DNA of 64,000 nucleotides from Candidatus Omnitrophota bacterium (GTDB taxonomy: Bacteria; Omnitrophota; Gorgyraeia; B26-G9), in contig JAZDHZ010000007.1 of NCBI GenBank assembly GCA_043805415.1, positions 93,786 to 157,785 of the forward strand, given 5' to 3'. The notes under the pieces were generated by a model. The model did not search any database. It was given only the letters and a program-made list of their open reading frames with translations, and was not told where the DNA came from. This document shows, in pieces, positions 1 through 64,000 of this stretch (within the stretch, counting starts at the first letter, position 1; each line of letters opens with the position of its first letter). Both the position numbers and the translations under genes were made by a program.

Positions 1-580
1 TTTCGATTCTTAAGGCCCGGCTGGAATTATTTTTCGGCGAGTTCTGAATTAACAACTGTCCGTGAAAAAGATTTTTAAAAACTATTCCCGCCAAGCCGCT
101 CTCTGGTTCCAGGCCGAATACTTTGGCTTTGGGATCAGCGAGAAAAACCCCCTGCCAGACATTATTCATCTCCGGGAAAACCCCTTTTTCCGCTTCACTG
201 AACCATTGCTCATAAGCATCCTTAAACATTATTCCGCTAAATGACTTTGTGATTGCTAATGGTTCTTTAACATCCAAATAAACCACCCAGCCAAAACCAT
301 TGTCAATTTTACTTATCTGCCAAAGCACTCTCAGCGGTAAATCCTCCCAATCAATGGTAATATGCAGAATATCTTGTTTTTCTTCCACCTGCCATATTCC
401 GCTGCTTGTATCATGCCAAGTCCCATTAATTAAAAAAGCCGTATGCAGGCCCAGATCATTGCTGCTCTTTGTTTTCTGATAATAAACCTGGATTTGTTTA
501 TCAGCAATAACCAGCCTGGACATGGAATTAACAAATTTATGTTTATTCAGCTTGGCGATAATTTTTTTTAATATCAGCAT
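1..580 (-). CDS. Hypothetical protein, 3'-partial (runs off window start). It is a stand-alone copy of the ~220-aa module repeated in the C-terminal extension of the Wzt-like ATPase.
   Basis: Absent from the supplied ORF track because it has no stop in the window. Manual check: the minus-strand frame (plus triplets starting at 2,5,8...) has no TTA/CTA/TCA from 2 to 580. ATG at 580-578 with GGAG (plus 588-591) 7 nt upstream. The translation MLILKKIIAKLNKHKFVNSMSRLVIADKQIQVYYQKTKSSNDLGLHTAFLINGTWHDTSSGIWQVEEKQDILHITIDWEDLPLRVLWQI... follows the same pattern as the ATPase repeats (e.g. RIRLFYDRKELTNGLCLYTAMKTKDYWFDSSQLLLQL...). Confidence 0.6.
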   Translation of the reverse strand, partial: MLILKKIIAKLNKHKFVNSMSRLVIADKQIQVYYQKTKSSNDLGLHTAFLINGTWHDTSSGIWQVEEKQDILHITIDWEDLPLRVLWQISKIDNGFGWVVYLDVKEPLAITKSFSGIMFKDAYEQWFSEAEKGVFPEMNNVWQGVFLADPKAKVFGLEPESGLAGIVFKNLFHGQLLIQNSPKNNSSRALRIE

Positions 581-602
581 AATAATTCTCCAACTTTTTC
601 AG

Positions 603-721
603 TCAATAGCTAATAGTCAATGGCTTATAGTTAATAGTTATGAATTACAAGTTATTAGTTTCTAGCTCTTAGCCTGCGGCCGTTTAATTCTTACCATTAG
701 CTATGAGCTATAAGCTTTACT
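603..721. repeat. Degenerate tandem heptanucleotide array (about 17 units, consensus YTNNTAG / CTANTAG) in the intercistronic spacer
   Basis: Read directly in 7-nt register from 603: tcaatag ctaatag tcaatgg cttatag ttaatag ttatgaa ttacaag ttattag tttctag ctcttag cctgcgg ccgttta attctta ccattag ctatgag ctataag ctttact. It shares a near-identical 20-mer (agttatgaattaYaagttat) with 34836..34860. Confidence 0.75.
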
Positions 722-1729
722 CTATTCGCTATCAAAATGACAACTAACCACTAAATGACAATTCCTCCGGCAATTATTTATCTGTTCAATATGCTTATCC
801 ATCTGTTCCGACAGACAAATCCGCTCCAGATTCTGCTTATTTTTTATATTATCGATTATTCCCAGCATCTGGCATTTTGACACATTTCCCGCAGGATCAA
901 TATTCAAAACATTGGCCTGAGCCAAATTACATCTATTGCTTTTAATAAAACTCACGGCATCAAAGAAATATTTTTTAAAAATTTTTAACTGGCCAATGCT
1001 GTCCGCGATTTTATAGCCCTGAGATTTAAACTCAATCAGCTGATTGATTATTCGCTCGATTTCCGGCTTATCGTTTGGCCAAAGGCTCTGATATTCATCA
1101 GACTGAAACCAATACTGATCAGCAGCTTCACTATAAGAAAAAGGCTGGGCTATGGCCTGAAAATTAATATACGCTAAGCGCTTGTCATTTTCCACCCACC
1201 GCGTCAGCTCAATTATATCCAAAAGATTAATCCCGCTGATCACAGTATTAATCCCGATACAAATATCCGGATTACTCTCAGCAATATTTTCAATTGCCTG
1301 TAGAACATGTTCCAATGCCCCGGGTTTGCCTCTGAGAAAATCATGAGTTTTTGGATTTAAACTATCCAGCGAAAAACAAATAAACTTTAAGCCAGAGGCA
1401 GCGATATTCGCTGCGATTTGTTTACTTACATAAAACCCATTGGAAATTAGCTGAATTTGAAGCCCTAAACCAATACCGTGTTTTATTAAATCAAATATAC
1501 CAGCGCGCAGTAAAGGTTCCCCCGGTCCGGAAAAATTAACAATACACTTACCGCGGTCCACAAATTCACTGATTTGCTCTAAAACATTCTTCCATTGTTC
1601 GATGGAAAGAATATTATCCGCGGTTAAAGGACTATCCTGCCAAAATTTGCACATCTGGCATTGAAAATTGCACTCATAGGCAATGCCCAAATCGCAATAT
1701 GTTAATTTTATATTATCTATTTTTTCCAT
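722..1729 (-). CDS. Radical SAM / SPASM-like domain protein (paralog 1 of 4)
   Basis: CxxxCxxC cluster motif C-NFQ-C-QM-C near the N-terminus. Also the GGEPLL-type 'SGPGEPLL' and 'SLDSLNPKTHDFLRGKPGALEHVLQAIENI'. C-terminal Cys-rich region (CNL...C..C..CRRNC..SC) consistent with an auxiliary Fe-S (SPASM/twitch) domain. Confidence 0.85.
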   Translation of the reverse strand: MEKIDNIKLTYCDLGIAYECNFQCQMCKFWQDSPLTADNILSIEQWKNVLEQISEFVDRGKCIVNFSGPGEPLLRAGIFDLIKHGIGLGLQIQLISNGFYVSKQIAANIAASGLKFICFSLDSLNPKTHDFLRGKPGALEHVLQAIENIAESNPDICIGINTVISGINLLDIIELTRWVENDKRLAYINFQAIAQPFSYSEAADQYWFQSDEYQSLWPNDKPEIERIINQLIEFKSQGYKIADSIGQLKIFKKYFFDAVSFIKSNRCNLAQANVLNIDPAGNVSKCQMLGIIDNIKNKQNLERICLSEQMDKHIEQINNCRRNCHLVVSCHFDSE

Positions 1730-1760
1730 TTTCTATTTTCTTTATGTTCTTGTGTCTTGT

Positions 1761-1780
1761 GGCCACGTCACGCCGTGGCC
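1761..1780 (-). other. GC-rich intercistronic hairpin (7-bp stem, 6-nt loop)
   Basis: ggccacg(1761-1767) tcacgc cgtggcc(1774-1780) is a perfect inverted repeat lying between rSAM paralogs 2 and 1. No U-tract follows on the minus strand, so it is not called a terminator. Confidence 0.4.
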
Positions 1781-1803
1781 CTACTATTCGCTATACGCTG
1801 CTT

Positions 1804-2838
1804 TCAATCTTCTTCAAAAAAACAATTGATTAAAAAATGACAGTTTTTCTTACAAGCTTTTATATTCTGCCTGATTATTCCGGCTTTTTCCGAGTTCCAG
1901 ATTATATTTATATCCTCCATCAGACGGATATCTCCGATCGGCTCAAAAGCAAAACAATGATAAATCAGTCCGATGGAACTGATATGTATTGCTTTATCCA
2001 TATTACAGCTGGTTTTTTTCACAAAGCTATCTGGATCGGATAAATACTGTTTCATTGCCTTTAGCTGAGCAATACCGTTATTTATTTTATAGCCTTTAGC
2101 TTTTAATTCTATTAACTGATCAAACAATTCACTGACCCGCTGATTGTTTTTCGGCCATAAAAACCCGTATTTGCCCTTCCACCAGTGTTCTTCCGGCAAA
2201 GTATTATTCGGCTGCATCGGCACAGTCAAAGACACATCTTTGATTTTGGGATTATCATTTACCCATTGCACCAGCTCAATTATCCCAGAATAATTCTGTT
2301 CATAAATCACACTGATCAGGGCTATTTCAATATCCGGCGCGAAACAATGCAGATTATCAATCGCCCGCATCAGCTGCGCGTAAACTCCCTCCACTCCCCG
2401 CAAATAATCATGGGTCTGCCTGTCCATGCTATCCAATGATAGTTTTATAGTTTTTAAACCTGATGCTGCCAAACGTTCGGCAGTATTCTGATCAATTAAA
2501 TATCCATTGGAGACTAAATTTGTGCGCAGTCCGGCTTTATCCGCTGCCGCGATCAGAGCGTAAATATCTTTATGCAGCAAAGCCTCTCCTCCGCCGAAAT
2601 TCAGCACAAAATCCTTGCTCACTATTTTTTTTAACTGATTAAGTAAACTCGCATACTGGCTAAGCGTGGGGAAGCAATCAGCCGCGGTATTTTTAATAAA
2701 AATATCCGGCTGCCATTTATAGCACATCTTACATTTAAGCATGCACTGATCAGTAATCCCTAAAGAAGCGAATTCCGCTTTTTCGCTTATTCGCGCCTGT
2801 TTGATTTGTTCCGGGCTATTATTTAACATATTCTTCAC
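1804..2838 (-). CDS. Radical SAM / SPASM-like domain protein (paralog 2 of 4)
   Basis: CxxxCxxC = C-MLK-C-KM-C. Also 'GGGEALL', 'SLDSMDRQTHDYLRGVEGVY' and the C-terminal Cys cluster (CNMD...C...CKKNC..NC). The start overlaps the stop of the upstream paralog (2819..2838), suggesting translational coupling. Confidence 0.85.
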   Translation of the reverse strand: MKNMLNNSPEQIKQARISEKAEFASLGITDQCMLKCKMCYKWQPDIFIKNTAADCFPTLSQYASLLNQLKKIVSKDFVLNFGGGEALLHKDIYALIAAADKAGLRTNLVSNGYLIDQNTAERLAASGLKTIKLSLDSMDRQTHDYLRGVEGVYAQLMRAIDNLHCFAPDIEIALISVIYEQNYSGIIELVQWVNDNPKIKDVSLTVPMQPNNTLPEEHWWKGKYGFLWPKNNQRVSELFDQLIELKAKGYKINNGIAQLKAMKQYLSDPDSFVKKTSCNMDKAIHISSIGLIYHCFAFEPIGDIRLMEDINIIWNSEKAGIIRQNIKACKKNCHFLINCFFEED

Positions 2839-3841
2839 TTTCGTTAAAGTTGCAGTTAACCAATGACTGACAGTTTTTTCGGCACAATTTTATCTCAGCG
2901 CGCGCCTGTTCTGCGCTCTGACTAAACCAGAGCTCACTGATCCTATTGCTTTTTATATTTCCGATTGCCTGTTTATCAAAGCATATATGCACGTCTCCGG
3001 TAGGCGTAATATTCAGTGCCCGCAGATCAAGATGACAATGATTTTGCTTTATAAAATCATTGGGCTGGGAAAAATATTTACTGAATACGGCAAACTGATC
3101 TTCCGGGTTTTCCAGCACAAAATCCGCGCGCAAATCAGAGCTGTTTTTAAGTTTTGCCAATTGGCACATTGTCTGCCGCACACAATCCTGATCATTGGGC
3201 CATAAAAAAGCGTATTCTGGTTTTTCATACCATTTATCATCAAACTCAGTATTGAACGGCTGGGTAATCGCCTGATAGCCTATGCCGTGAATGCGTTTAT
3301 CTTTATTGGCCCAAAGCGCGACTTCCACCGCGTCTTTGATATTATAACCGGATATTGTGGTTGTAATATCAATAATTATCCGCGGCGCGTATTTAGCCAG
3401 GCTTGCTATAGCCGCCGCAACTTTGTCAAAACTGCCGGGCTTACCGCGGAGAAAATCATGCGTCTTGGGATTAGCTGAATCCAGAGATATGGTTATCTGG
3501 TTTAATCCGGCTTTGGCTAAATCCTCAGCCATCAGGTCATCGAGCAGATAAGCATTTGTTGCCAGCAAAGTCTCAAAACCCTGTTCACGCGCCCAGCTGA
3601 TCAGTTCAATGGTTTCTTTTCTCAGCAAAGGCTCGCCTCCGGCAAAATTAATCCGCGGTTTTTTGGCCAGGCACATCTGCCCCAGATCAGTTATAAACGC
3701 TTTCCACTGGGTAATTGAAGGCTCCCGCGGATCTCTATATTCCACGGAATTATGCCATTTAAAGCACATCTTACAGCGCATAAAACAGCTCTCAAGTAAA
3801 GCAATACAGCAATATGTCGGTAATTTTTTGTTTTCATTCAT
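2819..3841 (-). CDS. Radical SAM / SPASM-like domain protein (paralog 3 of 4)
   Basis: CxxxCxxC = C-FMR-C-KM-C. Also 'AGGEPLL', 'SLDSANPKTHDFLRGKPGSF' and the C-terminal Cys cluster (CHLD...C...CRKNC..NC). Confidence 0.85.
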   Translation of the reverse strand: MNENKKLPTYCCIALLESCFMRCKMCFKWHNSVEYRDPREPSITQWKAFITDLGQMCLAKKPRINFAGGEPLLRKETIELISWAREQGFETLLATNAYLLDDLMAEDLAKAGLNQITISLDSANPKTHDFLRGKPGSFDKVAAAIASLAKYAPRIIIDITTTISGYNIKDAVEVALWANKDKRIHGIGYQAITQPFNTEFDDKWYEKPEYAFLWPNDQDCVRQTMCQLAKLKNSSDLRADFVLENPEDQFAVFSKYFSQPNDFIKQNHCHLDLRALNITPTGDVHICFDKQAIGNIKSNRISELWFSQSAEQARAEIKLCRKNCQSLVNCNFNESEEYVK

Positions 3842-3865
3842 GGAACTTTGTATCCTTGCAACTAG

Positions 3866-3968
3866 CTTATTCCTCGGTCTAGAATCAATTATTTCTGCTC
3901 ATTCTCGCCTTACATCCTGTAAGGCTCCGAGGATAAATCTCTGATTTTGCCAGTCCTAACAAAATCAG
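3866..3968 (-). other. Structured intergenic element (three nested/adjacent stem-loops) between rSAM paralogs 4 and 3
   Basis: Outer imperfect stem ttattcctcgg(3867-3877)/ccgaggataa(3927-3936). Inner perfect hairpin gccttaca(3907-3914)-tcc-tgtaaggc(3918-3925). Adjacent hairpin ctgattttg(3941-3949)-10 nt-caaaatcag(3960-3968). Confidence 0.4.
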
Positions 3969-4084
3969 GCTTTAAACCCGCAAAATAATTATTCTAGCCC
4001 TTTTTACTTTATCCTTTTTACTTTTTACTTCCATCTGTGTTCATCGATATTTTTTATTAGTGTTTATCACAAAAGCTTCTGCTT

Positions 4085-5125
4085 TTACTTTTCAAATTTA
4101 CAGTTAAGCAGGAAATGACAATTTTCCCGGCAATTATTAATTTCTTTTCGCACTAAATCCGCTTTTACGCTCTGCCACATTTCCCGCACTGATTTTTCCC
4201 GCACATCTCCCAAGCATTGATGGCGGTAACACATAAACATATCTCCTACAGAGCTGATATGAATCGCGTGATCAATATTACAGCTGCTCTGCTTCACATA
4301 GGTATCAGGATCAAGCAAATAGGTTTTAAACGCCTGGATATGCTCAATGGGATTACTAATCTTATAGCCTTTTGTTTTCAGCTGAATAAGCTGATCTAAA
4401 ACCGCTTCCGCCTGTTTATAATCCTTAGGCCATAGTTCATTAAACGCCGGGTCTTTCCACCACTGGGTTTGAAGTTCCGTATTATTTGGCTGCATCAGCA
4501 CCATCAGATAAATCATATTGATTTTATTATTTTCCTGAACCCAGTTAACCAGATCAACCATTCCGCCCAGCGTGGGCTGCATAATAATCGAGCAAATACT
4601 GATCTGGATATTAGGCGCGTACGCGTGCACCAGATCAATCGCGTTCATAACCTTATCATAAACCCCGTCAACTCCGCGCAAATAATCATGGGTTTTTCTA
4701 TTAAGACTGTCCAAAGAAATATTGATATAATCAAGCCCGCTGTCGCGCATCTTCTCAACCATTGGTTTATCCACAATGAAGGCATTGGTGGCAATATTGG
4801 TTTTAAACCCCAGTTCATGACAGAACTTAACCAGATCAAACAGCCATGGCACTGTAGTGATTTCTCCTCCCCCGAAATTAATAATAAAATCATTGGGCGC
4901 GATTTTACGCAAAGAAAGAGCGCTCTGTTTCCAGTCGTCAAGCCCCAGCTGTCTGCGATCATCTTTAATGTAAATATCCTGTTTCCACTTTTGACACATT
5001 CTGCAGCCCAGCATGCAATCATCGCAAATACTAAAGCAGCAAAATGTCAGTTTCGGGATCTGGCTGATATTTTCCTTTCTATTAGTAATATTATTCATTA
5101 TTAATCTCCGTAATTGTTTTAACAT
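4085..5125 (-). CDS. Radical SAM / SPASM-like domain protein (paralog 4 of 4)
   Basis: CxxxCxxC = C-MLG-C-RM-C. Also 'SLDSLNRKTHDYLRGVDGVY' and the C-terminal Cys cluster (CNID...C...CRENC..NC). An alternative, better-supported start is the ATG at 5098 (MNNITN...) with GGAG 7 nt upstream. Confidence 0.85.
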   Translation of the reverse strand: MLKQLRRLIMNNITNRKENISQIPKLTFCCFSICDDCMLGCRMCQKWKQDIYIKDDRRQLGLDDWKQSALSLRKIAPNDFIINFGGGEITTVPWLFDLVKFCHELGFKTNIATNAFIVDKPMVEKMRDSGLDYINISLDSLNRKTHDYLRGVDGVYDKVMNAIDLVHAYAPNIQISICSIIMQPTLGGMVDLVNWVQENNKINMIYLMVLMQPNNTELQTQWWKDPAFNELWPKDYKQAEAVLDQLIQLKTKGYKISNPIEHIQAFKTYLLDPDTYVKQSSCNIDHAIHISSVGDMFMCYRHQCLGDVREKSVREMWQSVKADLVRKEINNCRENCHFLLNCKFEK

Positions 5126-5128
5126 TAA

Positions 5129-8100
5129 TCATTCCTTATCCTTATTAACTTTAATCTTTATCTTAAATTCAATTTTCTTATCCTGAACAGTAATATTTTT
5201 AGTTTTGCTTAATATTACCCGGCTATTATGATTCTCATCCGTATCTTTAATAATATTATCCCAATCAACACTGCACCAAGCTTCCCAGCTAATTTCCGGC
5301 AATTTACTGTTTTCCGCGAAAACTTTCATCTTATTCTTAGACTCAGCGACCTGACGCCAAACATCCGGATTGCTCCGCGGCGCGAACATCCCGAATTTCC
5401 GGGGATGTTCAGATACCTGCCAATTAACAAATTCTTTGTTCAGCATTATTCCCACGGCTATATCTTCAATCAGCGCAGGATCCAACTCGAAATAAATCCG
5501 CCATAATATTTCATTATCATCACCGTATTCAATTTCCTGAGTATGAGCGATTAAACAGTCTGCTTTGAATTTCAGCCGGATCATATCAGCGGTTTTATCA
5601 AGCTGTAATAATAACTGGGATGAATCAAACCAGTAATCTTTTGTTTTCATGGCTGTATACAGGCATAAGCCGTTAGTCAGCTCTTTGCGGTCATAGAACA
5701 ATCTTATTCTAGCCTGATCCAAGACAAGTTTAATTCTGCCTTTGTTCAGTTCCTTTAGCGGCAAAGTTTTTTTCTGAACACAATTATGGTTAAAATCATT
5801 AATTTTTTTCTCTTCCGAAGAAAGCAGAATATTTGCTTTAAATATTTCATGCTTACCGGGTTCAAGAACAAATGCCTGTTCCGCGAGCAAACGTTTAACT
5901 CCCAAAACAATAATCTCTTTGTTCGCTGGCTTAAATATCTGCAGCAGCCATTGCCCCATATCAGCTAAAGGAGCAAAAGCAATTTCCGCTGACTGTTCCG
6001 CGGCTAAATCAGTTTGTTTTAAAACAATATACCGGCTGCGGTTGTCGATAAGGTCTATGGCTTGAAATCCCTGGTCATGATCATTTAAAGCGATTACTCC
6101 CTTACCTAGTTCGCTCAGCCAATGCCGAAAAACTTTGGGTAAAAACATATTTATTGTCAGCGCGTATATTGCTGTTTGTTCTAAAACTTCCAGTTCCACG
6201 ATCCAGGAAATATATCCCGCTTTTTCCTGTAAATACCAGTTCTGGACAAGGAGGGGATTATTATATGTAATTTTAATAAAAAGCGTATGCGGATCCTGTT
6301 TTTTAATCTGCCAGTGCCCCTGGAAAGAATCAAATTCATCATAAGCGCTGACGATTACTGCCAAACCGCAGTCAGCGCTGATCAGCTTATTTTGATAATA
6401 AAGTTCTGTTTTTTGCTGCTTGGCTGTTAATCGGCAAGTCTCTGAACAAACTATAGAAAAATCTTGTTCGCAGTATTCATCTATTCCCTTTTGCCAGGAT
6501 TCCGGATCAACGATATCAAGTTCGGCGCTAAAAACCGGCTTCTGATCGTTTAATTCTCCGGGGTTTAATTTAGCCTGAAACTGCAGGTTCCTTGAACGAT
6601 TTGAATACTGCAGCAAGGGAGTATAAGCAAACTCGCTTAAACTATTATGCTTAAACAGCACGGCGCAGCCGGCATCATCAGTACAGGCTCCCAGCAAACA
6701 GCTGTTTAATTCTGTAAGGTCAATAAGCTTGATTTCCTGCGCGTCATTGCTGAACCTATTTTTTTCATACGCATTAATCCACTGCCGGAATCGCGGATTT
6801 AGTATGATTCCCACTTTATATTCAAAAGCATCATTTAATTCAAGCGGGTCTAAATATACATTCCAAATAAGGCTATGCTGTTTTAATTCAATCCGCCAAG
6901 ACTCTTTTACCTTGGGAAATTTTCTCTGAATGCTTACCAGCAGATAATTATCTTTTTTTTCAATTTTTTTGGCCACACCATGCGATTCATACCAGCGCTT
7001 ATTTAAAAATATTCCGCTGCTAAACCCGGCTAAAGCCGCCGTAATCTCGGTCTGTCCGAAAAATAAACGAATCCTGTCTTGGCCGCAATCAATACGCAGC
7101 GAGTCATTGCCCAGGAGATTAGCGGAATTAAATTTATCTCTTTGCTTGGCAATAAACCGCTGTTTTTCCTCAGACTGTTCAATAACCATCATTCGGCAAT
7201 TAATTGACGCGCTGTCCTGACTGCTGATCCGAATCCGCCGGGTACTTAGTTCCTGGCGGCAATTATACAGATCAATCCGGGCATTATCATCCGCCTCGGC
7301 AATAAAATGCTTATCCTGCCGCGCCTTACTGCTTAAGCCGACAAACCCGCATTTATTATGTTTTAAAATAACCTTTTCGTCAAACTCAATCGCGGGTAGA
7401 AAATCATTTTCCTGAGTTAATTCAAAATACGAATCATAATCATCAGTCAGATCAGCGTCGATCCAGATTAAGCTCTGGCTCTGTTCTAGGCTTTGCCCAT
7501 TTTTCAGCGACATTTTAAGCAATAATTCCTTGCCGGTTAAAATTAAATTTAATCTTACCTGAATCTGTTGCGTAAAAAATTCAGAATCAACCGCGAATTC
7601 CGCCTCACTGATCTTTGTGATTTTCCATTTTCCCTCAAATATATTATAAACATGATTTTGCTGTTTAAATCCGCAAACCAGTCCAAAGCCTTTGCTTATT
7701 TGTTCTGTTCCGTTAAAAAGCTGAAAACTTTTTTCTTCCAGCTTAAGCGTTAAACTATCTTTGCTGATGCGGATTTTTTCCTGCTGCTGCCTGAGCTTTT
7801 GTTCCAGCTGTTTTTTATCCAGCAGCTGAATCAGGGTTTTACATACCGCGCTTTGTTTCTGGTCTAAGAAAACATGCGTTTGGATAATATTTGCCGCGAA
7901 ACCTTCCTGGCGCTGGATCAAACCAAAACCGCGCTGCTGGTCGATATTAAAATTCGCCCAGACCGCGGGGATATCCGAATCAGCCGCGGACAATACCAGT
8001 AAAGCCTCCTTCTGGTCAGTACGATACAAATCCTGGCATTGCTCAGTGGTAAAATTTTCCGCGGCCCGCATAGGTTTTATTTTATCCGCGTCCAGATAAT

Positions 8101-9184
8101 GTTTATATTGATCATTAAACATAAAGCCGAAAACCGCTCTTTCCGCTTTTTGATCAGCCGTCAGGTTAATACTGCCGATACATTCAAATTCTCGCTCATT
8201 CTCCAGTTTAACCTGGATTTGCGCGCTTATCCGATTAGCCCATTGCCCCTGGACAAGAAAAAAATCTTTTTCGGTTTTAATTACCTGCCAATTCGCCTCC
8301 CAGGACATCAGCCATTTATCCCAGAGTTTTAAGCTTAAATACCCGCCAAAATCAGCGGTTATCGGTTTTCCGTCCCAAAGCAAGACAAGCCTTCCGCTAT
8401 TAAAAATAATGCTCAGTTTTTCCTGGTCAATGCAGGCAATAGCCTGTTTCTGCCCCACTGCCTGGACATAGCGGATAATTGATTTATGGATTGAGTCATC
8501 TTTTACTATCTGTCCGGTTTTCAGCAAAATACCCCGGGTGGCAATCCGGCTTAAAGAATCCAGATCATGGGAAACAATTACCACGGTCGCACCTTGTTTG
8601 TTCATTTCCATTATTCGCTTTAAACACTTAGCCTGAAACTCGGCATCGCCCACAGCCAGACTGTCATCAATCAGGAAAATATCCGGATTTACATGCACAG
8701 CCACGGAAAAGCCTAAACGCACGAGCATGCCCTGGGAATAAGTTTTTACCTGAGAGTCAATGAACTCATTTAGCCCGGAAAATTCAACGATTTCAGCAAA
8801 CAGGGCGTGAGTCTGTTTTTTACTCAAACCATAAAGCGCGGCATCAAGATAGATATTTTCTCTTCCGGTTAATTCCGGATGAAATCCCGCGCCTAAATCA
8901 AGCAGTCCCGCTACTTTGCCTTTAACATATATTTGCCCGCTGGAGGGCACCGTGATTTGGCTGATAATCCTCAGAATTGTTGTTTTGCCTGAAGCGTTTT
9001 CTCCGATAATCCCCAGAATCTCGCCTTTTTGCACTGAGAAACTAATATCTTTTAATGCCAAGACCTCGCGCTTGTTCCGGGCTTTTTTAAAAAAAGACAG
9101 AAAATTGCTGACTAAGAATTGTTTCCCTGAATTAAAACAATACTTTTTGCTGATGTTTTTCAGTTCAATAACTTTTTCTGACAT
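5129..9184 (-). CDS. Polysaccharide-exporter ABC ATPase (Wzt/TagH-like) fused to a ~1,100-aa C-terminal extension of five repeat modules
   Basis: Walker A GENASGKTT (aa 61-69; nt ~8978-9004), signature YSQGMLVRLGF, Walker B IFLIDDSLAVGD, H-loop VSHD. It lies next to an ABC-2 permease. From aa ~250 onward the protein is non-ATPase and internally repetitive. Confidence 0.85.
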   Translation of the reverse strand: MSEKVIELKNISKKYCFNSGKQFLVSNFLSFFKKARNKREVLALKDISFSVQKGEILGIIGENASGKTTILRIISQITVPSSGQIYVKGKVAGLLDLGAGFHPELTGRENIYLDAALYGLSKKQTHALFAEIVEFSGLNEFIDSQVKTYSQGMLVRLGFSVAVHVNPDIFLIDDSLAVGDAEFQAKCLKRIMEMNKQGATVVIVSHDLDSLSRIATRGILLKTGQIVKDDSIHKSIIRYVQAVGQKQAIACIDQEKLSIIFNSGRLVLLWDGKPITADFGGYLSLKLWDKWLMSWEANWQVIKTEKDFFLVQGQWANRISAQIQVKLENEREFECIGSINLTADQKAERAVFGFMFNDQYKHYLDADKIKPMRAAENFTTEQCQDLYRTDQKEALLVLSAADSDIPAVWANFNIDQQRGFGLIQRQEGFAANIIQTHVFLDQKQSAVCKTLIQLLDKKQLEQKLRQQQEKIRISKDSLTLKLEEKSFQLFNGTEQISKGFGLVCGFKQQNHVYNIFEGKWKITKISEAEFAVDSEFFTQQIQVRLNLILTGKELLLKMSLKNGQSLEQSQSLIWIDADLTDDYDSYFELTQENDFLPAIEFDEKVILKHNKCGFVGLSSKARQDKHFIAEADDNARIDLYNCRQELSTRRIRISSQDSASINCRMMVIEQSEEKQRFIAKQRDKFNSANLLGNDSLRIDCGQDRIRLFFGQTEITAALAGFSSGIFLNKRWYESHGVAKKIEKKDNYLLVSIQRKFPKVKESWRIELKQHSLIWNVYLDPLELNDAFEYKVGIILNPRFRQWINAYEKNRFSNDAQEIKLIDLTELNSCLLGACTDDAGCAVLFKHNSLSEFAYTPLLQYSNRSRNLQFQAKLNPGELNDQKPVFSAELDIVDPESWQKGIDEYCEQDFSIVCSETCRLTAKQQKTELYYQNKLISADCGLAVIVSAYDEFDSFQGHWQIKKQDPHTLFIKITYNNPLLVQNWYLQEKAGYISWIVELEVLEQTAIYALTINMFLPKVFRHWLSELGKGVIALNDHDQGFQAIDLIDNRSRYIVLKQTDLAAEQSAEIAFAPLADMGQWLLQIFKPANKEIIVLGVKRLLAEQAFVLEPGKHEIFKANILLSSEEKKINDFNHNCVQKKTLPLKELNKGRIKLVLDQARIRLFYDRKELTNGLCLYTAMKTKDYWFDSSQLLLQLDKTADMIRLKFKADCLIAHTQEIEYGDDNEILWRIYFELDPALIEDIAVGIMLNKEFVNWQVSEHPRKFGMFAPRSNPDVWRQVAESKNKMKVFAENSKLPEISWEAWCSVDWDNIIKDTDENHNSRVILSKTKNITVQDKKIEFKIKIKVNKDKE
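5132..8416 (-). other. Five tandem ~220-aa protein repeat modules within the ATPase extension
   Basis: Module anchors of type x-I/L-x-L-F/Y..G.E.IT...GL lie at aa ~257, 478, 696, 917 and 1149 (nt ~8416, 7753, 7099, 6436, 5740). Examples: LSIIFNSGRLVLLWDGKPIT; LTLKLEEKSFQLFNGTEQIS; LRIDCGQDRIRLFFGQTEIT; CRLTAKQQKTELYYQNKLIS; IKLVLDQARIRLFYDRKELT. Each is followed by W..W.(I/V) and L.W.(I/V) motifs. Confidence 0.6.
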
Positions 9185-9208
9185 TATTTTTTCCTTAACC
9201 TGCTCATT

Positions 9209-9988
9209 TTAAGTAAAATCAGCGAAAAATTTCTTATTATTCCTAAATAAAACAATGCCCAATATCCCAAAGCCAAGGCTTATGCCCAGCATCCAGCCAA
9301 GGGCAAAAAAACCGGGAACTTTAGCATAAAGCAAAATATCCCGGTAAGCGTTTATATACAAGCTCAAGGGATTAAGGTAAAAAAATCCTCGGATATTTTC
9401 CGGAACCAAAGACAAAGGATAAAAAATCGGAGTAGCATAAAACCATACCAGCATAATCAGCTCAATAATATATTTCACATCCCGGTAAAAAGTATGCAAA
9501 GCCGCCACAGACAGGCAAAGCCCAACAATAAATACAGTCTGAAGAATGATTATCAGCGGCAGATAAACCCACGGCCAGCTGGGGAAAATTCTAAAATAAG
9601 CTAAAAACGCGAATAGGAGAAACTGGGAAATAAGAAAATTAAACAGATTCGCGCAAACAACGGAAAGCGGAATCACTTCATAAGGAAAATAAGCTTTTTT
9701 AATCAGACTGGCATTATCGACTATTGAAGTCGCGGCCGCGGTTAAAGAAAAATTCAGAAAAAACCAGGGCAAAAGCGCGCTCAGAAGAAATACCGGATAA
9801 TTGGCAATCTGGATCTTCATAATAAAAGTAAACACCAGGCTGAAAACCAGCATTAAAAGCAAAGGATTGAGCAAAGACCATAGCCAGCCTAAGACCGCTG
9901 ACTTATACTTTATTTTTATTTCTTTTTTAGTCAGGCTGATAATCAAATTGCGGTAAGCATAAATGCTTTTTATATAAGCGTAACTCAT
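9209..9988 (-). CDS. ABC-2 type polysaccharide-exporter permease (Wzm/TagG-like)
   Basis: 259 aa with about six hydrophobic segments. The N-terminal 'YRNLIISLTKKEIKIKYKSAVLGWLWSLLNPL' is typical of ABC-2 permeases. It sits immediately upstream of the cognate ATPase. Confidence 0.8.
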   Translation of the reverse strand: MSYAYIKSIYAYRNLIISLTKKEIKIKYKSAVLGWLWSLLNPLLLMLVFSLVFTFIMKIQIANYPVFLLSALLPWFFLNFSLTAAATSIVDNASLIKKAYFPYEVIPLSVVCANLFNFLISQFLLFAFLAYFRIFPSWPWVYLPLIIILQTVFIVGLCLSVAALHTFYRDVKYIIELIMLVWFYATPIFYPLSLVPENIRGFFYLNPLSLYINAYRDILLYAKVPGFFALGWMLGISLGFGILGIVLFRNNKKFFADFT

Positions 9989-11277
9989 AGTTTATTTATC
10001 TCCTGAGCAATAACCTTTCCATCAATAATCACATCTTCCATTGACATGTATTTCCATTGCCCAAACCGTCCCACGGGAAAGATATTATTCGCTTTTAAAA
10101 AATCATTCAGCGCCTGCATGCTCAGACGATAATTATGATCATATACAACATAGGCATATTTAATATTATGCGCGTGGGAAACTAAAATAAGATCATCCTT
10201 GGTTAAAATCCCAGCGCTGATCAAATCATTTTGGATTATTTTATTTATATCTTTTTTGGGCAAAGGTTTATTTTCGGAATATGATACTTCCGCGTATAAA
10301 GAACTTTTATTCGCGGGAGCAACATTCTGCGAAAAATTCATCGGAAACCCCAGCCGAAAAAAAACAAACTTATCTTCCGGATAATAAATCCAGTGTTTAT
10401 CACTTATCCGCGGCCGGTCAATGCCCAGATTAAGATTATATATTGAGATATATCTAAGCTGGGAAAACGCGGTTTTTACTTTTTCCGGCATCTTATTAAC
10501 AATTAGTTTCTTTAATTCAATCATCGGCAAAGAACAAATAAGCTGCGTAAACTTTTCGGTTCGGCCATTATTAAATTTTACTGTTTTCTGCTCGAGATCT
10601 ATTGCCTGCGTCTCATGTTCAGTATATATGTTTTTGACCTGGTTAGCAAAAGCTTTTGCCAGCTGATCAATTCCCCCGGTTTGCGGATACCAGAATTCAC
10701 TATTATAACCCAAGGCTTTGGTTTTTAAAGTAAATGCTCCATCCAGGACTGTTTTTATTTTTACCTGAGGAACATAATTCACTGTCCAATCAGCTATAAG
10801 CTCTTGCGGCGGCACAGTCCAAAATTTATAGTTATAGGGATACATGAAATATTTTGTTATCCCCTTGCCAAACCTATCTAACATCCACTCGTAAAGATTT
10901 TGCTGGTCATTATCTTTTGTTTTCAATGAGGCTTTGAGCATTCCGAGAATGCATTTTTTTACTATTTGCAAAGGCAAGCCAAAAGTATTTGCCTGAAAAG
11001 GATATTTCGTATAGATATCATGAGAGTAAATCCAGGCATTACGCTTATGGCTAGATAATAAATCCGGCAAAAGTTTATTAATTAATTGTTTAACATAATT
11101 GGTTTTAAAATGCAGAAGATGCCCATCATAATCAAAAATAAAACCATTCACCAAATCAGTGCGGGCAAGACCGCCGACCTGGTCTTCTTTTTCAAATATC
11201 TTAACTTCATCCTGAATATGAAAAGCAGTGCTTAATCCAGCAAGCCCAGCACCTAAAATTATAATTTTCTTACTCAT
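9985..11277 (-). CDS. FAD/NAD(P)-binding oxidoreductase, UDP-galactopyranose-mutase / amine-oxidase-like
   Basis: N-terminal Rossmann motif KIIILGAGLAGLSTA (GxGxxG) followed by 'IFEKEDQVGG'. The C-terminal 'GRFGQWKYMSMEDVI' resembles the Glf-family C-terminus. 4-nt ATGA overlaps with both neighbours. The exact activity is not determinable. Confidence 0.6.
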   Translation of the reverse strand: MSKKIIILGAGLAGLSTAFHIQDEVKIFEKEDQVGGLARTDLVNGFIFDYDGHLLHFKTNYVKQLINKLLPDLLSSHKRNAWIYSHDIYTKYPFQANTFGLPLQIVKKCILGMLKASLKTKDNDQQNLYEWMLDRFGKGITKYFMYPYNYKFWTVPPQELIADWTVNYVPQVKIKTVLDGAFTLKTKALGYNSEFWYPQTGGIDQLAKAFANQVKNIYTEHETQAIDLEQKTVKFNNGRTEKFTQLICSLPMIELKKLIVNKMPEKVKTAFSQLRYISIYNLNLGIDRPRISDKHWIYYPEDKFVFFRLGFPMNFSQNVAPANKSSLYAEVSYSENKPLPKKDINKIIQNDLISAGILTKDDLILVSHAHNIKYAYVVYDHNYRLSMQALNDFLKANNIFPVGRFGQWKYMSMEDVIIDGKVIAQEINKL

Positions 11278-12290
11278 TCATTTATTTCCAATCGGCTTAA
11301 TTTCATTCCGACTAAACACATAATGCTAATAACCAATAAAAACATAAATAAACCCAAAGTATTTGAACCGAGAAAAATCACTAATGCGCAGCAATTAGTG
11401 ATAATCGCCAGGATGATCATTATCCGCAATATCGATCCCTTGGAAATTCCGATTTTAAGCATTCTGAATACAAAATGATCATTACTTTTCATAAAAATAG
11501 ATTTTTTTTGCCTAAACCGCACAAAAATAACAAAAAGCATATCAAAAAGCGGTAAAGCCAGGATTACTAGAGGGATAACCAAACCGATTTCATGACCTGT
11601 GGGCGCGAAACTTAATGATATTGCCATTACTGCCAGGGAAAACCCCAAAAACTGACTGCCCGCATCACCCATAAATATCCGCGCCGGAGGCAGATTATAT
11701 TTTAAAAAAGCAATTAAAACCGCACACTGAAGTCCGGCGATAAGGATAACAAAATGATTGTTTGTTAAAACCGCAAAAATCAAAAAAACAATCGTACTGA
11801 TTAAAGCCACGCCCCCAGCCAGCCCATCAAGTATATCCAGCAGATTAAACGCGTTAATCAATAAAATAATCCAGAAAAAACTCAAAACTATATTAAAAAA
11901 AGTGTTCAGATAAACAATCTCTGTTCGCATCACAAAACCAATTAGCAGCATTGCCCCGAGGAATTGCCCTGCCAGTTTTTCCCTGGGATTCATTTCTTTA
12001 ATATCATCATAAAAGCCAAGCAATGTGATAATCGCGGCTGCCAGCATAAACATACAGAATCCAAATAAGTCAATCGAGAAACAAGGAAAGCGGACAAACG
12101 CGAAACCAAGAATTAAAAACACACTGAACATGCCGATTCCGCCAAGATAAGGAACCTGTCTTGGATCTATTTTTTGCGGAGCAGGACCAGTAACAAAACC
12201 CTTAGCTTTCGCGAATTTTTCCAACAAGGGCAATAAAAAATAGCATAAGCCAAAAGCACTGATAAATAATAAACCAATAGTACTGGACAT
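11274..12290 (-). CDS. Glycosyltransferase family 4 polyprenyl-phosphate sugar-1-phosphate transferase (WecA/MraY family)
   Basis: Polytopic membrane protein with the family motifs 'FYDDIKE', 'NAFNLLDILDGLAGG' and 'FMGDAGSQFLGF'. It is the first gene of the glycan-export operon. Confidence 0.8.
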   Translation of the reverse strand: MSSTIGLLFISAFGLCYFLLPLLEKFAKAKGFVTGPAPQKIDPRQVPYLGGIGMFSVFLILGFAFVRFPCFSIDLFGFCMFMLAAAIITLLGFYDDIKEMNPREKLAGQFLGAMLLIGFVMRTEIVYLNTFFNIVLSFFWIILLINAFNLLDILDGLAGGVALISTIVFLIFAVLTNNHFVILIAGLQCAVLIAFLKYNLPPARIFMGDAGSQFLGFSLAVMAISLSFAPTGHEIGLVIPLVILALPLFDMLFVIFVRFRQKKSIFMKSNDHFVFRMLKIGISKGSILRIMIILAIITNCCALVIFLGSNTLGLFMFLLVISIMCLVGMKLSRLEINE

Positions 12291-12478
12291 AATTTAAACC
12301 TTATATATTTTAATTCAGAACAGAGGTGACTCCCCACTATAATTTACAGACAATACAATTAATACAGGGCTAGATTAGCTTGCTTAGATAAAAACAGCCT
12401 GTGCTTTGCTGAAAATTGAAGCTAATTATTCGCAACACCTTGAAATTATAAATAGTTAGACTATTTTCGTGTAAAAAT

Positions 12479-12507
12479 AATATAGCAAAAAACAGCTAAG
12501 TTGTCAA
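12479..12507 (-). promoter_or_regulatory. Candidate sigma70-type promoter for the wecA-like operon
   Basis: The minus strand reads TTGACA (12507-12502), a 17-nt spacer, then TATATT (12484-12479), about 190 nt upstream of the ATG at 12290. AT-rich background makes chance matches possible. Confidence 0.4.
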
Positions 12508-12625
12508 ATGAATAGAATCTGTAAATCAGAAAGGAAAACAGGAGAAATAAAGGAATTTTAAAAGTCAGGAATTGCTATGGAAATATGGTTTATTCCGCGG
12601 ACTCAACTTAAGACAAACATATAAC

Positions 12626-13009
12626 TTATGACGACAGCTCTAATCCTTCGAGAAAATCATCAACAATTTTTTTATTCTGGTCATTTTTCCACCAGGAAAA
12701 GCTTATCCCTGATCTATATTTATCAGCATCCTGGTAAGTCCATTCCACTTTGCCGAAAACTCTTATTGGGCTAATAGTTTCATTTAGTAAAATATCTATA
12801 CTTAGACGTGTGCCAACAGCCATTGTTTCTTTTGAATAAATTCCTGCGCCGAAAAGAGTAAAATCCCGCAAAAAGCATTCTGTTCCGTTCCAATAGCGAA
12901 ACCATGCCTGCGGATCTAAGGGCCTAACCTGTACAGCTGATTTATCAGCTAATTTTCTTATATTCGCTCTCTGTTCCTTTGCGATAATATCCATATTTTT
13001 TTGCTCCAA
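12626..13009 (-). CDS. Stand-alone PilZ domain protein (putative c-di-GMP receptor)
   Basis: RxxxR (R-ANI-R) followed by a D-x-S/T-x-x-G-type motif (DFTLFGAG). About 55% identical by eye to the PilZ gene at 37540..37899 (shared RPLDPQ.WFR.WN, IRVFGKVEW, SFSWWK). Confidence 0.75.
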   Translation of the reverse strand: MEQKNMDIIAKEQRANIRKLADKSAVQVRPLDPQAWFRYWNGTECFLRDFTLFGAGIYSKETMAVGTRLSIDILLNETISPIRVFGKVEWTYQDADKYRSGISFSWWKNDQNKKIVDDFLEGLELSS

Positions 13010-13262
13010 TTCAGCTTATTTCAGATTAATAGTTTCTTTAATTTATTTGCTCTTATTTAATCTATTTTTCAAACCCGCAGAGAATAAATCAAAACTATTT
13101 CCCATAGTTTTATAAAGCCTTTTTAAATATTTCATAAGTTTACACTAATGTTTAATTTTTTGCAAATTATTTTTTAAAAATGACAACCATTTTCACGTCA
13201 CCGCGTCGTGGAACGGTTGCAGCCAAATGGATGAATTAAGTATTGTGTCCCTTTATTTACCT

Positions 13263-13937
13263 TTATTTAGGCAGGGAAATTGTAGCAGTATAGTCATTTT
13301 TGTAAAATTCAGGGTTTGTTGTTTGTGTGCCCATGCCCATTTCTATGGTAATCAATACTTCTATCTTGCTCGGCGCTCCGTCAGTTCGTGAATCCCAGTC
13401 AATGAATGGAGCTCCGGAGCTGTCAAAAAAAGTAAATTGTAAATCAGTGATATTTTCGGAAAATGGATCGCTTGATCCAGTATTAAAATTAAAATCAAAA
13501 CCAACCGGATCTAAGGTTTTTCTACCGTCAGTAACATAAAATCTTTCTAATACATCATCATTTAATTCCGCGGTTCCCTGCCCATCCAGCCAGAATCCAA
13601 CTTCACATAAATCGGATTTATCAGCTTCATTTGGATTTAAAGCAGCAATAAAATAAAGTTCATCGCCAATGCTATCTGTTCTCCATCCGCTGGGAGTGGT
13701 TTTATCAAATCCTAAACAATAAAAATTATTACCTTCTCTAATCACCGCGCTGGAAATCTCTCGAGTCATTCGATCTAAAACAACCCGCGCGATAGTCGTA
13801 GATTTTAAAATATTATCCGCCTTTTTCCAAGCACGCAAAGAAACATTAAAAACCGAATACAAAATCGCTATCAGTAAAGCAAGAATTCCGATAGAAACTA
13901 AAAGCTCAATCAGGGTAAATCCTTTTTTTAAAACCAT
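13263..13937 (-). CDS. Type II secretion / type IV pilus-like pseudopilin (GspJ/PulJ-like)
   Basis: Prepilin-type N-terminal cleavage/methylation motif KKG|FTLIELLVSIGILALL followed by 'VVLDRMTREISSA', as in minor pseudopilins. The start overlaps the stop of the upstream gene. Confidence 0.75.
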   Translation of the reverse strand: MVLKKGFTLIELLVSIGILALLIAILYSVFNVSLRAWKKADNILKSTTIARVVLDRMTREISSAVIREGNNFYCLGFDKTTPSGWRTDSIGDELYFIAALNPNEADKSDLCEVGFWLDGQGTAELNDDVLERFYVTDGRKTLDPVGFDFNFNTGSSDPFSENITDLQFTFFDSSGAPFIDWDSRTDGAPSKIEVLITIEMGMGTQTTNPEFYKNDYTATISLPK

Positions 13938-16240
13938 TAAAATGTTCCCTCATAAACAACTCGAACAATATGCCGGGTATCTAAAACAGCGCTCTGCCAT
14001 CCCAGGCCTTTAATATAATCACCCAGATCGCTAAACTGCAAAGAAATTTTACTATTTTCATCACACTGATAAATACACTCAAAATAAAGATTATGGTGTC
14101 CAACAACATCCCCATCTCTTCCATAATCTGAGACACGGCTATAGCGGTAAACAAGGCGGGTGCTTACATCTTCATTCAGCCAGTAACGAATATCCGCTCC
14201 GGTATAATTCATAAAATCATCTAATGTCGCGGCATAATTAAATTCATTATAAGTATATTCCAAGCCTATCTCCGTCCATTTATCCGGAGTTATAACCAAG
14301 CGGGTTTTACTAATATAATAATACGGATAAGGCGCCTGCGGATTAATATCAAGCCAGGTATAAAGATAATCGGGAAATTCAGGATACTCATTAGTTTTTT
14401 CTAATATTTCCTCTAAACTCAGCCATTGATTAAAATCATATTTAAATCCCGCTGATACTGTGCTTATATCCGGGCTTTTACCTTCAGCCGTGTCCGGACG
14501 ATTGTGCGCGAGCATCAAAAACTTGTAAAGCATTTGTTCGCTTGCTTGATAAGCCACCTCGCCTCTTAAAACATTTTCCACAAATGAATCATCTGTGGCA
14601 TTGCTGACATTGCGGAAATTAAGATAAACATCAGTGCCTTCAAATTTACCAAAATGAACATCGGCTGCTGAGACTTTTCTGTCTTTATCAATACTATTGC
14701 CAATCCGATAGTTTTCTTCATCATCGCCGCGGCGAAAAAATGCTATATGTCTGCCCCATTGCTGATCGTTTTTAGTGTAGTTATACGCTGCCAAGGGAGC
14801 TTCAAATTCCCGGCCCATTTGAGAGTATGAAAAACTGGAATCAATCGGCATTTCAAAAGGATCGATTTTACTTTTAAGCGCGACCGTATACGCGTCATCG
14901 TCGCTCTTTACTTCATAAGCTTCATTATTAGTATTATGTTCGGTTTTCGAAATCGCGGCTTCGGCTTTTATGGCGTGATACTCATTAATTTGATAAGAAG
15001 AATCAATGGCCATGGCCTGATCAAACGCGTCCTGACTATCATTATTAAACCCTACTCTTGAACTATAAATTGATCCCAGCATGAATTGATCAGAAAATTC
15101 TTTTTTAAACCTAAAGGCTAAAGGAATATTATTTACTTCAGTATAATCATCCCAAAGATCTAAAGGCGCTGCCATCATAAAATCCGTATAAATGCTGGCA
15201 ATTTCCCCTTCAAACCGAAAAGCTCTGAGCAAAGTAAGCCAGTTGCCGGCGCTGTCTCTTAAAACTTCGTCAGCCTGCCAGGCTCCGCTTGTCCAGCCTT
15301 CGGCTGTATATAACCTGCCGGGTATCCATTTATACAGCCACGGACTTGCCTGCCAAAAAATATGATTATTGACTAATTTCAGCGGATCATCGGAATACAT
15401 TGATATATTTTCTTCGGCATATAAAAATAAAATCATCCGGTATTCATCTTCTTTATAATCAAACCATAAAGCTTTTATTGGTTTTAACTCCATATCAACT
15501 TTTAATTCCGGAATGTCTATTCTATGCGTATCTGATCCATATGATCCAAAAACAGTTGTGGGCGGGGCAAAGCCGTTGGAGACTTTTGCTTCCGGCAAAT
15601 TAAATGTATCTCCGGCCGCGGAACGCACTGTTTGCGGATATAGATTACCCGTATTAGACCAGTATTTTAACTGAAACTCTACTGGATCCGCGCCATCAAC
15701 CGCTCCATACCAGCTAGGCAAAGTGATTTTTTGTGACTTACCGACAAAAGCCCAGGGGTCGATGGATATTTTTGTATACAGGGAAAGCTTATCATTTATC
15801 GGAGCATCAATGCTTAACTGCAATTGATTGTAGATGGAAGGGTCATAAGTATTATAACGGTTCTCGCCATAAACCCAACGCCAGGAACGCTCCCGCTGAA
15901 GATAATTAGCGTCTTTCCAAATTAAGTCCGAAGTATCGGATCCTAAATTAAACCGGAAACTCCCTTTTACTACCGGCTCATAAAGCAGTTCATCTTTCGC
16001 GTAGTCTTCCTGAGCCAGCGCGTAAACATCAGGATCATATAGGTCGGAATACTCCTGATCAATAACTTCACTGCTTTGATCTTGAGCAAAAGTAAATGGG
16101 CAAAAAAAGATATAGTTTAATCCTAAAAATAAAATTATGAATTTAAACAGATAAGCTGATAAGCCGCTACCGCTAAAAAAAAATCTCTTTAGCTTCTTTA
16201 ACTTCTCAAGTAAAACATTTTGATTTCGCATATTTATCAA
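13937..16240 (-). CDS. Putative outer-membrane beta-barrel protein
   Basis: N-terminal hydrophobic signal (LFKFIILFLGLNYIFFCPFTFAQD). It is Tyr/Asp/Asn/Trp-rich with an alternating pattern and ends in an aromatic residue (...VVYEGTF), as OMP barrels typically do. No family was recognised. Confidence 0.45.
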   Translation of the reverse strand: MINMRNQNVLLEKLKKLKRFFFSGSGLSAYLFKFIILFLGLNYIFFCPFTFAQDQSSEVIDQEYSDLYDPDVYALAQEDYAKDELLYEPVVKGSFRFNLGSDTSDLIWKDANYLQRERSWRWVYGENRYNTYDPSIYNQLQLSIDAPINDKLSLYTKISIDPWAFVGKSQKITLPSWYGAVDGADPVEFQLKYWSNTGNLYPQTVRSAAGDTFNLPEAKVSNGFAPPTTVFGSYGSDTHRIDIPELKVDMELKPIKALWFDYKEDEYRMILFLYAEENISMYSDDPLKLVNNHIFWQASPWLYKWIPGRLYTAEGWTSGAWQADEVLRDSAGNWLTLLRAFRFEGEIASIYTDFMMAAPLDLWDDYTEVNNIPLAFRFKKEFSDQFMLGSIYSSRVGFNNDSQDAFDQAMAIDSSYQINEYHAIKAEAAISKTEHNTNNEAYEVKSDDDAYTVALKSKIDPFEMPIDSSFSYSQMGREFEAPLAAYNYTKNDQQWGRHIAFFRRGDDEENYRIGNSIDKDRKVSAADVHFGKFEGTDVYLNFRNVSNATDDSFVENVLRGEVAYQASEQMLYKFLMLAHNRPDTAEGKSPDISTVSAGFKYDFNQWLSLEEILEKTNEYPEFPDYLYTWLDINPQAPYPYYYISKTRLVITPDKWTEIGLEYTYNEFNYAATLDDFMNYTGADIRYWLNEDVSTRLVYRYSRVSDYGRDGDVVGHHNLYFECIYQCDENSKISLQFSDLGDYIKGLGWQSAVLDTRHIVRVVYEGTF

Positions 16241-16278
16241 CCGTCCTTGGCTAAACTACACTATTCATAGTTAATTTC

Positions 16279-18231
16279 CTAAAATATATTATACTCCTCT
16301 TTGGCAAAAATTGCAAAATTAGTGCCCGCGGCTGAGATTGAGCCGCTATCCGGCGTATACCAGCCATGTCCGGTATCAACAGCGCTATTACTGGCATAAG
16401 GCAAGCCTCCGCTGCCTTTGCTTAAACCAAAGGCTGAACGCACAAGCATCAGTTTTTCCAGCTCGCCCAGATAATAATCCGCTCTGCGCTCATATTTATC
16501 CGCCTTAGCCGGATCTGATTGCTGTTTATAAAAACTGCTGATCTGGCGAAAAGCGACAACCATTTGCGCTGTCCATTCTACTGAAATTGTTCCGCTTCTG
16601 CTGATGCTTGAAGGCGCGCAAAAATCAAAACCGCTTATGTTTATTTTTTTGCCTGAAATATTTTTAACATTTATAGTGGTCTTGCAATTTTCCTCCGCGC
16701 AGTCGATCAGATCATCAATTGTAACTCCCATATCTTCCAGTCCTTCCGGGCCAAAAGCCATAATGCTCAGGGCAATCGTATCAGTCGCGATCATCCGATC
16801 ATCAGTACCGCGATTAAATCTTTTTAATGTTTTATTATAAGCGGTATCTTTAAGCCAGCCATGTATTTTCCGCGCGGCCAGAGCATAGCGCTGATCATGC
16901 TCGGTTTTAAATAGGGTTTTAAAAAATATATACGCGGCAATATTCTGCTCTGTACCGGCCCAACTAACCTGAGGCCCTCCCGGCAAAGATCCATCACTAT
17001 TTTTGTTTTGCAAATCAAGCAGCCAATCAGCTATTTCATAAACCAGTTTGCTATAGGTATTTTTACCAGTAGCTTGTTCATAACGCATAATTGCCAGGCC
17101 TAAATAGATAACTGGTCCGGTGTGCACAATATATTCTGAAACATTGCCGGTAATTACATCATAGGCATTAGCAAACCCGCCTTGAACTTTTTTAGCGCGG
17201 TTATTAAAAAAATCAAAAATAAGTTCCGCCTTTTCAAACTGTTTAAAATTAATAAAATTAAACGCGCTCAGAGCCTGGTCATAAGTAAATCCGACATCGA
17301 TTAAAGCATGATCATTATCATAACTTACAATAAGCCCGGTCTTACTGCTTTGCGAAGCAATAAGCCATTGCCGCATTAAATCCAGAGTCTTATCTTCTAA
17401 AACAACTCTTTTATCACTGATTTTCTCAAGCTTGGTCTCCAAAACAGCCTGGGTATCAGTGTATTTATTAAGCTTAGTCTGCATCTTTTGTTTTTCCGCG
17501 AATAAGTCAGCGAGCTGTTTTTTTAGCTTGCTTTGATCTACCAGCAATTTTTCAACTTCTTCAGTATTCTGCTCGCCGGCTTGCTGATTTTTAAGCGTCT
17601 CGATCTTTGCTAATTTTTCCTTCATCTGATTTTCCGCTTTTGAACTATTATTCAGCATATTGGCTAAAATAAACTTTTCCGCTTTAATTTTATCCAGTTC
17701 TTGGTTTACCATAAACTGTTCATCATTTAACTGTCCCAGATGCTGAACAAGTAAACTATTATCGCGGGTAAGCCGGATATTGTCATAAGCTAAAAACCCG
17801 CAAAATAAGACTAATAGCAAACCAGCCAAAGCAATCATCCGCGGAATAGCCAGCATAATCTTAGCAAAACGGATTATGCGTTTTTGTTCAACTTGATCAA
17901 TCGCTTCATACGCTAATCCGAGCATATAACTTTGGGGATAGGGAGCGGCGGTTTTTTTTGACCAGGCAACACGCGCGATGGCTTTAATTGGGTTTTGGGT
18001 TAAGGGAATATTTAAAAATACTTGAAGTTTGTTTTTGTTGTTTTTCAGTAATTCAGTATGCTCCTGGCTTAAACTGTTTATTTCCACGCATACACCTGAA
18101 AAACTTACGTCCCGGGTAAACCCCTGCATTAAATCGCTGATCGGCTTATTTTGAGCATCAACTATTTTTAATTCAACCGGAAATATCTTATTGAGCCGAA
18201 CGTATTTTCTTTGATCATTTATCATAGGCAA
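16279..18231 (-). CDS. PilZ - TM - coiled coil - alpha/alpha-toroid-like domain protein (C-terminal domain paralogous to giant ORF aa ~2605-3040)
   Basis: The N-terminus has RxxxR (R-KYV-R) and DVSFSGV (DxSxxG), followed by a TM segment (LAIPRMIALAGLLLVLFCGFLAY) and a Q/K/E-rich coiled coil. The C-terminal ~350 aa align motif-by-motif with the giant ORF: FTYDQAL/FTYDLAL, LQNKNSDGSLPGGP/LQDEDGGIRQGP, TEQNIAAY/TEENINAF, ATDTIALSIMAFGPE/ATDVNALAVIVLGPE. Confidence 0.7.
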   Translation of the reverse strand: MPMINDQRKYVRLNKIFPVELKIVDAQNKPISDLMQGFTRDVSFSGVCVEINSLSQEHTELLKNNKNKLQVFLNIPLTQNPIKAIARVAWSKKTAAPYPQSYMLGLAYEAIDQVEQKRIIRFAKIMLAIPRMIALAGLLLVLFCGFLAYDNIRLTRDNSLLVQHLGQLNDEQFMVNQELDKIKAEKFILANMLNNSSKAENQMKEKLAKIETLKNQQAGEQNTEEVEKLLVDQSKLKKQLADLFAEKQKMQTKLNKYTDTQAVLETKLEKISDKRVVLEDKTLDLMRQWLIASQSSKTGLIVSYDNDHALIDVGFTYDQALSAFNFINFKQFEKAELIFDFFNNRAKKVQGGFANAYDVITGNVSEYIVHTGPVIYLGLAIMRYEQATGKNTYSKLVYEIADWLLDLQNKNSDGSLPGGPQVSWAGTEQNIAAYIFFKTLFKTEHDQRYALAARKIHGWLKDTAYNKTLKRFNRGTDDRMIATDTIALSIMAFGPEGLEDMGVTIDDLIDCAEENCKTTINVKNISGKKINISGFDFCAPSSISRSGTISVEWTAQMVVAFRQISSFYKQQSDPAKADKYERRADYYLGELEKLMLVRSAFGLSKGSGGLPYASNSAVDTGHGWYTPDSGSISAAGTNFAIFAKEEYNIF

Positions 18232-18285
18232 ATAATATCGGGTATCAGTTGATTTAGGGTTTCAGGTTAAATGACTTAAGGTTTA

Positions 18286-20109
18286 TTATTCGATCGCGAA
18301 CGAAAACTTTTTGCTTATTTTTTTATCTTTAATCGTAATTAAAAGCTCCGCTTGATAATCGCCGGCCTGCTCAAATACATGGCTAAAACTTCTTTCCTGA
18401 GAAAGCACCAGCTCTTGGCCGTTGATATTCCAGCTCCACCGCATATCTTTTTCCTGAATGCTTGCTGGAAAAATATTAACGCTAAACTCAACTGGCTGAC
18501 CTAGTTTAGCTTTCTTGCCAGCAGGCATATTGATAACTATATCATGCATCCAAACACTTCGGCAAACAGCATTCTCACTGCCCTCTGTTTTAGCGCTAAG
18601 ACATAAAAGCTTCGGCAGCGCTGCAGCATATGTGGTGCTGAATTCAGTAACATTGCCCGGTAAATTATTTGAACCTTTATCCCAAAACCACTCAAAATTA
18701 AATGTTGGCTGAACTGTGCCCACGGAAAAATCCTGGGCCGTTGCCTGCCAATTTACAGTTTCTTCCAAAAACCCGTTCTGAGGTATGCTTTTTAAAGTCA
18801 TTACGATATTAGAACCTTGCGCGCTAAACATCATATCCAGCGGATAAGCCACTTCATTTTTTATCGGAATTTCATTATCAATCTCTTGTTTACGCTCAGC
18901 TGCCTGGAGGGAAAAAGCCTTGGCTTTATTAATCAGGCGCGTGAATAATTCACCTGCCTTTTGCTTATCACCCTTCCATTGCGTAACTAAACCAGCCTGA
19001 TAAGCGCAGAAATCAGCATAGTCAGAATCAGCAAATTCATTATTTACTTTTTCCAGATAATCTAATCCTTGGTCTATCTGTCCAAGATAAAAAAGATTCA
19101 AAATCCCCAAACGGGTATAGACTTCAGCTAAAAACTGACTTTGCGCGGAACTTTTAATAAACTGCTTATATTCTTCTTGGGCGCGTTTATAATCGCTGAG
19201 TGTTTCCAGATTAAGCCCTCTATCAAAAATTTCCGCTTCCGTAAAAACTTCTTGGCCAAAACTTTTTTCGGCTTTAGCGTATATTTGCTCAGCAAAGTCG
19301 GCGTCTAAGGCCGGGCAAAATCCATAATCGCGAAATTTATCACAGATATTCATCAAAACGATCTTGGCATCAAGTTTAGAATATCTTAGCAAAACAAAAT
19401 CAATATAATGACCATAAACAACAATTGCCATATCAATTTGCCCGGCACTTAGATATCCATCCGCGATTTCCTGTAAACGCCGCGCGGAAGAAGCATCAGC
19501 ATTATTGGCGATTAAATAATCTTTATACGCAACAAATAATTGATTAAGCTGGTGCTTTCTTCCTTCGGAAGCAATAATTTTAGCAACTTCCTGGAATTTT
19601 TTAATATCCCCGGTTTTTTCGGTATACGCGATAACATTATTGACAAAATTATCAAATACTTCCTGCGATGCTTGCTCATTCTCATCACGCAAGTATGCTT
19701 TTTGCGCCAAATACTGCAAATCAATCAACTCTCCAGTTATTGCCGCGCTGGCATATTTAGCTGCTGTCTGAATTATTTGTTCATCCAACTCATCCATATT
19801 GTCATAATAATCCTGCCAAAGCTCTTTTTTTTCCAGGTTATCAAGATACAAGGAATCAGCCAAAGCTAAATAGTATTCAATTAAAAAAATATCATCTGAT
19901 TCTATGGCTTGGGTTTCAAGCTGATTAAAATATTCCCTCAGCCCGCTAAAATCTTCTTTGGAAACAAAATCAACAAAACGAGCTTTTATTTGATCAGCAG
20001 AAAAACCATCTTCGGCTAAACCCAGAGTTCCGCTTAGCATAAAACTTATTAGCATAAACATTACCCACACTAAATCCAATTTTTTGCGATTAAAAACGAA
20101 ACTATTCAT
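18286..20109 (-). CDS. Secreted TPR-like repeat protein with C-terminal PKD/Ig-like domain
   Basis: Signal/TM at the N-terminus (VWVMFMLISFMLSGTLGLA), then helical-repeat character (YYLALADSLY, AEVYTRLGILNLFYLGQIDQGLDYLEKV). The C-terminal 'RWSWNINGQELVLSQERSFSHVFEQAGDYQAELLI' resembles PKD domains. Confidence 0.5.
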   Translation of the reverse strand: MNSFVFNRKKLDLVWVMFMLISFMLSGTLGLAEDGFSADQIKARFVDFVSKEDFSGLREYFNQLETQAIESDDIFLIEYYLALADSLYLDNLEKKELWQDYYDNMDELDEQIIQTAAKYASAAITGELIDLQYLAQKAYLRDENEQASQEVFDNFVNNVIAYTEKTGDIKKFQEVAKIIASEGRKHQLNQLFVAYKDYLIANNADASSARRLQEIADGYLSAGQIDMAIVVYGHYIDFVLLRYSKLDAKIVLMNICDKFRDYGFCPALDADFAEQIYAKAEKSFGQEVFTEAEIFDRGLNLETLSDYKRAQEEYKQFIKSSAQSQFLAEVYTRLGILNLFYLGQIDQGLDYLEKVNNEFADSDYADFCAYQAGLVTQWKGDKQKAGELFTRLINKAKAFSLQAAERKQEIDNEIPIKNEVAYPLDMMFSAQGSNIVMTLKSIPQNGFLEETVNWQATAQDFSVGTVQPTFNFEWFWDKGSNNLPGNVTEFSTTYAAALPKLLCLSAKTEGSENAVCRSVWMHDIVINMPAGKKAKLGQPVEFSVNIFPASIQEKDMRWSWNINGQELVLSQERSFSHVFEQAGDYQAELLITIKDKKISKKFSFAIE

Positions 20110-20149
20110 GCGCGATCACTTCCTTTGGTTTTGTCTGATTATTTTTACT

Positions 20150-21439
20150 TTATTTTTTGCCTGTTTCTTTGTCCTGTTCAGGTTCTTTATCCTGATATTC
20201 TTTATTCCAAAGCTTACGCAAAACATAATAAGCTTTCCTTGGGTTTCTTTTATTTAAACCATTGGCATCAAGCTCAGGATCTAAGCCCACAATCCCGAAC
20301 CATTCTTCATTCATATTCTTGTCCGCTTTAGCGTCAAAATCATATGAACCCATGCCCCAAGCAGCGACATTATCATGAACCCACCAGCTGTTTCGATCGC
20401 TTTCCGAGCTTTTCCACCATTCATCATTCCATTCAAATACAACTCCGCCCAGACAATTACCCACTCCCTCGCCGCCATCCATGTTGTTTTGAATGTCAAG
20501 CCATTGACTTTTCAAAAATTTTGCCTGGTTTTTCTGATCTTCTTGTTTTTTCACCATATTATAGGCGTCACAGCCAAACTCGGTTAAAATAACCGGCCGG
20601 TCAAACTTACGTTTTACTTCTTTAAAAAAGTTGCCAAATACCTTACCGCGATAGACAATACATCCAAGCAAATCAATATCCGGACAATTTTCCGCTGCTA
20701 TTTTCAGACCAACAGTCTCACCATTGCCTAAAGAGACCAGATGGATAGGATCAATTTCCTTTATTTTTTTAGCCAGTTCATTAACAAAGGAATAATATAT
20801 TTTAGCCCGCGCGTCTCTTTTTTTGCCAAAACTATCCATTGCGTCGATTTCATCGCTTGACCAGGGATTTATTCTGCCGTCAAAACTATAATTATTTTCA
20901 TTGCCTAAATTCCAGATTAGTATTCCAGGGGTATCTTTAAAATATTCTACTGTATTTAAGACTTTCTCCGTGATTTCTTTTCTAAACTCCGGATCAGCAT
21001 AATTAGCAGGAGGATAATCCCAAAAACCAAGCGTATAGCCTAAAATAGTCCGAATCCCGTATATCTTATATAAGTCCTCAATCATTGTCCGACAAAATTC
21101 CAGCTCATCTCCGCTATGATAGAGTCTGATCGTATTCACACCCATTTCTTTCATTAATTTTCCATCAACTAACCAGGGTCGCTTCGGGTCGCAGACAAAA
21201 TTATATAAAATTCCCTGCTGACCTATGGGCACTGGGGAATAACAAACCCCTTTTACAATAAACGGTTTTTTATCAACAATCAGCTGATAGTTATATTTTT
21301 GTTCATCTTCTCTGCTTTGTTTTTTAATTTTTATTTTCTTAATATAAACCTTACCCTTAGGCTCTTGTTTTAACAGACTGCATCCTGTGATTAATAAAAA
21401 AATTAATAATAACGTAATTTTACGAATTTCCATATTCAT
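20150..21439 (-). CDS. Lipoprotein, clan GH-A (beta/alpha)8 glycoside hydrolase/transglycosylase with GH72 (Gas/Gel)-like motif series
   Basis: Lipobox LLITG|C. Motifs run in GH72 order: FIVKGVCYSP, MGVNTIRLY, IWNLGNENNY (candidate acid/base E), LGNGE, DLLGCIVYRG, PVILTEFGCDAY (candidate nucleophile E), GGVVFEW. Paralog of 23063..24955. Confidence 0.6.
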   Translation of the reverse strand: MNMEIRKITLLLIFLLITGCSLLKQEPKGKVYIKKIKIKKQSREDEQKYNYQLIVDKKPFIVKGVCYSPVPIGQQGILYNFVCDPKRPWLVDGKLMKEMGVNTIRLYHSGDELEFCRTMIEDLYKIYGIRTILGYTLGFWDYPPANYADPEFRKEITEKVLNTVEYFKDTPGILIWNLGNENNYSFDGRINPWSSDEIDAMDSFGKKRDARAKIYYSFVNELAKKIKEIDPIHLVSLGNGETVGLKIAAENCPDIDLLGCIVYRGKVFGNFFKEVKRKFDRPVILTEFGCDAYNMVKKQEDQKNQAKFLKSQWLDIQNNMDGGEGVGNCLGGVVFEWNDEWWKSSESDRNSWWVHDNVAAWGMGSYDFDAKADKNMNEEWFGIVGLDPELDANGLNKRNPRKAYYVLRKLWNKEYQDKEPEQDKETGKK

Positions 21440-21547
21440 ATTAAAAAAACCTTTCCCCTGATTTTAAAATTATTACCCAATACATCTCTTCACTCTTGCT
21501 TTGAAAAATCACCCATCTAAGCTAAATTACAATCTCATATAGCAAAT

Positions 21548-21580
21548 AAGGGTAGGAACTAGAATCAGGCCCCTACCCTT
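21548..21580 (-). terminator. Weak terminator/attenuator candidate (hairpin only)
   Basis: aagggtagg (21548-21556) pairs with cctaccctt (21572-21580): a 9-bp stem with a 15-nt loop, 28 nt after the stop at 21608. The downstream minus-strand sequence AUUUGCUAU is only a weak U-tract. Confidence 0.3.
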
Positions 21581-21607
21581 ACTTGTTGATATTTATCAAT
21601 CTAATAA

Positions 21608-22258
21608 TTATTTTTCGTAGCGGATATCATCCAGGTAGAAAACAGCTCCATCTGGATTAGAATCAGCATTAGATGCCCAGCAGAAACCGCCATTTATATA
21701 GGACAAATCAACATCTGTCAAATCAATAGTATATTGCAGCCAGTCAGCAGTAAGGTCAATCGGCCCAATTCCTACAGAATCAGAATCGCCATAAGTTCCT
21801 CCGATACCGCCCATTTTAAATTCCATGATGCGTTCATTACCAACTTTACCTTTTGCCCAGAATGTAATTTTTTTTGCTCCGCGCAGATCAAATCCGCCTT
21901 TTTTCTCACCCCAGTTGTTTGCCGGGTTCTGCCAAAATACTCCGGCCCAATTTGCCCCTTGTTTGCCTTTCGCGGTATAAATAAACTCTATACAGGTCTT
22001 TCCCTCATGAGGAGCTACAGCACAATTAAGATCCATTTTTACATCCCCGGAATCTCCCATCCAACCCGAAGGTATATAATGATTTACTCTATCGCCTCTA
22101 TCTTTATATACATAGAAATTTCCGTCCTGAAAATCCCCGGCTTTACCCAACAGTACTTCATCCGCTGCTTCATCTTCCAAATCCTGCGCGGCAACTATCG
22201 GAGCACAAAGCATCAAGCTCACACATAAAATTGCCATAAACCAAACTAACTTTTTCAT
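21608..22258 (-). CDS. Secreted beta-sandwich, carbohydrate-binding-module-like protein (paralog A)
   Basis: The preferred start is the ATG at 22258 (MKKLVWFMAIL...), preceded by GGAGGAAGG. The track start at 22297 lacks this. Signal peptide ...APIVAAQD. Conserved core shared with 22396..23022: W.G.(F/Y)W.NP..NWG.KKGG(F/Y)DLR.AKK(I/L)TFWA.G..G.E.I..F..GG..G.Y.DSD..GIGP..LT.DW.QY..D; the C-terminus is YLDDIRYE. Confidence 0.55.
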   Translation of the reverse strand: MKKLVWFMAILCVSLMLCAPIVAAQDLEDEAADEVLLGKAGDFQDGNFYVYKDRGDRVNHYIPSGWMGDSGDVKMDLNCAVAPHEGKTCIEFIYTAKGKQGANWAGVFWQNPANNWGEKKGGFDLRGAKKITFWAKGKVGNERIMEFKMGGIGGTYGDSDSVGIGPIDLTADWLQYTIDLTDVDLSYINGGFCWASNADSNPDGAVFYLDDIRYEK

Positions 22259-22395
22259 CCCTTCCTCCTTTAAATGAGCGCTTGACTTACGGAGCATTTT
22301 TGCGGCGTCAAGTCAACCAGCTCGAATTTAGTCCGAAATGTCTGCGGCCTAGCAGGCACTTTCGGAATCATTATTAATTCTAAGCCATTAAACTA

Positions 22396-23022
22396 TTATT
22401 CATATTTTATATTATCCAGGTAAAAAACACAACCTTTTCGATTATGCGCCTTAGTCAGAGCAAAACTAAACCCAGCAAAAATATACTTCATATTTCTTTG
22501 CGAAACATCCACGGAATACTGTTTCCAATCGGGAGTTAATACCACTGGCCCAATCCCATGATTATCAGAGTCAGGATAATTCCCTTTTAAACCGCCTAAT
22601 CTAAAAACAGCTATATGTTCACCTCCTTTTTCTCCTCTGGCCCAAAAAGTAAGCTTTTTTGCAAAGCGCAGGTCATAGCCACCCTTTTTCTGCCCCCAGT
22701 TACCCGGAGGATTAACCCAGTAAAGGCCAGCCCATCCAAAGTCTCCGGTTGCGTCATATTTTATCTTAACACAGGTATTGCCGGATTGAGGATTTTCCTT
22801 ACACCCCTCATCAACCACAATCGCCTGTCCATCACCAATAGTCTGGGAAGGGAAAAAACTGTTTTCCTTTGCCTCTTTATCTGAATAAACTATTTGCTCA
22901 GTAATCGCCGATACTTGCGCTTCTGGGGCTGGTTCTTTGTCTAAGTCTTGCTGCGCAACGGCATAACTATTTATAGCAGCTATCAAACTGACCAATAATA
23001 TCAGCAAGAAAATCTTTTTCAT
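22396..23022 (-). CDS. Secreted beta-sandwich, carbohydrate-binding-module-like protein (paralog B)
   Basis: Signal peptide MKKIFLLILLVSLIAAINSYAVAQQ. It has the same conserved core as 21608..22258 and ends YLDNIKYE. Confidence 0.55.
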   Translation of the reverse strand: MKKIFLLILLVSLIAAINSYAVAQQDLDKEPAPEAQVSAITEQIVYSDKEAKENSFFPSQTIGDGQAIVVDEGCKENPQSGNTCVKIKYDATGDFGWAGLYWVNPPGNWGQKKGGYDLRFAKKLTFWARGEKGGEHIAVFRLGGLKGNYPDSDNHGIGPVVLTPDWKQYSVDVSQRNMKYIFAGFSFALTKAHNRKGCVFYLDNIKYE

Positions 23023-23062
23023 TTTTATCTTTTTCCTTAATTTGCCTGATTGCTAAACAATC

Positions 23063-24955
23063 TTATCCCTCAACCCAAATCTTTTGCAATTCAAAGTAAG
23101 CTTTTTTAAGCTGCCGCATAAACGGAGAATCTGTTCCATCGCCTTGGCTGGTAATCCCAAACCATTCTTCATAATACCATCCGTCGACAAACGGTCCGCC
23201 GCAATTAGGGGTAACATCCTGAATTATATCCGGAAATCCCGGAGGAGCTCCGGTCTTCCACCACTCATCAATAAATTCAAACACAACCCCTCCCAAAGCA
23301 TTGCCAGCACCAAAACCCGCGCTGTTTTGCGCAATATCCTGCCAATTGTTAACCAGATAATCAGCCTGAAAGTTTTCAGCATATTCCCGGCTGTATCTAT
23401 GCCCATAAGATGGACATCCATATTCTGTGACCATTGCCGGTTTATCAGCAACTTCCTTAATTGGCAGCCATAAATTAAAATAGCCAAAACCATGCTTGCC
23501 TCTATAGGCATTTACTCCTAGAATATCAATGTCCGGACAATTTCCCGCGAAAATATCGAGAAAATGGATATCGCCATTGCATAAAGCTACCGGATGATAG
23601 GGATCAACTTCTTTAATCTTTTTTGCTACTTCATTTACAAAATGATAATAAGCTTCTGGGTTTTTAGGTGAATTATTGGCTATCCCATAATTATTTTCAT
23701 TGCCCAAAACCCACATCAGCACACACGGTTCATCCTTATAGTTATTAACCATCTTCATTACTGAATCAAGCATATTACTCTGATGTTCTGGATTAGAATA
23801 GTCAGTTCCCGGAACCCAAGAAGCCTTTGAACCAACCGCGTACATGCCCAGGAAATCACCAATAATAATCCGAATACCATAGTCCTTATATAAATCTACA
23901 AACAGCTGCTTGTTTTTTACAAAATCATGGTGGTAAACTCTTAACACATTTACTCCCATATCTTTCATAATCTGAAAATCACCAATAGCCGGCTCATCAC
24001 CTTCCTGGATATTGTTCCTGTTCTTATCAATCCAAGCGTCATAAGGACCATCAATCTTATTATTTTGGTTCTCATCAGATAAAGACCAATCTTTTAATGT
24101 GCCGATATCCGGACTCTGTCCGATCTTAGTTGGCTGATAAGCCATGGCTTTGATTATAAACGGCTGACCGTCTACTTTCATCTGCCAATGACCATTTTCA
24201 TATTTTGTCAAAGTAACATGCCCATAGACTTTTTGTTGTTTGACTTTCAGGCTGGACATATTTATTTTTTTATCCACTACCTGATTGGGCTCAACCTTAA
24301 TTAATTTTCCAGGATTAATACTAAACACATCGTTTCTTAGATCTTCATCGTATCTATTTTCAATCGCGATCCTGGCATCAACCAGCTTAATTCCCAGTTC
24401 AGGATATTTTTTAGTTAAATACATGATTCGATCTAAAGCTGCCGGTCCGACATACCAGGGAGTTCCCCAGTAAGTAACACCCATGCTCTTGGGAAAATGT
24501 ACTGCCGCGGCATAATAAGCTTTTATTGCCTGGCTAATATGCCCGGCATTTTCCAATATTTCCGCGGTATAAAACAGTTTTATTCCCTGATCCTCAGCAG
24601 CGGTTGCCCATTTATAAAATGCCGCCTGATAATCAAAAATATTTACAAATGACCAGTGGCTGCCCAGGAGTTTTTTCGCTTTATTAAACTCCTTGTATTG
24701 AGGATCCTTGGTTACATTGGTATTTGGGAATATGCCTTCGCCAACCGCGGCAGATAATCCTTTGGGATCTTTTAATTGGTATTTATATTTGGCTGTATTT
24801 AGATTCTTAAACTCTCCGTACTTTTCATAATCGATAATAATTTCCGGACCCTGATTCTCCAATTTAAAAGTCGGCTCAGGCAGCGCGAAAACATCGCTCA
24901 AATTATAAATAAAACTAAGAATTAAAAATGTAAAAACCAGTTTTTTAAACCGCAA
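23063..24955 (-). CDS. Secreted clan GH-A (beta/alpha)8 glycoside hydrolase/transglycosylase, GH72 (Gas/Gel)-like motif series, with ~250-aa N-terminal extra domain
   Basis: Signal peptide (FTFLILSFIYNLSDVFA). Motifs: FIIKAMAYQP, MGVNVLRVY, MWVLGNENNY, VALCNGD, DILGVNAYRG, PAMVTEYGCPSY, GGVVFEF. Paralog of 20150..21439. Confidence 0.6.
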   Translation of the reverse strand: MRFKKLVFTFLILSFIYNLSDVFALPEPTFKLENQGPEIIIDYEKYGEFKNLNTAKYKYQLKDPKGLSAAVGEGIFPNTNVTKDPQYKEFNKAKKLLGSHWSFVNIFDYQAAFYKWATAAEDQGIKLFYTAEILENAGHISQAIKAYYAAAVHFPKSMGVTYWGTPWYVGPAALDRIMYLTKKYPELGIKLVDARIAIENRYDEDLRNDVFSINPGKLIKVEPNQVVDKKINMSSLKVKQQKVYGHVTLTKYENGHWQMKVDGQPFIIKAMAYQPTKIGQSPDIGTLKDWSLSDENQNNKIDGPYDAWIDKNRNNIQEGDEPAIGDFQIMKDMGVNVLRVYHHDFVKNKQLFVDLYKDYGIRIIIGDFLGMYAVGSKASWVPGTDYSNPEHQSNMLDSVMKMVNNYKDEPCVLMWVLGNENNYGIANNSPKNPEAYYHFVNEVAKKIKEVDPYHPVALCNGDIHFLDIFAGNCPDIDILGVNAYRGKHGFGYFNLWLPIKEVADKPAMVTEYGCPSYGHRYSREYAENFQADYLVNNWQDIAQNSAGFGAGNALGGVVFEFIDEWWKTGAPPGFPDIIQDVTPNCGGPFVDGWYYEEWFGITSQGDGTDSPFMRQLKKAYFELQKIWVEG

Positions 24956-25007
24956 TTAAATCATCCCTTTCATATATCCGCCAAAATACTCAAAAAATCT
25001 TATCCGC

Positions 25008-26447
25008 TTAACAGCCGCGGCGTTCTTCCAGTATCCTGCGCACTTCCAGTGCTTTTTCTTCTGTTCCTTTAAAAGTAAAAATTGTTATCACCGCGATCAG
25101 TGAGGTTATCATCGGAACACTGATATCAAATACTCTTAAAAGCAATAATGTTTTAACTGTCTGCTGTCCGCCCAAATCAACCCTAAAGCCAGTCGCATTA
25201 AGCAGATGTCCTGACATGGCAAAAGCCAAAGCCATGCCCAGCTTTACCATCCACCAGTATATTGATCCAAACATGCCTTCTCTGCGTTCGCCGGTTTCCA
25301 ATTCATCAACATCGCAAACATCAGCCATCATCGCTCCCATTAAGGTGAAAAGCCCGCCAAGACCAAAAGCAATAAACGGCGCGGGGATAAGCAGCATTTT
25401 CGGATGCCCCGGCTGATAGCAAAACCATTTCATCGCGTATCCAATAATCGATACAGATGTTGAGAAAATAAAAGCCTTTCTTTTTCCTATTTTTGTGGAA
25501 ACCCAAGTAATAAAAGGAATTACACAAAAAGTAGAAATCGATGAAACCGTGCCGAATAAGCCCATATATGTAGCTCCGGCATCACTATTACCGCCAAAAA
25601 CATAATAAATAATTACATATGAAGAAAACGCGGAAACCAGCATAAAACCATTAAAAACCAGGAATGTTGAAGTGCAAAGCTTAAGAAATGGCTTGGATTT
25701 AAGCGTAATCAGAAACCCTTTAAAAAACTTTACAATATTTTTACCCAGACCAGCAATAACTACTGTTTGTTTATGCTTGGCGTCTTTTATATTGCCAAAT
25801 CTTTCTTTACAGAAAATCGCCGGCATTATCCCGGCAACCATAACAAATACTCCGACCATGATCGCTAATCCGCGCGCGCCTTCCACAGGATTAGCAAACC
25901 ATTTATCATTTTCCATGATTTTCCAAAACCAGGGAGCAATAACCCAGGCAAATTGACCAATCCAGTTGCTAAAACCCATAACCCGAGTACGCTCATGATA
26001 ATCCGGCGTCATTTCATATCCCAGGGCTACCCAAGGCGTAGCAAAAACAGTATAGGCAAGATAAAAAATTATCGATACAATCAGAAAATACCAAAAATAA
26101 AAATTTTCGCTTCGCCCGGAATGCAGCTGCCACATCATCGCAAAGATAATTCCTGAGGATATCGCGCCCCAAAAGATATATGGTTTGCGCCTGCCGAAAC
26201 GCGATCTGGTATTATCAGAAATATATCCCATGATCGGATCAGTTAAGGCATCAGTAAGCCGCGGCAATGCCATGAGCGTCCCAACCACTGCCGGATTTAT
26301 TCCCAGTCCGAGATTCAGCACAATCGCCATACAGCCAACAGCAGCTCCCAAAAGATTATTAACTAATCCCCCAATGCCGTACACTAATTTCTGCCCAATA
26401 CTTACACGATCTTGGGGAGCGGTCTTCCAATCCTTGATCTCACTCAT
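25008..26447 (-). CDS. Glycoside-pentoside-hexuronide (GPH):cation symporter family sugar transporter (MFS)
   Basis: GPH hallmark 'RLTDALTDPIMGYISDNTRSRFGRRKPYIF' and about 12 hydrophobic segments. The preferred start is the ATG at 26447 (MSEIKDW...) with AAGGAG 5-6 nt upstream. The track start at 26525 adds 26 poorly supported residues. Confidence 0.8.
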   Translation of the reverse strand: MSEIKDWKTAPQDRVSIGQKLVYGIGGLVNNLLGAAVGCMAIVLNLGLGINPAVVGTLMALPRLTDALTDPIMGYISDNTRSRFGRRKPYIFWGAISSGIIFAMMWQLHSGRSENFYFWYFLIVSIIFYLAYTVFATPWVALGYEMTPDYHERTRVMGFSNWIGQFAWVIAPWFWKIMENDKWFANPVEGARGLAIMVGVFVMVAGIMPAIFCKERFGNIKDAKHKQTVVIAGLGKNIVKFFKGFLITLKSKPFLKLCTSTFLVFNGFMLVSAFSSYVIIYYVFGGNSDAGATYMGLFGTVSSISTFCVIPFITWVSTKIGKRKAFIFSTSVSIIGYAMKWFCYQPGHPKMLLIPAPFIAFGLGGLFTLMGAMMADVCDVDELETGERREGMFGSIYWWMVKLGMALAFAMSGHLLNATGFRVDLGGQQTVKTLLLLRVFDISVPMITSLIAVITIFTFKGTEEKALEVRRILEERRGC

Positions 26448-26550
26448 TTGAGCTCCTTCCCTATTTTTGTAATTAGCGGCGATCTTCGTCCTTGCTTTAA
26501 TAAACTTTACGAATATTTTCAGCAATTTTTTTGGATCAAGCCCTGCTTAA

Positions 26551-26584
26551 GTAAATAAAAAAGCCCATATAAGTTTATATGGGC
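26551..26584 (-). terminator. Rho-independent terminator candidate downstream of the 1422-aa gene
   Basis: gcccatataa (26563-26572) and ttatatgggc (26575-26584) form a perfect inverted repeat. On the minus strand the hairpin is followed by a T6 run (plus A-run 26557-26562). Confidence 0.55.
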
Positions 26585-26829
26585 GTGACAATTTTATGAT
26601 TAATTGACAAACTATTGAATATAAATTGTTTTTGCAAGTAACAATTAGACATATTTTTCCTTTGAAAACTTAATTTCGGGGAATTTCCTTCCTTATATAA
26701 ATAGGTATTAATTGAACCCTTTTTATAACATAAATCAACTTTCATGTCAAGCTGAATAAACCTTGCGTATTTTTGTACTGATATTAAACCGTAAACAGTA
26801 TGTTTTTTATTATCCTGCCCTAAACATTA

Positions 26830-29800
26830 TCAAATCGCGCTTTCGATCCGCGGCGCGGTTTCAAAAGATCCATTGTCTTGTTGGCTTTTAAACGGGAAAA
26901 CATTGAAAAAGCCTTCATGTTCTTTTGTTCCTAAAACAGACAAGATTTCATCGCTGATCATTTCCGTGTTTTTTCCGCTGATATAGATCACCCGGTTCTT
27001 CTGCACATCCACTCGGCCATTAACCATGTCCATCCCTTCGGGTATGGTGTATAAGTCCATATCCGCAATAACATCCAGATCAATCGGAATATTCAGTGAC
27101 CTTTCCTCCGGGGTCCCGCTTAGTATGAACTGGAACAACCCCGGGGTGTCCTGCCAGAGCCGCGGGCCAATAGCGTAGATAACTCCCCGCCACATTTTTG
27201 AATCTTTAATGTCTTTTCTTTTTTCCAAAAGAAATTGTTCAATCATAGTGTAAAACCGGGGATCATTGGCAATGGTGTGGAGGAATTTCATAAAACTGGT
27301 ATGGCTAAATTTTGCCTGAATTTCGCGGCGCAGCGTAATAGACTGAGCATCAGCCGCGTCCGCGGGCAGATCAATCGACATATTATCGATAAACAAAGTA
27401 TCTTTCGTAAAATCCATTCTTTTCGCGAGAAAATCGCGGGAAAAATCAATCAAAGCTTCTAAATATTGTTTTTTAAATTTTTCCAGTTTTTTTATATTTC
27501 TTCTTACTTCCGGGTCAAATATTTTTTGAGGATCAACCTTATCCCAGTTTATCCCCTGAACAGCCTTTTCCAAAGACATTGGGCCTCTTTCCGTGATCAC
27601 ATCAAAATCCTTAAGCATAAAATAGCCCAGTGCCCGAATAACATCGCCGACAACAATGTTTTTATAACCTTTGCGGCTGCCGATTTTAAATGACGCCGGT
27701 ATCCGCAGGGAACCGGCAGTCCCGCCGATAGTCAGGGAAACAAACTCTGCCTGCGGCTCAGGAATACTTAATTTTCGGATATTAGCCTGTATCGGCAAAT
27801 ATATTTTAAAGATGGCACAGGGTTGGGTCGTTTTTTTATACGGCGCAGCCGGTATTACCTCCCAGCGGCCGCCGCTAATATGCGTAATTTCGGAAAAAAG
27901 GGCTAAATTGCAGCAATACTTACTGTCTTTGCTAACCACATCCACTTTCGGCCGAATCGCGTAAATCTCGATCGCCAATTCCCGGTTTTGTTCGCGCACA
28001 TCTATTTCCACTTCTTCGGCCCGGGAAAAAGCCGCGCTATTGAGAAATTCACTAAGCATAATCCGCAAACCAGACTTATAACTCAGCACTTCGCCTAATT
28101 CGCCGGTCTTATTTAAAAAATTAATCCGTAATTTGCCTGCTTCCGGCAAGCGGTGCCGGAAATCGGCAATGATCTCCTGGATCGCAGTCTTGACCTCAAA
28201 ACTTTCCGTGGTCCGGTAAGAATAAGCCAGGATCTCCGTGATCTTACGCATTAAATCCGTTGTCCTGCTCTTCAAATCCTCGGCCGTAATCGTATGAATA
28301 ATATTATTCAGAATATTGATCAGCCGGCCTTTTTCCACTGTATTGTTCAGCAGATACTCCCGCTTATCATCCTCCAATTGCTTAACAATCGCGGAAGCGT
28401 TGATCAAGTCACCCCTTTTCTCTAGCTGATCAATCGCCGTTAAGATATGGGTGAAAATATTAACCGCCATATCCTGCGTGATCGCTAACTCCTTTTGCAG
28501 ATTTTCCCTGGTCTTACCGCTGGTAATCGCCCATTTAACCATAGAGTTATTTTCAGCGTTTTGTAAATACGACATCAAGGCCTTGACGATTAACAGCTTC
28601 TTCTTTAACGGATATTTGCCGATCATGAAATTGGCGATCATTAAGGGAGAAAACTCTTTGATTTTTCCTTCCTTAATGTCTGATTCGATTTGGCGTCCGG
28701 CTTCCCTTACTGTCTTGACCATATCGCGCAGCTCTTCTTGAATGACATGAACATCCGCTGCTGCCAGATGATGTTCCAATTGTTGACTGGAAATATTTTT
28801 AAAGGCCTCAATCAGATTAAAATCCGATGATAGATATTCAAGCTCAGATATCCGGTTATGAACTTCAAACACGTTTTGTCTTTTGGCCCGCAGAATTTTC
28901 AAAAAATCCGACAAACCAAATCCTTGCGTTCCGGCGCGATATTTGCGAATATAATTACTTATGTCCCTCAGCAGACGGCCGTAGGGCGCAACTACTATCT
29001 TACCTTTCGGATTATCTTTGAACCAGGAGCGGATAAGCCTTATTTCCTGATAAGCCTTTCTGCTCAGTTCATGCAAACTTTCTATATCGCGGTTTAACAC
29101 CTCCAGCCGGCCGACAACCGGGATTTGCATTGTTAATTCAACCCATTGTTTTTTTTGTTCATCGATCAAAAGCTGTACGTCGGTATTACCGCCGCCCGCG
29201 GCGATCGAGCGCCGCAAGTTCCAAAGATCCGTATTTAAAGAGTGATCATGGGTAAACAATTCAAACATGTAATATATGGACCCCGGGGCAATATTTTCCC
29301 CGTCATATTTAACCCTTAATTCTAAAACATTATAAACCGGTTCCAGTAATTCTCCGGCCACATTTATTGATTCTGCCGTGATAAAAACCTGCTTAGCTCC
29401 GCTGCTGAGCGCGTTTTTAATGATCGTGTTCAAATACGCGCTGAATTCTTCACAAACAACGACTTCGCTTTTGCGCGGCATTTTGTTATCCCAAAAAATA
29501 GTGATCCCAGGGCGTTTTCTCTCGAATTCTTTTTTGCAATTACCGATCAATTCGTCAAGATCCTGCCGTTTAAATTTTAAGGCCCCGCTGGTTACCGTGC
29601 TGAGGATATCAAAATTATTGGTTGCTTCGCGGAAACGCGCTATCCCGGATTCAATGATACTGGTATATTTCGCGGCGTGAGAATTCTCTTTTAAATCCCC
29701 CCAATATTCTTCCAGCTTTTCAATATACCTGCCCATCTGCTCCTGTAATTCATAAACGTATTCGTCGGCGCTGATGCCTTTGGTGAAAATTTCATCTTCA

Positions 29801-31098
29801 TTTACCGCTATTGTTTTCAAAATCTGAACCTCTATTTCCTGAAACAGCTTCAGCATCTCGAATATCACTTTTAATGATTCTGCCTCTTTGGAAGAAAGCT
29901 TATAGTCTGGAGAATCACTGATATGATCAATGCATTCCATAATACTGCGCGTGTTCATAGATTTTATTTCTTGTTTTTCTTTCTCCGGGATATCGGCATT
30001 GTTTAAAATACTCCGGGCAACGCGTACAAGAAAAGGAGCGAGAATATGCACGGGATTACGCATCCTGTCTTCGATCCCGCCGTTGATTTGAAGTTTACGG
30101 GCAAAATTAGTCCGGGTTTTCAATGCCTCGGCGCTTACTTCTTCAAAAACGTCTTTGCTTAAAATACTGATTAGTTCCGAAGCCACTGGGGAAGGATCGA
30201 AATTCTTTAAATCCTTAGCCAGCATATGGCGGATCTGAGTAACCGGATAACGCGCCAGCTCATTTAAAATTTCATGGGCTTTTTCTCCTATGTTTTTATT
30301 GGCATAATATAACATCATCTTCAAGGCATAGATTCTGTCCCAACTATTGCTTTCGTTATTCAAATAAGCGTATTTATACCCTTTTTCATTTTTTGTCCCC
30401 AGGCACTCCTTGCTCATCTCTTCTTTACCAATAACCACATCTTCAATATTTATTTCCGGCAAAGGCTCTCCAAAAGCGGTTGCATAAGCCGGCTTGTCCT
30501 CAAAAGCTGTATGCACGTAAAAAGTCGGCATAATTATCCCGGAAGTCAAAGGCATATTCTCAATTTGGATCCTGAATCCCACGCCGCGGATATCCTTGAT
30601 CCGCGCAAGTTCCTCTGGCGTAATCAGCTCTTCCGGCCTCTTTTTCCGGCTCCAGATGGGATTGGGATTGCCGAAGGCGTAAACATCCACCACATTTATC
30701 CTGGCCTGGCTTTCGTCTACATAGCAAGAGGTTTTGGAAACATTCACCGGCTTGACATTGATAATGATCTTTTTTTGCCGGATTAATTCCAGAAATTCTC
30801 CAATTGACATCTCCGGGCCGTAAATATTACCGTAAAGAAAAAAATTGTCTTTAAACGTGACTGGCTTTAACGGCCAAAACCCGATTTTTTCCACGCTGCT
30901 GATATGCAGCGGATTAGAACTAGCTTGCAGCGCGAATGAATCCATAAACAATGCTAAATTCAAATTTAATTCAGGAGAAAGACAGTCTGTTTGTTTGCTG
31001 AATAGCAGCTCTGTGCCTCCTGCCCAGGCAATATCTAACAGTAAAAATAAATTTATCAGCAATAAGCCAATTATTTTTAATACATTATTTTTTCTCAT
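26830..31098 (-). CDS. Very large (1422 aa) signal-bearing hypothetical protein with two degenerate GHKL/HATPase-like segments
   Basis: The N-terminal leader MRKNNVLKIIGLLLINLFLLLDIAWAGGTEL is shared with the neighbouring 1191-aa protein. Segment 1 (nt ~29150-29470): LNTIIKNALSSGAK (N-box-like), YDGENIAPGSIYYMFELF (G1/F-box-like), RRSIAAGGGNTDVQ. Segment 2 (nt ~27840-28090): LSEFLNSAAFS ... ITHISGGRWEV. No overall family was recognised. Confidence 0.5.
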   Translation of the reverse strand: MRKNNVLKIIGLLLINLFLLLDIAWAGGTELLFSKQTDCLSPELNLNLALFMDSFALQASSNPLHISSVEKIGFWPLKPVTFKDNFFLYGNIYGPEMSIGEFLELIRQKKIIINVKPVNVSKTSCYVDESQARINVVDVYAFGNPNPIWSRKKRPEELITPEELARIKDIRGVGFRIQIENMPLTSGIIMPTFYVHTAFEDKPAYATAFGEPLPEINIEDVVIGKEEMSKECLGTKNEKGYKYAYLNNESNSWDRIYALKMMLYYANKNIGEKAHEILNELARYPVTQIRHMLAKDLKNFDPSPVASELISILSKDVFEEVSAEALKTRTNFARKLQINGGIEDRMRNPVHILAPFLVRVARSILNNADIPEKEKQEIKSMNTRSIMECIDHISDSPDYKLSSKEAESLKVIFEMLKLFQEIEVQILKTIAVNEDEIFTKGISADEYVYELQEQMGRYIEKLEEYWGDLKENSHAAKYTSIIESGIARFREATNNFDILSTVTSGALKFKRQDLDELIGNCKKEFERKRPGITIFWDNKMPRKSEVVVCEEFSAYLNTIIKNALSSGAKQVFITAESINVAGELLEPVYNVLELRVKYDGENIAPGSIYYMFELFTHDHSLNTDLWNLRRSIAAGGGNTDVQLLIDEQKKQWVELTMQIPVVGRLEVLNRDIESLHELSRKAYQEIRLIRSWFKDNPKGKIVVAPYGRLLRDISNYIRKYRAGTQGFGLSDFLKILRAKRQNVFEVHNRISELEYLSSDFNLIEAFKNISSQQLEHHLAAADVHVIQEELRDMVKTVREAGRQIESDIKEGKIKEFSPLMIANFMIGKYPLKKKLLIVKALMSYLQNAENNSMVKWAITSGKTRENLQKELAITQDMAVNIFTHILTAIDQLEKRGDLINASAIVKQLEDDKREYLLNNTVEKGRLINILNNIIHTITAEDLKSRTTDLMRKITEILAYSYRTTESFEVKTAIQEIIADFRHRLPEAGKLRINFLNKTGELGEVLSYKSGLRIMLSEFLNSAAFSRAEEVEIDVREQNRELAIEIYAIRPKVDVVSKDSKYCCNLALFSEITHISGGRWEVIPAAPYKKTTQPCAIFKIYLPIQANIRKLSIPEPQAEFVSLTIGGTAGSLRIPASFKIGSRKGYKNIVVGDVIRALGYFMLKDFDVITERGPMSLEKAVQGINWDKVDPQKIFDPEVRRNIKKLEKFKKQYLEALIDFSRDFLAKRMDFTKDTLFIDNMSIDLPADAADAQSITLRREIQAKFSHTSFMKFLHTIANDPRFYTMIEQFLLEKRKDIKDSKMWRGVIYAIGPRLWQDTPGLFQFILSGTPEERSLNIPIDLDVIADMDLYTIPEGMDMVNGRVDVQKNRVIYISGKNTEMISDEILSVLGTKEHEGFFNVFPFKSQQDNGSFETAPRIESAI

Positions 31099-31139
31099 TA
31101 AGCTCTTCTTTGATTAAATATTTATCATTAACTAAAATA

Positions 31140-34100
31140 CTAAATCGCTTGTCCAACTAAAGCCAATCCTGAATTCAAATTAAGATCAGCTGGTTTGATC
31201 ATGCCAAAGGTTAGGGATTGATCAACAATAACTTGCTTAGGACTTTGCGTGTAAATAAAATTTATAAATGAATCAAGCCATACATTAGCAACCACGCCTT
31301 TGGCATCCAGATAATCGCGAAGGCCTTTTTCAGTTTGGAATACTCGTTCGCCGTCAATTTTTACCCCTAGACTTAAGTTAAACAATGACTGCTTGAGTTT
31401 TTCTTTAGCATCTGGGTTAAGGTTGAACACAGCATGAGTTAATTGCTTCCAATATTCATCAGGAACAGCGTCAAGCCCTTGTTGGTCACCATACAAAGGC
31501 ACAAGGTCACCTTTGGCACTGTAAATAATCAAGCGCCCTGACTCTAATGCCGCCATTTCAATAATCTGCTCCTGGCTAAGCTTGCTGGTATCCCAATCAG
31601 TTGTATAACTAATTCCGGTAACACCCATATCCTTCCACTCATCTTTAAACCGATTAAAAGTAGCCTTGGTTCTAAATTGCTGATAAGGAACCTGCATATA
31701 GGCAACCTTGATTTCATCTTTACCCAGATCTTTTTTGATCTGTTCAAGATAAGGCATTGCCAGCTTGAAATTTTCCGGAGTATTAGTTGAAGTGGTTTCA
31801 AGGTATAAGTCATCTGGAGCAATATCAATATCCAGCATCTTTGCCAAAGCATTCATAATCTGATAAATGATTTCTGATTCAGAAAGCGGAATGACTTTTT
31901 TATACTCTGACCTATCGGGCTGAGCATCCAGCACATCAAGATCAACCGGATTTTCCATGCCAGCCAGCTGTAACATTGTTAAATCATCTGTTGAGTTAAT
32001 AACAATATCTTTGTTGATTCTAATATTAAAACCCATTTTCTGCGCTGATTTAAGCAAAGGCAAAGTCAATCTGCCATATCCGCCAGTAAGCAATATTTTC
32101 TTAATTTTCCCTGCTTTGTATAATCGAAGAGTTTCTTTAAATGTACCGATATCATCATTACCGCACAAAAGCAGAACATCAGCGTTTAATTCATTGAATG
32201 TGCTAGATTGTGCGTTAAGCAATGATTTGACAGATATAAGCGTTTCTGTTTGAGGTTGATAAACAGGTTTCGTAGAACTCATAGGTTTTTCTTCTTCAAC
32301 TTTATCTATTGGTTTAACTGGATTTTTGTGTTCTTCTTCTTTTTTTTCATCTTTAGCTATAATTTTTTTTAATCTTTTTTCCACTTTGGCAAGCTCAGCT
32401 TTTTCTCGTTTTAAATCCTTGTCTATTGCTTCTTGTGGCCTACCCACATATCGCCAAGCTGGACCTAAATTTGCATCATATTCACCCCAACCATTCGGAC
32501 CATAAATTGTTTCGCCTGATACATAAGCCCCATCGGGAACAGTACTGTAAACCTTTCTTTCCGGCTCTTCATTTTCAAGTGTTTTAAGTCTTTCTACAAT
32601 TCTGTTTCTTTTACTCAGAAGTCTTCTATTGCGCGTAATTCTTCTGTGAATTAGTGTTACAGCAATCACAATAAATGGAACACCTAAATACCAAGCATCA
32701 GTTGACAACGCAGTCATAGGTAAAATTCCATCCCCTGCCCAGCTAAATTTAGAGCTTAAAGCAATGAGTGCGGGGGCAAGAAGAGCAGGGATAAATAGAG
32801 ACTTTAAAGTGGAGTTTTTATGAAGCCCCTTTCCTTTCTTTGATGCTTTTTCAACTGCTTTAGGATCAGCTTTTTTTGAATCATTACTCCCGTATTCTTT
32901 AAACTTTTCAATCAATTCCCAATTGAAAGAGGATTTGCCCCTTGTATCAAGAATTCCTCCTAGTATTTCCTCAATGCCTTTTACTGCAGCAATCTCTTTT
33001 AAAATTCCATTTTTCAGCATAGGAATTTCTCTCTTTAGCCTATCTCTTAGCGAAAATTTCATTTCATTCTCACGAAAGAAAAAGCTTTTAATTATACTAG
33101 TTTCCTCTTCGTCAAGCTCTATCAAATTTTCTATTCGCGTTAATAGCATTACTCTTTCTTCAATACTCAAATTCTTGATGCGTTGCCTCACATCTAAAGA
33201 GGCAATAAAATAATTATGATTTTCTGCTAATAGCTGTTCATAAAAAACTCTCACGTCATACTCAAGATTAACATTCTCTGTTTCTTTCGATACTTTCGCA
33301 AATATTCTATCTACCTCTTCTCCTCCTAAAAACTTTAGCAATACCGCCGCTGTCATTTGATTCCGCCGGTTAGAATCTAAATCATACCATCTCCATTTAT
33401 ACCCTGAGACAAAAACTTCAATTAAATATTCTCTGATCTGCTTTTCCAATCCTTTTTCCTGGTATTCACGAATTATTTGCTTAGCAATACTGTTCACGCT
33501 TACTCCAAAACTCACATCATTCCGAAAAATTGCCTCATAAAATTTGGCTTTCTCATCTCCTAACCCCGCCAGAACTGATAATACCGCGTAATCCACTTGC
33601 CAATTACCATTATTCAGCATTCTTGTTTTTAGATGTTCCTCTGCTTTTTTATTACCTATTTTACCTAGAGCAAGAATACAATTAATTTGAACATTTGCAG
33701 AAGAATCAATCAAATCCGTGTATTTAGGCCAATGAGCAGAGATATAATTATTTAATAAAGGGTAATCGTTATAGTTATCTTTTTTTGTAGAAGCAAATAT
33801 CAATTCCTCTACAGCTTTTTCACTTCTTAATTCTCCCAATGCCCACGCAACTGCCGCTCTTAATTTATTGGCCGGCAGGCGATCAATCTTAATAGGGTGG
33901 ATGTATCCAAATTCTAGACCCGATTTACCGGTTATATTAACTATCTTAAATGCGTTTAATTGTTTTATTAGAGTGCTCTCTACATTTTTGTGTCTAAGTT
34001 TACTTAGCTTTAAAGCTGCTTGAACCCTGTTTTCTTCCGGCTCATTTTCATTTTCTAAAATAGCAGCCAATTGTTTAAAGCTTTTCATTTCCTTACTTGT

Positions 34101-34715
34101 TTTTAAGAACGCTTCAGCATCACTATCAATGCCCTGATAATCAATAGTAGCTTTACCTATATTTTCAATTTTATTAAAAGCACACCCTGTAAAACCTGAT
34201 ATAATAACAACTGCTGTTAAGAAAACGACCGCTCTTCTTAACGGTGAAGGGACCTTGGCGGTAAATAAAATTGAAAACGCTGCAGTAATGGCTATTATTG
34301 CTGTTATTATTGACAAGTTCACAATAACCATTCCCCCATTTACAAAAACAGAACCTCCAACCAATATAGCCCAAAAATATTTTGAGCTTGTAGTTTTCTT
34401 CACCCCTACCAGTATTGTATTTGCCAACTGGTCTGCAATCTTATTAAATTTCATTTTTGAATTACGCTGTGTTTTGGGAATTTTTTGATTAGCAGTTTTC
34501 TGAACAGCTGCCTTAGAAGTATTCATCTCATAAAGTCTGCTGAAACCCGCATTAAACATCTGCTGTGTGATTTGAACCGGAGCAGCAAGTGTATCGGAAT
34601 TTTTTTGCAGATTAAGTTCTGTGCCCCCTGCCCAGGCGATATCAAGCATTAGAAATGAATTAATTAAAACTAAACATATTAACTTAAACCACAAACAATC
34701 AACTAATTTTTTCAT
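31140..34715 (-). CDS. Large (1191 aa) membrane protein: shared leader - TM block - HEAT-like repeats - TM pair - C-terminal DUF218 (YdcF/ElyC/SanA-like) domain
   Basis: Leader ...LINSFLMLDIAWAGGTEL. HEAT/PBS-lyase-like repeats (RVQAALKLSKLRHKN; LRAAVAWALGELRSEKAVEELI; ILALGKIGNKKAEEHL; LSVLAGLGDEKA). DUF218-like motifs DVLLLCGNDDIG...ILLTGGYG...SESEI...ETTSTNTPENF (nt ~31560-32190). GAGGAG RBS upstream of the ATG at 34715. Confidence 0.6.
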   Translation of the reverse strand: MKKLVDCLWFKLICLVLINSFLMLDIAWAGGTELNLQKNSDTLAAPVQITQQMFNAGFSRLYEMNTSKAAVQKTANQKIPKTQRNSKMKFNKIADQLANTILVGVKKTTSSKYFWAILVGGSVFVNGGMVIVNLSIITAIIAITAAFSILFTAKVPSPLRRAVVFLTAVVIISGFTGCAFNKIENIGKATIDYQGIDSDAEAFLKTSKEMKSFKQLAAILENENEPEENRVQAALKLSKLRHKNVESTLIKQLNAFKIVNITGKSGLEFGYIHPIKIDRLPANKLRAAVAWALGELRSEKAVEELIFASTKKDNYNDYPLLNNYISAHWPKYTDLIDSSANVQINCILALGKIGNKKAEEHLKTRMLNNGNWQVDYAVLSVLAGLGDEKAKFYEAIFRNDVSFGVSVNSIAKQIIREYQEKGLEKQIREYLIEVFVSGYKWRWYDLDSNRRNQMTAAVLLKFLGGEEVDRIFAKVSKETENVNLEYDVRVFYEQLLAENHNYFIASLDVRQRIKNLSIEERVMLLTRIENLIELDEEETSIIKSFFFRENEMKFSLRDRLKREIPMLKNGILKEIAAVKGIEEILGGILDTRGKSSFNWELIEKFKEYGSNDSKKADPKAVEKASKKGKGLHKNSTLKSLFIPALLAPALIALSSKFSWAGDGILPMTALSTDAWYLGVPFIVIAVTLIHRRITRNRRLLSKRNRIVERLKTLENEEPERKVYSTVPDGAYVSGETIYGPNGWGEYDANLGPAWRYVGRPQEAIDKDLKREKAELAKVEKRLKKIIAKDEKKEEEHKNPVKPIDKVEEEKPMSSTKPVYQPQTETLISVKSLLNAQSSTFNELNADVLLLCGNDDIGTFKETLRLYKAGKIKKILLTGGYGRLTLPLLKSAQKMGFNIRINKDIVINSTDDLTMLQLAGMENPVDLDVLDAQPDRSEYKKVIPLSESEIIYQIMNALAKMLDIDIAPDDLYLETTSTNTPENFKLAMPYLEQIKKDLGKDEIKVAYMQVPYQQFRTKATFNRFKDEWKDMGVTGISYTTDWDTSKLSQEQIIEMAALESGRLIIYSAKGDLVPLYGDQQGLDAVPDEYWKQLTHAVFNLNPDAKEKLKQSLFNLSLGVKIDGERVFQTEKGLRDYLDAKGVVANVWLDSFINFIYTQSPKQVIVDQSLTFGMIKPADLNLNSGLALVGQAI

Positions 34716-34773
34716 AACTTTTCTCCTCGTTAAGAATTAAAGCTCTTTATAAAGATTACAGAAAATGCGATAA

Positions 34774-34802
34774 AGTATACCATGAGTTTTGGGATAATGC
34801 AA
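34774..34802 (-). promoter_or_regulatory. Candidate extended -10 promoter for the 1191-aa gene
   Basis: The minus strand reads TTGCAT (34802-34797), a 17-nt spacer ending in TGG, then TATACT (34779-34774), about 60 nt upstream of the ATG at 34715. The -35 is weak. Confidence 0.3.
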
Positions 34803-34835
34803 ATGTGTAACGATTTGATAATAAACGGTTTAAGG

Positions 34836-34938
34836 AGTTATGAATTATAAGTTATGGGTTGGCGAGTTTGCCAGTTAGGAAAGCAGCGAGTAGTGTTTAG
34901 GACTTAGCGTAAAGTGATCCATAGTCAATAGCTAATAG
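34836..34938. repeat. Member of the dispersed 7-bp-periodic repeat family
   Basis: gttatga attataa gttatgg gttggcg ... tccatag(34918-34924) tcaatag ctaatag(34932-34938). The first 20 nt are nearly identical to 634..658. Confidence 0.6.
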
Positions 34939-35037
34939 AAAAATGGAAGATGGGAAAAACTAAAAAAGTTTATAAATAAAACCAGAACTCGTGAACGCGC
35001 TAACGCGCAAACTGGTTAACACTATTGGTTAACACTA

Positions 35038-35151
35038 CTAATTTACATTTACCAATTTACCCAGATACTCTCCCACTAATTGATTATCTTTTACTTCTTC
35101 ATACCCTTTGATTATTAATATTAAATCCCGAACAATCTGCCCATTAGCCAT
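35038..35151 (-). pseudogene. Decayed 3' remnant of a third PilZ paralog (37-codon ORF)
   Basis: Manual translation of the minus strand from the ATG at 35151 gives MANGQIVRDLILIIKGYEEVKDNQLVGEYLGKLVNVN*. The last ~17 aa match the PilZ C-terminus ...DQDKQLVNEYLGKLLNIN* (37540..). The nucleotide match is visible too: ctaatttacatttaccaatttacccagata vs ttaatttatatttaataatttacccagata. Confidence 0.55.
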
Positions 35152-35159
35152 AATGTAAA

Positions 35160-36059
35160 TTATTCTGTTACCAGTTCAAACCTAGTCCCACTTTCCATAG
35201 CGTTATTAATTCTGGTAAGAGCCTTATCTAGACTGAAATTATCCCGCTCATTGAGCGACAAAACATCAAATAGCTCTGCTTCAATGCGTGAATTCATATC
35301 TTTTATTTCTTCATCTGATCTGCCAAGATTTTTTCTGTATTTAACTAAATCTGTATCGGCATCATCCTCCTGAAGTTTCTTTTTAAACAGCGTCATTACT
35401 TCTTTATCTGCTAAATCAAACTTATTGCGAAGAATAAAGTCAATATCGTAGAAATCGCGCGGAGCTATAATTTGACGTGTCGCGCCTGCGCGTAACTTTT
35501 CTGAAACAATCTCTTTTAGTGACATACACTGAATCTCGCCACTAGCAAACAATGGCTCATCAGTAAAAGAGTGTTTGAATTTATGCTGTACCGCTCTTTT
35601 TTCAGTGTCTAAAATAGGGTTAAATTTCAAACCTACTTCAAATTTAATTGTCTGCTCAGAAAGTGTTGTAACAGAATCATATACGATATGGTACACATAC
35701 TGCTTTGATTCATTTCTCCCGGGATTACCGGCATCATCAATCCTCATGCTAAATTGCTTCACAAACCTCTCAATACCATTCTTAACCGGCTGGATGCATT
35801 TACGCCTCTCACCTCGTGTAGCTTGATACCGCGGAAGCATCATACTAAAATCAAGATCTTCACTCAAACGATAATATGAATAATATATCTTATTGAGACA
35901 GGTTCCTCCTTTAAAAATAAGATTACCTGACAATTCATGTATACGAGAAAGCAGTAATGTTAAATAATAATCTTTTTCTATCAGCGGCGCATAAAATCCC
36001 GTTAATGACGCGATACGATCAATAAGAATAAAAAATTGTTCTTTATCTTCGTGTATCAT
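35160..36059 (-). CDS. abiEii: AbiEii/AbiGii-family nucleotidyltransferase toxin (type IV toxin-antitoxin)
   Basis: Family motif 'FKGGTCLNKIYYSYYRLSEDLDF' in a 299-aa protein, immediately downstream of and overlapping an AbiEi-like gene. Confidence 0.8.
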   Translation of the reverse strand: MIHEDKEQFFILIDRIASLTGFYAPLIEKDYYLTLLLSRIHELSGNLIFKGGTCLNKIYYSYYRLSEDLDFSMMLPRYQATRGERRKCIQPVKNGIERFVKQFSMRIDDAGNPGRNESKQYVYHIVYDSVTTLSEQTIKFEVGLKFNPILDTEKRAVQHKFKHSFTDEPLFASGEIQCMSLKEIVSEKLRAGATRQIIAPRDFYDIDFILRNKFDLADKEVMTLFKKKLQEDDADTDLVKYRKNLGRSDEEIKDMNSRIEAELFDVLSLNERDNFSLDKALTRINNAMESGTRFELVTE

Positions 36060-36856
36060 TAATAATAATTCTCCATTTTTTATTTAACGTACCTTTTCTT
36101 GATTCTGACAATGAGGCAATCGACGTTTCTTTGACACTTTTTACAAGTGATCTCAATAATAGATCACTAATTCCACATTTTTCCAATATGTACCCCATAT
36201 ACTTACGAGTCTTTATATTGGGAAACCGAGTCGCATAGTCAATAAGCGTTTTTATGTCACATTTTTTTTCTGTTACAAACCTCTCTACTATCTGGCCTGC
36301 GGCAAAAAAACCGCCTACCGGCTTATTAAAATAAATAAGATCAACCAATGTTTTTTCTTTTGAACTAATGCAAACATTAACGCCTCTTATAATTTTTTTT
36401 TTCAATCCCATACATTTGAGCCCGAGACACATTTATAAACTTAAACAGAATTCCCGCAATCTTTTTTTCCTTGCTCAAGCTCGTATTAAGAACATACACT
36501 TTCTGGAATTGCTGATCTGTAAAGCTGTAATAGTTAAACATTGTAGAATATCCAATATAGTAATCCCCCTTAGGAAAATAAATTGATGGTATTATAAACT
36601 CACTAATACGGCGTCCTGTAGGAACTGATTCAAGAGGAACAAATATATATATGCCGCTTTTAATAGGAATTAAAATATTTTTTGTTTTTAACCTGAATAC
36701 AAGTTGTCTTCTATAAGAAAAATCAGCAGGCAAAAAAGCATCCAACTCTTTTGCTGTTACGATCTCTTTTTTTTCATAGACAAGCCGCGCGATAAGTTCT
36801 GTCTCTGTTTGACTAAGCGAACTAAATGTTTTTTTATTTGGCATATGTACCCCCAC
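36043..36856 (-). pseudogene. abiEi: AbiEi-family antitoxin, split into two ORFs by a +1 nt expansion in an A10 homopolymer
   Basis: ORFs 36377..36856 and 36043..36432 together are the length of a typical AbiEi. They join at plus T-run 36393-36402. Removing one A gives the continuous ...AQMYGIEKKIIRGVNVCISSKEKTLVDL.... This could be a real frameshift or a homopolymer sequencing error. Confidence 0.65.
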
Positions 36857-36914
36857 AGTTACATTGAACTAACGATAATACATTAATATAGTAACATATA
36901 AGACTTATAAGTCA

Positions 36915-36947
36915 ATGGAAAACTGTATTACATGGAAAACTGTATTA
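36915..36947 (-). promoter_or_regulatory. Tandem 16-bp direct repeat (17-bp period) upstream of abiEi; candidate operator overlapping a TTGACT -35 box
   Basis: atggaaaactgtatta occurs at 36915-36930 and again at 36932-36947. On the minus strand the proximal copy abuts TTGACT. The repeat lies about 60-90 nt upstream of the ATG at 36856. Confidence 0.4.
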
Positions 36948-37333
36948 TTAAAGCCGCAAAAAAATGCTCATACTATAATTCTTTATATTAATTACCTCTA
37001 CTACATTATTAATATTCAATCCTAAACAATCTGCTCAAAATAAAAAGCACACAAGAGCAGCGTATAGCGAAAAGGAATGTTCATTAGTTAAAAGTTTATA
37101 AAGTGAAAGGCGGAAAGCGTAAACTACTTAGCTGATGGCTCTTGGGAAAAACAGGAAAAACAGATAGAGTAAAAGTTTGTAAAGTTCTCGAGTTTAGCGA
37201 TTGGCGGGTCACAAGAAAAGTCACCAGGACACAAAAAAAATAGTATTGAGCATTGCGTAAAACCGAAGGATGAGAGACGATCGCTGCGCTAGGACGACGG
37301 ACGGAAAAGCAGGAAGCATAAAAAACATGCTGG

Positions 37334-37368
37334 CTCATGGCTAATAGCTGATAGCTAATGGTCAATGG
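37334..37368. repeat. Heptanucleotide array (5 units) of the CTANTAG family
   Basis: ctcatgg ctaatag ctgatag ctaatgg tcaatgg. The surrounding ~37060-37440 also shows weaker 7-nt periodicity (e.g. tattgcg tatcgcg tattgag tatagcg). Confidence 0.7.
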
Positions 37369-37473
37369 TAAAAAAATAAAGAAAATAGTATTGCGTATCG
37401 CGTATTGAGTATAGCGTAAAGCAAAAAGAGCTTAGCGGATATCCCTTCGACTTCGCTCAGTGTAAAGATTACA

Positions 37474-37513
37474 AGCAAAAAAAGCATGAAGCTTATTGCT
37501 AGCTTCATGCTTT
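37474..37513 (-). terminator. Rho-independent terminator ending the giant-ORF/PilZ transcription unit
   Basis: A perfect 13-bp stem (37481-37493 / 37501-37513, core agcatgaagct/agcttcatgct) with a 7-nt loop. On the minus strand it is followed by a T7 run (plus A-run 37477-37483). It lies 27 nt after the PilZ stop. Confidence 0.8.
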
Positions 37514-37539
37514 AAAGTATTTTATACTAAATATTATAA

Positions 37540-37899
37540 CTAATTTATATTTAATAATTTACCCAGATATTCATTAACCAACTGTTTATCCTGGTCGTCT
37601 TTCCACCAGGAAAAACTAACTCCGGTTCGATACATTCCAGCATCTTCGGTTATCCACTCCACCTTACCGAAAACCCGGATTGTACTAATATCCTTGCTCA
37701 GGCGCAAGTCAATGCTTAACGGCGTGCCAATCGGTATTCTTTCATTGGAAACCACTCCCGCGCCAACCATGCTGATATCGCGCATGGAATATTCTGCGCT
37801 GTTCCAAAACCTGAACCATACCTGAGGGTCAAGCGGGCGAAGACTTATTGAACTGTTCTTAGCTTCCTTGCGTGCGCTATTGCGTCTATCCTTATCCAT
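37540..37899 (-). CDS. Stand-alone PilZ domain protein immediately downstream of the giant ORF
   Basis: RxxxR (R-NSA-R) and DISMVGAG (DxSxxG). AAGGAG RBS ~9 nt upstream of the ATG at 37899. Paralog of 12626..13009. Confidence 0.75.
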   Translation of the reverse strand: MDKDRRNSARKEAKNSSISLRPLDPQVWFRFWNSAEYSMRDISMVGAGVVSNERIPIGTPLSIDLRLSKDISTIRVFGKVEWITEDAGMYRTGVSFSWWKDDQDKQLVNEYLGKLLNIN

Positions 37900-37919
37900 T
37901 GTGATTACTCCTTTATCAG

Positions 37920-37996
37920 CCTATGGCTGATAGCTTATGGCTAATGGCTCATAGCTTATAGTTTTTTACTATTGACTATTAGCTATTGACTATCGA
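37920..37996. repeat. Inverted pair of heptanucleotide arrays in the giant-ORF/PilZ intercistronic spacer
   Basis: cctatgg ctgatag cttatgg ctaatgg ctcatag cttatag | tttttta | ctattga ctattag ctattga ctatcga. The two halves are approximately reverse-complementary, so the RNA could form a long imperfect hairpin with an A/U loop. Confidence 0.75.
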
Positions 37997-38024
37997 CCTG
38001 GTGTCCGTGACCTTGTTTCTGCTT

Positions 38025-41000
38025 TTAAATCGCATTATTAACAAGCTCTCTGGTATCTTCCGGTGATAACTTCTTATCGACACCAGGGATTGCAGCATCC
38101 AAAGCATCTACAGTTGCCGGATCAGCCTCAGGCTTAATTATCATTTCTGGGGTTAAGTCAATTATCTCTTCCCCTTCTTTAGCATCAGGCTTACCGTCTT
38201 TTACCATATCAGTAGGCTCAGTTACTTCTTCCTCTGAAGCCTGGATTTCTGCCGGTGCCGGAGAGATAGCTTCATCGTTTATTGATGATGTTTCATTTTT
38301 AAGAGTATAAGTTAACAATTCTGCCTTGGCTAAAATACCTGTTAAAGTGCGGATTGCCTTTTCAATGCCTTGTTGTTCCCAATATTGTGTTAACCTGTAA
38401 GAATCTTCACGGAATTTTTCGATTTGTTTACCTGCATACTCCATAATATCCTGAGGAGTATTTAGTTTTTTTCTATCTCCCCCATCAAAAATAATATGCA
38501 TACTATCATAGTATCCAATTCTGTCTGATAACTCACCCCACATAAAATATATTTCTTGGTTAAGCGCTTCTATTTTCTGCTCCAGACTTTGCTCGGGCTT
38601 TGTTTCCTCAGAAGAAACCTCAGCAGCTTGTTCTGTAGCATCAGCTGGCTCCACATTTTGATCTGCGCTTACTGCGGAATCTGTTTCATCTGTATTATAA
38701 CTTGTATCAGTTACCGCAGCAGGCAGATTATTTCCACCATTTTGATCCTGCGGACCATTAGGTGGCTTACTATCAGTAGATGATTGACCTTGGCTAGCAG
38801 CAGCTTCTTGGGCTTTAGCCTGCTCAGCTTTCTCTTTATCCTCTTGTTGTTTTCTAATCTTAGTATCTTCCGCTTCACCAAGTTTCTTAATTTCAGTCTG
38901 TATGGCGATACCTAATTTATTATCCACGTCTTTTTTAATCTGCACAGAATTACGCTTTGCAGCAAACATCATATCTTTTGCTGCCTGATCATCTCCTGCC
39001 AAATCCTTATAGCTTTCTTTAACTTCGTCCGGCATAATTGCCCACAAAGAATCTTTAAGCAGTTTTTCATTACTTTCCTTGCTTATTAAATTATACATTT
39101 GCAATGCCGTTTCGCTATTTTTGCTGATCAGCTCCTGGGCGATCTTGGCTGGTTTTGCGCCTTCTCTGTATTCTTCAATCTGCGCTCCATCTACATTCTC
39201 AAAGGTCAGGATTTCATCCTCTGCCTCTACCTGCATCCAGAAAACTATTTTATTAAATAAATAAAGTTTTGCCTGATCTTTATTAAATGCTTGCACAAAA
39301 CCATTTGGAATCATATCCTGAGCAGTCATCAAAGCCAGCAGATCTTCAACTACTTTTTCTTTCGCATCCAAAGCATCATTCCGCGCGCCTCTTATACCTG
39401 TTCTATTCTGTGCAATAAAATCATTTACCGCACTAGTGATAAGAAATTTTCCGTCATAGACTTTACCAAATTGACCAAGATAAACATTTTCAAAATATTC
39501 TTGCATGAGTTTTAAGAGCGATGCTTTTGGATTTTCCTCCTTATTCAAAACATACTTAATATAAGGATCTACGCCAACAGCATTCCAGATCAAATCAATA
39601 TTATCCGGCACCTGCATAGCCAGAATTAATGATTCCATGTTATTTAAAACTAATGCAGGGATATTATCCTGTTTAATATCATTAATCAGATATTTCATGA
39701 GCTGATTCGCAATAATCTCTTTCTGATTGTCTTGATATTTCTCTATTATAGTATTCTGTTTACTTGAGATTGCCTGCTTTAAATTAGTTATTTCATCTTC
39801 AATCGCTTTTTGACGCGAAGCATCTTCTGTTATTTTAAGCTCTTTCTCAAGAGCGCTGAGAAGCTTCATTCTCTGGTCAATTTCTTTATTTTCATTTGCT
39901 CCGGTAGTCAATACTATCATCTGAAAAACAATACGCTCAAGATCATCTCCAGCTTCATTCCATATAACCGCATACAGGTTTTCTCTTAATTTGCTAAGCG
40001 CTGTTTTGTATTTCTTCTCTATTTCTTTTTTCTCTTCATCGCTGCCTGCGGCTTTTAACTGCTTATTGAATGCCTCGTTTAATGTAATCTCCCGCGGGAT
40101 CAGTTCCTTTAACACGTTTTTGTATTTAAATACGATCATAGGCATATCAAAATCAACCACCCTTTGATATTGACTCTTTATTGTTTCATCAGTTTTTTTA
40201 TTTAATTGTTCAAGCAGGTACTTGTTTATTTCCTGTTCATCAAAATTATTAGCCATAAGCAGAAAATATACAGCTTCCTGAGGTAATTGCTGCCAAAGAG
40301 CTTTAATTGATTCCGCTTGATTAGCGATATATTCATCCTGAGATATTTTTGACCCGTCCTTATTCATGTATTGAACGCGGTTATCGATCTCTTTTTGTGT
40401 GAATGCCGATAGTTTTTCCGGTAAAACAATGTTTTCAAAAGCAAATTTATAATTATTAACAAACTGCGCATCAGCAGTAAACAGCTCTGCGAATAAGGCT
40501 TCTGCTGCCTGTTCTTGATCTATTTGATAATCATTTGACCAGAGTTTCTTTTGATCCGCGTCTAATTTGTTCCATATCTCTGTCTTTAATTTATTTTTAA
40601 GCTCTACATCTTTTTGTTTATCCGCTATATATTTACCAATATCGCTTTTAATTCCTTGATATTTCGCATCTAAAAATATCTTGCCCAGAATATCAATCTT
40701 AGACATTTGTTTCGCGGCAATCAGCGCATCTGCAGCTGCTTTTTCCAAACTAAATTTCTCTGTTGTTTCCTTCTGGATTTGAGCACTTTTCGCATCAAAT
40801 TCTTGCGCTTTATTTATTTTCCCTTCTAACTCCGCATTCCGCAAATCCTTAGATCTCTGGAAGAAATAGCTCGGACGCGGACTATAGCGCTGAATAATTC
40901 CTTCAAAAACCAAAAAGCCCAAGAGTAGACCTAATCCCGCTATAAAATTCGGCGCGAATATAAGAATAGCCAGAAACTCAATAATATAACGCGCCGGCCG

Positions 41001-44000
41001 CACCCCGGCATCCTGGGCTTTTTCCCATTTTGCTTCATCATATTCTTGAGCGCTATACTTGGGAGTCATCATCAAGCGCAATGCCGGATATAAAATTGCC
41101 AGTGTCCACAAAGGCGCCGCGAACACGATAAAAGAAGCAAAATAAGAACTGGCCACTAAGGTGGCTACGAATGCTAAACCAAAAATAATATACGGCGCCG
41201 CAAAATAATTTCTGTCAAAAAATTGGCCATCTTTAAATAGCGGGACCCCGTGGGCTTTAAGCCAAGCTTGCTTACCGCGCCACATCGGACGGATATAAAG
41301 ATTTTTAATTCCGTTGAATATTCCGGAGAAGAATGCCTGATCCCACATGCTTTGATCGCGCTCTGACTTCCAGGCATCGCGCAAGGATTGAAATTTTGTC
41401 TTGCCTCTAGACTTCCACAAAGTACTGAACACACTGCCAGCACCTTTTAAAATTCCGGATTCAACTACATAGGTAAGAATATAAGGCCCAAATAACCAGC
41501 CAATCAGCGCGAAGAAATAAAGGAACCAGGTGGAAATAAGCATAGTGGTTACCGGAACAATAAGCATTGTAATCGGCAGGAGTATGGCCGCGATCTTTGC
41601 CGGCCAGGTCGCCAGGCTCTGACGGTAATATTTATTAAAATCCTCGTTCATTGTCTTAAGCCGTACTTCTTTTTCTGTGTAAAGAAATACTGGTCTGGCA
41701 TTAACCCCTTCGGCAATTCCCTGAACCACATAATGAGGAATAAGTATATTAAAGAAAATAAAATTCTTCGCGATCCCGGACAGAGTTACCCATATCCCTT
41801 TAGCATAACTGCCTTCGGATGCAACGTGTGCCCAGTAGGCAGGAAGATTAATCGCTTCAGCAAAGACAAAGCCGACAAATACCCAGAAATAAGGGAAGAC
41901 TAAGGCTAGGAACGGATTGACTGGAGCCAAAAGCCCGGTAAGAATAAGCCCGATGGCTGTAAAGGCAACCACGCATAGAATAACCAGTGGTTTTTTCCAA
42001 TAATGCCAAGCAGAAATAACTGTTCCCCATTTTTCATTCCAAGGGATTATATTACTGCTGATAAAACGCTTAAACTGGCGCCTCATAAGAAACTCCACAC
42101 TGCCGGCAGCCCATTTTGCCAGAGGAACTAATAAATCACTGAGAGACGGCGGCATACGCCATTGGAGTTTCATATATTCCACATGTCTGGTAACCATGCC
42201 GAAAAGCATAAATAGCAAAGCGCTGATCAGATCTTCAGATACATAATCATCCTGCAGCCCTTCGTATTTATACATAAAATCTCTTCGATAAACACCCTTA
42301 CCATAATAACCCAGAGTATCCACAGTTTCCTTAATCCGCATTACCGAACTCTGCCATGCCTTTTCCGCGAGTGCCAGGGCGCGTCCGATTGAATTAAGCT
42401 TTTCCACAAAAATCGTAACTGTAGTCAAAACAATCCCTAATTTGGGATTACGGTTGAATTCTGTTAAGACACGGAACATATTCGGCGTTTCTTCATAATT
42501 AATTTCAAGATGCGTATCCATACCCCAAACAATCTCACCGCGCACATAAGGCTGGGCAACAGCAGCGTCACCATATTTGGAAAAACGGATCTGATCGCCC
42601 TCAAAATCACGAATCTGCCCCTTTGGATCTCCTTTAGCAAGCATATGCGTATATTCACCATTATAGCGCTTAAAATCAAGCAGGAGTTTTCTTACCTGCG
42701 CATCACTTATATTCAGACTCTTAATATCCTCTTCGCTCATGGTATCAAAATTAATATTCAGGAATTGATCGATTGCCGGGCCTTTACTTTTTACCAGATT
42801 ATCTGTGGCAAAAAACTGGAACTTCAAGGTTACCAAACGCTGATATTCTTTGGCGGTTTGCAGATAATAAGACAGTTCATCAGCTGTTATCTGTGCTGCC
42901 TGAACAAACAGTTCTTTTTGCCGAGTATCAAGCGCCTTACCTTGCGCATACATCTGGCTTACAGCTGCCAGCTCTTTGGCTAATAAATCCGTGGAATCAG
43001 ATTCAAAACCCAGAATTCTAAATCTATTTAATATAACATCCAGCTGTGCTTTTGTTTGCTGATAACGATTATTTTGATAAAAATGCTCCACATACTCACG
43101 GTAGCGCTGGCGCATATAATGCTGCGACTGGACCCAGCGCCAGGTTGTCGGCATGCGGTAATTTACCCAATCCTCGATCATGTGAATAATTCCGTCAAAT
43201 ACTTCTATTCCCTGAGGCTGGGTTAGTTTTGCGCGAAGCTGCGCGATCTTTACATCTAAAGCTGCTTTTTCTCTAGAGCCCGGCATTGTTGAAAATAATA
43301 CTACTAATTCTTCCAGCGCAGCCTGATCAGCTGCATTGAGTTTGCCTTTTTCTCTGGTCCAATACTTCTGCAATAGAGCTATTTGGTTTTCATATTCATC
43401 TCTAAACCGTTGCGTCAGATGGTGGAATTTTGACGCCTTTTCCCCTTTTTCTATTCGAATAACCTCATCAAGAAAATAATAGTACTTTTCTCCTCCTCCG
43501 GCTAAAATAAAGATACTGAATACCGGCAGTTTTTCAAAGCCTTCAATGCCAGGCTGGAATCTAAAATAACCAGACATAAACCTGAGCAAACGCTGATTAG
43601 CCTCTTGATTTTTCGGCCTAGACAACTTCATCCGGTCTAACTTTGCTTTTACTGCTTCAGCATCAGTCATCTCATTCGCCGTGAACAGATAATCATTTCG
43701 TTCCTGCTCACTGATCTTTGCCTGTTCAAGCAGATGATTAATCGCGTCGTTCCAGACCTCAACCCTTAATTTACCCGAGAAATCTTCGACTTTCAGCTGA
43801 TTATTATCATCAATAAAAATCTTTTCAAGCCGGCCTTTTAAGCGCTCCGAACGCCAGGTAAATATTCTTCCGGTTAAAGGCGCTATCTTCTTGCTAAAAT
43901 GCACAGTCCAGGCGATAAAAAATGCGCCGATTTCCTTGATCGAAAAATAGGTCAAAGGCAAGAACAGCAAAAACGGCAGAACAGTTATAATGGCAAAACT

Positions 44001-47000
44001 AATTCCAAATCCCAGGCCAAGAGAACTGGTAAGCGAGCTGGCCCAAAGCATTCCGTAACTTCCAACAACATAACCCATAAAAATATTATACAGCACTGTG
44101 ACAATCATTGTCTGGCGCCAAAAACGTTTGGCCTTTAATGTCTTTAAACCAGCTGGGCCTTTTTCCGTGCCTTTGGTCCAGAAACGGTCTTCTTGTCCAA
44201 AATTAAAATTAGGATTATATTCAGAATTAAATTTTTCTATTCTATCTTTATATTCAGAAGGTAATAATTTCAAAAATAAATTAAGATAATCCGGCTGAAA
44301 TACTGTTACAATAAACGCAATAATCACAATCACACTCACCAATAAAACACTTGGAAAGAATAACGAAAGCAATCCACCAATAATAATCGTCGCGACAGTT
44401 GACAAAGCTCCGATAGGGCTAGTAAATTTATTCAGCCAATTAGCAACTTTAGTATTTTTAGCAATAGTCTTATTCGCCAATGACACAAACGGAACCATGA
44501 GTTCCCCAAAGAAGGCGATCCAGCCAATTTTATACATTTTAAGATATGTTTCATTATCTTTCAGGGCTTTATTCACTGCTGGTTTAAGCTTTGTATCCAC
44601 CAAATTCTGTATAAGCTCAGACGCTTTTGCCTCAGCGTCTTTGGCTTCTTTTGGTGTTTCTTTTAGCGGCTTTTTGGGAAGCGCGCCTAGTTCTTTGCTC
44701 AGATCAATATCCAGTTCTTTGATCGGGTCCTCATAATAACGGAACAGATCATCCATATCCTCTTGCCCAAAAAGTATGGTTGGATCAGCCAGCAATCTGC
44801 CGGTTACAGTAACTTCTTTCCTTCTATATCGCTCCAGCTTGCTCTGAATCTGATCAATAATAACCCTTCTCCAGAAACCAGCATGCAAACGCATCAGACT
44901 GACAATCTCGCTTTGTTTATCAACCTTATAAAGCGCATATGATTTGCGCATCAGGTAGCGAATTAATGGTGTACGACCAGATAAAGAACTGCCTAATCCA
45001 TAAGGCTGGCGATAAGGCAGCATAAACACTCTTTCCCACAGCTTAAACCGCAAAAGATTCGGAGTTTTCTCACCTTCAAAAGCCTCACTTTTCATAGCAT
45101 TCGCTTTATCCAGACCGATTAATTCAGGTTCCTCTATCTCAAATTCCTGATCATAAGTACCGCCTTGGATTTGCCTTATTCCATAAGGATTTTTTATTAA
45201 AACAGATAAAATTTCAGCCAGGCGTTCTCTGACGATACGATCGTATTCAGCTGTAAATTCTCCACGTGTATCAATATCAGCAAAATATTTATTGAGGTAT
45301 GGACTAAAAGCCGCGTCTATGCATTCTTCAATAATATAATAATCAATTGCAGAAGGGATTCTCTCATTATTTTGCAGTTTTTGGATAAGATCGTTAATTA
45401 CAGCTTTAAATTGTTCAAGGGTTAATAATCCAAGTCCTTCTTTATCATCTAAAAGGTTTTTAACAATTGAAGCAATCGGCGGAGTAAACATCGCGTCAAA
45501 GGAATCTTTTGGTTCCGGCAGTTTATCAGACAAAACTTTATTAAGTTCTTCAATACCCTTATCCGCGGCTAAAACTATCTCCTTCAGCTCAGCTATTACC
45601 TGCAGTCTTGATTCGCCGGAACGGGGCGGGGCGCGCAAAAGATCGCCTGAGCCGAAAATTGTATTAAGTATTTTATAATCAATACCCTGCTCATTTAAGA
45701 ACTTCTTTGCCTGATCAAGAGTTGCAAATCCTTTTTTCTTAAGATCATTAGCCGGCAATTCCTGAGCAAATGCCGTTGCCGCTGATATTGCTATATCTTT
45801 GTCAACTCCGGCAGCAGTCAACATTTTCTCCAGCTCTTTTTCATTTGTTCTGTTCAGCTGCTGCAGCCTTAAATTCGCATCATCATAGAAATCAGGGATT
45901 ATATCAGCAACCACAATATTATCCAGTATACTTGCCTTGGTTTCCGGATCAACTTCTTTTTTATCAAGAAATTCACCCAGAGCAGCTTCATCCATAAAGC
46001 TTTTTTCTTTGCGTCTTTGGTATACTATTTGGCTTGCTATATATTTTGCATTGGTTTCTGCCTGCGATAAAAGTTCTTCTCTTTGAGCTTCACTCAATTT
46101 ATCATCTTGCGCGGACTGTTCTATTTTTTCCTTATCAAAGATGAGGTTTACAATCTCATCTTCGTTCATGAGATTGATATTGTTCTTGCCTTTTTTCTTT
46201 GCCTTGTCTGCCTTTTTCTTCCAGACCAAGCCAGTAATAACATTAGCACCTACTAAATAAACCGCTAAAACAATAGGAATCACCAACCATGGAAAATAAA
46301 AACTAGTAAATGGAAGTCTGACTTTATAACTAAATACCTGTACAAATTTAAACCCTAAACCTTTGGGGCCAATAGTTACTTCCCGCATTTGACTGTCTTT
46401 ATCAAGATATTTTATTTTTACTCCATCGCCCTGAAGATCATCTTTCTTTTTCTGCTCGTTTGCCTGAGCTAATAATTTCTCAAATAATTTTTCGTCTCTA
46501 AACTTCTCGCCTTCTAACTTAATATGAAACAGTTCCAGTCCGCGTTTGCCCATATTGGCAGTCTGACTGATAACATTATTCTGAAATTTATCAAAATATA
46601 GCCACCAAAGCTGACTATTGATCATCTTTTTGCCTTCAAAAGGCACTGCTTTATCAGAAAAATGCTCTTTTTGCGACAATCCCAAACTCTGATGCATGTT
46701 TGCCCCTTTAATCAGCGGGCTGCCATTGCTTAAAAGCAGTGCTTTCTGTCCGCTTAACGAGGACAACCAGGAGGACAACCAGGACGTGCTGGTTTCGCCA
46801 ACTGAATCGGTAAGCACAAATGTATATGCATTCTGGTCATGAATACTATGATGGATTTCATATGGATGCCAGTTTTTGAGCCCGGCATTAAGATTATCGA
46901 TAACTTCCTCAGGATTATGTGAAGTATCATCACGCAATGTTGCCACCAGGTTCTGGCGCTCATCAAAAACATCGATTCTCCATCTGGGATCTTCACCCAG

Positions 47001-50000
47001 CATTTTCTTGGATATCTGGAACTTGATTCTGCCATCAGGATAATACAATGTTCGTACTTGAGCCAGCTTATCTTTGCGCATATCTTCGATATCATAAACC
47101 ATAGTCGCGTCAGGACGTAAGAAAAGATTTTTTGAATTAGCCCGAGGTTTAAATTTAGCTTTAAAGTCTTTAACTATCTGTTCTGTTGATAAACCGCTTT
47201 GCATTAAAGCTGGATTAAAATCAAAGGTATTGCTGCCCTGTGATAATCCCATATTTTTCTCTTTAAGATACTCAAGAAAAGTTACATATGTTTTTTCAAG
47301 CTCCATCAGCTTAATTTTGTCCTCGGGTCCTGACTGATAAGTACGGTCAACATAACCGTTAAATATGATTTCAAGCTCGCCTTTATTATTCTTGATTTCC
47401 ATCCACATCTGAAGCACTTTCGGGATATCCGCTGCATTAGCATCCTTAGGAGCAACAGCAATTGTCGCTGTCCGTTCCCTCATGCCTTTATCAAGCAGTG
47501 TGATAAATGCTTTATCTTTAGCATTGGAAGGATCTAATTGAATCTTCATTTTTCCCTCAAGACCAGCAAAGAAAGCAACCACATCCGCATCATCTTTAAA
47601 CCCGCCTGTCTTATATTTCTCATCAATCATCTTATCAACAATATCTTCCGCAGTACCCTGTTCCGTGCTTGTTATATCAATTAATTCTTTTATTAGATTT
47701 GCTCTGGATGCCGGCAAACGGAACAATACCCACGAATCTTCAAACTTTCGCTCCATCTTATCGGCTTTTGATTCATTTATTCCTAAGGCAGCGTTTTTGT
47801 CTTCAGGAACAAGTGTCTTTATAACCGCATAATCAACAGCGCCTGTTTTTCTGGCAAGATTAATTGCTTTTGAATAGTTAAACAATGTCCAGCCTTGTTC
47901 AGTTAAAAAAGCTGTTGTAACATCAGCAATTCCAAATTTACCATAATCAGTATCAAATCTTGCCCGCAATTGCATTATGCCTTTAAAAACTTTTTTAGCA
48001 TCCCAATATCCCCAGATATGATTTATAACTCTTCCCAATCTATCCTTTGTTTTGCGATAATGCACATCTGCTTTTGAGAAAACCTTATCGCCATCTCTAG
48101 TGAATTCTGATTTCCAATACTCGATTCCTTCATATTGTATACTGCCTTGCTTATCAAGATACCTATCTATGGAGGTCAGATGGTCAGCATACAATGCCTC
48201 TTTTGCTTTAGCTTCATCACTGTATCGTTTAAGCCATTTAGCTTGCTCTTTTTCACTTAGCTTATCCCAGAATTCCTGCTTTTTCTTAGCTTTAAACAAA
48301 GTTTCTTTTGCCGCAGCTTCATCACCTTTAGACTCTTCAAGTAATTTGTTTCTGTCTTCAATACTAATCGTATCCCAAATTGCTTCTTTTTCAATCTCAA
48401 TAAGCATTGACCTGCTGACTTTTTCCTCAAATAATCCGCTGCACATACCAGCAAGCTGATCCTGAGTAAAAGCCTTAAGATTAAACTGATCTTTCTTTTT
48501 ACTAGCTGCTATTATATCTTCAGCTATATATGCCGGTGAGATAAACCTGAGGATTTCTTTTTGATCGCTGTAATCTGATTTCAGAATACCCAGAACAGCT
48601 TTATGGAAATTATCAGCAACAATAGCTTCGCCGCCAGCAGCAGTTATTGCCGCGTTAAAAGCAGCGAGTTTTTCACCACTTAAAGTTTCCCTGTATACAT
48701 TTAAAGCCGCCCTTGCTTTGTCAAAAGTTGTTTCACCTAAACTCTTAAGAATGTCCGCGTTAGAGCGGAAGAAGAAAGACTCTCCTCTATTGGCAATACC
48801 AGCCGCATCCAGATCATCATCTTCAAAATAAGAAAATGACATTATATTTCTTTTGAAAGATTCGTACCTTAACGCCTTTTCCGACGTCAATAAACCATCA
48901 AATAAGATAATAATTCTGCCTTTATTATCTTTTACTTCCTGATAATCAAGGTTTCTCTTTCGTTGGTGCATATGGTAAATAACATTTCCTCTTTTATCTA
49001 TAAATTCCAAGTCTGATTTAGGCACATTTGACCCGGAATTAAACGGCGCGATCTGTGATTCTGTGATTAATGATTCTCCCTGATCAAATTCATGATTGAT
49101 ATTATAAGCAAAGTATTCTAAAAGCACATCAGTCACGGCAATTGTCAGCGCCTTCTTATCAGCTTTCAAGTTTGAAAGCTTCTCAAGTCCCGCGATTATT
49201 TTTTTGGCGTGATATTTCCCCTGTGTATAGTTTTCTAATTTAGCTTCAATCAGCTTAGCATCAGTTCCGCTGTTAATTATAATATCCACGATTTCAGGAG
49301 CAAGCTGATTAAAATCAATTTCTTGTTTTTTGTTTTCCTTGTTATCAAAATAAAAATATGATTGAGAATTAAAAGCAAGACCTAAAGCTCCTAGATTCTC
49401 CTTGTATTCATCAGGCCAGTCATAATTTAATTTAGAAACCCAAACCCAAATAAAATTACCATTAAATTCATATCCTGAATATTTAACCCGGATATTGCCC
49501 TTATTATCCTTTAAACCTTGCCATAACAGTTTACTCTTAGCATCATAGATTAAGGCCTTTACATATCCAGCATCATTAAGGTAATCAGTTTCTTTAAAAA
49601 CCTGCATGATAATATTTCTAAAATCATTATCTTTTAAACCTTTAAGCTTAAGCTTATTTAACTCTTCCGCAATGCTCTGAGCAGTAATAAACGCGTTTTC
49701 ATTGATTAATTTTTCTGTTGCCCGGATAATTGATTCATGTAAAGTTTTAAGTGTTTCAGCGTCAACAGTTAGTTTTAGTTTTTCTAATATTGGACTTAGC
49801 TGCTGCATCTTTAAATTAAGCAAACTACTAACTTTAAACTCATCTAAATTTTTATATTCATTGGTATCAAATTTCTGTAATATTGATAATGCCAGTAATT
49901 TATTTTCGCCTTGTTCCAATAAATTCATATCAGGATTAATCCCATAGTCATAATTCTTATCATATAAATACGTGCTGCCCAAAGTAGCTATATCAAATTT

Positions 50001-53000
50001 CCCCAAACGCTGCATCGCGCTTCTGATTTCAATACGCATCAGTTCTGGGTCTGTAATCCCCAGAGTTTTCCAGGCTTTGGCCATCTTTCCGGCAATAAAA
50101 TCAAATAGTCTAGGGTCATCATCATAATAGAATCTGGTTGATTTTTGCGGCACAAATATTCCATCTATTTTTTTACCGTCAATAGAAACAAGTACGCGGC
50201 CATGAGCATCTTTCACTTCTTGCCAAACAAGCAGAGTTCTCTTATTATCCAGCTCAACAATCATCTCGCCTCTATTGTTGAAATAATCGCTCAACTGTGT
50301 TCCCGCTTTGCCTTTATGCGGCTTCAGTACAGAAACTGAAACCGGCATGGCTGGTTCTTCTTTTGTGGTTTTATCAAGCAAATAAGTTTCACCGGACATG
50401 GCAAACCCAACCCGGCCCAGATCATTCATAACCTTTTCATTTACGCCTAATTCACCGAACTTATCCTGCTGATAAACATAATGGTATTTTGTTACTTTTA
50501 TCGGATAGTATTTATTGTCTTTGCCCTTCTCATAATCATATACTTTAATCGGACGCCCAAAATTATCTTTTATTTCTTCCCAGGTAAGCTGCTGTTTAAG
50601 ACGGACATTCTGTATCGAGATATTTCCCTCTTTACTGAAATAGTCTTCCACTTTAATAAGTTTGCTTGCCTTAACAATCTCGGTAAGCTCCGCTTGTGTG
50701 ATTTTAACTTGATATTTAGTCCCTAATAATTCTGTTAATGCTTTAACCGCTTCAAGAAATTTCTGCTCATCAGATTGTTCCAAAGCAGATACTTTATTTT
50801 GAATATCCCTTAATAACTCTTTATTCTCGGGAGCTAACTTTAATCCCGCGATAATCTTGCCGGCTAGTGTTTCCATGGTATTTAATGTTGAAAAAGCAAG
50901 TACTTCTGTATCCTCTTTAGTATCTTGATCATAAAGAAAAGTAAAACCATACAAAGCAATATTCCGGCGGCCAAGCTCATCCATTATTTCCTGGGATTTA
51001 CCTTCTTGAAGCTTGGGCAGCTTCTTTTCCCAAGCATCAAGAGCTGCTTTAAGTTCAGGATGCGCCTTGCGATAGTTATTAAAGCTTTCATAATCATAAA
51101 AATAATATGTTTTCTGATTCCTGAAAAATTCGCCGTTTTTCACAACTCCATCAAATTTAACCTGTATTTTTCCTGTGCTGTCTATCTGTTCCTCCCAATG
51201 GAGATTATTTAAAACATTTTTCATTTCCACAAGCACTTCGCCGTTATTATCGATATAAACATCGCGCGTCTTTTCCCGGCCCTGGACATCTCGGTAAGTT
51301 TCCTTCCTGTGTTTTTTAATCCGGGAAACCGACATCAGCGCGGTTTGCTCGTTCTTCTCCTGGTCATAAATATAGGTAGCGCCAATAAGCCCTACTCCAA
51401 ATTTTCCGTAGCGGTTCAGGTCGCTGACGAAACTATCATTAAACATATCCTGTCCGGATTTTATATATTCATCAACAACCGCTTTAATATCCGCGTCTTT
51501 GCCTGCTTTTTTCCGATAAGTTTCCAGGGTTTTCTTAAATTTGTCGCTCAGGATATCCCAGCCTAATTTTTCATATTCAATAATCAGCTGCCTGTAAAGT
51601 TCCGGGTTTTCTTTGCTAAATTGCTGAATTTGCTGCAAGCTGTAGAAAAAGCGTGAGGCCTGCGCCTTTTCAAAAACTTTTGTCTGCACATCAAGTTTGC
51701 CCAGGTACCGGATTATTGTTCTTCCCAGATTATCAATAAGGTCCTGACGGGTCATCCGCTGGTTAGCATTGGTCATCTGAACAAGTATGTTCCCCTGGTC
51801 ATCAACATAACTCTCTTTAATTTTTTCCGTATGATCTTTCTCATCAATATAAGCCTTTTTAAATTTCACCAGGAATGAATGTCCGACTAATCCGCCGGTT
51901 TTACCGGTTTTAGCATCGTAAGTATGGGTTTCTCCAATCATCGAAACACCATAAAGCCCGAGAATATCCATGTCCAGAGCAAAACGCGCTTCAATCCCGT
52001 ACTTTTCAGCAAGGTCTTTCTCATATTTGTAGTGGAATGTCGTTACTTTTTCAGGAATAACTCTTCCGGTTTGTTTATTGAATTTTCCGCTGTATTTAAT
52101 TTTTACGCGGCCATTACCGTCAATCACCTGCTCGCTGATTTCTTTCTTTTGCGCGTCTTTATTTAAGACCTGAACATTGCCGTCTTTGGTTAAATATTTG
52201 CCGTTCGCGTCTGCTTTTACCACTGAACCAGCGACCAAATCAAAAGGCACCGCTGCTTTTTCATCAAAGCTGAAAGTCGCGCCAATAAGCGCGATGTCAA
52301 TTTTCCCCTGACGATTTAACTCTGCCAGCAATTTCTCATCTTCTATATTGATATTTAAAGTGCTTAGTTCATCCTTAAGCTTTTTATAAGCATCCGGGAA
52401 TCTCTTCTTAAATTGATTCAACTGGTTAACACTATAAAAAGAGTGGGAAACTTTTTCCCGCACAAACTGCTTTGTCTGAGCGTCAATATGCCCGTAATAA
52501 TCTACTGTCTTTCTTCCCAGATTGTCGACTAATTGCTGCCATACCAGCTTTTGCTTAGGAGCATACATCTGCAGCAATACATTACCTTCATTGTCAAAAT
52601 AACGTCCGTCTTTAAACGGCTGGGCAACAGACCTTCCCACTGGTTCATCACTTACTCTTATTCCCCGGCCATTTTCAAACTTATACAAATAAGTTTCACC
52701 GACCATGGCTACACCCTGCAATCCCAAAGTGTCCATTGTATCGGGATCAACACCAAAAGCATCAAACTGCTTCCGCAGTTCCCTGGACTTGGCATCTTCT
52801 CCGCCGGGATATTCATAGTAAAAGGTGGTTTCTTTTTCCACGTTAAAACTCATACCTGTTTGTGAATCGCGGGCATCAATCTCAAAGGGCTTGTTTTGTC
52901 CATAGGGGATTACCTGCAGCCGGTTTTCTTTACCAGTAGCTTCTCCCATGCTCCCATCATACTTTTTAATCAAGCGGCCGTATTGGTCACGCACTTCCAG

Positions 53001-56000
53001 AAAACGTTTATTTCTTTCGTGGTCAATAACCAGTTTTGTTGACCATTTGGAATGTTTATCCCAGTAAACCGTATTTCCTTTATCTTTATCCGCAAGCGGC
53101 AGCACCTTTGAACTAAGCACAGGCTTATCTTTATCCCAGCGCGGTTTTTCCAATGTGCCGGTATTTACATAGGTTTTACTTTCCTGCTCTCTGCCCCATT
53201 GGTCAAATTTAATTCTGGTAACATATTTTTCATTAAAAGTCATTACCGGCAGCTCATAATCTTTATATACTTCATAAGTTACCGCTTTAGAATCCGGATC
53301 AATAACTTTTTTAATAAGTATCGGGCTCTTTATCTTTACAACTTTTCCTTTGTTTTCTTTGCTAACTCCTGCCGGATCCTCAAGGTTTTCATCATAAGAA
53401 ACTGTTTCAGTTCTTTTCAGTTCTTTTCCTAATTCAGCATCCTTTCTCACTTCACCGGAGTTGTTAATATATACCTTGCTTTCAGACTCAAGATCATACT
53501 CATTGTATTGCATTACAACAATTTTATCTTTTGTGATTACTCGCTCAAGTAAGCCGCGTTTAAAAACCCGCATTTCCCAGTCATTAGTTCTTCCGTTTTC
53601 TTCTTCGCGTATGTATTCCCGATGGAAAGGAAATTTTAAAGTAACTGTAATATCGCGTTTTTCTCCGTTAATTTCAACTGCCTGGGAGCTTTCTTTGGGA
53701 ATATGAAATACCCAGCGGTCGCGCATAATCTTCTGCATTTGGGCAGCGTCGATCTCATCATTAGCCACCATTTGTTTTATTCTATCCAGGTAATCTCCCA
53801 ACGGGTCATAGTATTGCTTTAAACTTAATTTATCTTTTTCTATTGTCAGAGAACCAACTGATTTAAAAAAATCAAAGCAAACAGCGCTTATTTGCTGATC
53901 AGTTAAGAAACCTATTGCCAACTCCTGTTTTTGAGCAATTAATTTTTTAGCCAATAGCTGCGGATCAATAGTTTTTTCTTTCATCGCCTTAGAGACTTCG
54001 ATAAAAGCGCTTATAATTTTTGATACATTCGCGTTTGGCACTGTTTCTGATTTTACACCGGTTATTCTGGCAATGCTCTTGCGAATAGCTTCTCTCTTGC
54101 CGGAGGCTATTTCTAAAAGCCTTCCAGATTTTAAATCAGTAATAATCGCTCCGCCTTCATCTAAAGTTTTGTATTGCTCCGCGGCGTTCGCCTGCTCATT
54201 TTCTCTTTTTTCTCTTGAAACTTCTATTGCCTTAGCCGGGGCGATTAAAGTAACTGTAATTAGAGAATTGTCCTTAGCATTAAGATATTGATATACACCC
54301 TTGAATATATCCACGCTGATAAGCTTATCCGGCCCATATCCAGCAGCCTGCTGTTTTAAGCTAATAACCTGTTCTTTAGCTTGCGCGAGCTTAAGCTGTT
54401 CATCAGAACTCAGCTTTCCTGCTTTGCTTTTAAGTTCAAGCCCTATGATTTCCTGGTTTAATTCTTTAACCTGGTCTTCTAAATATTTCTTTTCAGAAAG
54501 AAAACTAAGCTTTACCCACCCTTTGTAATAAGGATGCGCTGCTTTTTTATCTTCCAGTTCTTTCTTTTCGCTGTCGCTTAGTTCTTCCCCGCGGGATTTT
54601 TTCTTTAAAAGCACAATAATTCTATCCAGGGTTTTTTCATCCGCGCTTGATGCTGTGAATGTCGTACCTTTAGTGTACTGGATGATCATTTCATTGATCT
54701 GCTGTTTTGCTGAACTTAAATTTTTCTCATCTTCTTTTGTCCAGGCAGCGGGATCAATCTTTTTCCTGGACTGGAGTAAATCAATTTTTAGCTTCTGATC
54801 AATAATCGAACTGTCAAACCCTTTTCCGCTGCTGATTCCCAAAGGAACCACGGGAATGCTTTCCGCCCTGCGGATATCAAAAGGATTAACATCGCTCATT
54901 GCCAATAAAATCCATAAAGAGTTCATACTGGCCAGGGAAACTGTATGAAAATTGCTATCCTTATATCTCTGGATCTGACCGTTTACCGCGTCCTTAGGCA
55001 AGGTGCTGTCCGGGAAAAATACCCCTAATTCAGTCCGAACCTCTAAAGGCTGGAGATTTAAGAGCAGGGTTTCTGATTTTTTCCTCTGCTCCTGGGCAAG
55101 TCCTTCCTGAAACATAGCTGTATAGAAATTTGCCATTATCTTGTGCGCTTTAGCTACATGCGCGGTCATTTCCGGGGATACTACTTCCAAGCGGCCGCCG
55201 AGGCCGGGTTTATCTGTATAGCCATAACCGGAAACCTCAACAACTTTACCCTTGTTATAATGCTTTGCTTTTATTACCTTGCGCTTTTCAAGAGAGCTCA
55301 TTATTTTTTCCGCGGAGTCTTGGCCAAAAACATAAGCATTGTCTTTATTACGTAAATTATTCAGGATTTCCGGCCCCAGCACAATAACCGCCAGAGCATT
55401 GACATCTGTCGCGTAAATATCGTCTTTTTCCCAACGCGGCTTATCCTTATCAGTTGAAGTATTCCGCATACCGCGGGAGAAAAATCCCTCTTCTTTGTTG
55501 TACACACTCGGCAGCCAGTTTAATATTTTTTCCGCCGCGTCTTTATAATCATCATTACCGGTTAAATCATAAAGCATCATGAACACGCCGAACGCGTTTA
55601 TGTTTTCTTCTGTTGATTTGCTGTCAAGCTGCGTAGGCCCTTGGCGAATGCCGCCGTCTTCATCCTGTAATTTAATCAGGAACGCGCCAAGCTTTTCCGC
55701 TAATTTCAAAGCATCTTTTCCTTTATTATCCAGTGATTCGCGGAATTCAGAAACTCCTGAAGAAGAAAACCATCCCGAATCTCCTCTTCCTTTAAATATT
55801 TGGTCTGCTTTTCCTTCTCTGCGGAAATCAGCAAGCGCTTTTGTCACCTTTTCTTTTTGGCGATCAAGTACTGCCTGCCATTTTCCCGCGGGAGCATGAC
55901 GCATTAAGTTTTTAATCAGCATCGCGGCTAGCCAGTTACTGCTGCCGGCATTATAACGGAATTCCGCGATCGGTTTTTTTGCTTCTGTAAGCAGCTGAGA

Positions 56001-59000
56001 CGGGTCAATCGCGTTGCAGACTGCTCCGTTAAAACCATCTTTTTCTCCCTCGCGGAACAACCAGGCGTTATTGAGAAAATAATCCATCCATTTATCAGCG
56101 TGGTCGTTTAAGCCGGCTCCAGACAATACCATGGATCTAAGCGCCAGATCATAAGTAAATGCCATGTTAACACTATTAGTGTCCACAGCTGAATCATATA
56201 AATGGCTGATCGGGATCCCAGTCAAAGGATGTTTAAAATTCAATGTCCCGGAAAGCATGTCCCCAGGTAATTTCTGCGCCCAGATTAACGGAGCAACCGA
56301 TTGGTTTTGCTGCTGATACCTTGAAAGCATTGATTCAAGCACAATCCCGCCGTCATAACCTTTTTTAACAATCCGGCCGCCGCCCTTATCCATTAACATC
56401 ATATACTGGTCAAAAAGGCGTACGTCTACTTCAAGTTTTTGCAGCTTGCTCTTGTAGCCTTCGTCTCCTAAAAATACAATGCCTCCGGTTTTCGCGTTTA
56501 GATAATACACGCGCCGTACTGGCTGTTCATTGTCTCCTTCGGATACTACCTCTCCGATTGGAAGTAATTTCAGTTGTTCAAATTCAGTTTGGGTGTATGT
56601 TGTTACCTTATCCATCCACCATTTTTTACTAAACGGATTCGCGCTGCTTTCCATCTCAAAGGCAAATGAACCGGATGATTTAATAAACGCTTGGGTATTT
56701 TTAAGATCAAACCAGGTCATTACCGGCAATCCGAGAAAAGAAATTCCAAAAGCGCGTCTGCGCGGAATTTCCGGCGCATAGTCAGATACCTTGGGTATTT
56801 TTAGTATTCTCAGCAGGGCTTTCGCGTCAAAAGTAATCCCGACAAAGTTAGCATAGTTTGTCAAGGTATTTCCCCAGCCTTCACGAAACGCCATCATATT
56901 CACTCCGGCGCCAAGCGCGTCGTTTCCGGTAATCGCGCCGATTACTGCCATTACATTTACTTCTCCGGTTAAACTAAAATAGCGGCTGGCTAAAATATTC
57001 CGAAAAGCATTTCCTTTTTGATTAAAAGATTCATGATTCAAACGCGCCAGGTTATCCAGGATTCCTAAGCTGAACACGGTAATGGCATAATTCCTTTGCC
57101 CCTGGACATAAGCAACAAAGCTTTTACTGGCTTCATCATCCATAGCCATGGTAAGCCAAAGATTAAGGTCGGATTTTTTATTAGCTTTTTGCTCTTCAAC
57201 ATACTTGCGGAATTGCTCGTCGGTTATAGTTAGGTTTCCGCCTGAGTCTTCCCGAGTAACTTTATCCAGTCCTTTTTCAGTTCTATTCTTTCCCGGCCCT
57301 TTGGAGAAAAACAGATAACTGGAAATAAAAGTTTCCACGGTATTCTTGCTTGGCGGACCCATCATTTTCGCGCCGCTCGGCATTTCCCAGGCAGTAAAAA
57401 GCATATCATATATTAAACGCATGCCTGCTTGCGCGAAAGGTTTGGACAGCGTCGCAATAATGTTGCCGCCGATACCCAATCCGCCCAGGACATTAAGCGG
57501 CAGCATTGCCGTTTCAAATATCATACTGCGTTTTAGTTTCTTAACGGTTTTGTGGGCGTCTCTGACCGCGATCTTGTGCATTAAAGTGCCGATAGAGACA
57601 TTAAGGATTTCTTTATTTATCGCGTTTTTGCCAAACTTGATCACATCACTTTGCGACCAGTCGCCTTTTGCTTCTTTTTCCGGATTGGTTTCCAGAACAA
57701 TTACATCATGGTCAGATCTGGCATTGACTTCCACCAGCTTTGCCTGGCGGTTATAGCTGAGAAAACGCATTCTTCTCTGCTGAAGCTGACCTTGCTCATC
57801 CTTATAAAAATAATAAACATTATCAAAGCCTTTGCTCTTTTGTGCCTGCTGCCATACTTCTAAAAGTTTTTGTTTTTTTTCAGGAGTCAATTTAGATTGT
57901 TCTAATATTTTTTGAAAGTTGGATTCAAATTCAAGAAAACGCGACTCTTTATGTTTTTGCTTTTTGAAGAACTCTGTCCAAGAAGTATCATCACCAAATA
58001 TTTGCGTTATAGCTGCCTTGAGAATAGAGCCATCATTTAGTTCTAACAACGATAATTCCTTGATTAGCTCCTCTTGACCTTTATACTTTTCTCTTATCTG
58101 ATTATTATATGTTTTTATGTAATTCTGATTCAGGTTGTCACTTTGAATATAATCTTTAACCTTAACCGAACTGCCTTCTTCCTGCTCGAAAATTGCCGCG
58201 ATATACGGACTTTGCTTCATCAGCGGATTTTTGGGAACATTGCCGGCAGCATTAAACACTCTGGCTTTTGTACCAAAGGGTTCTACCCCGGATTCATTCA
58301 GCATGTCAATTTTGTTTTTCTGCGCTTCAATATCCAGGTTGCCTAAGATATTACCCACAACTTCAACATCCAATGCCCTTGATAATCCATAGCTTTTTAC
58401 TCCGGCAAGTAATTTATCTGAGGCAAATTTGCCGTAATTCAAACGATAGGCATACTTACCGCCGGCATCCTCGCCTTCAATCCAGATATCCGGATAATTT
58501 CCTGTCTCCTGATACTCCGCGATTTCTTTCGGACGGGTTAATCTTTCTCCGCGTCCGAACTGATCTCTTTCTTCAAACTGTTTTGGGAATTTATAAAAAC
58601 GCAGCAAATGCTGGACATTACTGATATCCACCACAGAATCAAAAACAAGTTCTTTGCCTTGGCTAACCGGAATGTATGGCTGGGCTCCTTTTGCGCCTTT
58701 TTTGCCAATCCATATTTCAATGTTTTTAACATTAGAAATAGTATTATTATCCACATCCTGTTTGATTAATTCATAAAGAGTGCCTTTTTCATCATTGGAA
58801 GGAATTTCTTTATTTGTTCCTTTAACATAAAAATAAATGTTTTTCTGCTCTTTTAATTCTCCCTGCAATATAGGATTTTCCGCGATCGCGAAACGTCCTA
58901 CTTTTTCTACATTAATCAAAAGTTGGACGATTGCCTTGGCAAGGCCGCGTTCGTAATTGCGCTCCGGAGTTAAAGCAGTGGGAGAATATATTTTTCCAGG

Positions 59001-62000
59001 AGTTACTTTATCCATCAGCTCTTGGATTCGACTCGCGAACTTATCATCTGATTTAGCGGATATCACAGGAACAGCCGCTGGAGCTGCTCTTAAATTTTTT
59101 TGCTTTGGCGGTAATGGAGGAGGGCCTATTTTTTTACCGCTGTCTATGCCAGGATTCTCGCGTGCCTGCGGCGTCATTAACGCGGCAACATCTTTGTCAA
59201 TATTTAGTGTTAATTCCTTACCGATTACTATCAGCGATCCTTTGATCTTTGAATCTGGATGCTGATTATTATAAATTTCCCGCAATTTTATCCAAAGACT
59301 GGCACTGCCGAATAATTTCTGGGCCAAGCCTCTAAGTGTATCACCCTTTTCAACCACATGTTTCCACTGTTTTTGCTGGAACTCACCAGACTTGGCTTCA
59401 GGAGTAGAAACAGCTAATTGCTTTGCTTCAGGAGTTGATGTATCTAAAGAAACAACTAATTGCTTTGCTTCGGGAGTCAGTAACGCCGCGATTTCTTCAT
59501 TAATGGTTAAAATAAGGCTTTTTCCTAAAATAATCGTTGTGTCTTTGATGGGATTTTCCGGATGCTGCCGGTTGTAAATTTCTTTAAACTTTATCCGAAG
59601 ATCTTGATTGCCGAAAAATTTTTGGGCAATTTTAGAAAGAGTATCGCCTAACTTTACCTCGTGAATTATTCTCTTGCCAACTATGCCATTTACTTGTACA
59701 TTTAACTCTGCGGACTTTGTTCTTTCTTGGTTTTCTCCCTCTACTCCCCCGGCATCAGTCACTACTACTTCTTTTTTAGATATTTTTGCTTTAGCAAAAG
59801 GCCCCACAGGTGCTTGCTTATCGCTTTTTATCGTGGTTGGAGCGGTTTTGGCCAGGGCCTGAGCACGCTTCTCTTCGCTGTAATTAGCGAGCTGATGAAG
59901 ATTCGCGCCAAAAACTTTTTCCGGGTCATTAGCTTCAATGTTAAGAAAGTCCTGATAATTTTGTTCCTGATTTTTATGATTAATCTTTTTATCTGATTCG
60001 CGCATTTCAAAATGCAGATGGTCATTTATCAGATCCGCGGCATTGCCAGTCTTTCCTACCCTGGCAATCGGCGTATTCCAATTAACTTTATCCCCGATCT
60101 TTACCAGATTTTCACTATTATGCGCGGCTGTCGCATAAAAATACGTCTTACCGCCTTTGCTATTACTTACTTCGTGCCTGACAATAACCAGATTCCCATA
60201 ACCCGTACCTTCTCCGGCAAAAATAACCTCACCAGGCGCTACCGCATAGGCAATCTGGTGACTTTCTTCCCCTGTCTTGCCTGCTATCTGCGGCATATTA
60301 AAGTCAAACCCCTTGTGCTCGCGCGCACCCTTTCCTCTGGGAGCTCCGAACCCGGATACCGGGGTGGTTGTATATTTGCATTTTATCGGCAAACGGAACT
60401 GCTGCAGGAACTGCTCTAAAGGCGTGGCACTGACAATTCCCGCTAATATGTCTATTTCCGGAGTTTTGATATTAAGAGGCTGCTGCTGAGTATTGATTGA
60501 AGCCAACATAAGATCAGGCTTCATTGCCTGAGCAGCTAGGTCAGTATAATGCGCTTTGATTGCTTCCGGCAGGTTTTCTTCAAGTTTTACATTAGCAGTA
60601 TTATACGGCTTTTGCGCGTTTTGGCTATCTGATGCTGCTGCTAAAGTCGGCACAGAAGCAAGCATACTTGCTCCCATAAACGGCATAATCGAAACCTGTA
60701 AAGCTTTGGTAAGTTTTTCCGGATTTGTGGCAATACCCAATAATCTATTTAATCCCACCTTAGCCAGATTAAGCTCAACCAATAAAGCAGTGACTGCTTT
60801 TCTAAAAGCAGGACGCTGCTGAGCAGTTAAAGCCTCAGCAGGAATCTTGGCAACCATATGCTTTATTTCAGCGCTGGAGAAAAAACTGCCGTCATTGGGG
60901 CTGGAATTCTGTACCGCGGTAAGAAAAGTCCGCAGCATTTTGTCTTTTTCCGCCATGCCGTTCAGCAGATTATAAGCTAAATCAGTGGGATTGTGGGAAC
61001 TTGCTACCTCTTGTTTAAACTGATTAATAACTATACCGATATTATCGGAAAAGTCACTAAGTCCCACATTATTCAGCTGAGACTGTATCCCGGAAAAGTT
61101 TTTTAGTTTATGTTTAGCCAAAGACGAATAGTCTGTAGGGGTTTTTGAAATTTTTGATATAAACCGCTTGGAAATAAAAGTAAAACCGCCGGCCAAAGCA
61201 ATAAGCGGCAGCAGAGCAATTAACTTTGCCCCTAATATCGGAACTCCTACGGTAATCAGCGGAGCAATCCATCCGCCGACAAATAATAAGGCTAATCCCA
61301 TAATCGAACCAGTAGTAATCATAACCATTCGGGATTGAAGCGCGGAAGCGCGAGCCATTGACATAAGCGTAAATATTGTTTGCTTAGATTTTTTTGCTTT
61401 GCCGTCAAATCCAACTTCCTGCCTAGCAATTTTCCGCGCGGTAGAATATTGCGCTTTAAAAAACATTATCCCTTGTAAAGAAAATAAGCCGGTAACTAAA
61501 AGTCCAACCGCCTGAAGCAGGCTGCTGCCCTGCATCACTCCGGTACTCATAGCAATTCTAATTGAATCAAATACCTGAACTCCCAGAAGCGGAACAATGC
61601 CTAAAACAATCGCCGCGCTGGCAGCGATTCCGGCAACAAATCCCAGCAAAGGAACCCAGCCTTTAACCGCGATATTATCACTGCTGCGGGCAAATATTTT
61701 TCTGGCGATCAGCATACTCACCGCGATCGCGGACATGCCGGCAATAACCGGCAAACTAAAACTTCCGCTGGCAACAAAACCAAAAGCATACAGACCTAAA
61801 GTAACTAAAGAACCAAAAATTCCACCTTGGAAAAATCTTTTCGCGCTAGTCATCGGCAGCATGGGAGCGGATTTTAAATCTTTACGGCTGGTAAACAGCA
61901 AGAGAGTTGATGAGATTACCCCGACAACCCCCAATACTGCTGATGCCAGCAATACTGTACTTCCAATACTCCCGGTAATAAGCGTTGCTGAACCAATATA

Positions 62001-64000
62001 GGAAAAAAGCGTCATTGCCGCGACAAAAGGAGCAAAAGAAGCAGTTGTGGTAAGTGTTTTTCGCCAAGCAGTTAATCCTACTGTTTTTCCAATATCTTTT
62101 AAAGACTGCCGATGACCAATAGCAATCGCATCAGCCATTTTAGTGATCGTAGAATCAACTTGCGATAATCTTTTTACTTGGGAATTAAGCGCCCAGCCAA
62201 TCATTACTGCCCCGATAGTCACCGCCACCAAAACAACCGGGCCTAAACCAAGAAACAAACTAACCGCGCTGCCAATAACCGGCAAACCAACCGCGCTGCC
62301 GACACCGCCGATACTTAGAGCTTTAAATACCACCCCGATTAAAACAGCAAGCGCGATATTTGCCGAGATCGCGACTGAAGCAGGAATTATCTTTACAGCT
62401 AATAATTTCACGCGTTCTGAAAAAGGAATTCGATTAATTTTCGCGGCTTCTGCTTGAGCTTGATTCATCTCTCCATCTGTCGGAGCTTGCTGAGCAAGCT
62501 GAAAAGCAAGCCCAATAACATTTTTACCCAGATCATTTGCTGTATCTTGTTTCGTCTGTTCAAAAGCAGCCGCTGTTATCCGCTTGATTTCCGCGTAAAT
62601 CATCTGCGGCCTTATAAACTGTTTCTGATATCCGGAACGTGAAGATATTTTCTCTAATCTATGTTTTTTCCATTCAGATTCACTTAAAAACCGCATCCAT
62701 TTCTGATCAACAATTTCTAAAGCGCGGTTTTTAAGAATATCTTCTATAATCGCGAACAAAGCTTTTTCCAGATTGTAATCAGCAGCTTCCAAAGCGCTAT
62801 TTATTGTTTGGGCTTCTATATTACTTAATCCAAAGTCATTGTTTAAAATTTCATTTATGATTAATTCATATTGAATTTCCTGTCCAAGATCAACTCTATC
62901 ACTAATCGCCTGAGCGATTTTTTCCTTGATTGATTCAATAACATTTCGCGGGATGCCCAGCGCCGTTAAATCCCCAGTAACTATGTTTCTTCTAAACATT
63001 ACATGCTCTCTGGCAAATCCTTGACCTTTGCCCGCGCCGCTGGCCTCTTGCCACAAGAACTCACCAAAAGATTTTTGTTCTTTCTCCATGTTCTGTTTAC
63101 TATCATTAATACTTTTTCGAATTGCCGAAACAACCTTCTGGCTCTGATTAGCTGACTTAGGATCATTAGTCATGATAAACGTATGCGGCTTACCAACACT
63201 AACCTTGCTGGTTAAATAAGCTAATTTCTCGGAAATAAGCTCTTTATAATTTAAAAAATCTTCCGGCGACCAGAACCCAAAAAAGAAACCTTCTCTGCCA
63301 TCTCGTCCGCTGCGGCCTCTTAACTGAATATCTGTTTCTTCAGAGGCATCGGCACTTAATGACATAACCACCATTTTATCGCCTTTAAAATCAACTCCGC
63401 GTCCGGATATATTAGTGGATACAATAATTACTTTACTATTTTTAGAAAGCTCTTCGACCTTGTCTTTTAACATTTTTGTATCTGAAGTGGCTTCATGATT
63501 TTTAGAAACAAATTCAATAATAACATTGTCCACAGCATTATCCGCGATCAGCGAATCCAAATCATCCAAAGTCACATTTTCAATTTCATTGCCTTTTGCA
63601 TCAGTAATCTTTCCCTCCTGAGTAATCCGCGCGATATTCCGCCGCGCCATGGCCGGTTTAGCCAAAAGTTTATCCGTAAAACTTGCTACCTGATTTTCAT
63701 CATCACAGCGGACAAGTACAGCTCCGGCTTGTTCAGGAAGTCCCCAATCAGACATTTTCCTTGTCGCGCTTTGATCTGTCTTTAGAACAACTATCGCGTC
63801 AATCGCGTTTCCGATTGACTCTTCTTGATCAGAACTCAGAATAATCTGTTCTTTTCTTTTTGAAACCTTATCTAATCCGCTAAGATCTTTAAACTCTAAT
63901 CCATAATTATCAGCTGTCTTCTGTCCAATGGTAGCAGAAGCAGCGCTAATTCCGGAAACAAGCCCCAAATTATCACTCAAAATTACCGGCAAAATCATCG
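38025..64000 (-). CDS. Giant multi-domain membrane protein, 5'-partial (at least 8,657 codons in the window; N-terminus lies beyond the window end)
   Basis: A single open frame from the window edge to TAA (plus 38025-38027). The frame is open at 63998-64000 and the first recognisable domain is only the second half of a SecA-type motor, so the listed Met (MILPV) is not the true start. Domains are listed as separate sub-features. Confidence 0.85.
   Translation of the reverse strand, partial: [8657 protein letters not shown]
40880..42050 (-). other. Giant ORF: hydrophobic block following the GT48-like core
   Basis: [146 protein letters not shown]. The arrangement (TM block / GT core / TM block) mirrors Fks1 topology. 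Confidence 0.55.
42050..43640 (-). other. Giant ORF domain: divergent GT48 (Fks1 / callose synthase, 1,3-beta-glucan synthase)-like cytoplasmic core
   Basis: Collinear motif matches to yeast Fks1 as I recall it. P6795[12 protein letters not shown] vs [35 protein letters not shown] vs [33 protein letters not shown] vs RKFKFLVSM. KGDPKGQ...R7153[28 protein letters not shown] vs [47 protein letters not shown] vs LHYGHPDF. VS-E7255[20 protein letters not shown] vs [23 protein letters not shown]. The Fks1 QCGKGRD motif is not conserved (KLQWRMP). Confidence 0.6.
43895..44535 (-). other. Giant ORF: hydrophobic block preceding the GT48-like core
   Basis: [101 protein letters not shown]. Confidence 0.55.
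46900..53650 (-). other. Giant ORF: ~2,200-aa region of degenerate YD/RHS-like repeat modules
   Basis: A recurrent module: Y.D..GN.LV.M......L.W(Q/E)(E/Q)(L/I/V).D..GR.I..Y.G......F......F.Y ... G..(A/M).(G/S)(E/A)TY(L/I)(Y/F)D. Examples: [113 protein letters not shown]. Confidence 0.5.
54875..56175 (-). other. Giant ORF domain: alpha/alpha-toroid-like (glycoside-hydrolase- or prenyltransferase-repeat-like) domain, paralogous to 16279..~17350
   Basis: [12 protein letters not shown]..., [12 protein letters not shown] (QW-motif-like), [49 protein letters not shown]. It is collinear with the C-terminal domain of the 650-aa PilZ protein. Confidence 0.55.
59199..59663 (-). other. Giant ORF domains: two LysM-like peptidoglycan-binding repeats joined by a TPEAKQL micro-repeat linker
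   Basis: LysM1 (59502-59663): [19 protein letters not shown]...[26 protein letters not shown]. LysM2 (59199-59366): [19 protein letters not shown]...[26 protein letters not shown]. Linker: [29 protein letters not shown]. Confidence 0.7.
59990..60370 (-). other. Giant ORF domain: M23 (LytM-type) metallopeptidase
   Basis: HxxxD motif H-KGF-D (His at aa 1228, nt 60315-60317). '[10 protein letters not shown]' core. HxH motif DHLHFEM (nt ~60003-60023). Confidence 0.8.
61150..62420 (-). other. Giant ORF: first hydrophobic block (roughly a dozen predicted TM segments, not formally computed)
   Basis: aa ~527-950 are dominated by long G/A/V/L/I runs, e.g. [78 protein letters not shown]. Confidence 0.6.
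63204..63998 (-). other. Giant ORF domain: divergent SecA-type motor, NBD2/helicase-C-like half
   Basis: aa 195-204 [10 protein letters not shown] vs the SecA motif [10 protein letters not shown]. aa 225-237 [13 protein letters not shown] vs SecA [13 protein letters not shown]. The following [10 protein letters not shown] matches SecA SRFYLSLED. Confidence 0.7.

Follow-up and report, generated by a model that had tools for sequence, protein, structure and literature searches.

The giant gene that overruns the end of the window, by which is meant the whole 64,000-nucleotide stretch of DNA analysed here, probably encodes one of the SecA-fused giant membrane proteins known from Omnitrophota, a further case of an already described type rather than a novel system. 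Downstream of its SecA-like ATPase and a membrane block lies a cassette of one peptidase M23 domain and two LysM domains, which has about an even chance of being a periplasmic module, tethered to the inner membrane, with which the producer binds and cuts its own wall. The M23 domain is apparently intact, and peptidoglycan cleavage is predicted from its sequence. The sequence features of the cassette are far beyond chance; from them we infer its enzymatic activity, its topology, and its substrate wall.

Giant genes were discovered in Omnitrophota only recently and are still poorly understood, with annotation lacking for nearly all of their sequence. Taken by themselves, the M23 and LysM domains are ordinary. 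The cassette is one of the few sites in such giants for which a clear biochemical activity can be proposed, on a fragment of ∼420 aa. In the protein, a conserved export/anchor core also gives way sharply to a variable passenger, and this boundary offers a handle on how such giants cross membranes and on whether they act on their own wall or on prey.

The giant open reading frame and its M23 and LysM domains

The features of the giant gene discussed below are as follows, with residue numbers relative to the window (codon 1 at 63998, minus strand) because the frame overruns the window end.

38025..63998, minus strand: giant open reading frame, 8,657 aa in the window, with no upstream stop before the window end
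63252..63473, minus strand: C-terminal half of the SecA-like ATPase (Helicase_C / P-loop_SecA), aa 176-249, motif QLRGRSGRDG
61167..62411, minus strand: hydrophobic block from a Kyte-Doolittle scan, aa 530-944 (415 aa)
60702..61166, minus strand: conserved soluble linker, K/R-rich at its start and without a known domain, aa 945-1099 (155 aa)
60621..60701, minus strand: conserved, weakly hydrophobic segment resembling a signal peptide, aa 1100-1126, EKLTKAL-QVSIMPFMGASMLASVPTLAAA-SD
59979..60392, minus strand: peptidase M23 domain (LytM-type, M23B spacing), aa 1203-1340
60315-60317 (H1228), 60303-60305 (D1232), 60120-60122 (H1293), 60018-60020 (H1327), and 60012-60014 (H1329), minus strand: key codons of the M23 domain
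59493..59684, minus strand: LysM domain 1 (YgaU-like variant), aa 1439-1502
59370..59492, minus strand: low-confidence linker between the LysM domains, with TPEAKQL, TPEAKQL, and TPEAKSG, not conserved in the orthologue
59190..59369, minus strand: LysM domain 2, aa 1544-1603, followed by a proline-rich spacer, GPPPLPPK

The N-terminus of the protein lies beyond the window end; comparison with the closest orthologue, L004, indicates that ∼545 aa are absent, and the full protein has ∼9,200 aa. As the frame is cut by the window end, the SecA part recognised by Pfam within the window is the Helicase_C / P-loop_SecA half only, and SecA_DEAD and SecA_PP_bind are present in the collinear orthologue L004 and the relative L001 upstream of the point at which the window ends. 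A signal-anchor-like helix precedes the SecA-like domain in orthologues, which makes it a poor fit to a simple cytoplasmic ATPase. The cassette is followed by ∼4,300 residues without a strong hydrophobic segment, and further hydrophobic segments are found at aa 5893-7705. Scanning the giant frame with Pfam gave no significant match past aa 1605, PDB sequence searches with aa 1601-8657 gave no matches, and self-BLAST of the giant protein found no internal repeats. The window contains no rRNA or tRNA genes, and its other genes include two GH2-like glycosidases, an MFS sugar importer, and a pilin-like protein. Origin from a phage or plasmid was rejected, since the surrounding genes are of ordinary chromosomal kinds and Omnitrophota MAGs are the source of the relatives.

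The sequence-only reading had described a hydrophobic block of ∼420 aa followed ∼250 aa later by an M23 endopeptidase, with HxxxD at H1228 and HxH within DHLHFEM, and both elements were recovered. The block is 415 aa long and forms a multi-helix anchor upstream of the cassette, and the M23 domain starts ∼259 aa beyond it. Pfam matches Peptidase_M23 (PF01551) to aa 1227-1340 over profile positions 2-95 of 96, with an E value of 2.3e-17 and 63.4 bits against a cut-off of 28.7, and the motifs read HKGFD (H1228, D1232) and DHLHFEM (H1327, H1329). In M23 enzymes, the HxxxD residues and the second histidine of HxH bind zinc and the first histidine of HxH is catalytic (PMC4356371). The corresponding zinc ligands of the window copy are H1228, D1232, and H1329, with H1327 and H1293 (on the 'AHN' strand) as catalytic histidines. 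The expectation that the metal ligands are intact was borne out by an alignment with 16 M23 proteins (17 sequences), in which every invariant column is retained: H1228, D1232, H1293, H1327, H1329, GYGN, and E1331.

The AlphaFold2 model of the M23 domain (pLDDT 74-96) has the LytM/M23 fold, and in Foldseek it matched LytM (2b13) with a TM-score of 0.72 and the LytM domain of EnvC (4bh5) with a TM-score of 0.80, at a probability of 1.00; ShyA, Csd3, lysostaphin, and DipM were also among the matches. The nearest named NCBIfam families of the cassette are the housekeeping M23B proteins DipM, ActS, NlpD, and MepM, at scores far under the cut-offs. GC3 of the M23 domain is 0.457 as against 0.33-0.41 in the remaining frame, a slight excess over only 138 codons that was not accepted as evidence of recent transfer.

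Two LysM-like repeats separated by a TPEAKQL micro-repeat had also been proposed, and the sequence comparisons agree. LysM 1 is matched in part by Pfam LysM (PF01476; aa 1446-1474, profile positions 1-23 of 43) with an E value of 3.7e-7 and 30.4 bits against a cut-off of 20.9, and weakly matches the YgaU-type LysM model PRK11198. LysM 2 is recognised by its 50% identity to LysM 1 (E 6e-23). Both copies were modelled by AlphaFold2 as beta-alpha-alpha-beta folds with pLDDT of ∼73-84; in model numbering, DSSP assigned E252-257, H264-272, H275-288, and E304-309 to the first and E353-358, H365-373, H376-389, and E405-410 to the second. Both are predicted peptidoglycan-binding domains. Between them, TPEAK occurs three times, at aa 1508, 1522, and 1532, and codon reading shows a near-identical 24-nt duplication at the DNA level within 59379-59483; the repeat was not reported by Tandem Repeats Finder.

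Predicted membrane topology and the wall within reach

The hydrophobic block reads as ten membrane helices, or five hairpins, whose K/R-rich connections lie on the side of the ATPase, and it is kept at 40-75% identity in relatives, in which the hairpin pattern and the weak segment at aa 1100-1126 are also conserved. Loops on the ATPase side carry 39 lysines and arginines in 213 residues, compared with 4 in 76 on the opposite side. Reading aa 537-603 as three helices would reverse the topology; this was rejected because all four of the later K/R-rich loops, together with the K/R-rich beginning of the linker (34 K+R), would then be outside. AlphaFold2 modelling of the membrane block (aa 501-1180) drew on four sequences only and gave a pLDDT of 45, at which the helix count is not trustworthy.

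The linker at aa 945-1099 is predicted to be cytoplasmic, and aa 1100-1126 are proposed as an eleventh crossing in the N-in/C-out orientation. Located between the block and the M23 domain, this segment decides the topology, since, if it does not cross, the number of helices is even and the cassette would be cytoplasmic. It is the least hydrophobic of all candidate crossings, with a KD of 1.47, a crude Hessa-scale sum of +5.3, and two prolines. A cytoplasmic cassette had been named in advance as the result that would count against the sequence-only reading; positive-inside analysis suggests that the cassette lies outside the cytoplasm, opposite the SecA-like ATPase, a placement that depends on this one marginal segment crossing the membrane.

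The cassette starts ∼78 residues past the last membrane-crossing segment, and a tether of this length makes it most likely that the module acts in the producer's own periplasm. The earlier description of a peptidase presented at the cell surface is not supported as worded: if the protein is uncleaved, the cassette would lie where the inner membrane faces the periplasm, beside the wall of the producer and not on the cell exterior. The same reading had left open whether a neighbour's wall is digested or the producer's own wall is remodelled to insert the protein. The anatomy favours the own wall, and the absence of the cassette from two family members argues against an obligatory role in insertion.

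In the reading preferred here, the SecA-like ATPase at the start of the protein would be in the cytoplasm and the ten helices, in five hairpins, would hold the protein in the inner membrane, with the chain returning to the cytoplasm for the 155-aa linker. A second entry into the membrane would follow as a single crossing through the weak, signal-peptide-like segment, beyond which the folded domains would begin with the M23B zinc endopeptidase and the two LysM domains. The LysM pair would grip the sacculus and the M23 domain would cut peptide cross-links locally, so that the base of the giant protein is anchored and gains room.

Conservation among relatives and competing functions

Relatives share a conserved core of the SecA-like ATPase, ten helices in five hairpins, the 155-aa linker, and the signal-peptide-like segment at aa 1100-1126. 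Four of them carry the NCBI name Candidatus Omnitrophota, and one GTDB-representative relative is labelled uncultured Planctomycetia. The closest orthologue, L004 (60% identity), has a cassette at the same place, with domains 39-53% identical and linkers only 22-27%. M23 and LysM domains are absent from the more distant relatives L001g and L005g in at least 3,300 residues past the equivalent segment, so the cassette is not a fixed requirement of the family, and homology to these two proteins stops ∼35-50 residues past the segment (aa 1177 and 1160). The first, catalytic histidine of HxH is a cysteine (C-x-H) in L004g and in two other Omnitrophota cassettes, P0124 and P0125, so catalysis may not be the conserved function. 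A homology search with aa 501-1620 as the query gave no matches, words from the hydrophobic block having swamped the candidate list. A word-indexed search with a narrower query and an Omnitrophota-type cassette profile returned generic small M23/LysM proteins only; it missed P0124 and therefore says nothing about the frequency of the SecA and M23 combination.

An offensive enzyme, exported along with the remaining giant protein or released from it by cleavage, to digest prey or host peptidoglycan in predation or episymbiosis, is a somewhat unlikely alternative. Prey adhesion and cell-wall digestion are the published hypothesis for Omnitrophota giant genes (10.1101/2023.11.21.568195), and the glycosidase, sugar importer, and pilin-like genes of the window match the published flank types. 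The cassette's position ∼78 residues from the anchor, however, would be the least suitable place for reaching a second cell beyond the outer membrane of the producer. Release could in principle occur at the AxA-type motif that ends the signal-like segment (LAAA|SD), a possible cleavage site; no releasing protease domain was found by Pfam in the in-window part of the giant protein. Lysostaphin and similar secreted M23 enzymes are among the structural matches, but the nearest named families are housekeeping M23B proteins and not M23A bacteriocins. Presence in some family members only is what would be expected of exchangeable weapon modules, and loss of the catalytic histidine in close relatives argues against a weapon.

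A further reading, judged unlikely, is that the core of SecA-like ATPase, five hairpins, linker, and AxA-ending segment is a cis-acting, self-contained export device with an exchangeable passenger downstream, for which the M23 domain and the two LysM domains would be the pathfinder. They would open the producer's own wall and hold it so that the next residues, at least 4,300 of them, could thread through, and signal peptidase might cut at the AxA-type motif, freeing a passenger of ∼7,500 aa.

It is quite improbable that the M23 domain is a non-catalytic anchor or regulator, which, like the LytM factors EnvC, NlpD, DipM, and ActS, would bind peptidoglycan or activate an amidase and, together with the LysM domains, fasten the giant to the sacculus. 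In structure, the non-catalytic LytM domains of EnvC and DipM match best, DipM, ActS, and NlpD lead the NCBIfam matches, and the C-x-H motif in the orthologue and the two other Omnitrophota cassettes suggests that catalysis is dispensable in the lineage. The window copy nevertheless retains all three zinc ligands and both catalytic histidines, and the fold ranking that places EnvC above LytM is a close one.

M23 and LysM domains act on peptidoglycan, outside the cytoplasm, which counts against the least probable reading, a cytoplasmic cassette behind a segment that does not cross and with no access to peptidoglycan unless the protein were delivered elsewhere. The even number of helices in the block, the poorest hydrophobicity among the candidate segments, the mostly coil, very low-confidence AlphaFold2 model of aa 1100-1126, and the unreliability of topology predictions for such giants according to published analyses (10.1101/2023.11.21.568195) are outweighed by the conservation of the segment, its charge asymmetry typical of an N-in/C-out signal, and the homologous cassette of P0124, preceded there by a SecA domain of cytoplasmic type and then just one, clearer hydrophobic segment.

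Comparison with other wall enzymes and giant proteins

The fold matches include the M23 domains of phi29 gp13 (3csq) and of the pre-ejectosome protein of cyanophage A4 (9k2v), and phage tails and trans-envelope machines likewise have a peptidoglycan hydrolase in or on a large structure that passes the wall. FlgJ, VirB1, and TagX are wall-opening hydrolases attached to such trans-envelope machines. The analogy is functional only, with no sequence relationship beyond the M23 fold, and these are secretion or injection machines, in contrast to a single membrane-anchored polypeptide.

MepM (YebA) and ShyA are M23 DD-endopeptidases that carry a LysM-like domain, are located in the membrane or periplasm, and serve as 'space-makers' when the wall grows. 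The module would be functionally similar but is not a member of their families. In both arrangements an anchor in the membrane precedes M23B and LysM-type domains on the periplasmic side, a placement predicted for the window copy, with HxxxD and HxH intact, and ShyA structures are among the fold matches and MepM among the weak NCBIfam matches. The order in the window is reversed, however, with M23 before LysM; the module is a small part of a giant, as against proteins of ∼400-440 aa; and scores fall far short of the NCBIfam equivalog cut-offs for MepM (30.5 bits against 341) and ShyA (16.8 against 700).

The LytM factors EnvC, NlpD, DipM, and ActS are amidase regulators with degenerate M23 domains, and they supply the best fold match (EnvC) and the best NCBIfam matches (DipM, ActS, and NlpD); the combination of LysM and LytM domains also occurs in NlpD and DipM. 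They differ in having lost metal or catalytic residues, all five of which are present in the window copy. This loss defines the LytM factors, of which Csd2 is an example (PMC4356371), and the C-x-H relatives of the window protein are closer to that degenerate state.

A close resemblance in architecture is found among the SecA-fused giants (10.1101/2023.11.21.568195; 10.64898/2026.06.07.730766), which share a very long open reading frame with a divergent SecA-type ATPase followed by many helices, a sequence mostly without recognisable domains, and flanking pilin-like, glycoside-hydrolase, and sugar-import genes. LysM has already been noted in such proteins, the named relatives come from Omnitrophota MAGs, and Omnitrophota genomes encode peptidoglycan synthesis (10.64898/2026.06.07.730766). 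At ∼9,200 aa, the window protein is at the small end, below the preprint thresholds of 10,000 aa and 30,000 aa. M23 and LysM are not mentioned in the main text of 10.1101/2023.11.21.568195 or 10.64898/2026.06.07.730766, or in one supplementary file of the latter, and the order of ten-helix block, conserved linker, signal-like segment, M23, and two LysM domains is undescribed in these two giant-gene preprints.

A partial parallel is provided by P0124, the Omnitrophota protein MCG2711626.1, named by NCBI 'peptidoglycan DD-metalloendopeptidase family protein, partial'. It has one hydrophobic segment in place of ten plus one, a SecA part closer to canonical SecA, a cassette with one recognised LysM and a long insertion, and an HxH motif that reads C-V-H. 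Its SecA-like domain is without an N-terminal signal, and a PilZ gene lies nearby. Like the window protein, P0124 combines a SecA-like N-terminus, a membrane segment, and a homologous M23 and LysM cassette of the same variant type, with 35% identity over 287 residues.

The M23 and LysM domains

The flagged interval lies within a single open reading frame of 8,657 codons (38025-63998, minus strand), in which residue a starts at window base 63998-3(a-1). Only two bases separate the first codon from the window end and no stop precedes it, so the giant protein is cut by that edge; its residue 1 matches reading-frame residue 578 of contig L004, which carries the closest orthologue (L004g), and about 545 N-terminal residues are therefore missing. 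Residues 1-250 correspond to the latter half of a SecA-type ATPase (Pfam Helicase_C, E 6.6e-7; P-loop_SecA and the NCBIfam SecA matches weak), and SecA_DEAD and SecA_PP_bind are found in L004 and a second related contig, L001, upstream of the point matching the window end. A Kyte-Doolittle scan places a hydrophobic block at aa 530-944, with other hydrophobic segments only past aa 5893.

An earlier sequence-only reading had proposed a membrane-anchored M23 endopeptidase with two LysM repeats. Its motifs, HKGFD (H1228, D1232), DHLHFEM (H1327, H1329), and TPEAK in three copies (aa 1508, 1522, and 1532), are exactly as it described, and Pfam recognizes both Peptidase_M23 (aa 1227-1340; 63.4 bits, cut-off 28.7) and LysM (aa 1446-1474; 30.4 bits, cut-off 20.9). 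In M23 enzymes, as set out with the Csd3 structure (PMC4356371), three residues hold the zinc: His and Asp from HxxxD, plus the second HxH histidine. The first HxH histidine places the nucleophilic water, and a gap of three residues within HxxxD identifies type M23B. Alignment with 16 database M23 proteins bore out the claim of intact metal ligands, with all invariant columns retained (H1228, D1232, H1293, H1327, H1329, the GYGN strand, and E1331). AlphaFold2 modelled aa 1191-1610 from 66 sequences, with pLDDT 74-96 over the M23 domain, and Foldseek matches in the PDB were exclusively M23/LytM folds (TM-score 0.80 to the EnvC LytM domain and 0.72 to LytM; also DipM, ShyA, Csd1-3, and lysostaphin). 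The sequence itself is divergent: the top PDB sequence match was TagE (E 4e-5), and the domain reached none of the NCBIfam family cut-offs.

The two LysM repeats share 50% identity (E 6e-23), both model as beta-alpha-alpha-beta folds with pLDDT about 73-84, and they resemble the YgaU-type LysM model PRK11198. The linker between them (pLDDT < 50) carries a near-identical 24-nt duplication encoding TPEAKQL and is not conserved in L004g (22% identity); the micro-repeat is therefore a product of local slippage rather than a functional motif.

Directly after the second LysM is a proline-rich spacer, GPPPLPPK (aa about 1617-1625; 59120-59150, minus strand; GPPPAIAK in the orthologue), which may run on from the wall-binding module as an extended linker. 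The remainder, aa 1604-8657 (38025-59189, minus strand), comprises about 7,000 residues without significant Pfam matches, PDB sequence matches, or internal repeats, is conserved in part with L004 and a third contig, L005 (e.g., aa 2329-3042), and contains a second cluster of membrane segments at aa 5893-7705.

Conserved core, variable cassette, and predicted topology

With aa 480-1620 as query, a full HMMER scan across 1.84 billion representative proteins returned only two proteins at E < 1e-30, both fragments covering the membrane block and linker and both named Candidatus Omnitrophota MAG proteins by NCBI. Scans of genome and metagenome contigs yielded three relatives of the core:

L004: collinear; 60.6% identity over aa 1-1967, 54% over aa 2047-3196
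L005: 44% identity over aa 1-1160
L001: 40% identity over aa 147-1177

Pairwise alignment with the L001 giant protein (L001g) resolves the block into five conserved helix pairs with very short or uncharged turns, separated by K/R-rich loops (aa 604-652, 703-723, 768-780, and 849-888) and followed by a K/R-rich tail past aa 941. The soluble stretch at aa 945-1099 is conserved, as is a weak hydrophobic segment, EKLTKAL-QVSIMPFMGASMLASVPTLAAA-SD (aa 1094-1126), in L004g, L001g, and the database protein P0121. Homology ends at aa 1177 with L001g and aa 1160 with the L005 giant protein (L005g), and in a local hmmsearch the M23 and LysM profiles hit the cassette only in the window protein and L004g, not in L001g or L005g. 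The conserved core therefore stops just past the weak segment; the variable part opens with the cassette. Homologous cassettes sharing the HEV..YFY insertion and the IYN.Q.P..PIK LysM variant also occur in the fragments P0123 and P0125 and in P0124 (MCG2711626.1; Omnitrophota, 2,503 aa, partial), where just one hydrophobic segment stands between a SecA-like domain and the cassette.

With ten block helices and the weak segment as an eleventh crossing, K and R number 39 in 213 residues of ATPase-side loops versus 4 in 76 on the other side, a strong positive-inside signal for what is, as a whole, a predicted topology. Reading aa 537-603 as three helices rather than two was rejected, since all later K/R-rich loops would then lie outside. 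An AlphaFold2 model of the block (pLDDT 45) was too poor for use. In the eleventh segment, the best 19 consecutive residues score KD 1.47 with a crude Hessa-scale sum of +5.3, compared with -1.1 to +3.7 for the block helices. Its lysine-rich start, short hydrophobic core, proline, and Ala-x-Ala end resemble a signal peptide more than a membrane helix; both readings would give an N-in/C-out arrangement with the cassette outside. The substrates of M23 and LysM domains are extracytoplasmic, and the outside placement agrees with this and with the simpler arrangement of P0124. The sequence-only reading had left the side of the membrane to topology prediction: the charge counts put the cassette outside the cytoplasm, but this result hinges on a marginal segment.

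Outside the window, orthologues open with a signal-anchor-like hydrophobic helix directly before SecA_DEAD (L004 about 2880-3010; residues 7-36 of database protein P0122; L001 5813-5920), followed by a conserved ...AAGGDLRWL in L004g and P0122. If it spans the membrane N-in, this helix fits poorly with a cytoplasmic ATPase.

Giant-gene class and gene neighbourhood

Giant Omnitrophota genes have been described with "numerous transmembrane regions" and "divergent secA DEAD helicase domains," near secretion or pilus genes and carbohydrate genes (West-Roberts et al., 10.1101/2023.11.21.568195), and a 2026 preprint (10.64898/2026.06.07.730766) confirms the architecture. Taken with its relatives in L004 and L001, which carry the SecA_DEAD part, the window protein probably has this architecture. 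The main texts of both works make no mention of M23 or LysM; a 2025 paper lists LysM among the domains of such proteins. The neighbours of the giant gene are chromosomal genes, including ABC transporter parts and a family 4 glycosyltransferase:

722-11277, minus strand: four tandem radical SAM/SPASM paralogues, then a 1,351-aa protein with an N-terminal ABC ATPase domain, an ABC-2 permease, and a flavin amine oxidase
12626-13009 and 16279-18231, minus strand: two further PilZ proteins
13263-13937, minus strand: pilin-like protein with an N-terminal methylation motif
20150-21439 and 23063-24955, minus strand: two GH2-like TIM-barrel glycosidases
25008-26525, minus strand: MFS_2 sugar transporter
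26830-34715, minus strand: two large proteins between the giant gene and the sugar-uptake genes, one of 1,422 aa without a Pfam match and one of 1,191 aa with HEAT repeats and a weak DUF218 match
35160-36432, minus strand: AbiEii-type nucleotidyltransferase toxin gene (E 3e-28) and an overlapping small upstream ORF without a Pfam match
37540-37899, minus strand: PilZ-domain gene immediately downstream of the giant gene

The pilin-like, GH2-like, and sugar-transporter flanks fall in categories reported around Omnitrophota giant genes. The genes at 722-11277 look like a peptide-modification and export cluster. The AbiEii pair, some 1.6 kb past where the giant gene stops, resembles a type IV toxin-antitoxin system. 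In another Omnitrophota MAG, the P0124 giant gene likewise has a PilZ gene close by (contig L002, 356-733); the PilZ neighbours may indicate a link to c-di-GMP signalling.

Proposed role of the cassette

The cassette begins about 78 residues past the crossing, and no strong hydrophobic segment occurs in the roughly 4,300 residues that come after it. If uncleaved, it would stay on the periplasmic side of the inner membrane, able to reach the cell's own sacculus but no other cell; the LysM pair would fasten the giant protein to the wall at its base, while local opening of cross-links would fall to the M23 domain. That the cassette is a tethered bind-and-cut module of this kind is an evenly poised proposition. 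The sequence-only reading's own-wall option is thus the one preferred, while its surface presentation and digestion of a neighbour's wall do not fit an uncleaved protein.

Counting against a strictly required role are the absence of the cassette in L001g and L005g, the substitution described below, and the published view that giant Omnitrophota proteins digest prey walls (10.1101/2023.11.21.568195); for these reasons three rivals were kept. Prey-wall attack, consistent with that view, would demand release of a cassette otherwise tethered out of reach, and is rather unlikely. The window protein has the canonical H-L-H (H1327-L-H1329; 60012-60020), and L004g, P0124, and P0125 carry Cys for the catalytic first His (C-V-H or C-L-H; L004 residues about 1860-1866 in the reading frame); such relatives may be inactive or use a different mechanism, which favors a non-catalytic anchor or regulator, though this is improbable for the cassette. 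The least probable of the three is a cytoplasmic cassette, which would follow if the weak segment does not cross, given where M23 and LysM substrates lie and how P0124 is arranged. A further reading, beyond these rivals, is a cis-acting export device that combines an internal cleavable signal with a wall-opening pathfinder module; it is slightly more doubtful than prey-wall attack.

Both domain types, M23B and LysM, are textbook cases, and the host protein is probably a member of a class described in 2023; P0124, a relative with the cassette, already carries the NCBI name "peptidoglycan DD-metalloendopeptidase family protein." What appears new is the abrupt switch from a conserved core (SecA, ten helices, linker, signal-like segment) to a variable passenger, the M23/LysM cassette as first passenger module in one sub-lineage, and the H-to-C change at a catalytic position among relatives. 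As a tethered bind-and-cut module, the cassette would be comparable in function to space-makers of the MepM/ShyA type and to hydrolases attached to trans-envelope machines.

Follow-up and report, generated by a model that had tools for sequence, protein, structure and literature searches.

The edge of the window, by which we mean the whole 64,000-nucleotide stretch of DNA analysed here, bisects a divergent SecA-type ATPase that forms part of a membrane protein of approximately 9,200 residues from an Omnitrophota-like bacterium. The ORF concerned comprises 8,657 codons on the minus strand (38025-63998), is free of stop codons throughout and has not closed where the window ends. Based on the alignment with its relatives, the ATG at 63998 encodes an internal methionine, which pairs with 'M(T/I)LPE(I/L)L' in all of them.

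Assignment of the motor to SecA

Two short motifs near the start of the ORF were the basis on which the sequence-only reading had placed a SecA-type motor at the window edge:

aa 195-204, nt 63416-63387, minus strand: helicase motif, [10 protein letters not shown]
aa 225-237, nt 63326-63288, minus strand: helicase motif, [13 protein letters not shown]

They correspond to helicase motifs V and VI in a RecA-like domain 2. The match is not random; Pfam Helicase_C aligns with aa 175-234 of the window ORF at 31.3 bits (E 2.5e-7) against a cutoff of 23.5 bits. Taken alone, a RecA-like domain 2 proves only that the protein is an SF2 ATPase. The assignment of the motor to SecA is based on the best NCBIfam matches, the leading Foldseek matches and the seven relatives compared. 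The top NCBIfam matches of the window ORF are SecA models, including PRK09200 (E 4.2e-8), in which aa 189-489 of the ORF align with model positions 477-766 of 789, and all 25 of the top 25 Foldseek matches are SecA or SecA2. The earlier identification of the motor is borne out.

The part of the gene beyond the window

It had also been proposed that the giant gene continues upstream, and the orthologues support this. The relatives' alignment with the window ORF continues to its very first codon, and L004, an Omnitrophota orthologue among them that is 73% identical to and colinear with the window gene, extends for more than 560 codons upstream of the window-edge equivalent without a stop. Because the ORF start lies 544-621 aa farther upstream in four relatives, approximately 1.6-1.9 kb of the window gene is probably missing beyond the edge.

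The further expectation, which places NBD1 and the preprotein cross-linking domain beyond position 64000, is supported by the relatives, with one correction on NBD1. Pfam SecA_DEAD and/or SecA_PP_bind score above threshold directly ahead of the window-edge equivalent in all six relatives that reach upstream of it. Both domains are present in the five relatives scanned there and in P0002, whose SecA_PP_bind match (19.7 bits) falls under the Pfam cutoff of 23.5, while all other such matches pass. The upstream region of the relatives carries conserved Walker A ('MPTSAGKT') and Walker B ('FDEGD') motifs. However, the final segment of NBD1, including a motif III-like 'SAASAT', lies inside the window, at aa 1-24 of the ORF.

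Domain order and known giant genes

Behind the motor, the protein has approximately 10 membrane helices in one block, and after these come M23 peptidase, LysM and glycosidase-like domains. The next gene past the stop codon of the giant ORF is pilZ. This arrangement matches what West-Roberts et al. 2023 reported for giant-gene loci. The motor may plausibly export its own protein, in self-driven or dedicated fashion. Neither the SecA fusion nor the self-export idea is new, as West-Roberts et al. 2023 described the former and put forward the latter for Omnitrophota giant genes. A two-helix-finger-like element seems to be kept, a small addition to the known picture.

The giant open reading frame and its probable upstream continuation

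The giant minus-strand open reading frame (ORF) cut by the window edge very probably encodes a membrane protein of ~9,200 aa, from an Omnitrophota-like bacterium, into whose N-terminal part a divergent SecA-type ATPase is built; it is the C-terminal half of this ATPase that lies inside the window. This confidence covers identity and architecture, not export function. Residues are numbered here from the first methionine of the ORF inside the window, at 63998.

Giant ORF and its 5' edge
38025..64000, minus strand: giant ORF, 8,657 codons inside the window, 5' end cut by the edge, stop at 38025-38027
63927..63998, minus strand: tail of SecA nucleotide-binding domain 1 (NBD1), aa 1-24, with a motif III-like 'SAASAT', placed by alignment to relatives

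An exhaustive phmmer search gave only eight matches, the best two being fragments that bear SecA_DEAD and SecA_PP_bind domains, at 43% identity. A degenerate-pattern scan of one-genome-per-species contigs returned seven loci (L004-L010), among them L004 (JAHITE010000094.1, a Candidatus Omnitrophota MAG) at 73% identity and L005 at 54%. The best relatives (73%, 54% and 40-41%) are in MAGs labelled Candidatus Omnitrophota, and the others carry the labels PVC group, Planctomycetia and Clostridia. No relatives were found in a protein-level scan of metagenome contigs, and a word-index protein search returned nothing, whether with a single query or with an eight-sequence alignment; since the exhaustive phmmer search and the pattern scan gave relatives at 43-73% identity, the word-index negative is unreliable for this family. 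An exact 28-mer from the window end had no match in genome contigs or metagenome contigs, and for one neighbouring gene no record of the exact product was retrieved.

On the minus strand, the frame is stop-free from 63998, the window's last complete codon, down to the stop at 38025. Residues 1-24 align with 'MTLPEILNPNLGLVS..SAAS' of the related proteins P0001 and P0002 and of loci L004-L010, a region that corresponds to the 'GMTGTA' motif III region in the SecA-like protein P0004. The first methionine matches an internal methionine in all eight relatives and homology reaches the very first residue, which indicates that the ATG at 63998 encodes an internal methionine and is not a start codon. 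In L004, the frame is open upstream of the equivalent of the window edge, with its first ATG 544 codons before that point (563 codons counting from a TTG, the first possible start), and the ORFs of L005, L006 and L009 start 545-621 codons upstream of it. Because the ORFs of relatives begin 544-621 aa upstream, ~1.6-1.9 kb of the gene is expected beyond 64000, and the full protein would come to roughly 9,200 aa, that is, the 8,657 codons in the window and an inferred ~550 more. L004 is colinear with the window protein over ~4,000 aa, with identity falling from 60% to 50%.

The sequence-only reading had held that the gene continues upstream, and this is borne out by orthologue evidence, with L004 open for more than 560 codons and the alignments running to the first codon. 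It had also placed NBD1 and the preprotein cross-linking domain (PPXD, Pfam SecA_PP_bind) beyond 64000. Both are found there in relatives, with the correction that the last 24 aa of NBD1 lie inside the window; it is the remainder of this domain that the orthologues place beyond the edge.

The ORF listing gives ATG as the first codon, at 63998, as it would if the ORF truly began there, without an NBD1, and the motifs marked an orphan half-helicase. A true start at this ATG was rejected on the upstream ORF lengths, the alignment of the relatives and the codon that precedes the methionine in L004, which is TCC (Ser) and compatible with the partial '-CG' of the window. As is well established for SF2 ATPases, a lone RecA domain 2 cannot bind ATP productively. 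With the methionine internal in every relative and the closest orthologue open so far upstream, we regard an orphan half-helicase as scarcely credible.

SecA-type ATPase or generic helicase

The part of the motor (the SecA-like ATPase module) that lies inside the window begins, after the NBD1 tail, with a RecA-like domain.

Second RecA-like domain and its motifs
63264..63863, minus strand: RecA-like domain 2, the equivalent of SecA NBD2/IRA2, aa ~46-245
63387..63416, minus strand: helicase motif V, aa 195-204, pattern TNxxGRGxD
63288..63326, minus strand: helicase motif VI, arginine-bearing, aa 225-237, pattern QLRGRxGR

The earlier claim of a SecA motor was drawn from two peptides, and both lie exactly where they had been put (nt 63416-63387 and 63326-63288). 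Residues T195, G199, R200, G201, V202, D203 and F204 of motif V are invariant in eight relatives, as are Q225, G228, R229, R232, G234 and G237 of motif VI. Pfam Helicase_C matches aa 175-234 at E 2.5e-7, above its curated cutoff, and the best NCBIfam matches are to SecA and SecA2 models, among them PRK09200 (E 4.2e-8; aa 189-489 to model positions 477-766 of 789), followed by DbpA and RecQ helicases. The Pfam Helicase_C and NCBIfam SecA matches together indicate that the motif observation is real and not due to chance. Pfam P-loop_SecA (aa 215-259, E 3.3e-4) and SecA_SW (aa 336-440, E 0.034) match below threshold.

Taken alone, the window sequence is ambiguous between SecA and a helicase. When the window part was compared with PDB sequences by phmmer, DDX23 and eIF4A came marginally ahead of SecA (1e-4 vs 1e-3). 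The SecA assignment was decided by the relatives, by a profile search against PDB and by a predicted structure. In all five loci scanned (L004, L005, L006, L007 and L010), both SecA_DEAD (E 5e-15 to 2e-8) and SecA_PP_bind (E 3e-10 to 6e-5) are above cutoff, and P0002 has SecA_DEAD above cutoff and SecA_PP_bind just below it. These domains lie directly upstream of the window-edge equivalent, with the PPXD inserted in domain 1. The relatives conserve a Walker A 'MPTSAGKT' and a Walker B 'FDEGD', and both of these, like motifs V and VI, are invariant among relatives that share only 35-73% identity.

An eight-sequence profile of the window part, searched against PDB, found T. maritima SecA as its best match (E 6e-6), from NBD2 through SecA residue 814; the family profile is aligned to residues 521-814 of this protein. 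The AlphaFold2 (AF2) model of aa 1-520, built on a shallow alignment, has a mean pLDDT of 71.8. The top 25 Foldseek matches of this model in PDB are all SecA or SecA2 (E 5.5e-10 to 3.3e-6, with alignments of ~480-550 columns); the first non-SecA match, a helicase at E 7e-4, is more than two orders of magnitude behind. Complete modules of the orthologues, searched against NCBIfam, likewise match SecA/SecA2 at E 1e-15 to 4e-25. Set against SecA and helicase HMMs, the SecA claim is supported: the best NCBIfam match is SecA, and SecA_DEAD and SecA_PP_bind are above cutoff in the five loci scanned.

A generic DEAD-box/RecQ helicase was rejected as a candidate on two grounds, the SecA_PP_bind inside domain 1 of the relatives and the Foldseek ranking. 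DEAD-box/RecQ SF2 helicases (Pfam DEAD + Helicase_C) share with the protein the RecA-like domain 2 and motifs V/VI, and score near SecA on the window part. They differ from it in that the relatives here have a PPXD in domain 1, that Foldseek puts helicases more than 100-fold behind SecA, and that the protein has no RNA- or DNA-binding accessory domain and stands in a membrane-protein context.

The motor is also clearly apart from the housekeeping SecA (TIGR00963; PDB 3JUX, 3DIN, 1M6N, 2FSF). The two have in common the order of NBD1 with inserted PPXD, NBD2 and helical region, together with conserved Walker A/B and motifs V/VI, and SecA is the best structural match. Identity is nevertheless only ~15%. 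Equivalog scores reach 26.5-31.7 bits for the window part and 54-88 bits for the complete orthologue modules, against NCBIfam equivalog cutoffs of 725-930 bits overall and 800-862 bits for the whole-protein models TIGR00963/PRK09200. Scores of 20-90 bits, where housekeeping SecA calls for at least 800, indicate that this is not a canonical SecA. The canonical equivalog was rejected on these scores and on the architecture: in place of a soluble stand-alone protein, the motor is fused to a hydrophobic segment on its N-terminal side and to ~10 membrane helices on the other, and it has no C-terminal linker or zinc-binding tail, membrane helices starting at aa 530 and more than 8,000 residues following.

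Region after NBD2
62496..63161, minus strand: helical region, aa 280-501, from AF2 secondary structure

The AF2 model predicts here a long helix (aa 280-316), a helical bundle (aa 328-405) and a helix-loop-helix (aa 410-501) with 'SRSGYQKQF' at its tip, and this modelled arrangement resembles the scaffold, wing and two-helix finger of SecA. The finger alignment pairs '...SRSGYQKQF' with T. maritima 'LRIIDDHWRRYL...LRSYGQKDP', and a targeted hhalign comparison of the helical region alone with T. maritima SecA 613-814 gave a modest P of 5e-4, with 66 columns on the finger. Pfam SecA_SW matches three of the eight members, all below threshold and at E of at least 0.027 (best ~E 0.03, 15 bits vs a cutoff of 26.7), and hmmsearch of the helical region alone against PDB sequences gave nothing at E<=10. 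The alignment and the model are no more than suggestive, but a SecA two-helix-finger element, with a Tyr near its tip, may have been retained.

The membrane block, the conserved cassette and its passengers

Regions that follow the motor
61173..62411, minus strand: ~10-11 hydrophobic helices, aa 530-942, directly after the motor, from a hydropathy scan
60519..61172, minus strand: conserved soluble region, aa 943-1160, marking the end of the cassette common to the relatives

The membrane block is kept in all eight relatives and, with the next 220 aa (60519-62411), has a mean column identity of 54% over them. It has no Pfam match at E<=1, and its eight-sequence profile gave no meaningful match among PDB sequences and none to SecY; its AF2 model (pLDDT 44.5) was unusable. 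Judged from the alignments, the block and the following 220 aa are an uncharacterised membrane domain that is always attached to the motor.

Motor and membrane block, to ~aa 1160, are common to every relative whose sequence extends so far, and in blastp the conservation with L005, L006, L007, L009 and L010 ends near this residue. Past it, L005, L006 and L010 have no similarity in the fetched sequence, L007 is patchy at 26-32% identity, and L004 alone is still colinear. This loss of similarity in the distant relatives makes the motor and membrane block look like a unit, a conserved cassette placed before a passenger that varies from one of the more distant relatives to the next. The cassette is itself preceded by at least 1,774 residues in L007 and at least 1,396 in L010. 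These two loci come from MAGs labelled 'Clostridia bacterium' (WJOT01000045.1, 41%) and 'Planctomycetia' (CAZMYR010000001.1, 37%). Its occurrence in MAGs with labels other than Omnitrophota could mean that the cassette has spread horizontally, that it is more widely distributed, or that contigs were mis-binned.

Every relative whose start is visible begins with one conserved hydrophobic segment, in which a K/R-rich flank is followed by 'FRxIxAxIIQAFLxxDIxxAAGGDLRWL'.

N-terminal hydrophobic segment in relatives, by locus coordinates
L004: 1786-1900
L005: 8366-8470
L006: 8138-8420
L009: 3701-3800
L010: 5813-5900

The segment looks like a signal peptide or a signal anchor and is followed by ~1,050 soluble residues, including the ATPase. 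Read literally, a single segment of the signal-peptide kind would leave the ATPase outside the cell, which is a paradox for a cytoplasmic motor. K/R-rich loops, as read from the sequence, suggest that beyond the membrane block the chain has returned to the cytoplasm. Both features weigh against the proposed export of the protein by its own motor.

Passenger features of the giant ORF
59979..60320, minus strand: Peptidase_M23, aa 1227-1340, Pfam E 1.1e-16, 61.2 bits
59592..59663, minus strand: LysM-like segment, aa 1446-1469, Pfam E 1.1e-5, a partial model match
55431..55709, minus strand: Glyco_hydro_76-like segment, aa 2764-2856, a weak match, Pfam E 1.6e-4, 21.8 bits, below the cutoff of 25.9
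40920..46316, minus strand: later membrane-helix clusters, aa 5895-5923, 6546-6680 and 7338-7693, from a hydropathy scan

The hydrophobic helices of the giant ORF fall in four clusters. Inside the last of these (aa 7338-7693; 40920-42293, minus strand), a weak Glyco_trans_2_3 (GT2) match was observed at nt 41880-42293, with E 9e-4 and a score below cutoff. A GT2 match within a helix cluster is a layout reminiscent of the membrane-embedded processive GT2 synthases.

Possible export function, precedents and genomic setting

At this locus a SecA-homologous ATPase with intact catalytic motifs forms one polypeptide with a polytopic membrane block and thousands of further residues, peptidoglycan-directed domains among them. 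Membrane proteins depend on SecA for the translocation of their large hydrophilic domains. The fused motor may, by analogy, serve to export its own polypeptide, a reading that we hold tentatively, as a serious possibility short of a probable one. The membrane block would tether the motor at the cytoplasmic side, and the motor's ATP-driven clamp and finger movements, if SecA-like, would push the protein's own long hydrophilic stretches across the membrane; a candidate is aa 943-5894, which holds the M23 and LysM domains. As its channel it could use SecYEG or else the membrane block next to it. Placed near the N-terminus, the motor would be synthesized, folded and anchored ahead of the translation of the passenger.

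The same ATPase could instead act as a membrane-tethered, SecA2-like accessory translocase with other proteins as its cargo, such as glycosidases or pilin-like proteins encoded nearby. A SecA2 is a polypeptide of its own, often encoded alongside SecY2 and Asp partners. The motor here differs from SecA2 (TIGR03714, TIGR04221; PDB 4UAQ, 6SXH) in that its presumed substrate is fused in cis, and no dedicated SecY2 or Asp-type partner genes were found within the window. Service to the attached chain also accounts more economically for a motor that is covalently coupled to a membrane block and kept with it beside differing passengers, and we consider a SecA2-like role unlikely. A second possibility is that the ATPase does not translocate at all, being a degenerate or repurposed SF2 enzyme with a role in anchoring, in regulation or as a scaffold for assembly, or else a nucleic-acid helicase. 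Extreme divergence would fit such a fate, with scores far under the family cutoffs and long branches in the literature, as would the near-SecA scores of generic helicases on the window part and the failure of Pfam to recover a wing/scaffold domain. Yet the Walker A and B and motifs V and VI have stayed invariant across so much divergence, the PPXD is kept above cutoff, the finger-like helix-loop-helix with its Tyr appears to be kept too, and Foldseek favours SecA by more than two orders of magnitude in E. Loss of translocation is thus, in our judgement, quite unlikely.

Self-export by the fused motor has a bolder form. The cassette of leader, finger-bearing SecA-like motor, ~10-helix block and 220-aa domain might be a SecYEG-independent 'autotranslocon', with the block itself as the channel. 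We think this very unlikely; if true, very long polypeptides would have an export device that is both new and portable.

Proteins of this kind have been described. According to West-Roberts et al. 2023 (bioRxiv 10.1101/2023.11.21.568195), most Omnitrophota giant proteins have divergent SecA DEAD and preprotein-binding domains beside membrane regions, these SecA-like domains form their own long-branched clade and are said to lack scaffold and wing, normal SecA and SecYEG coexist with the giants in the same complete Omnitrophota genomes, and pilZ follows most of the giant genes. A 20-protein PF07517 architecture cluster has also been reported among long Omnitrophota proteins (bioRxiv 10.64898/2026.06.07.730766). 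The present locus shares with the published giants a very long ORF with many membrane helices, a divergent SecA_DEAD and SecA_PP_bind beside a membrane block, peptidase, glycosyl hydrolase and glycosyl transferase domains (the GH76- and GT2-like matches being weak here), a pilZ directly downstream, and a closest orthologue in an Omnitrophota MAG. It differs in its length, ~9,200 aa against the focus of those papers on proteins of at least 10-30 kaa, and in the scaffold- and finger-like helical region suggested here, where scaffold and wing are lacking according to the 2023 paper.

The motor is a SecA homologue that fits this published class. Both the fusion and the self-export hypothesis are already in the 2023 study (10.1101/2023.11.21.568195), so that our finding confirms and does not discover, and the sequence-only reading, supported in its structural claims through the orthologues, rediscovers a published feature. 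The additions are modest: an N-terminal motor in a compact ~9 kaa protein, a cassette of motor and membrane block, and a possible finger. For the insertion and export of bacterial polypeptides of 10,000 to >100,000 residues, the cis-fused motor is the main clue so far, and a version of ~9 kaa would be the most tractable to clone and test.

Features downstream of the giant ORF
37540..37899, minus strand: pilZ, 119 aa, Pfam PilZ E 8.9e-10, 125 nt past the giant-gene stop
37481..37513, minus strand: terminator-like hairpin with a 13-bp stem, after pilZ, from a consensus scan only
35160-36059, minus strand: AbiEii nucleotidyltransferase toxin gene, E 3e-28

The spacing of the giant gene, pilZ and the putative terminator suggests that the two genes form one transcription unit. 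Further PilZ domains were seen at 16279-18231, at the N-terminus of a 650-aa protein, and at 12626-13009. Upstream of the AbiEii gene and overlapping it is a 129-aa ORF (36043-36432, minus strand) that could be the antitoxin, the pair lying between the giant gene and a gene for a 1,191-aa HEAT-repeat protein. No housekeeping secA was found within the window. The other neighbours include unannotated large proteins and a pseudopilin-like N_methyl protein, which is encoded far downstream of the giant gene and is all that the window offers of the type II/IV secretion-like gene cluster looked for ahead of giant genes of the published class.

Two GH2_C/GH72-like glycosidase paralogues (20150-21439 and 23063-24955, minus strand) flank small unannotated ORFs, and next to them is an MFS_2 sugar transporter (25008-26525, minus strand), in keeping with published reports of carbohydrate-import genes close to giant genes. 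At 722-5125 (minus strand), four radical-SAM genes stand in tandem, each of ~335-346 aa and three of them with SPASM; their neighbours encode an ABC_tran fusion protein of 1,351 aa (5129-9184) and an ABC-2 permease (9209-9988). All long ORFs of the window are on the minus strand, and GC skew is negative in every one of the 16 4-kb bins (-0.10 to -0.28) at a GC content of 35-43%, which suggests that the window is a long co-oriented stretch of one replichore.
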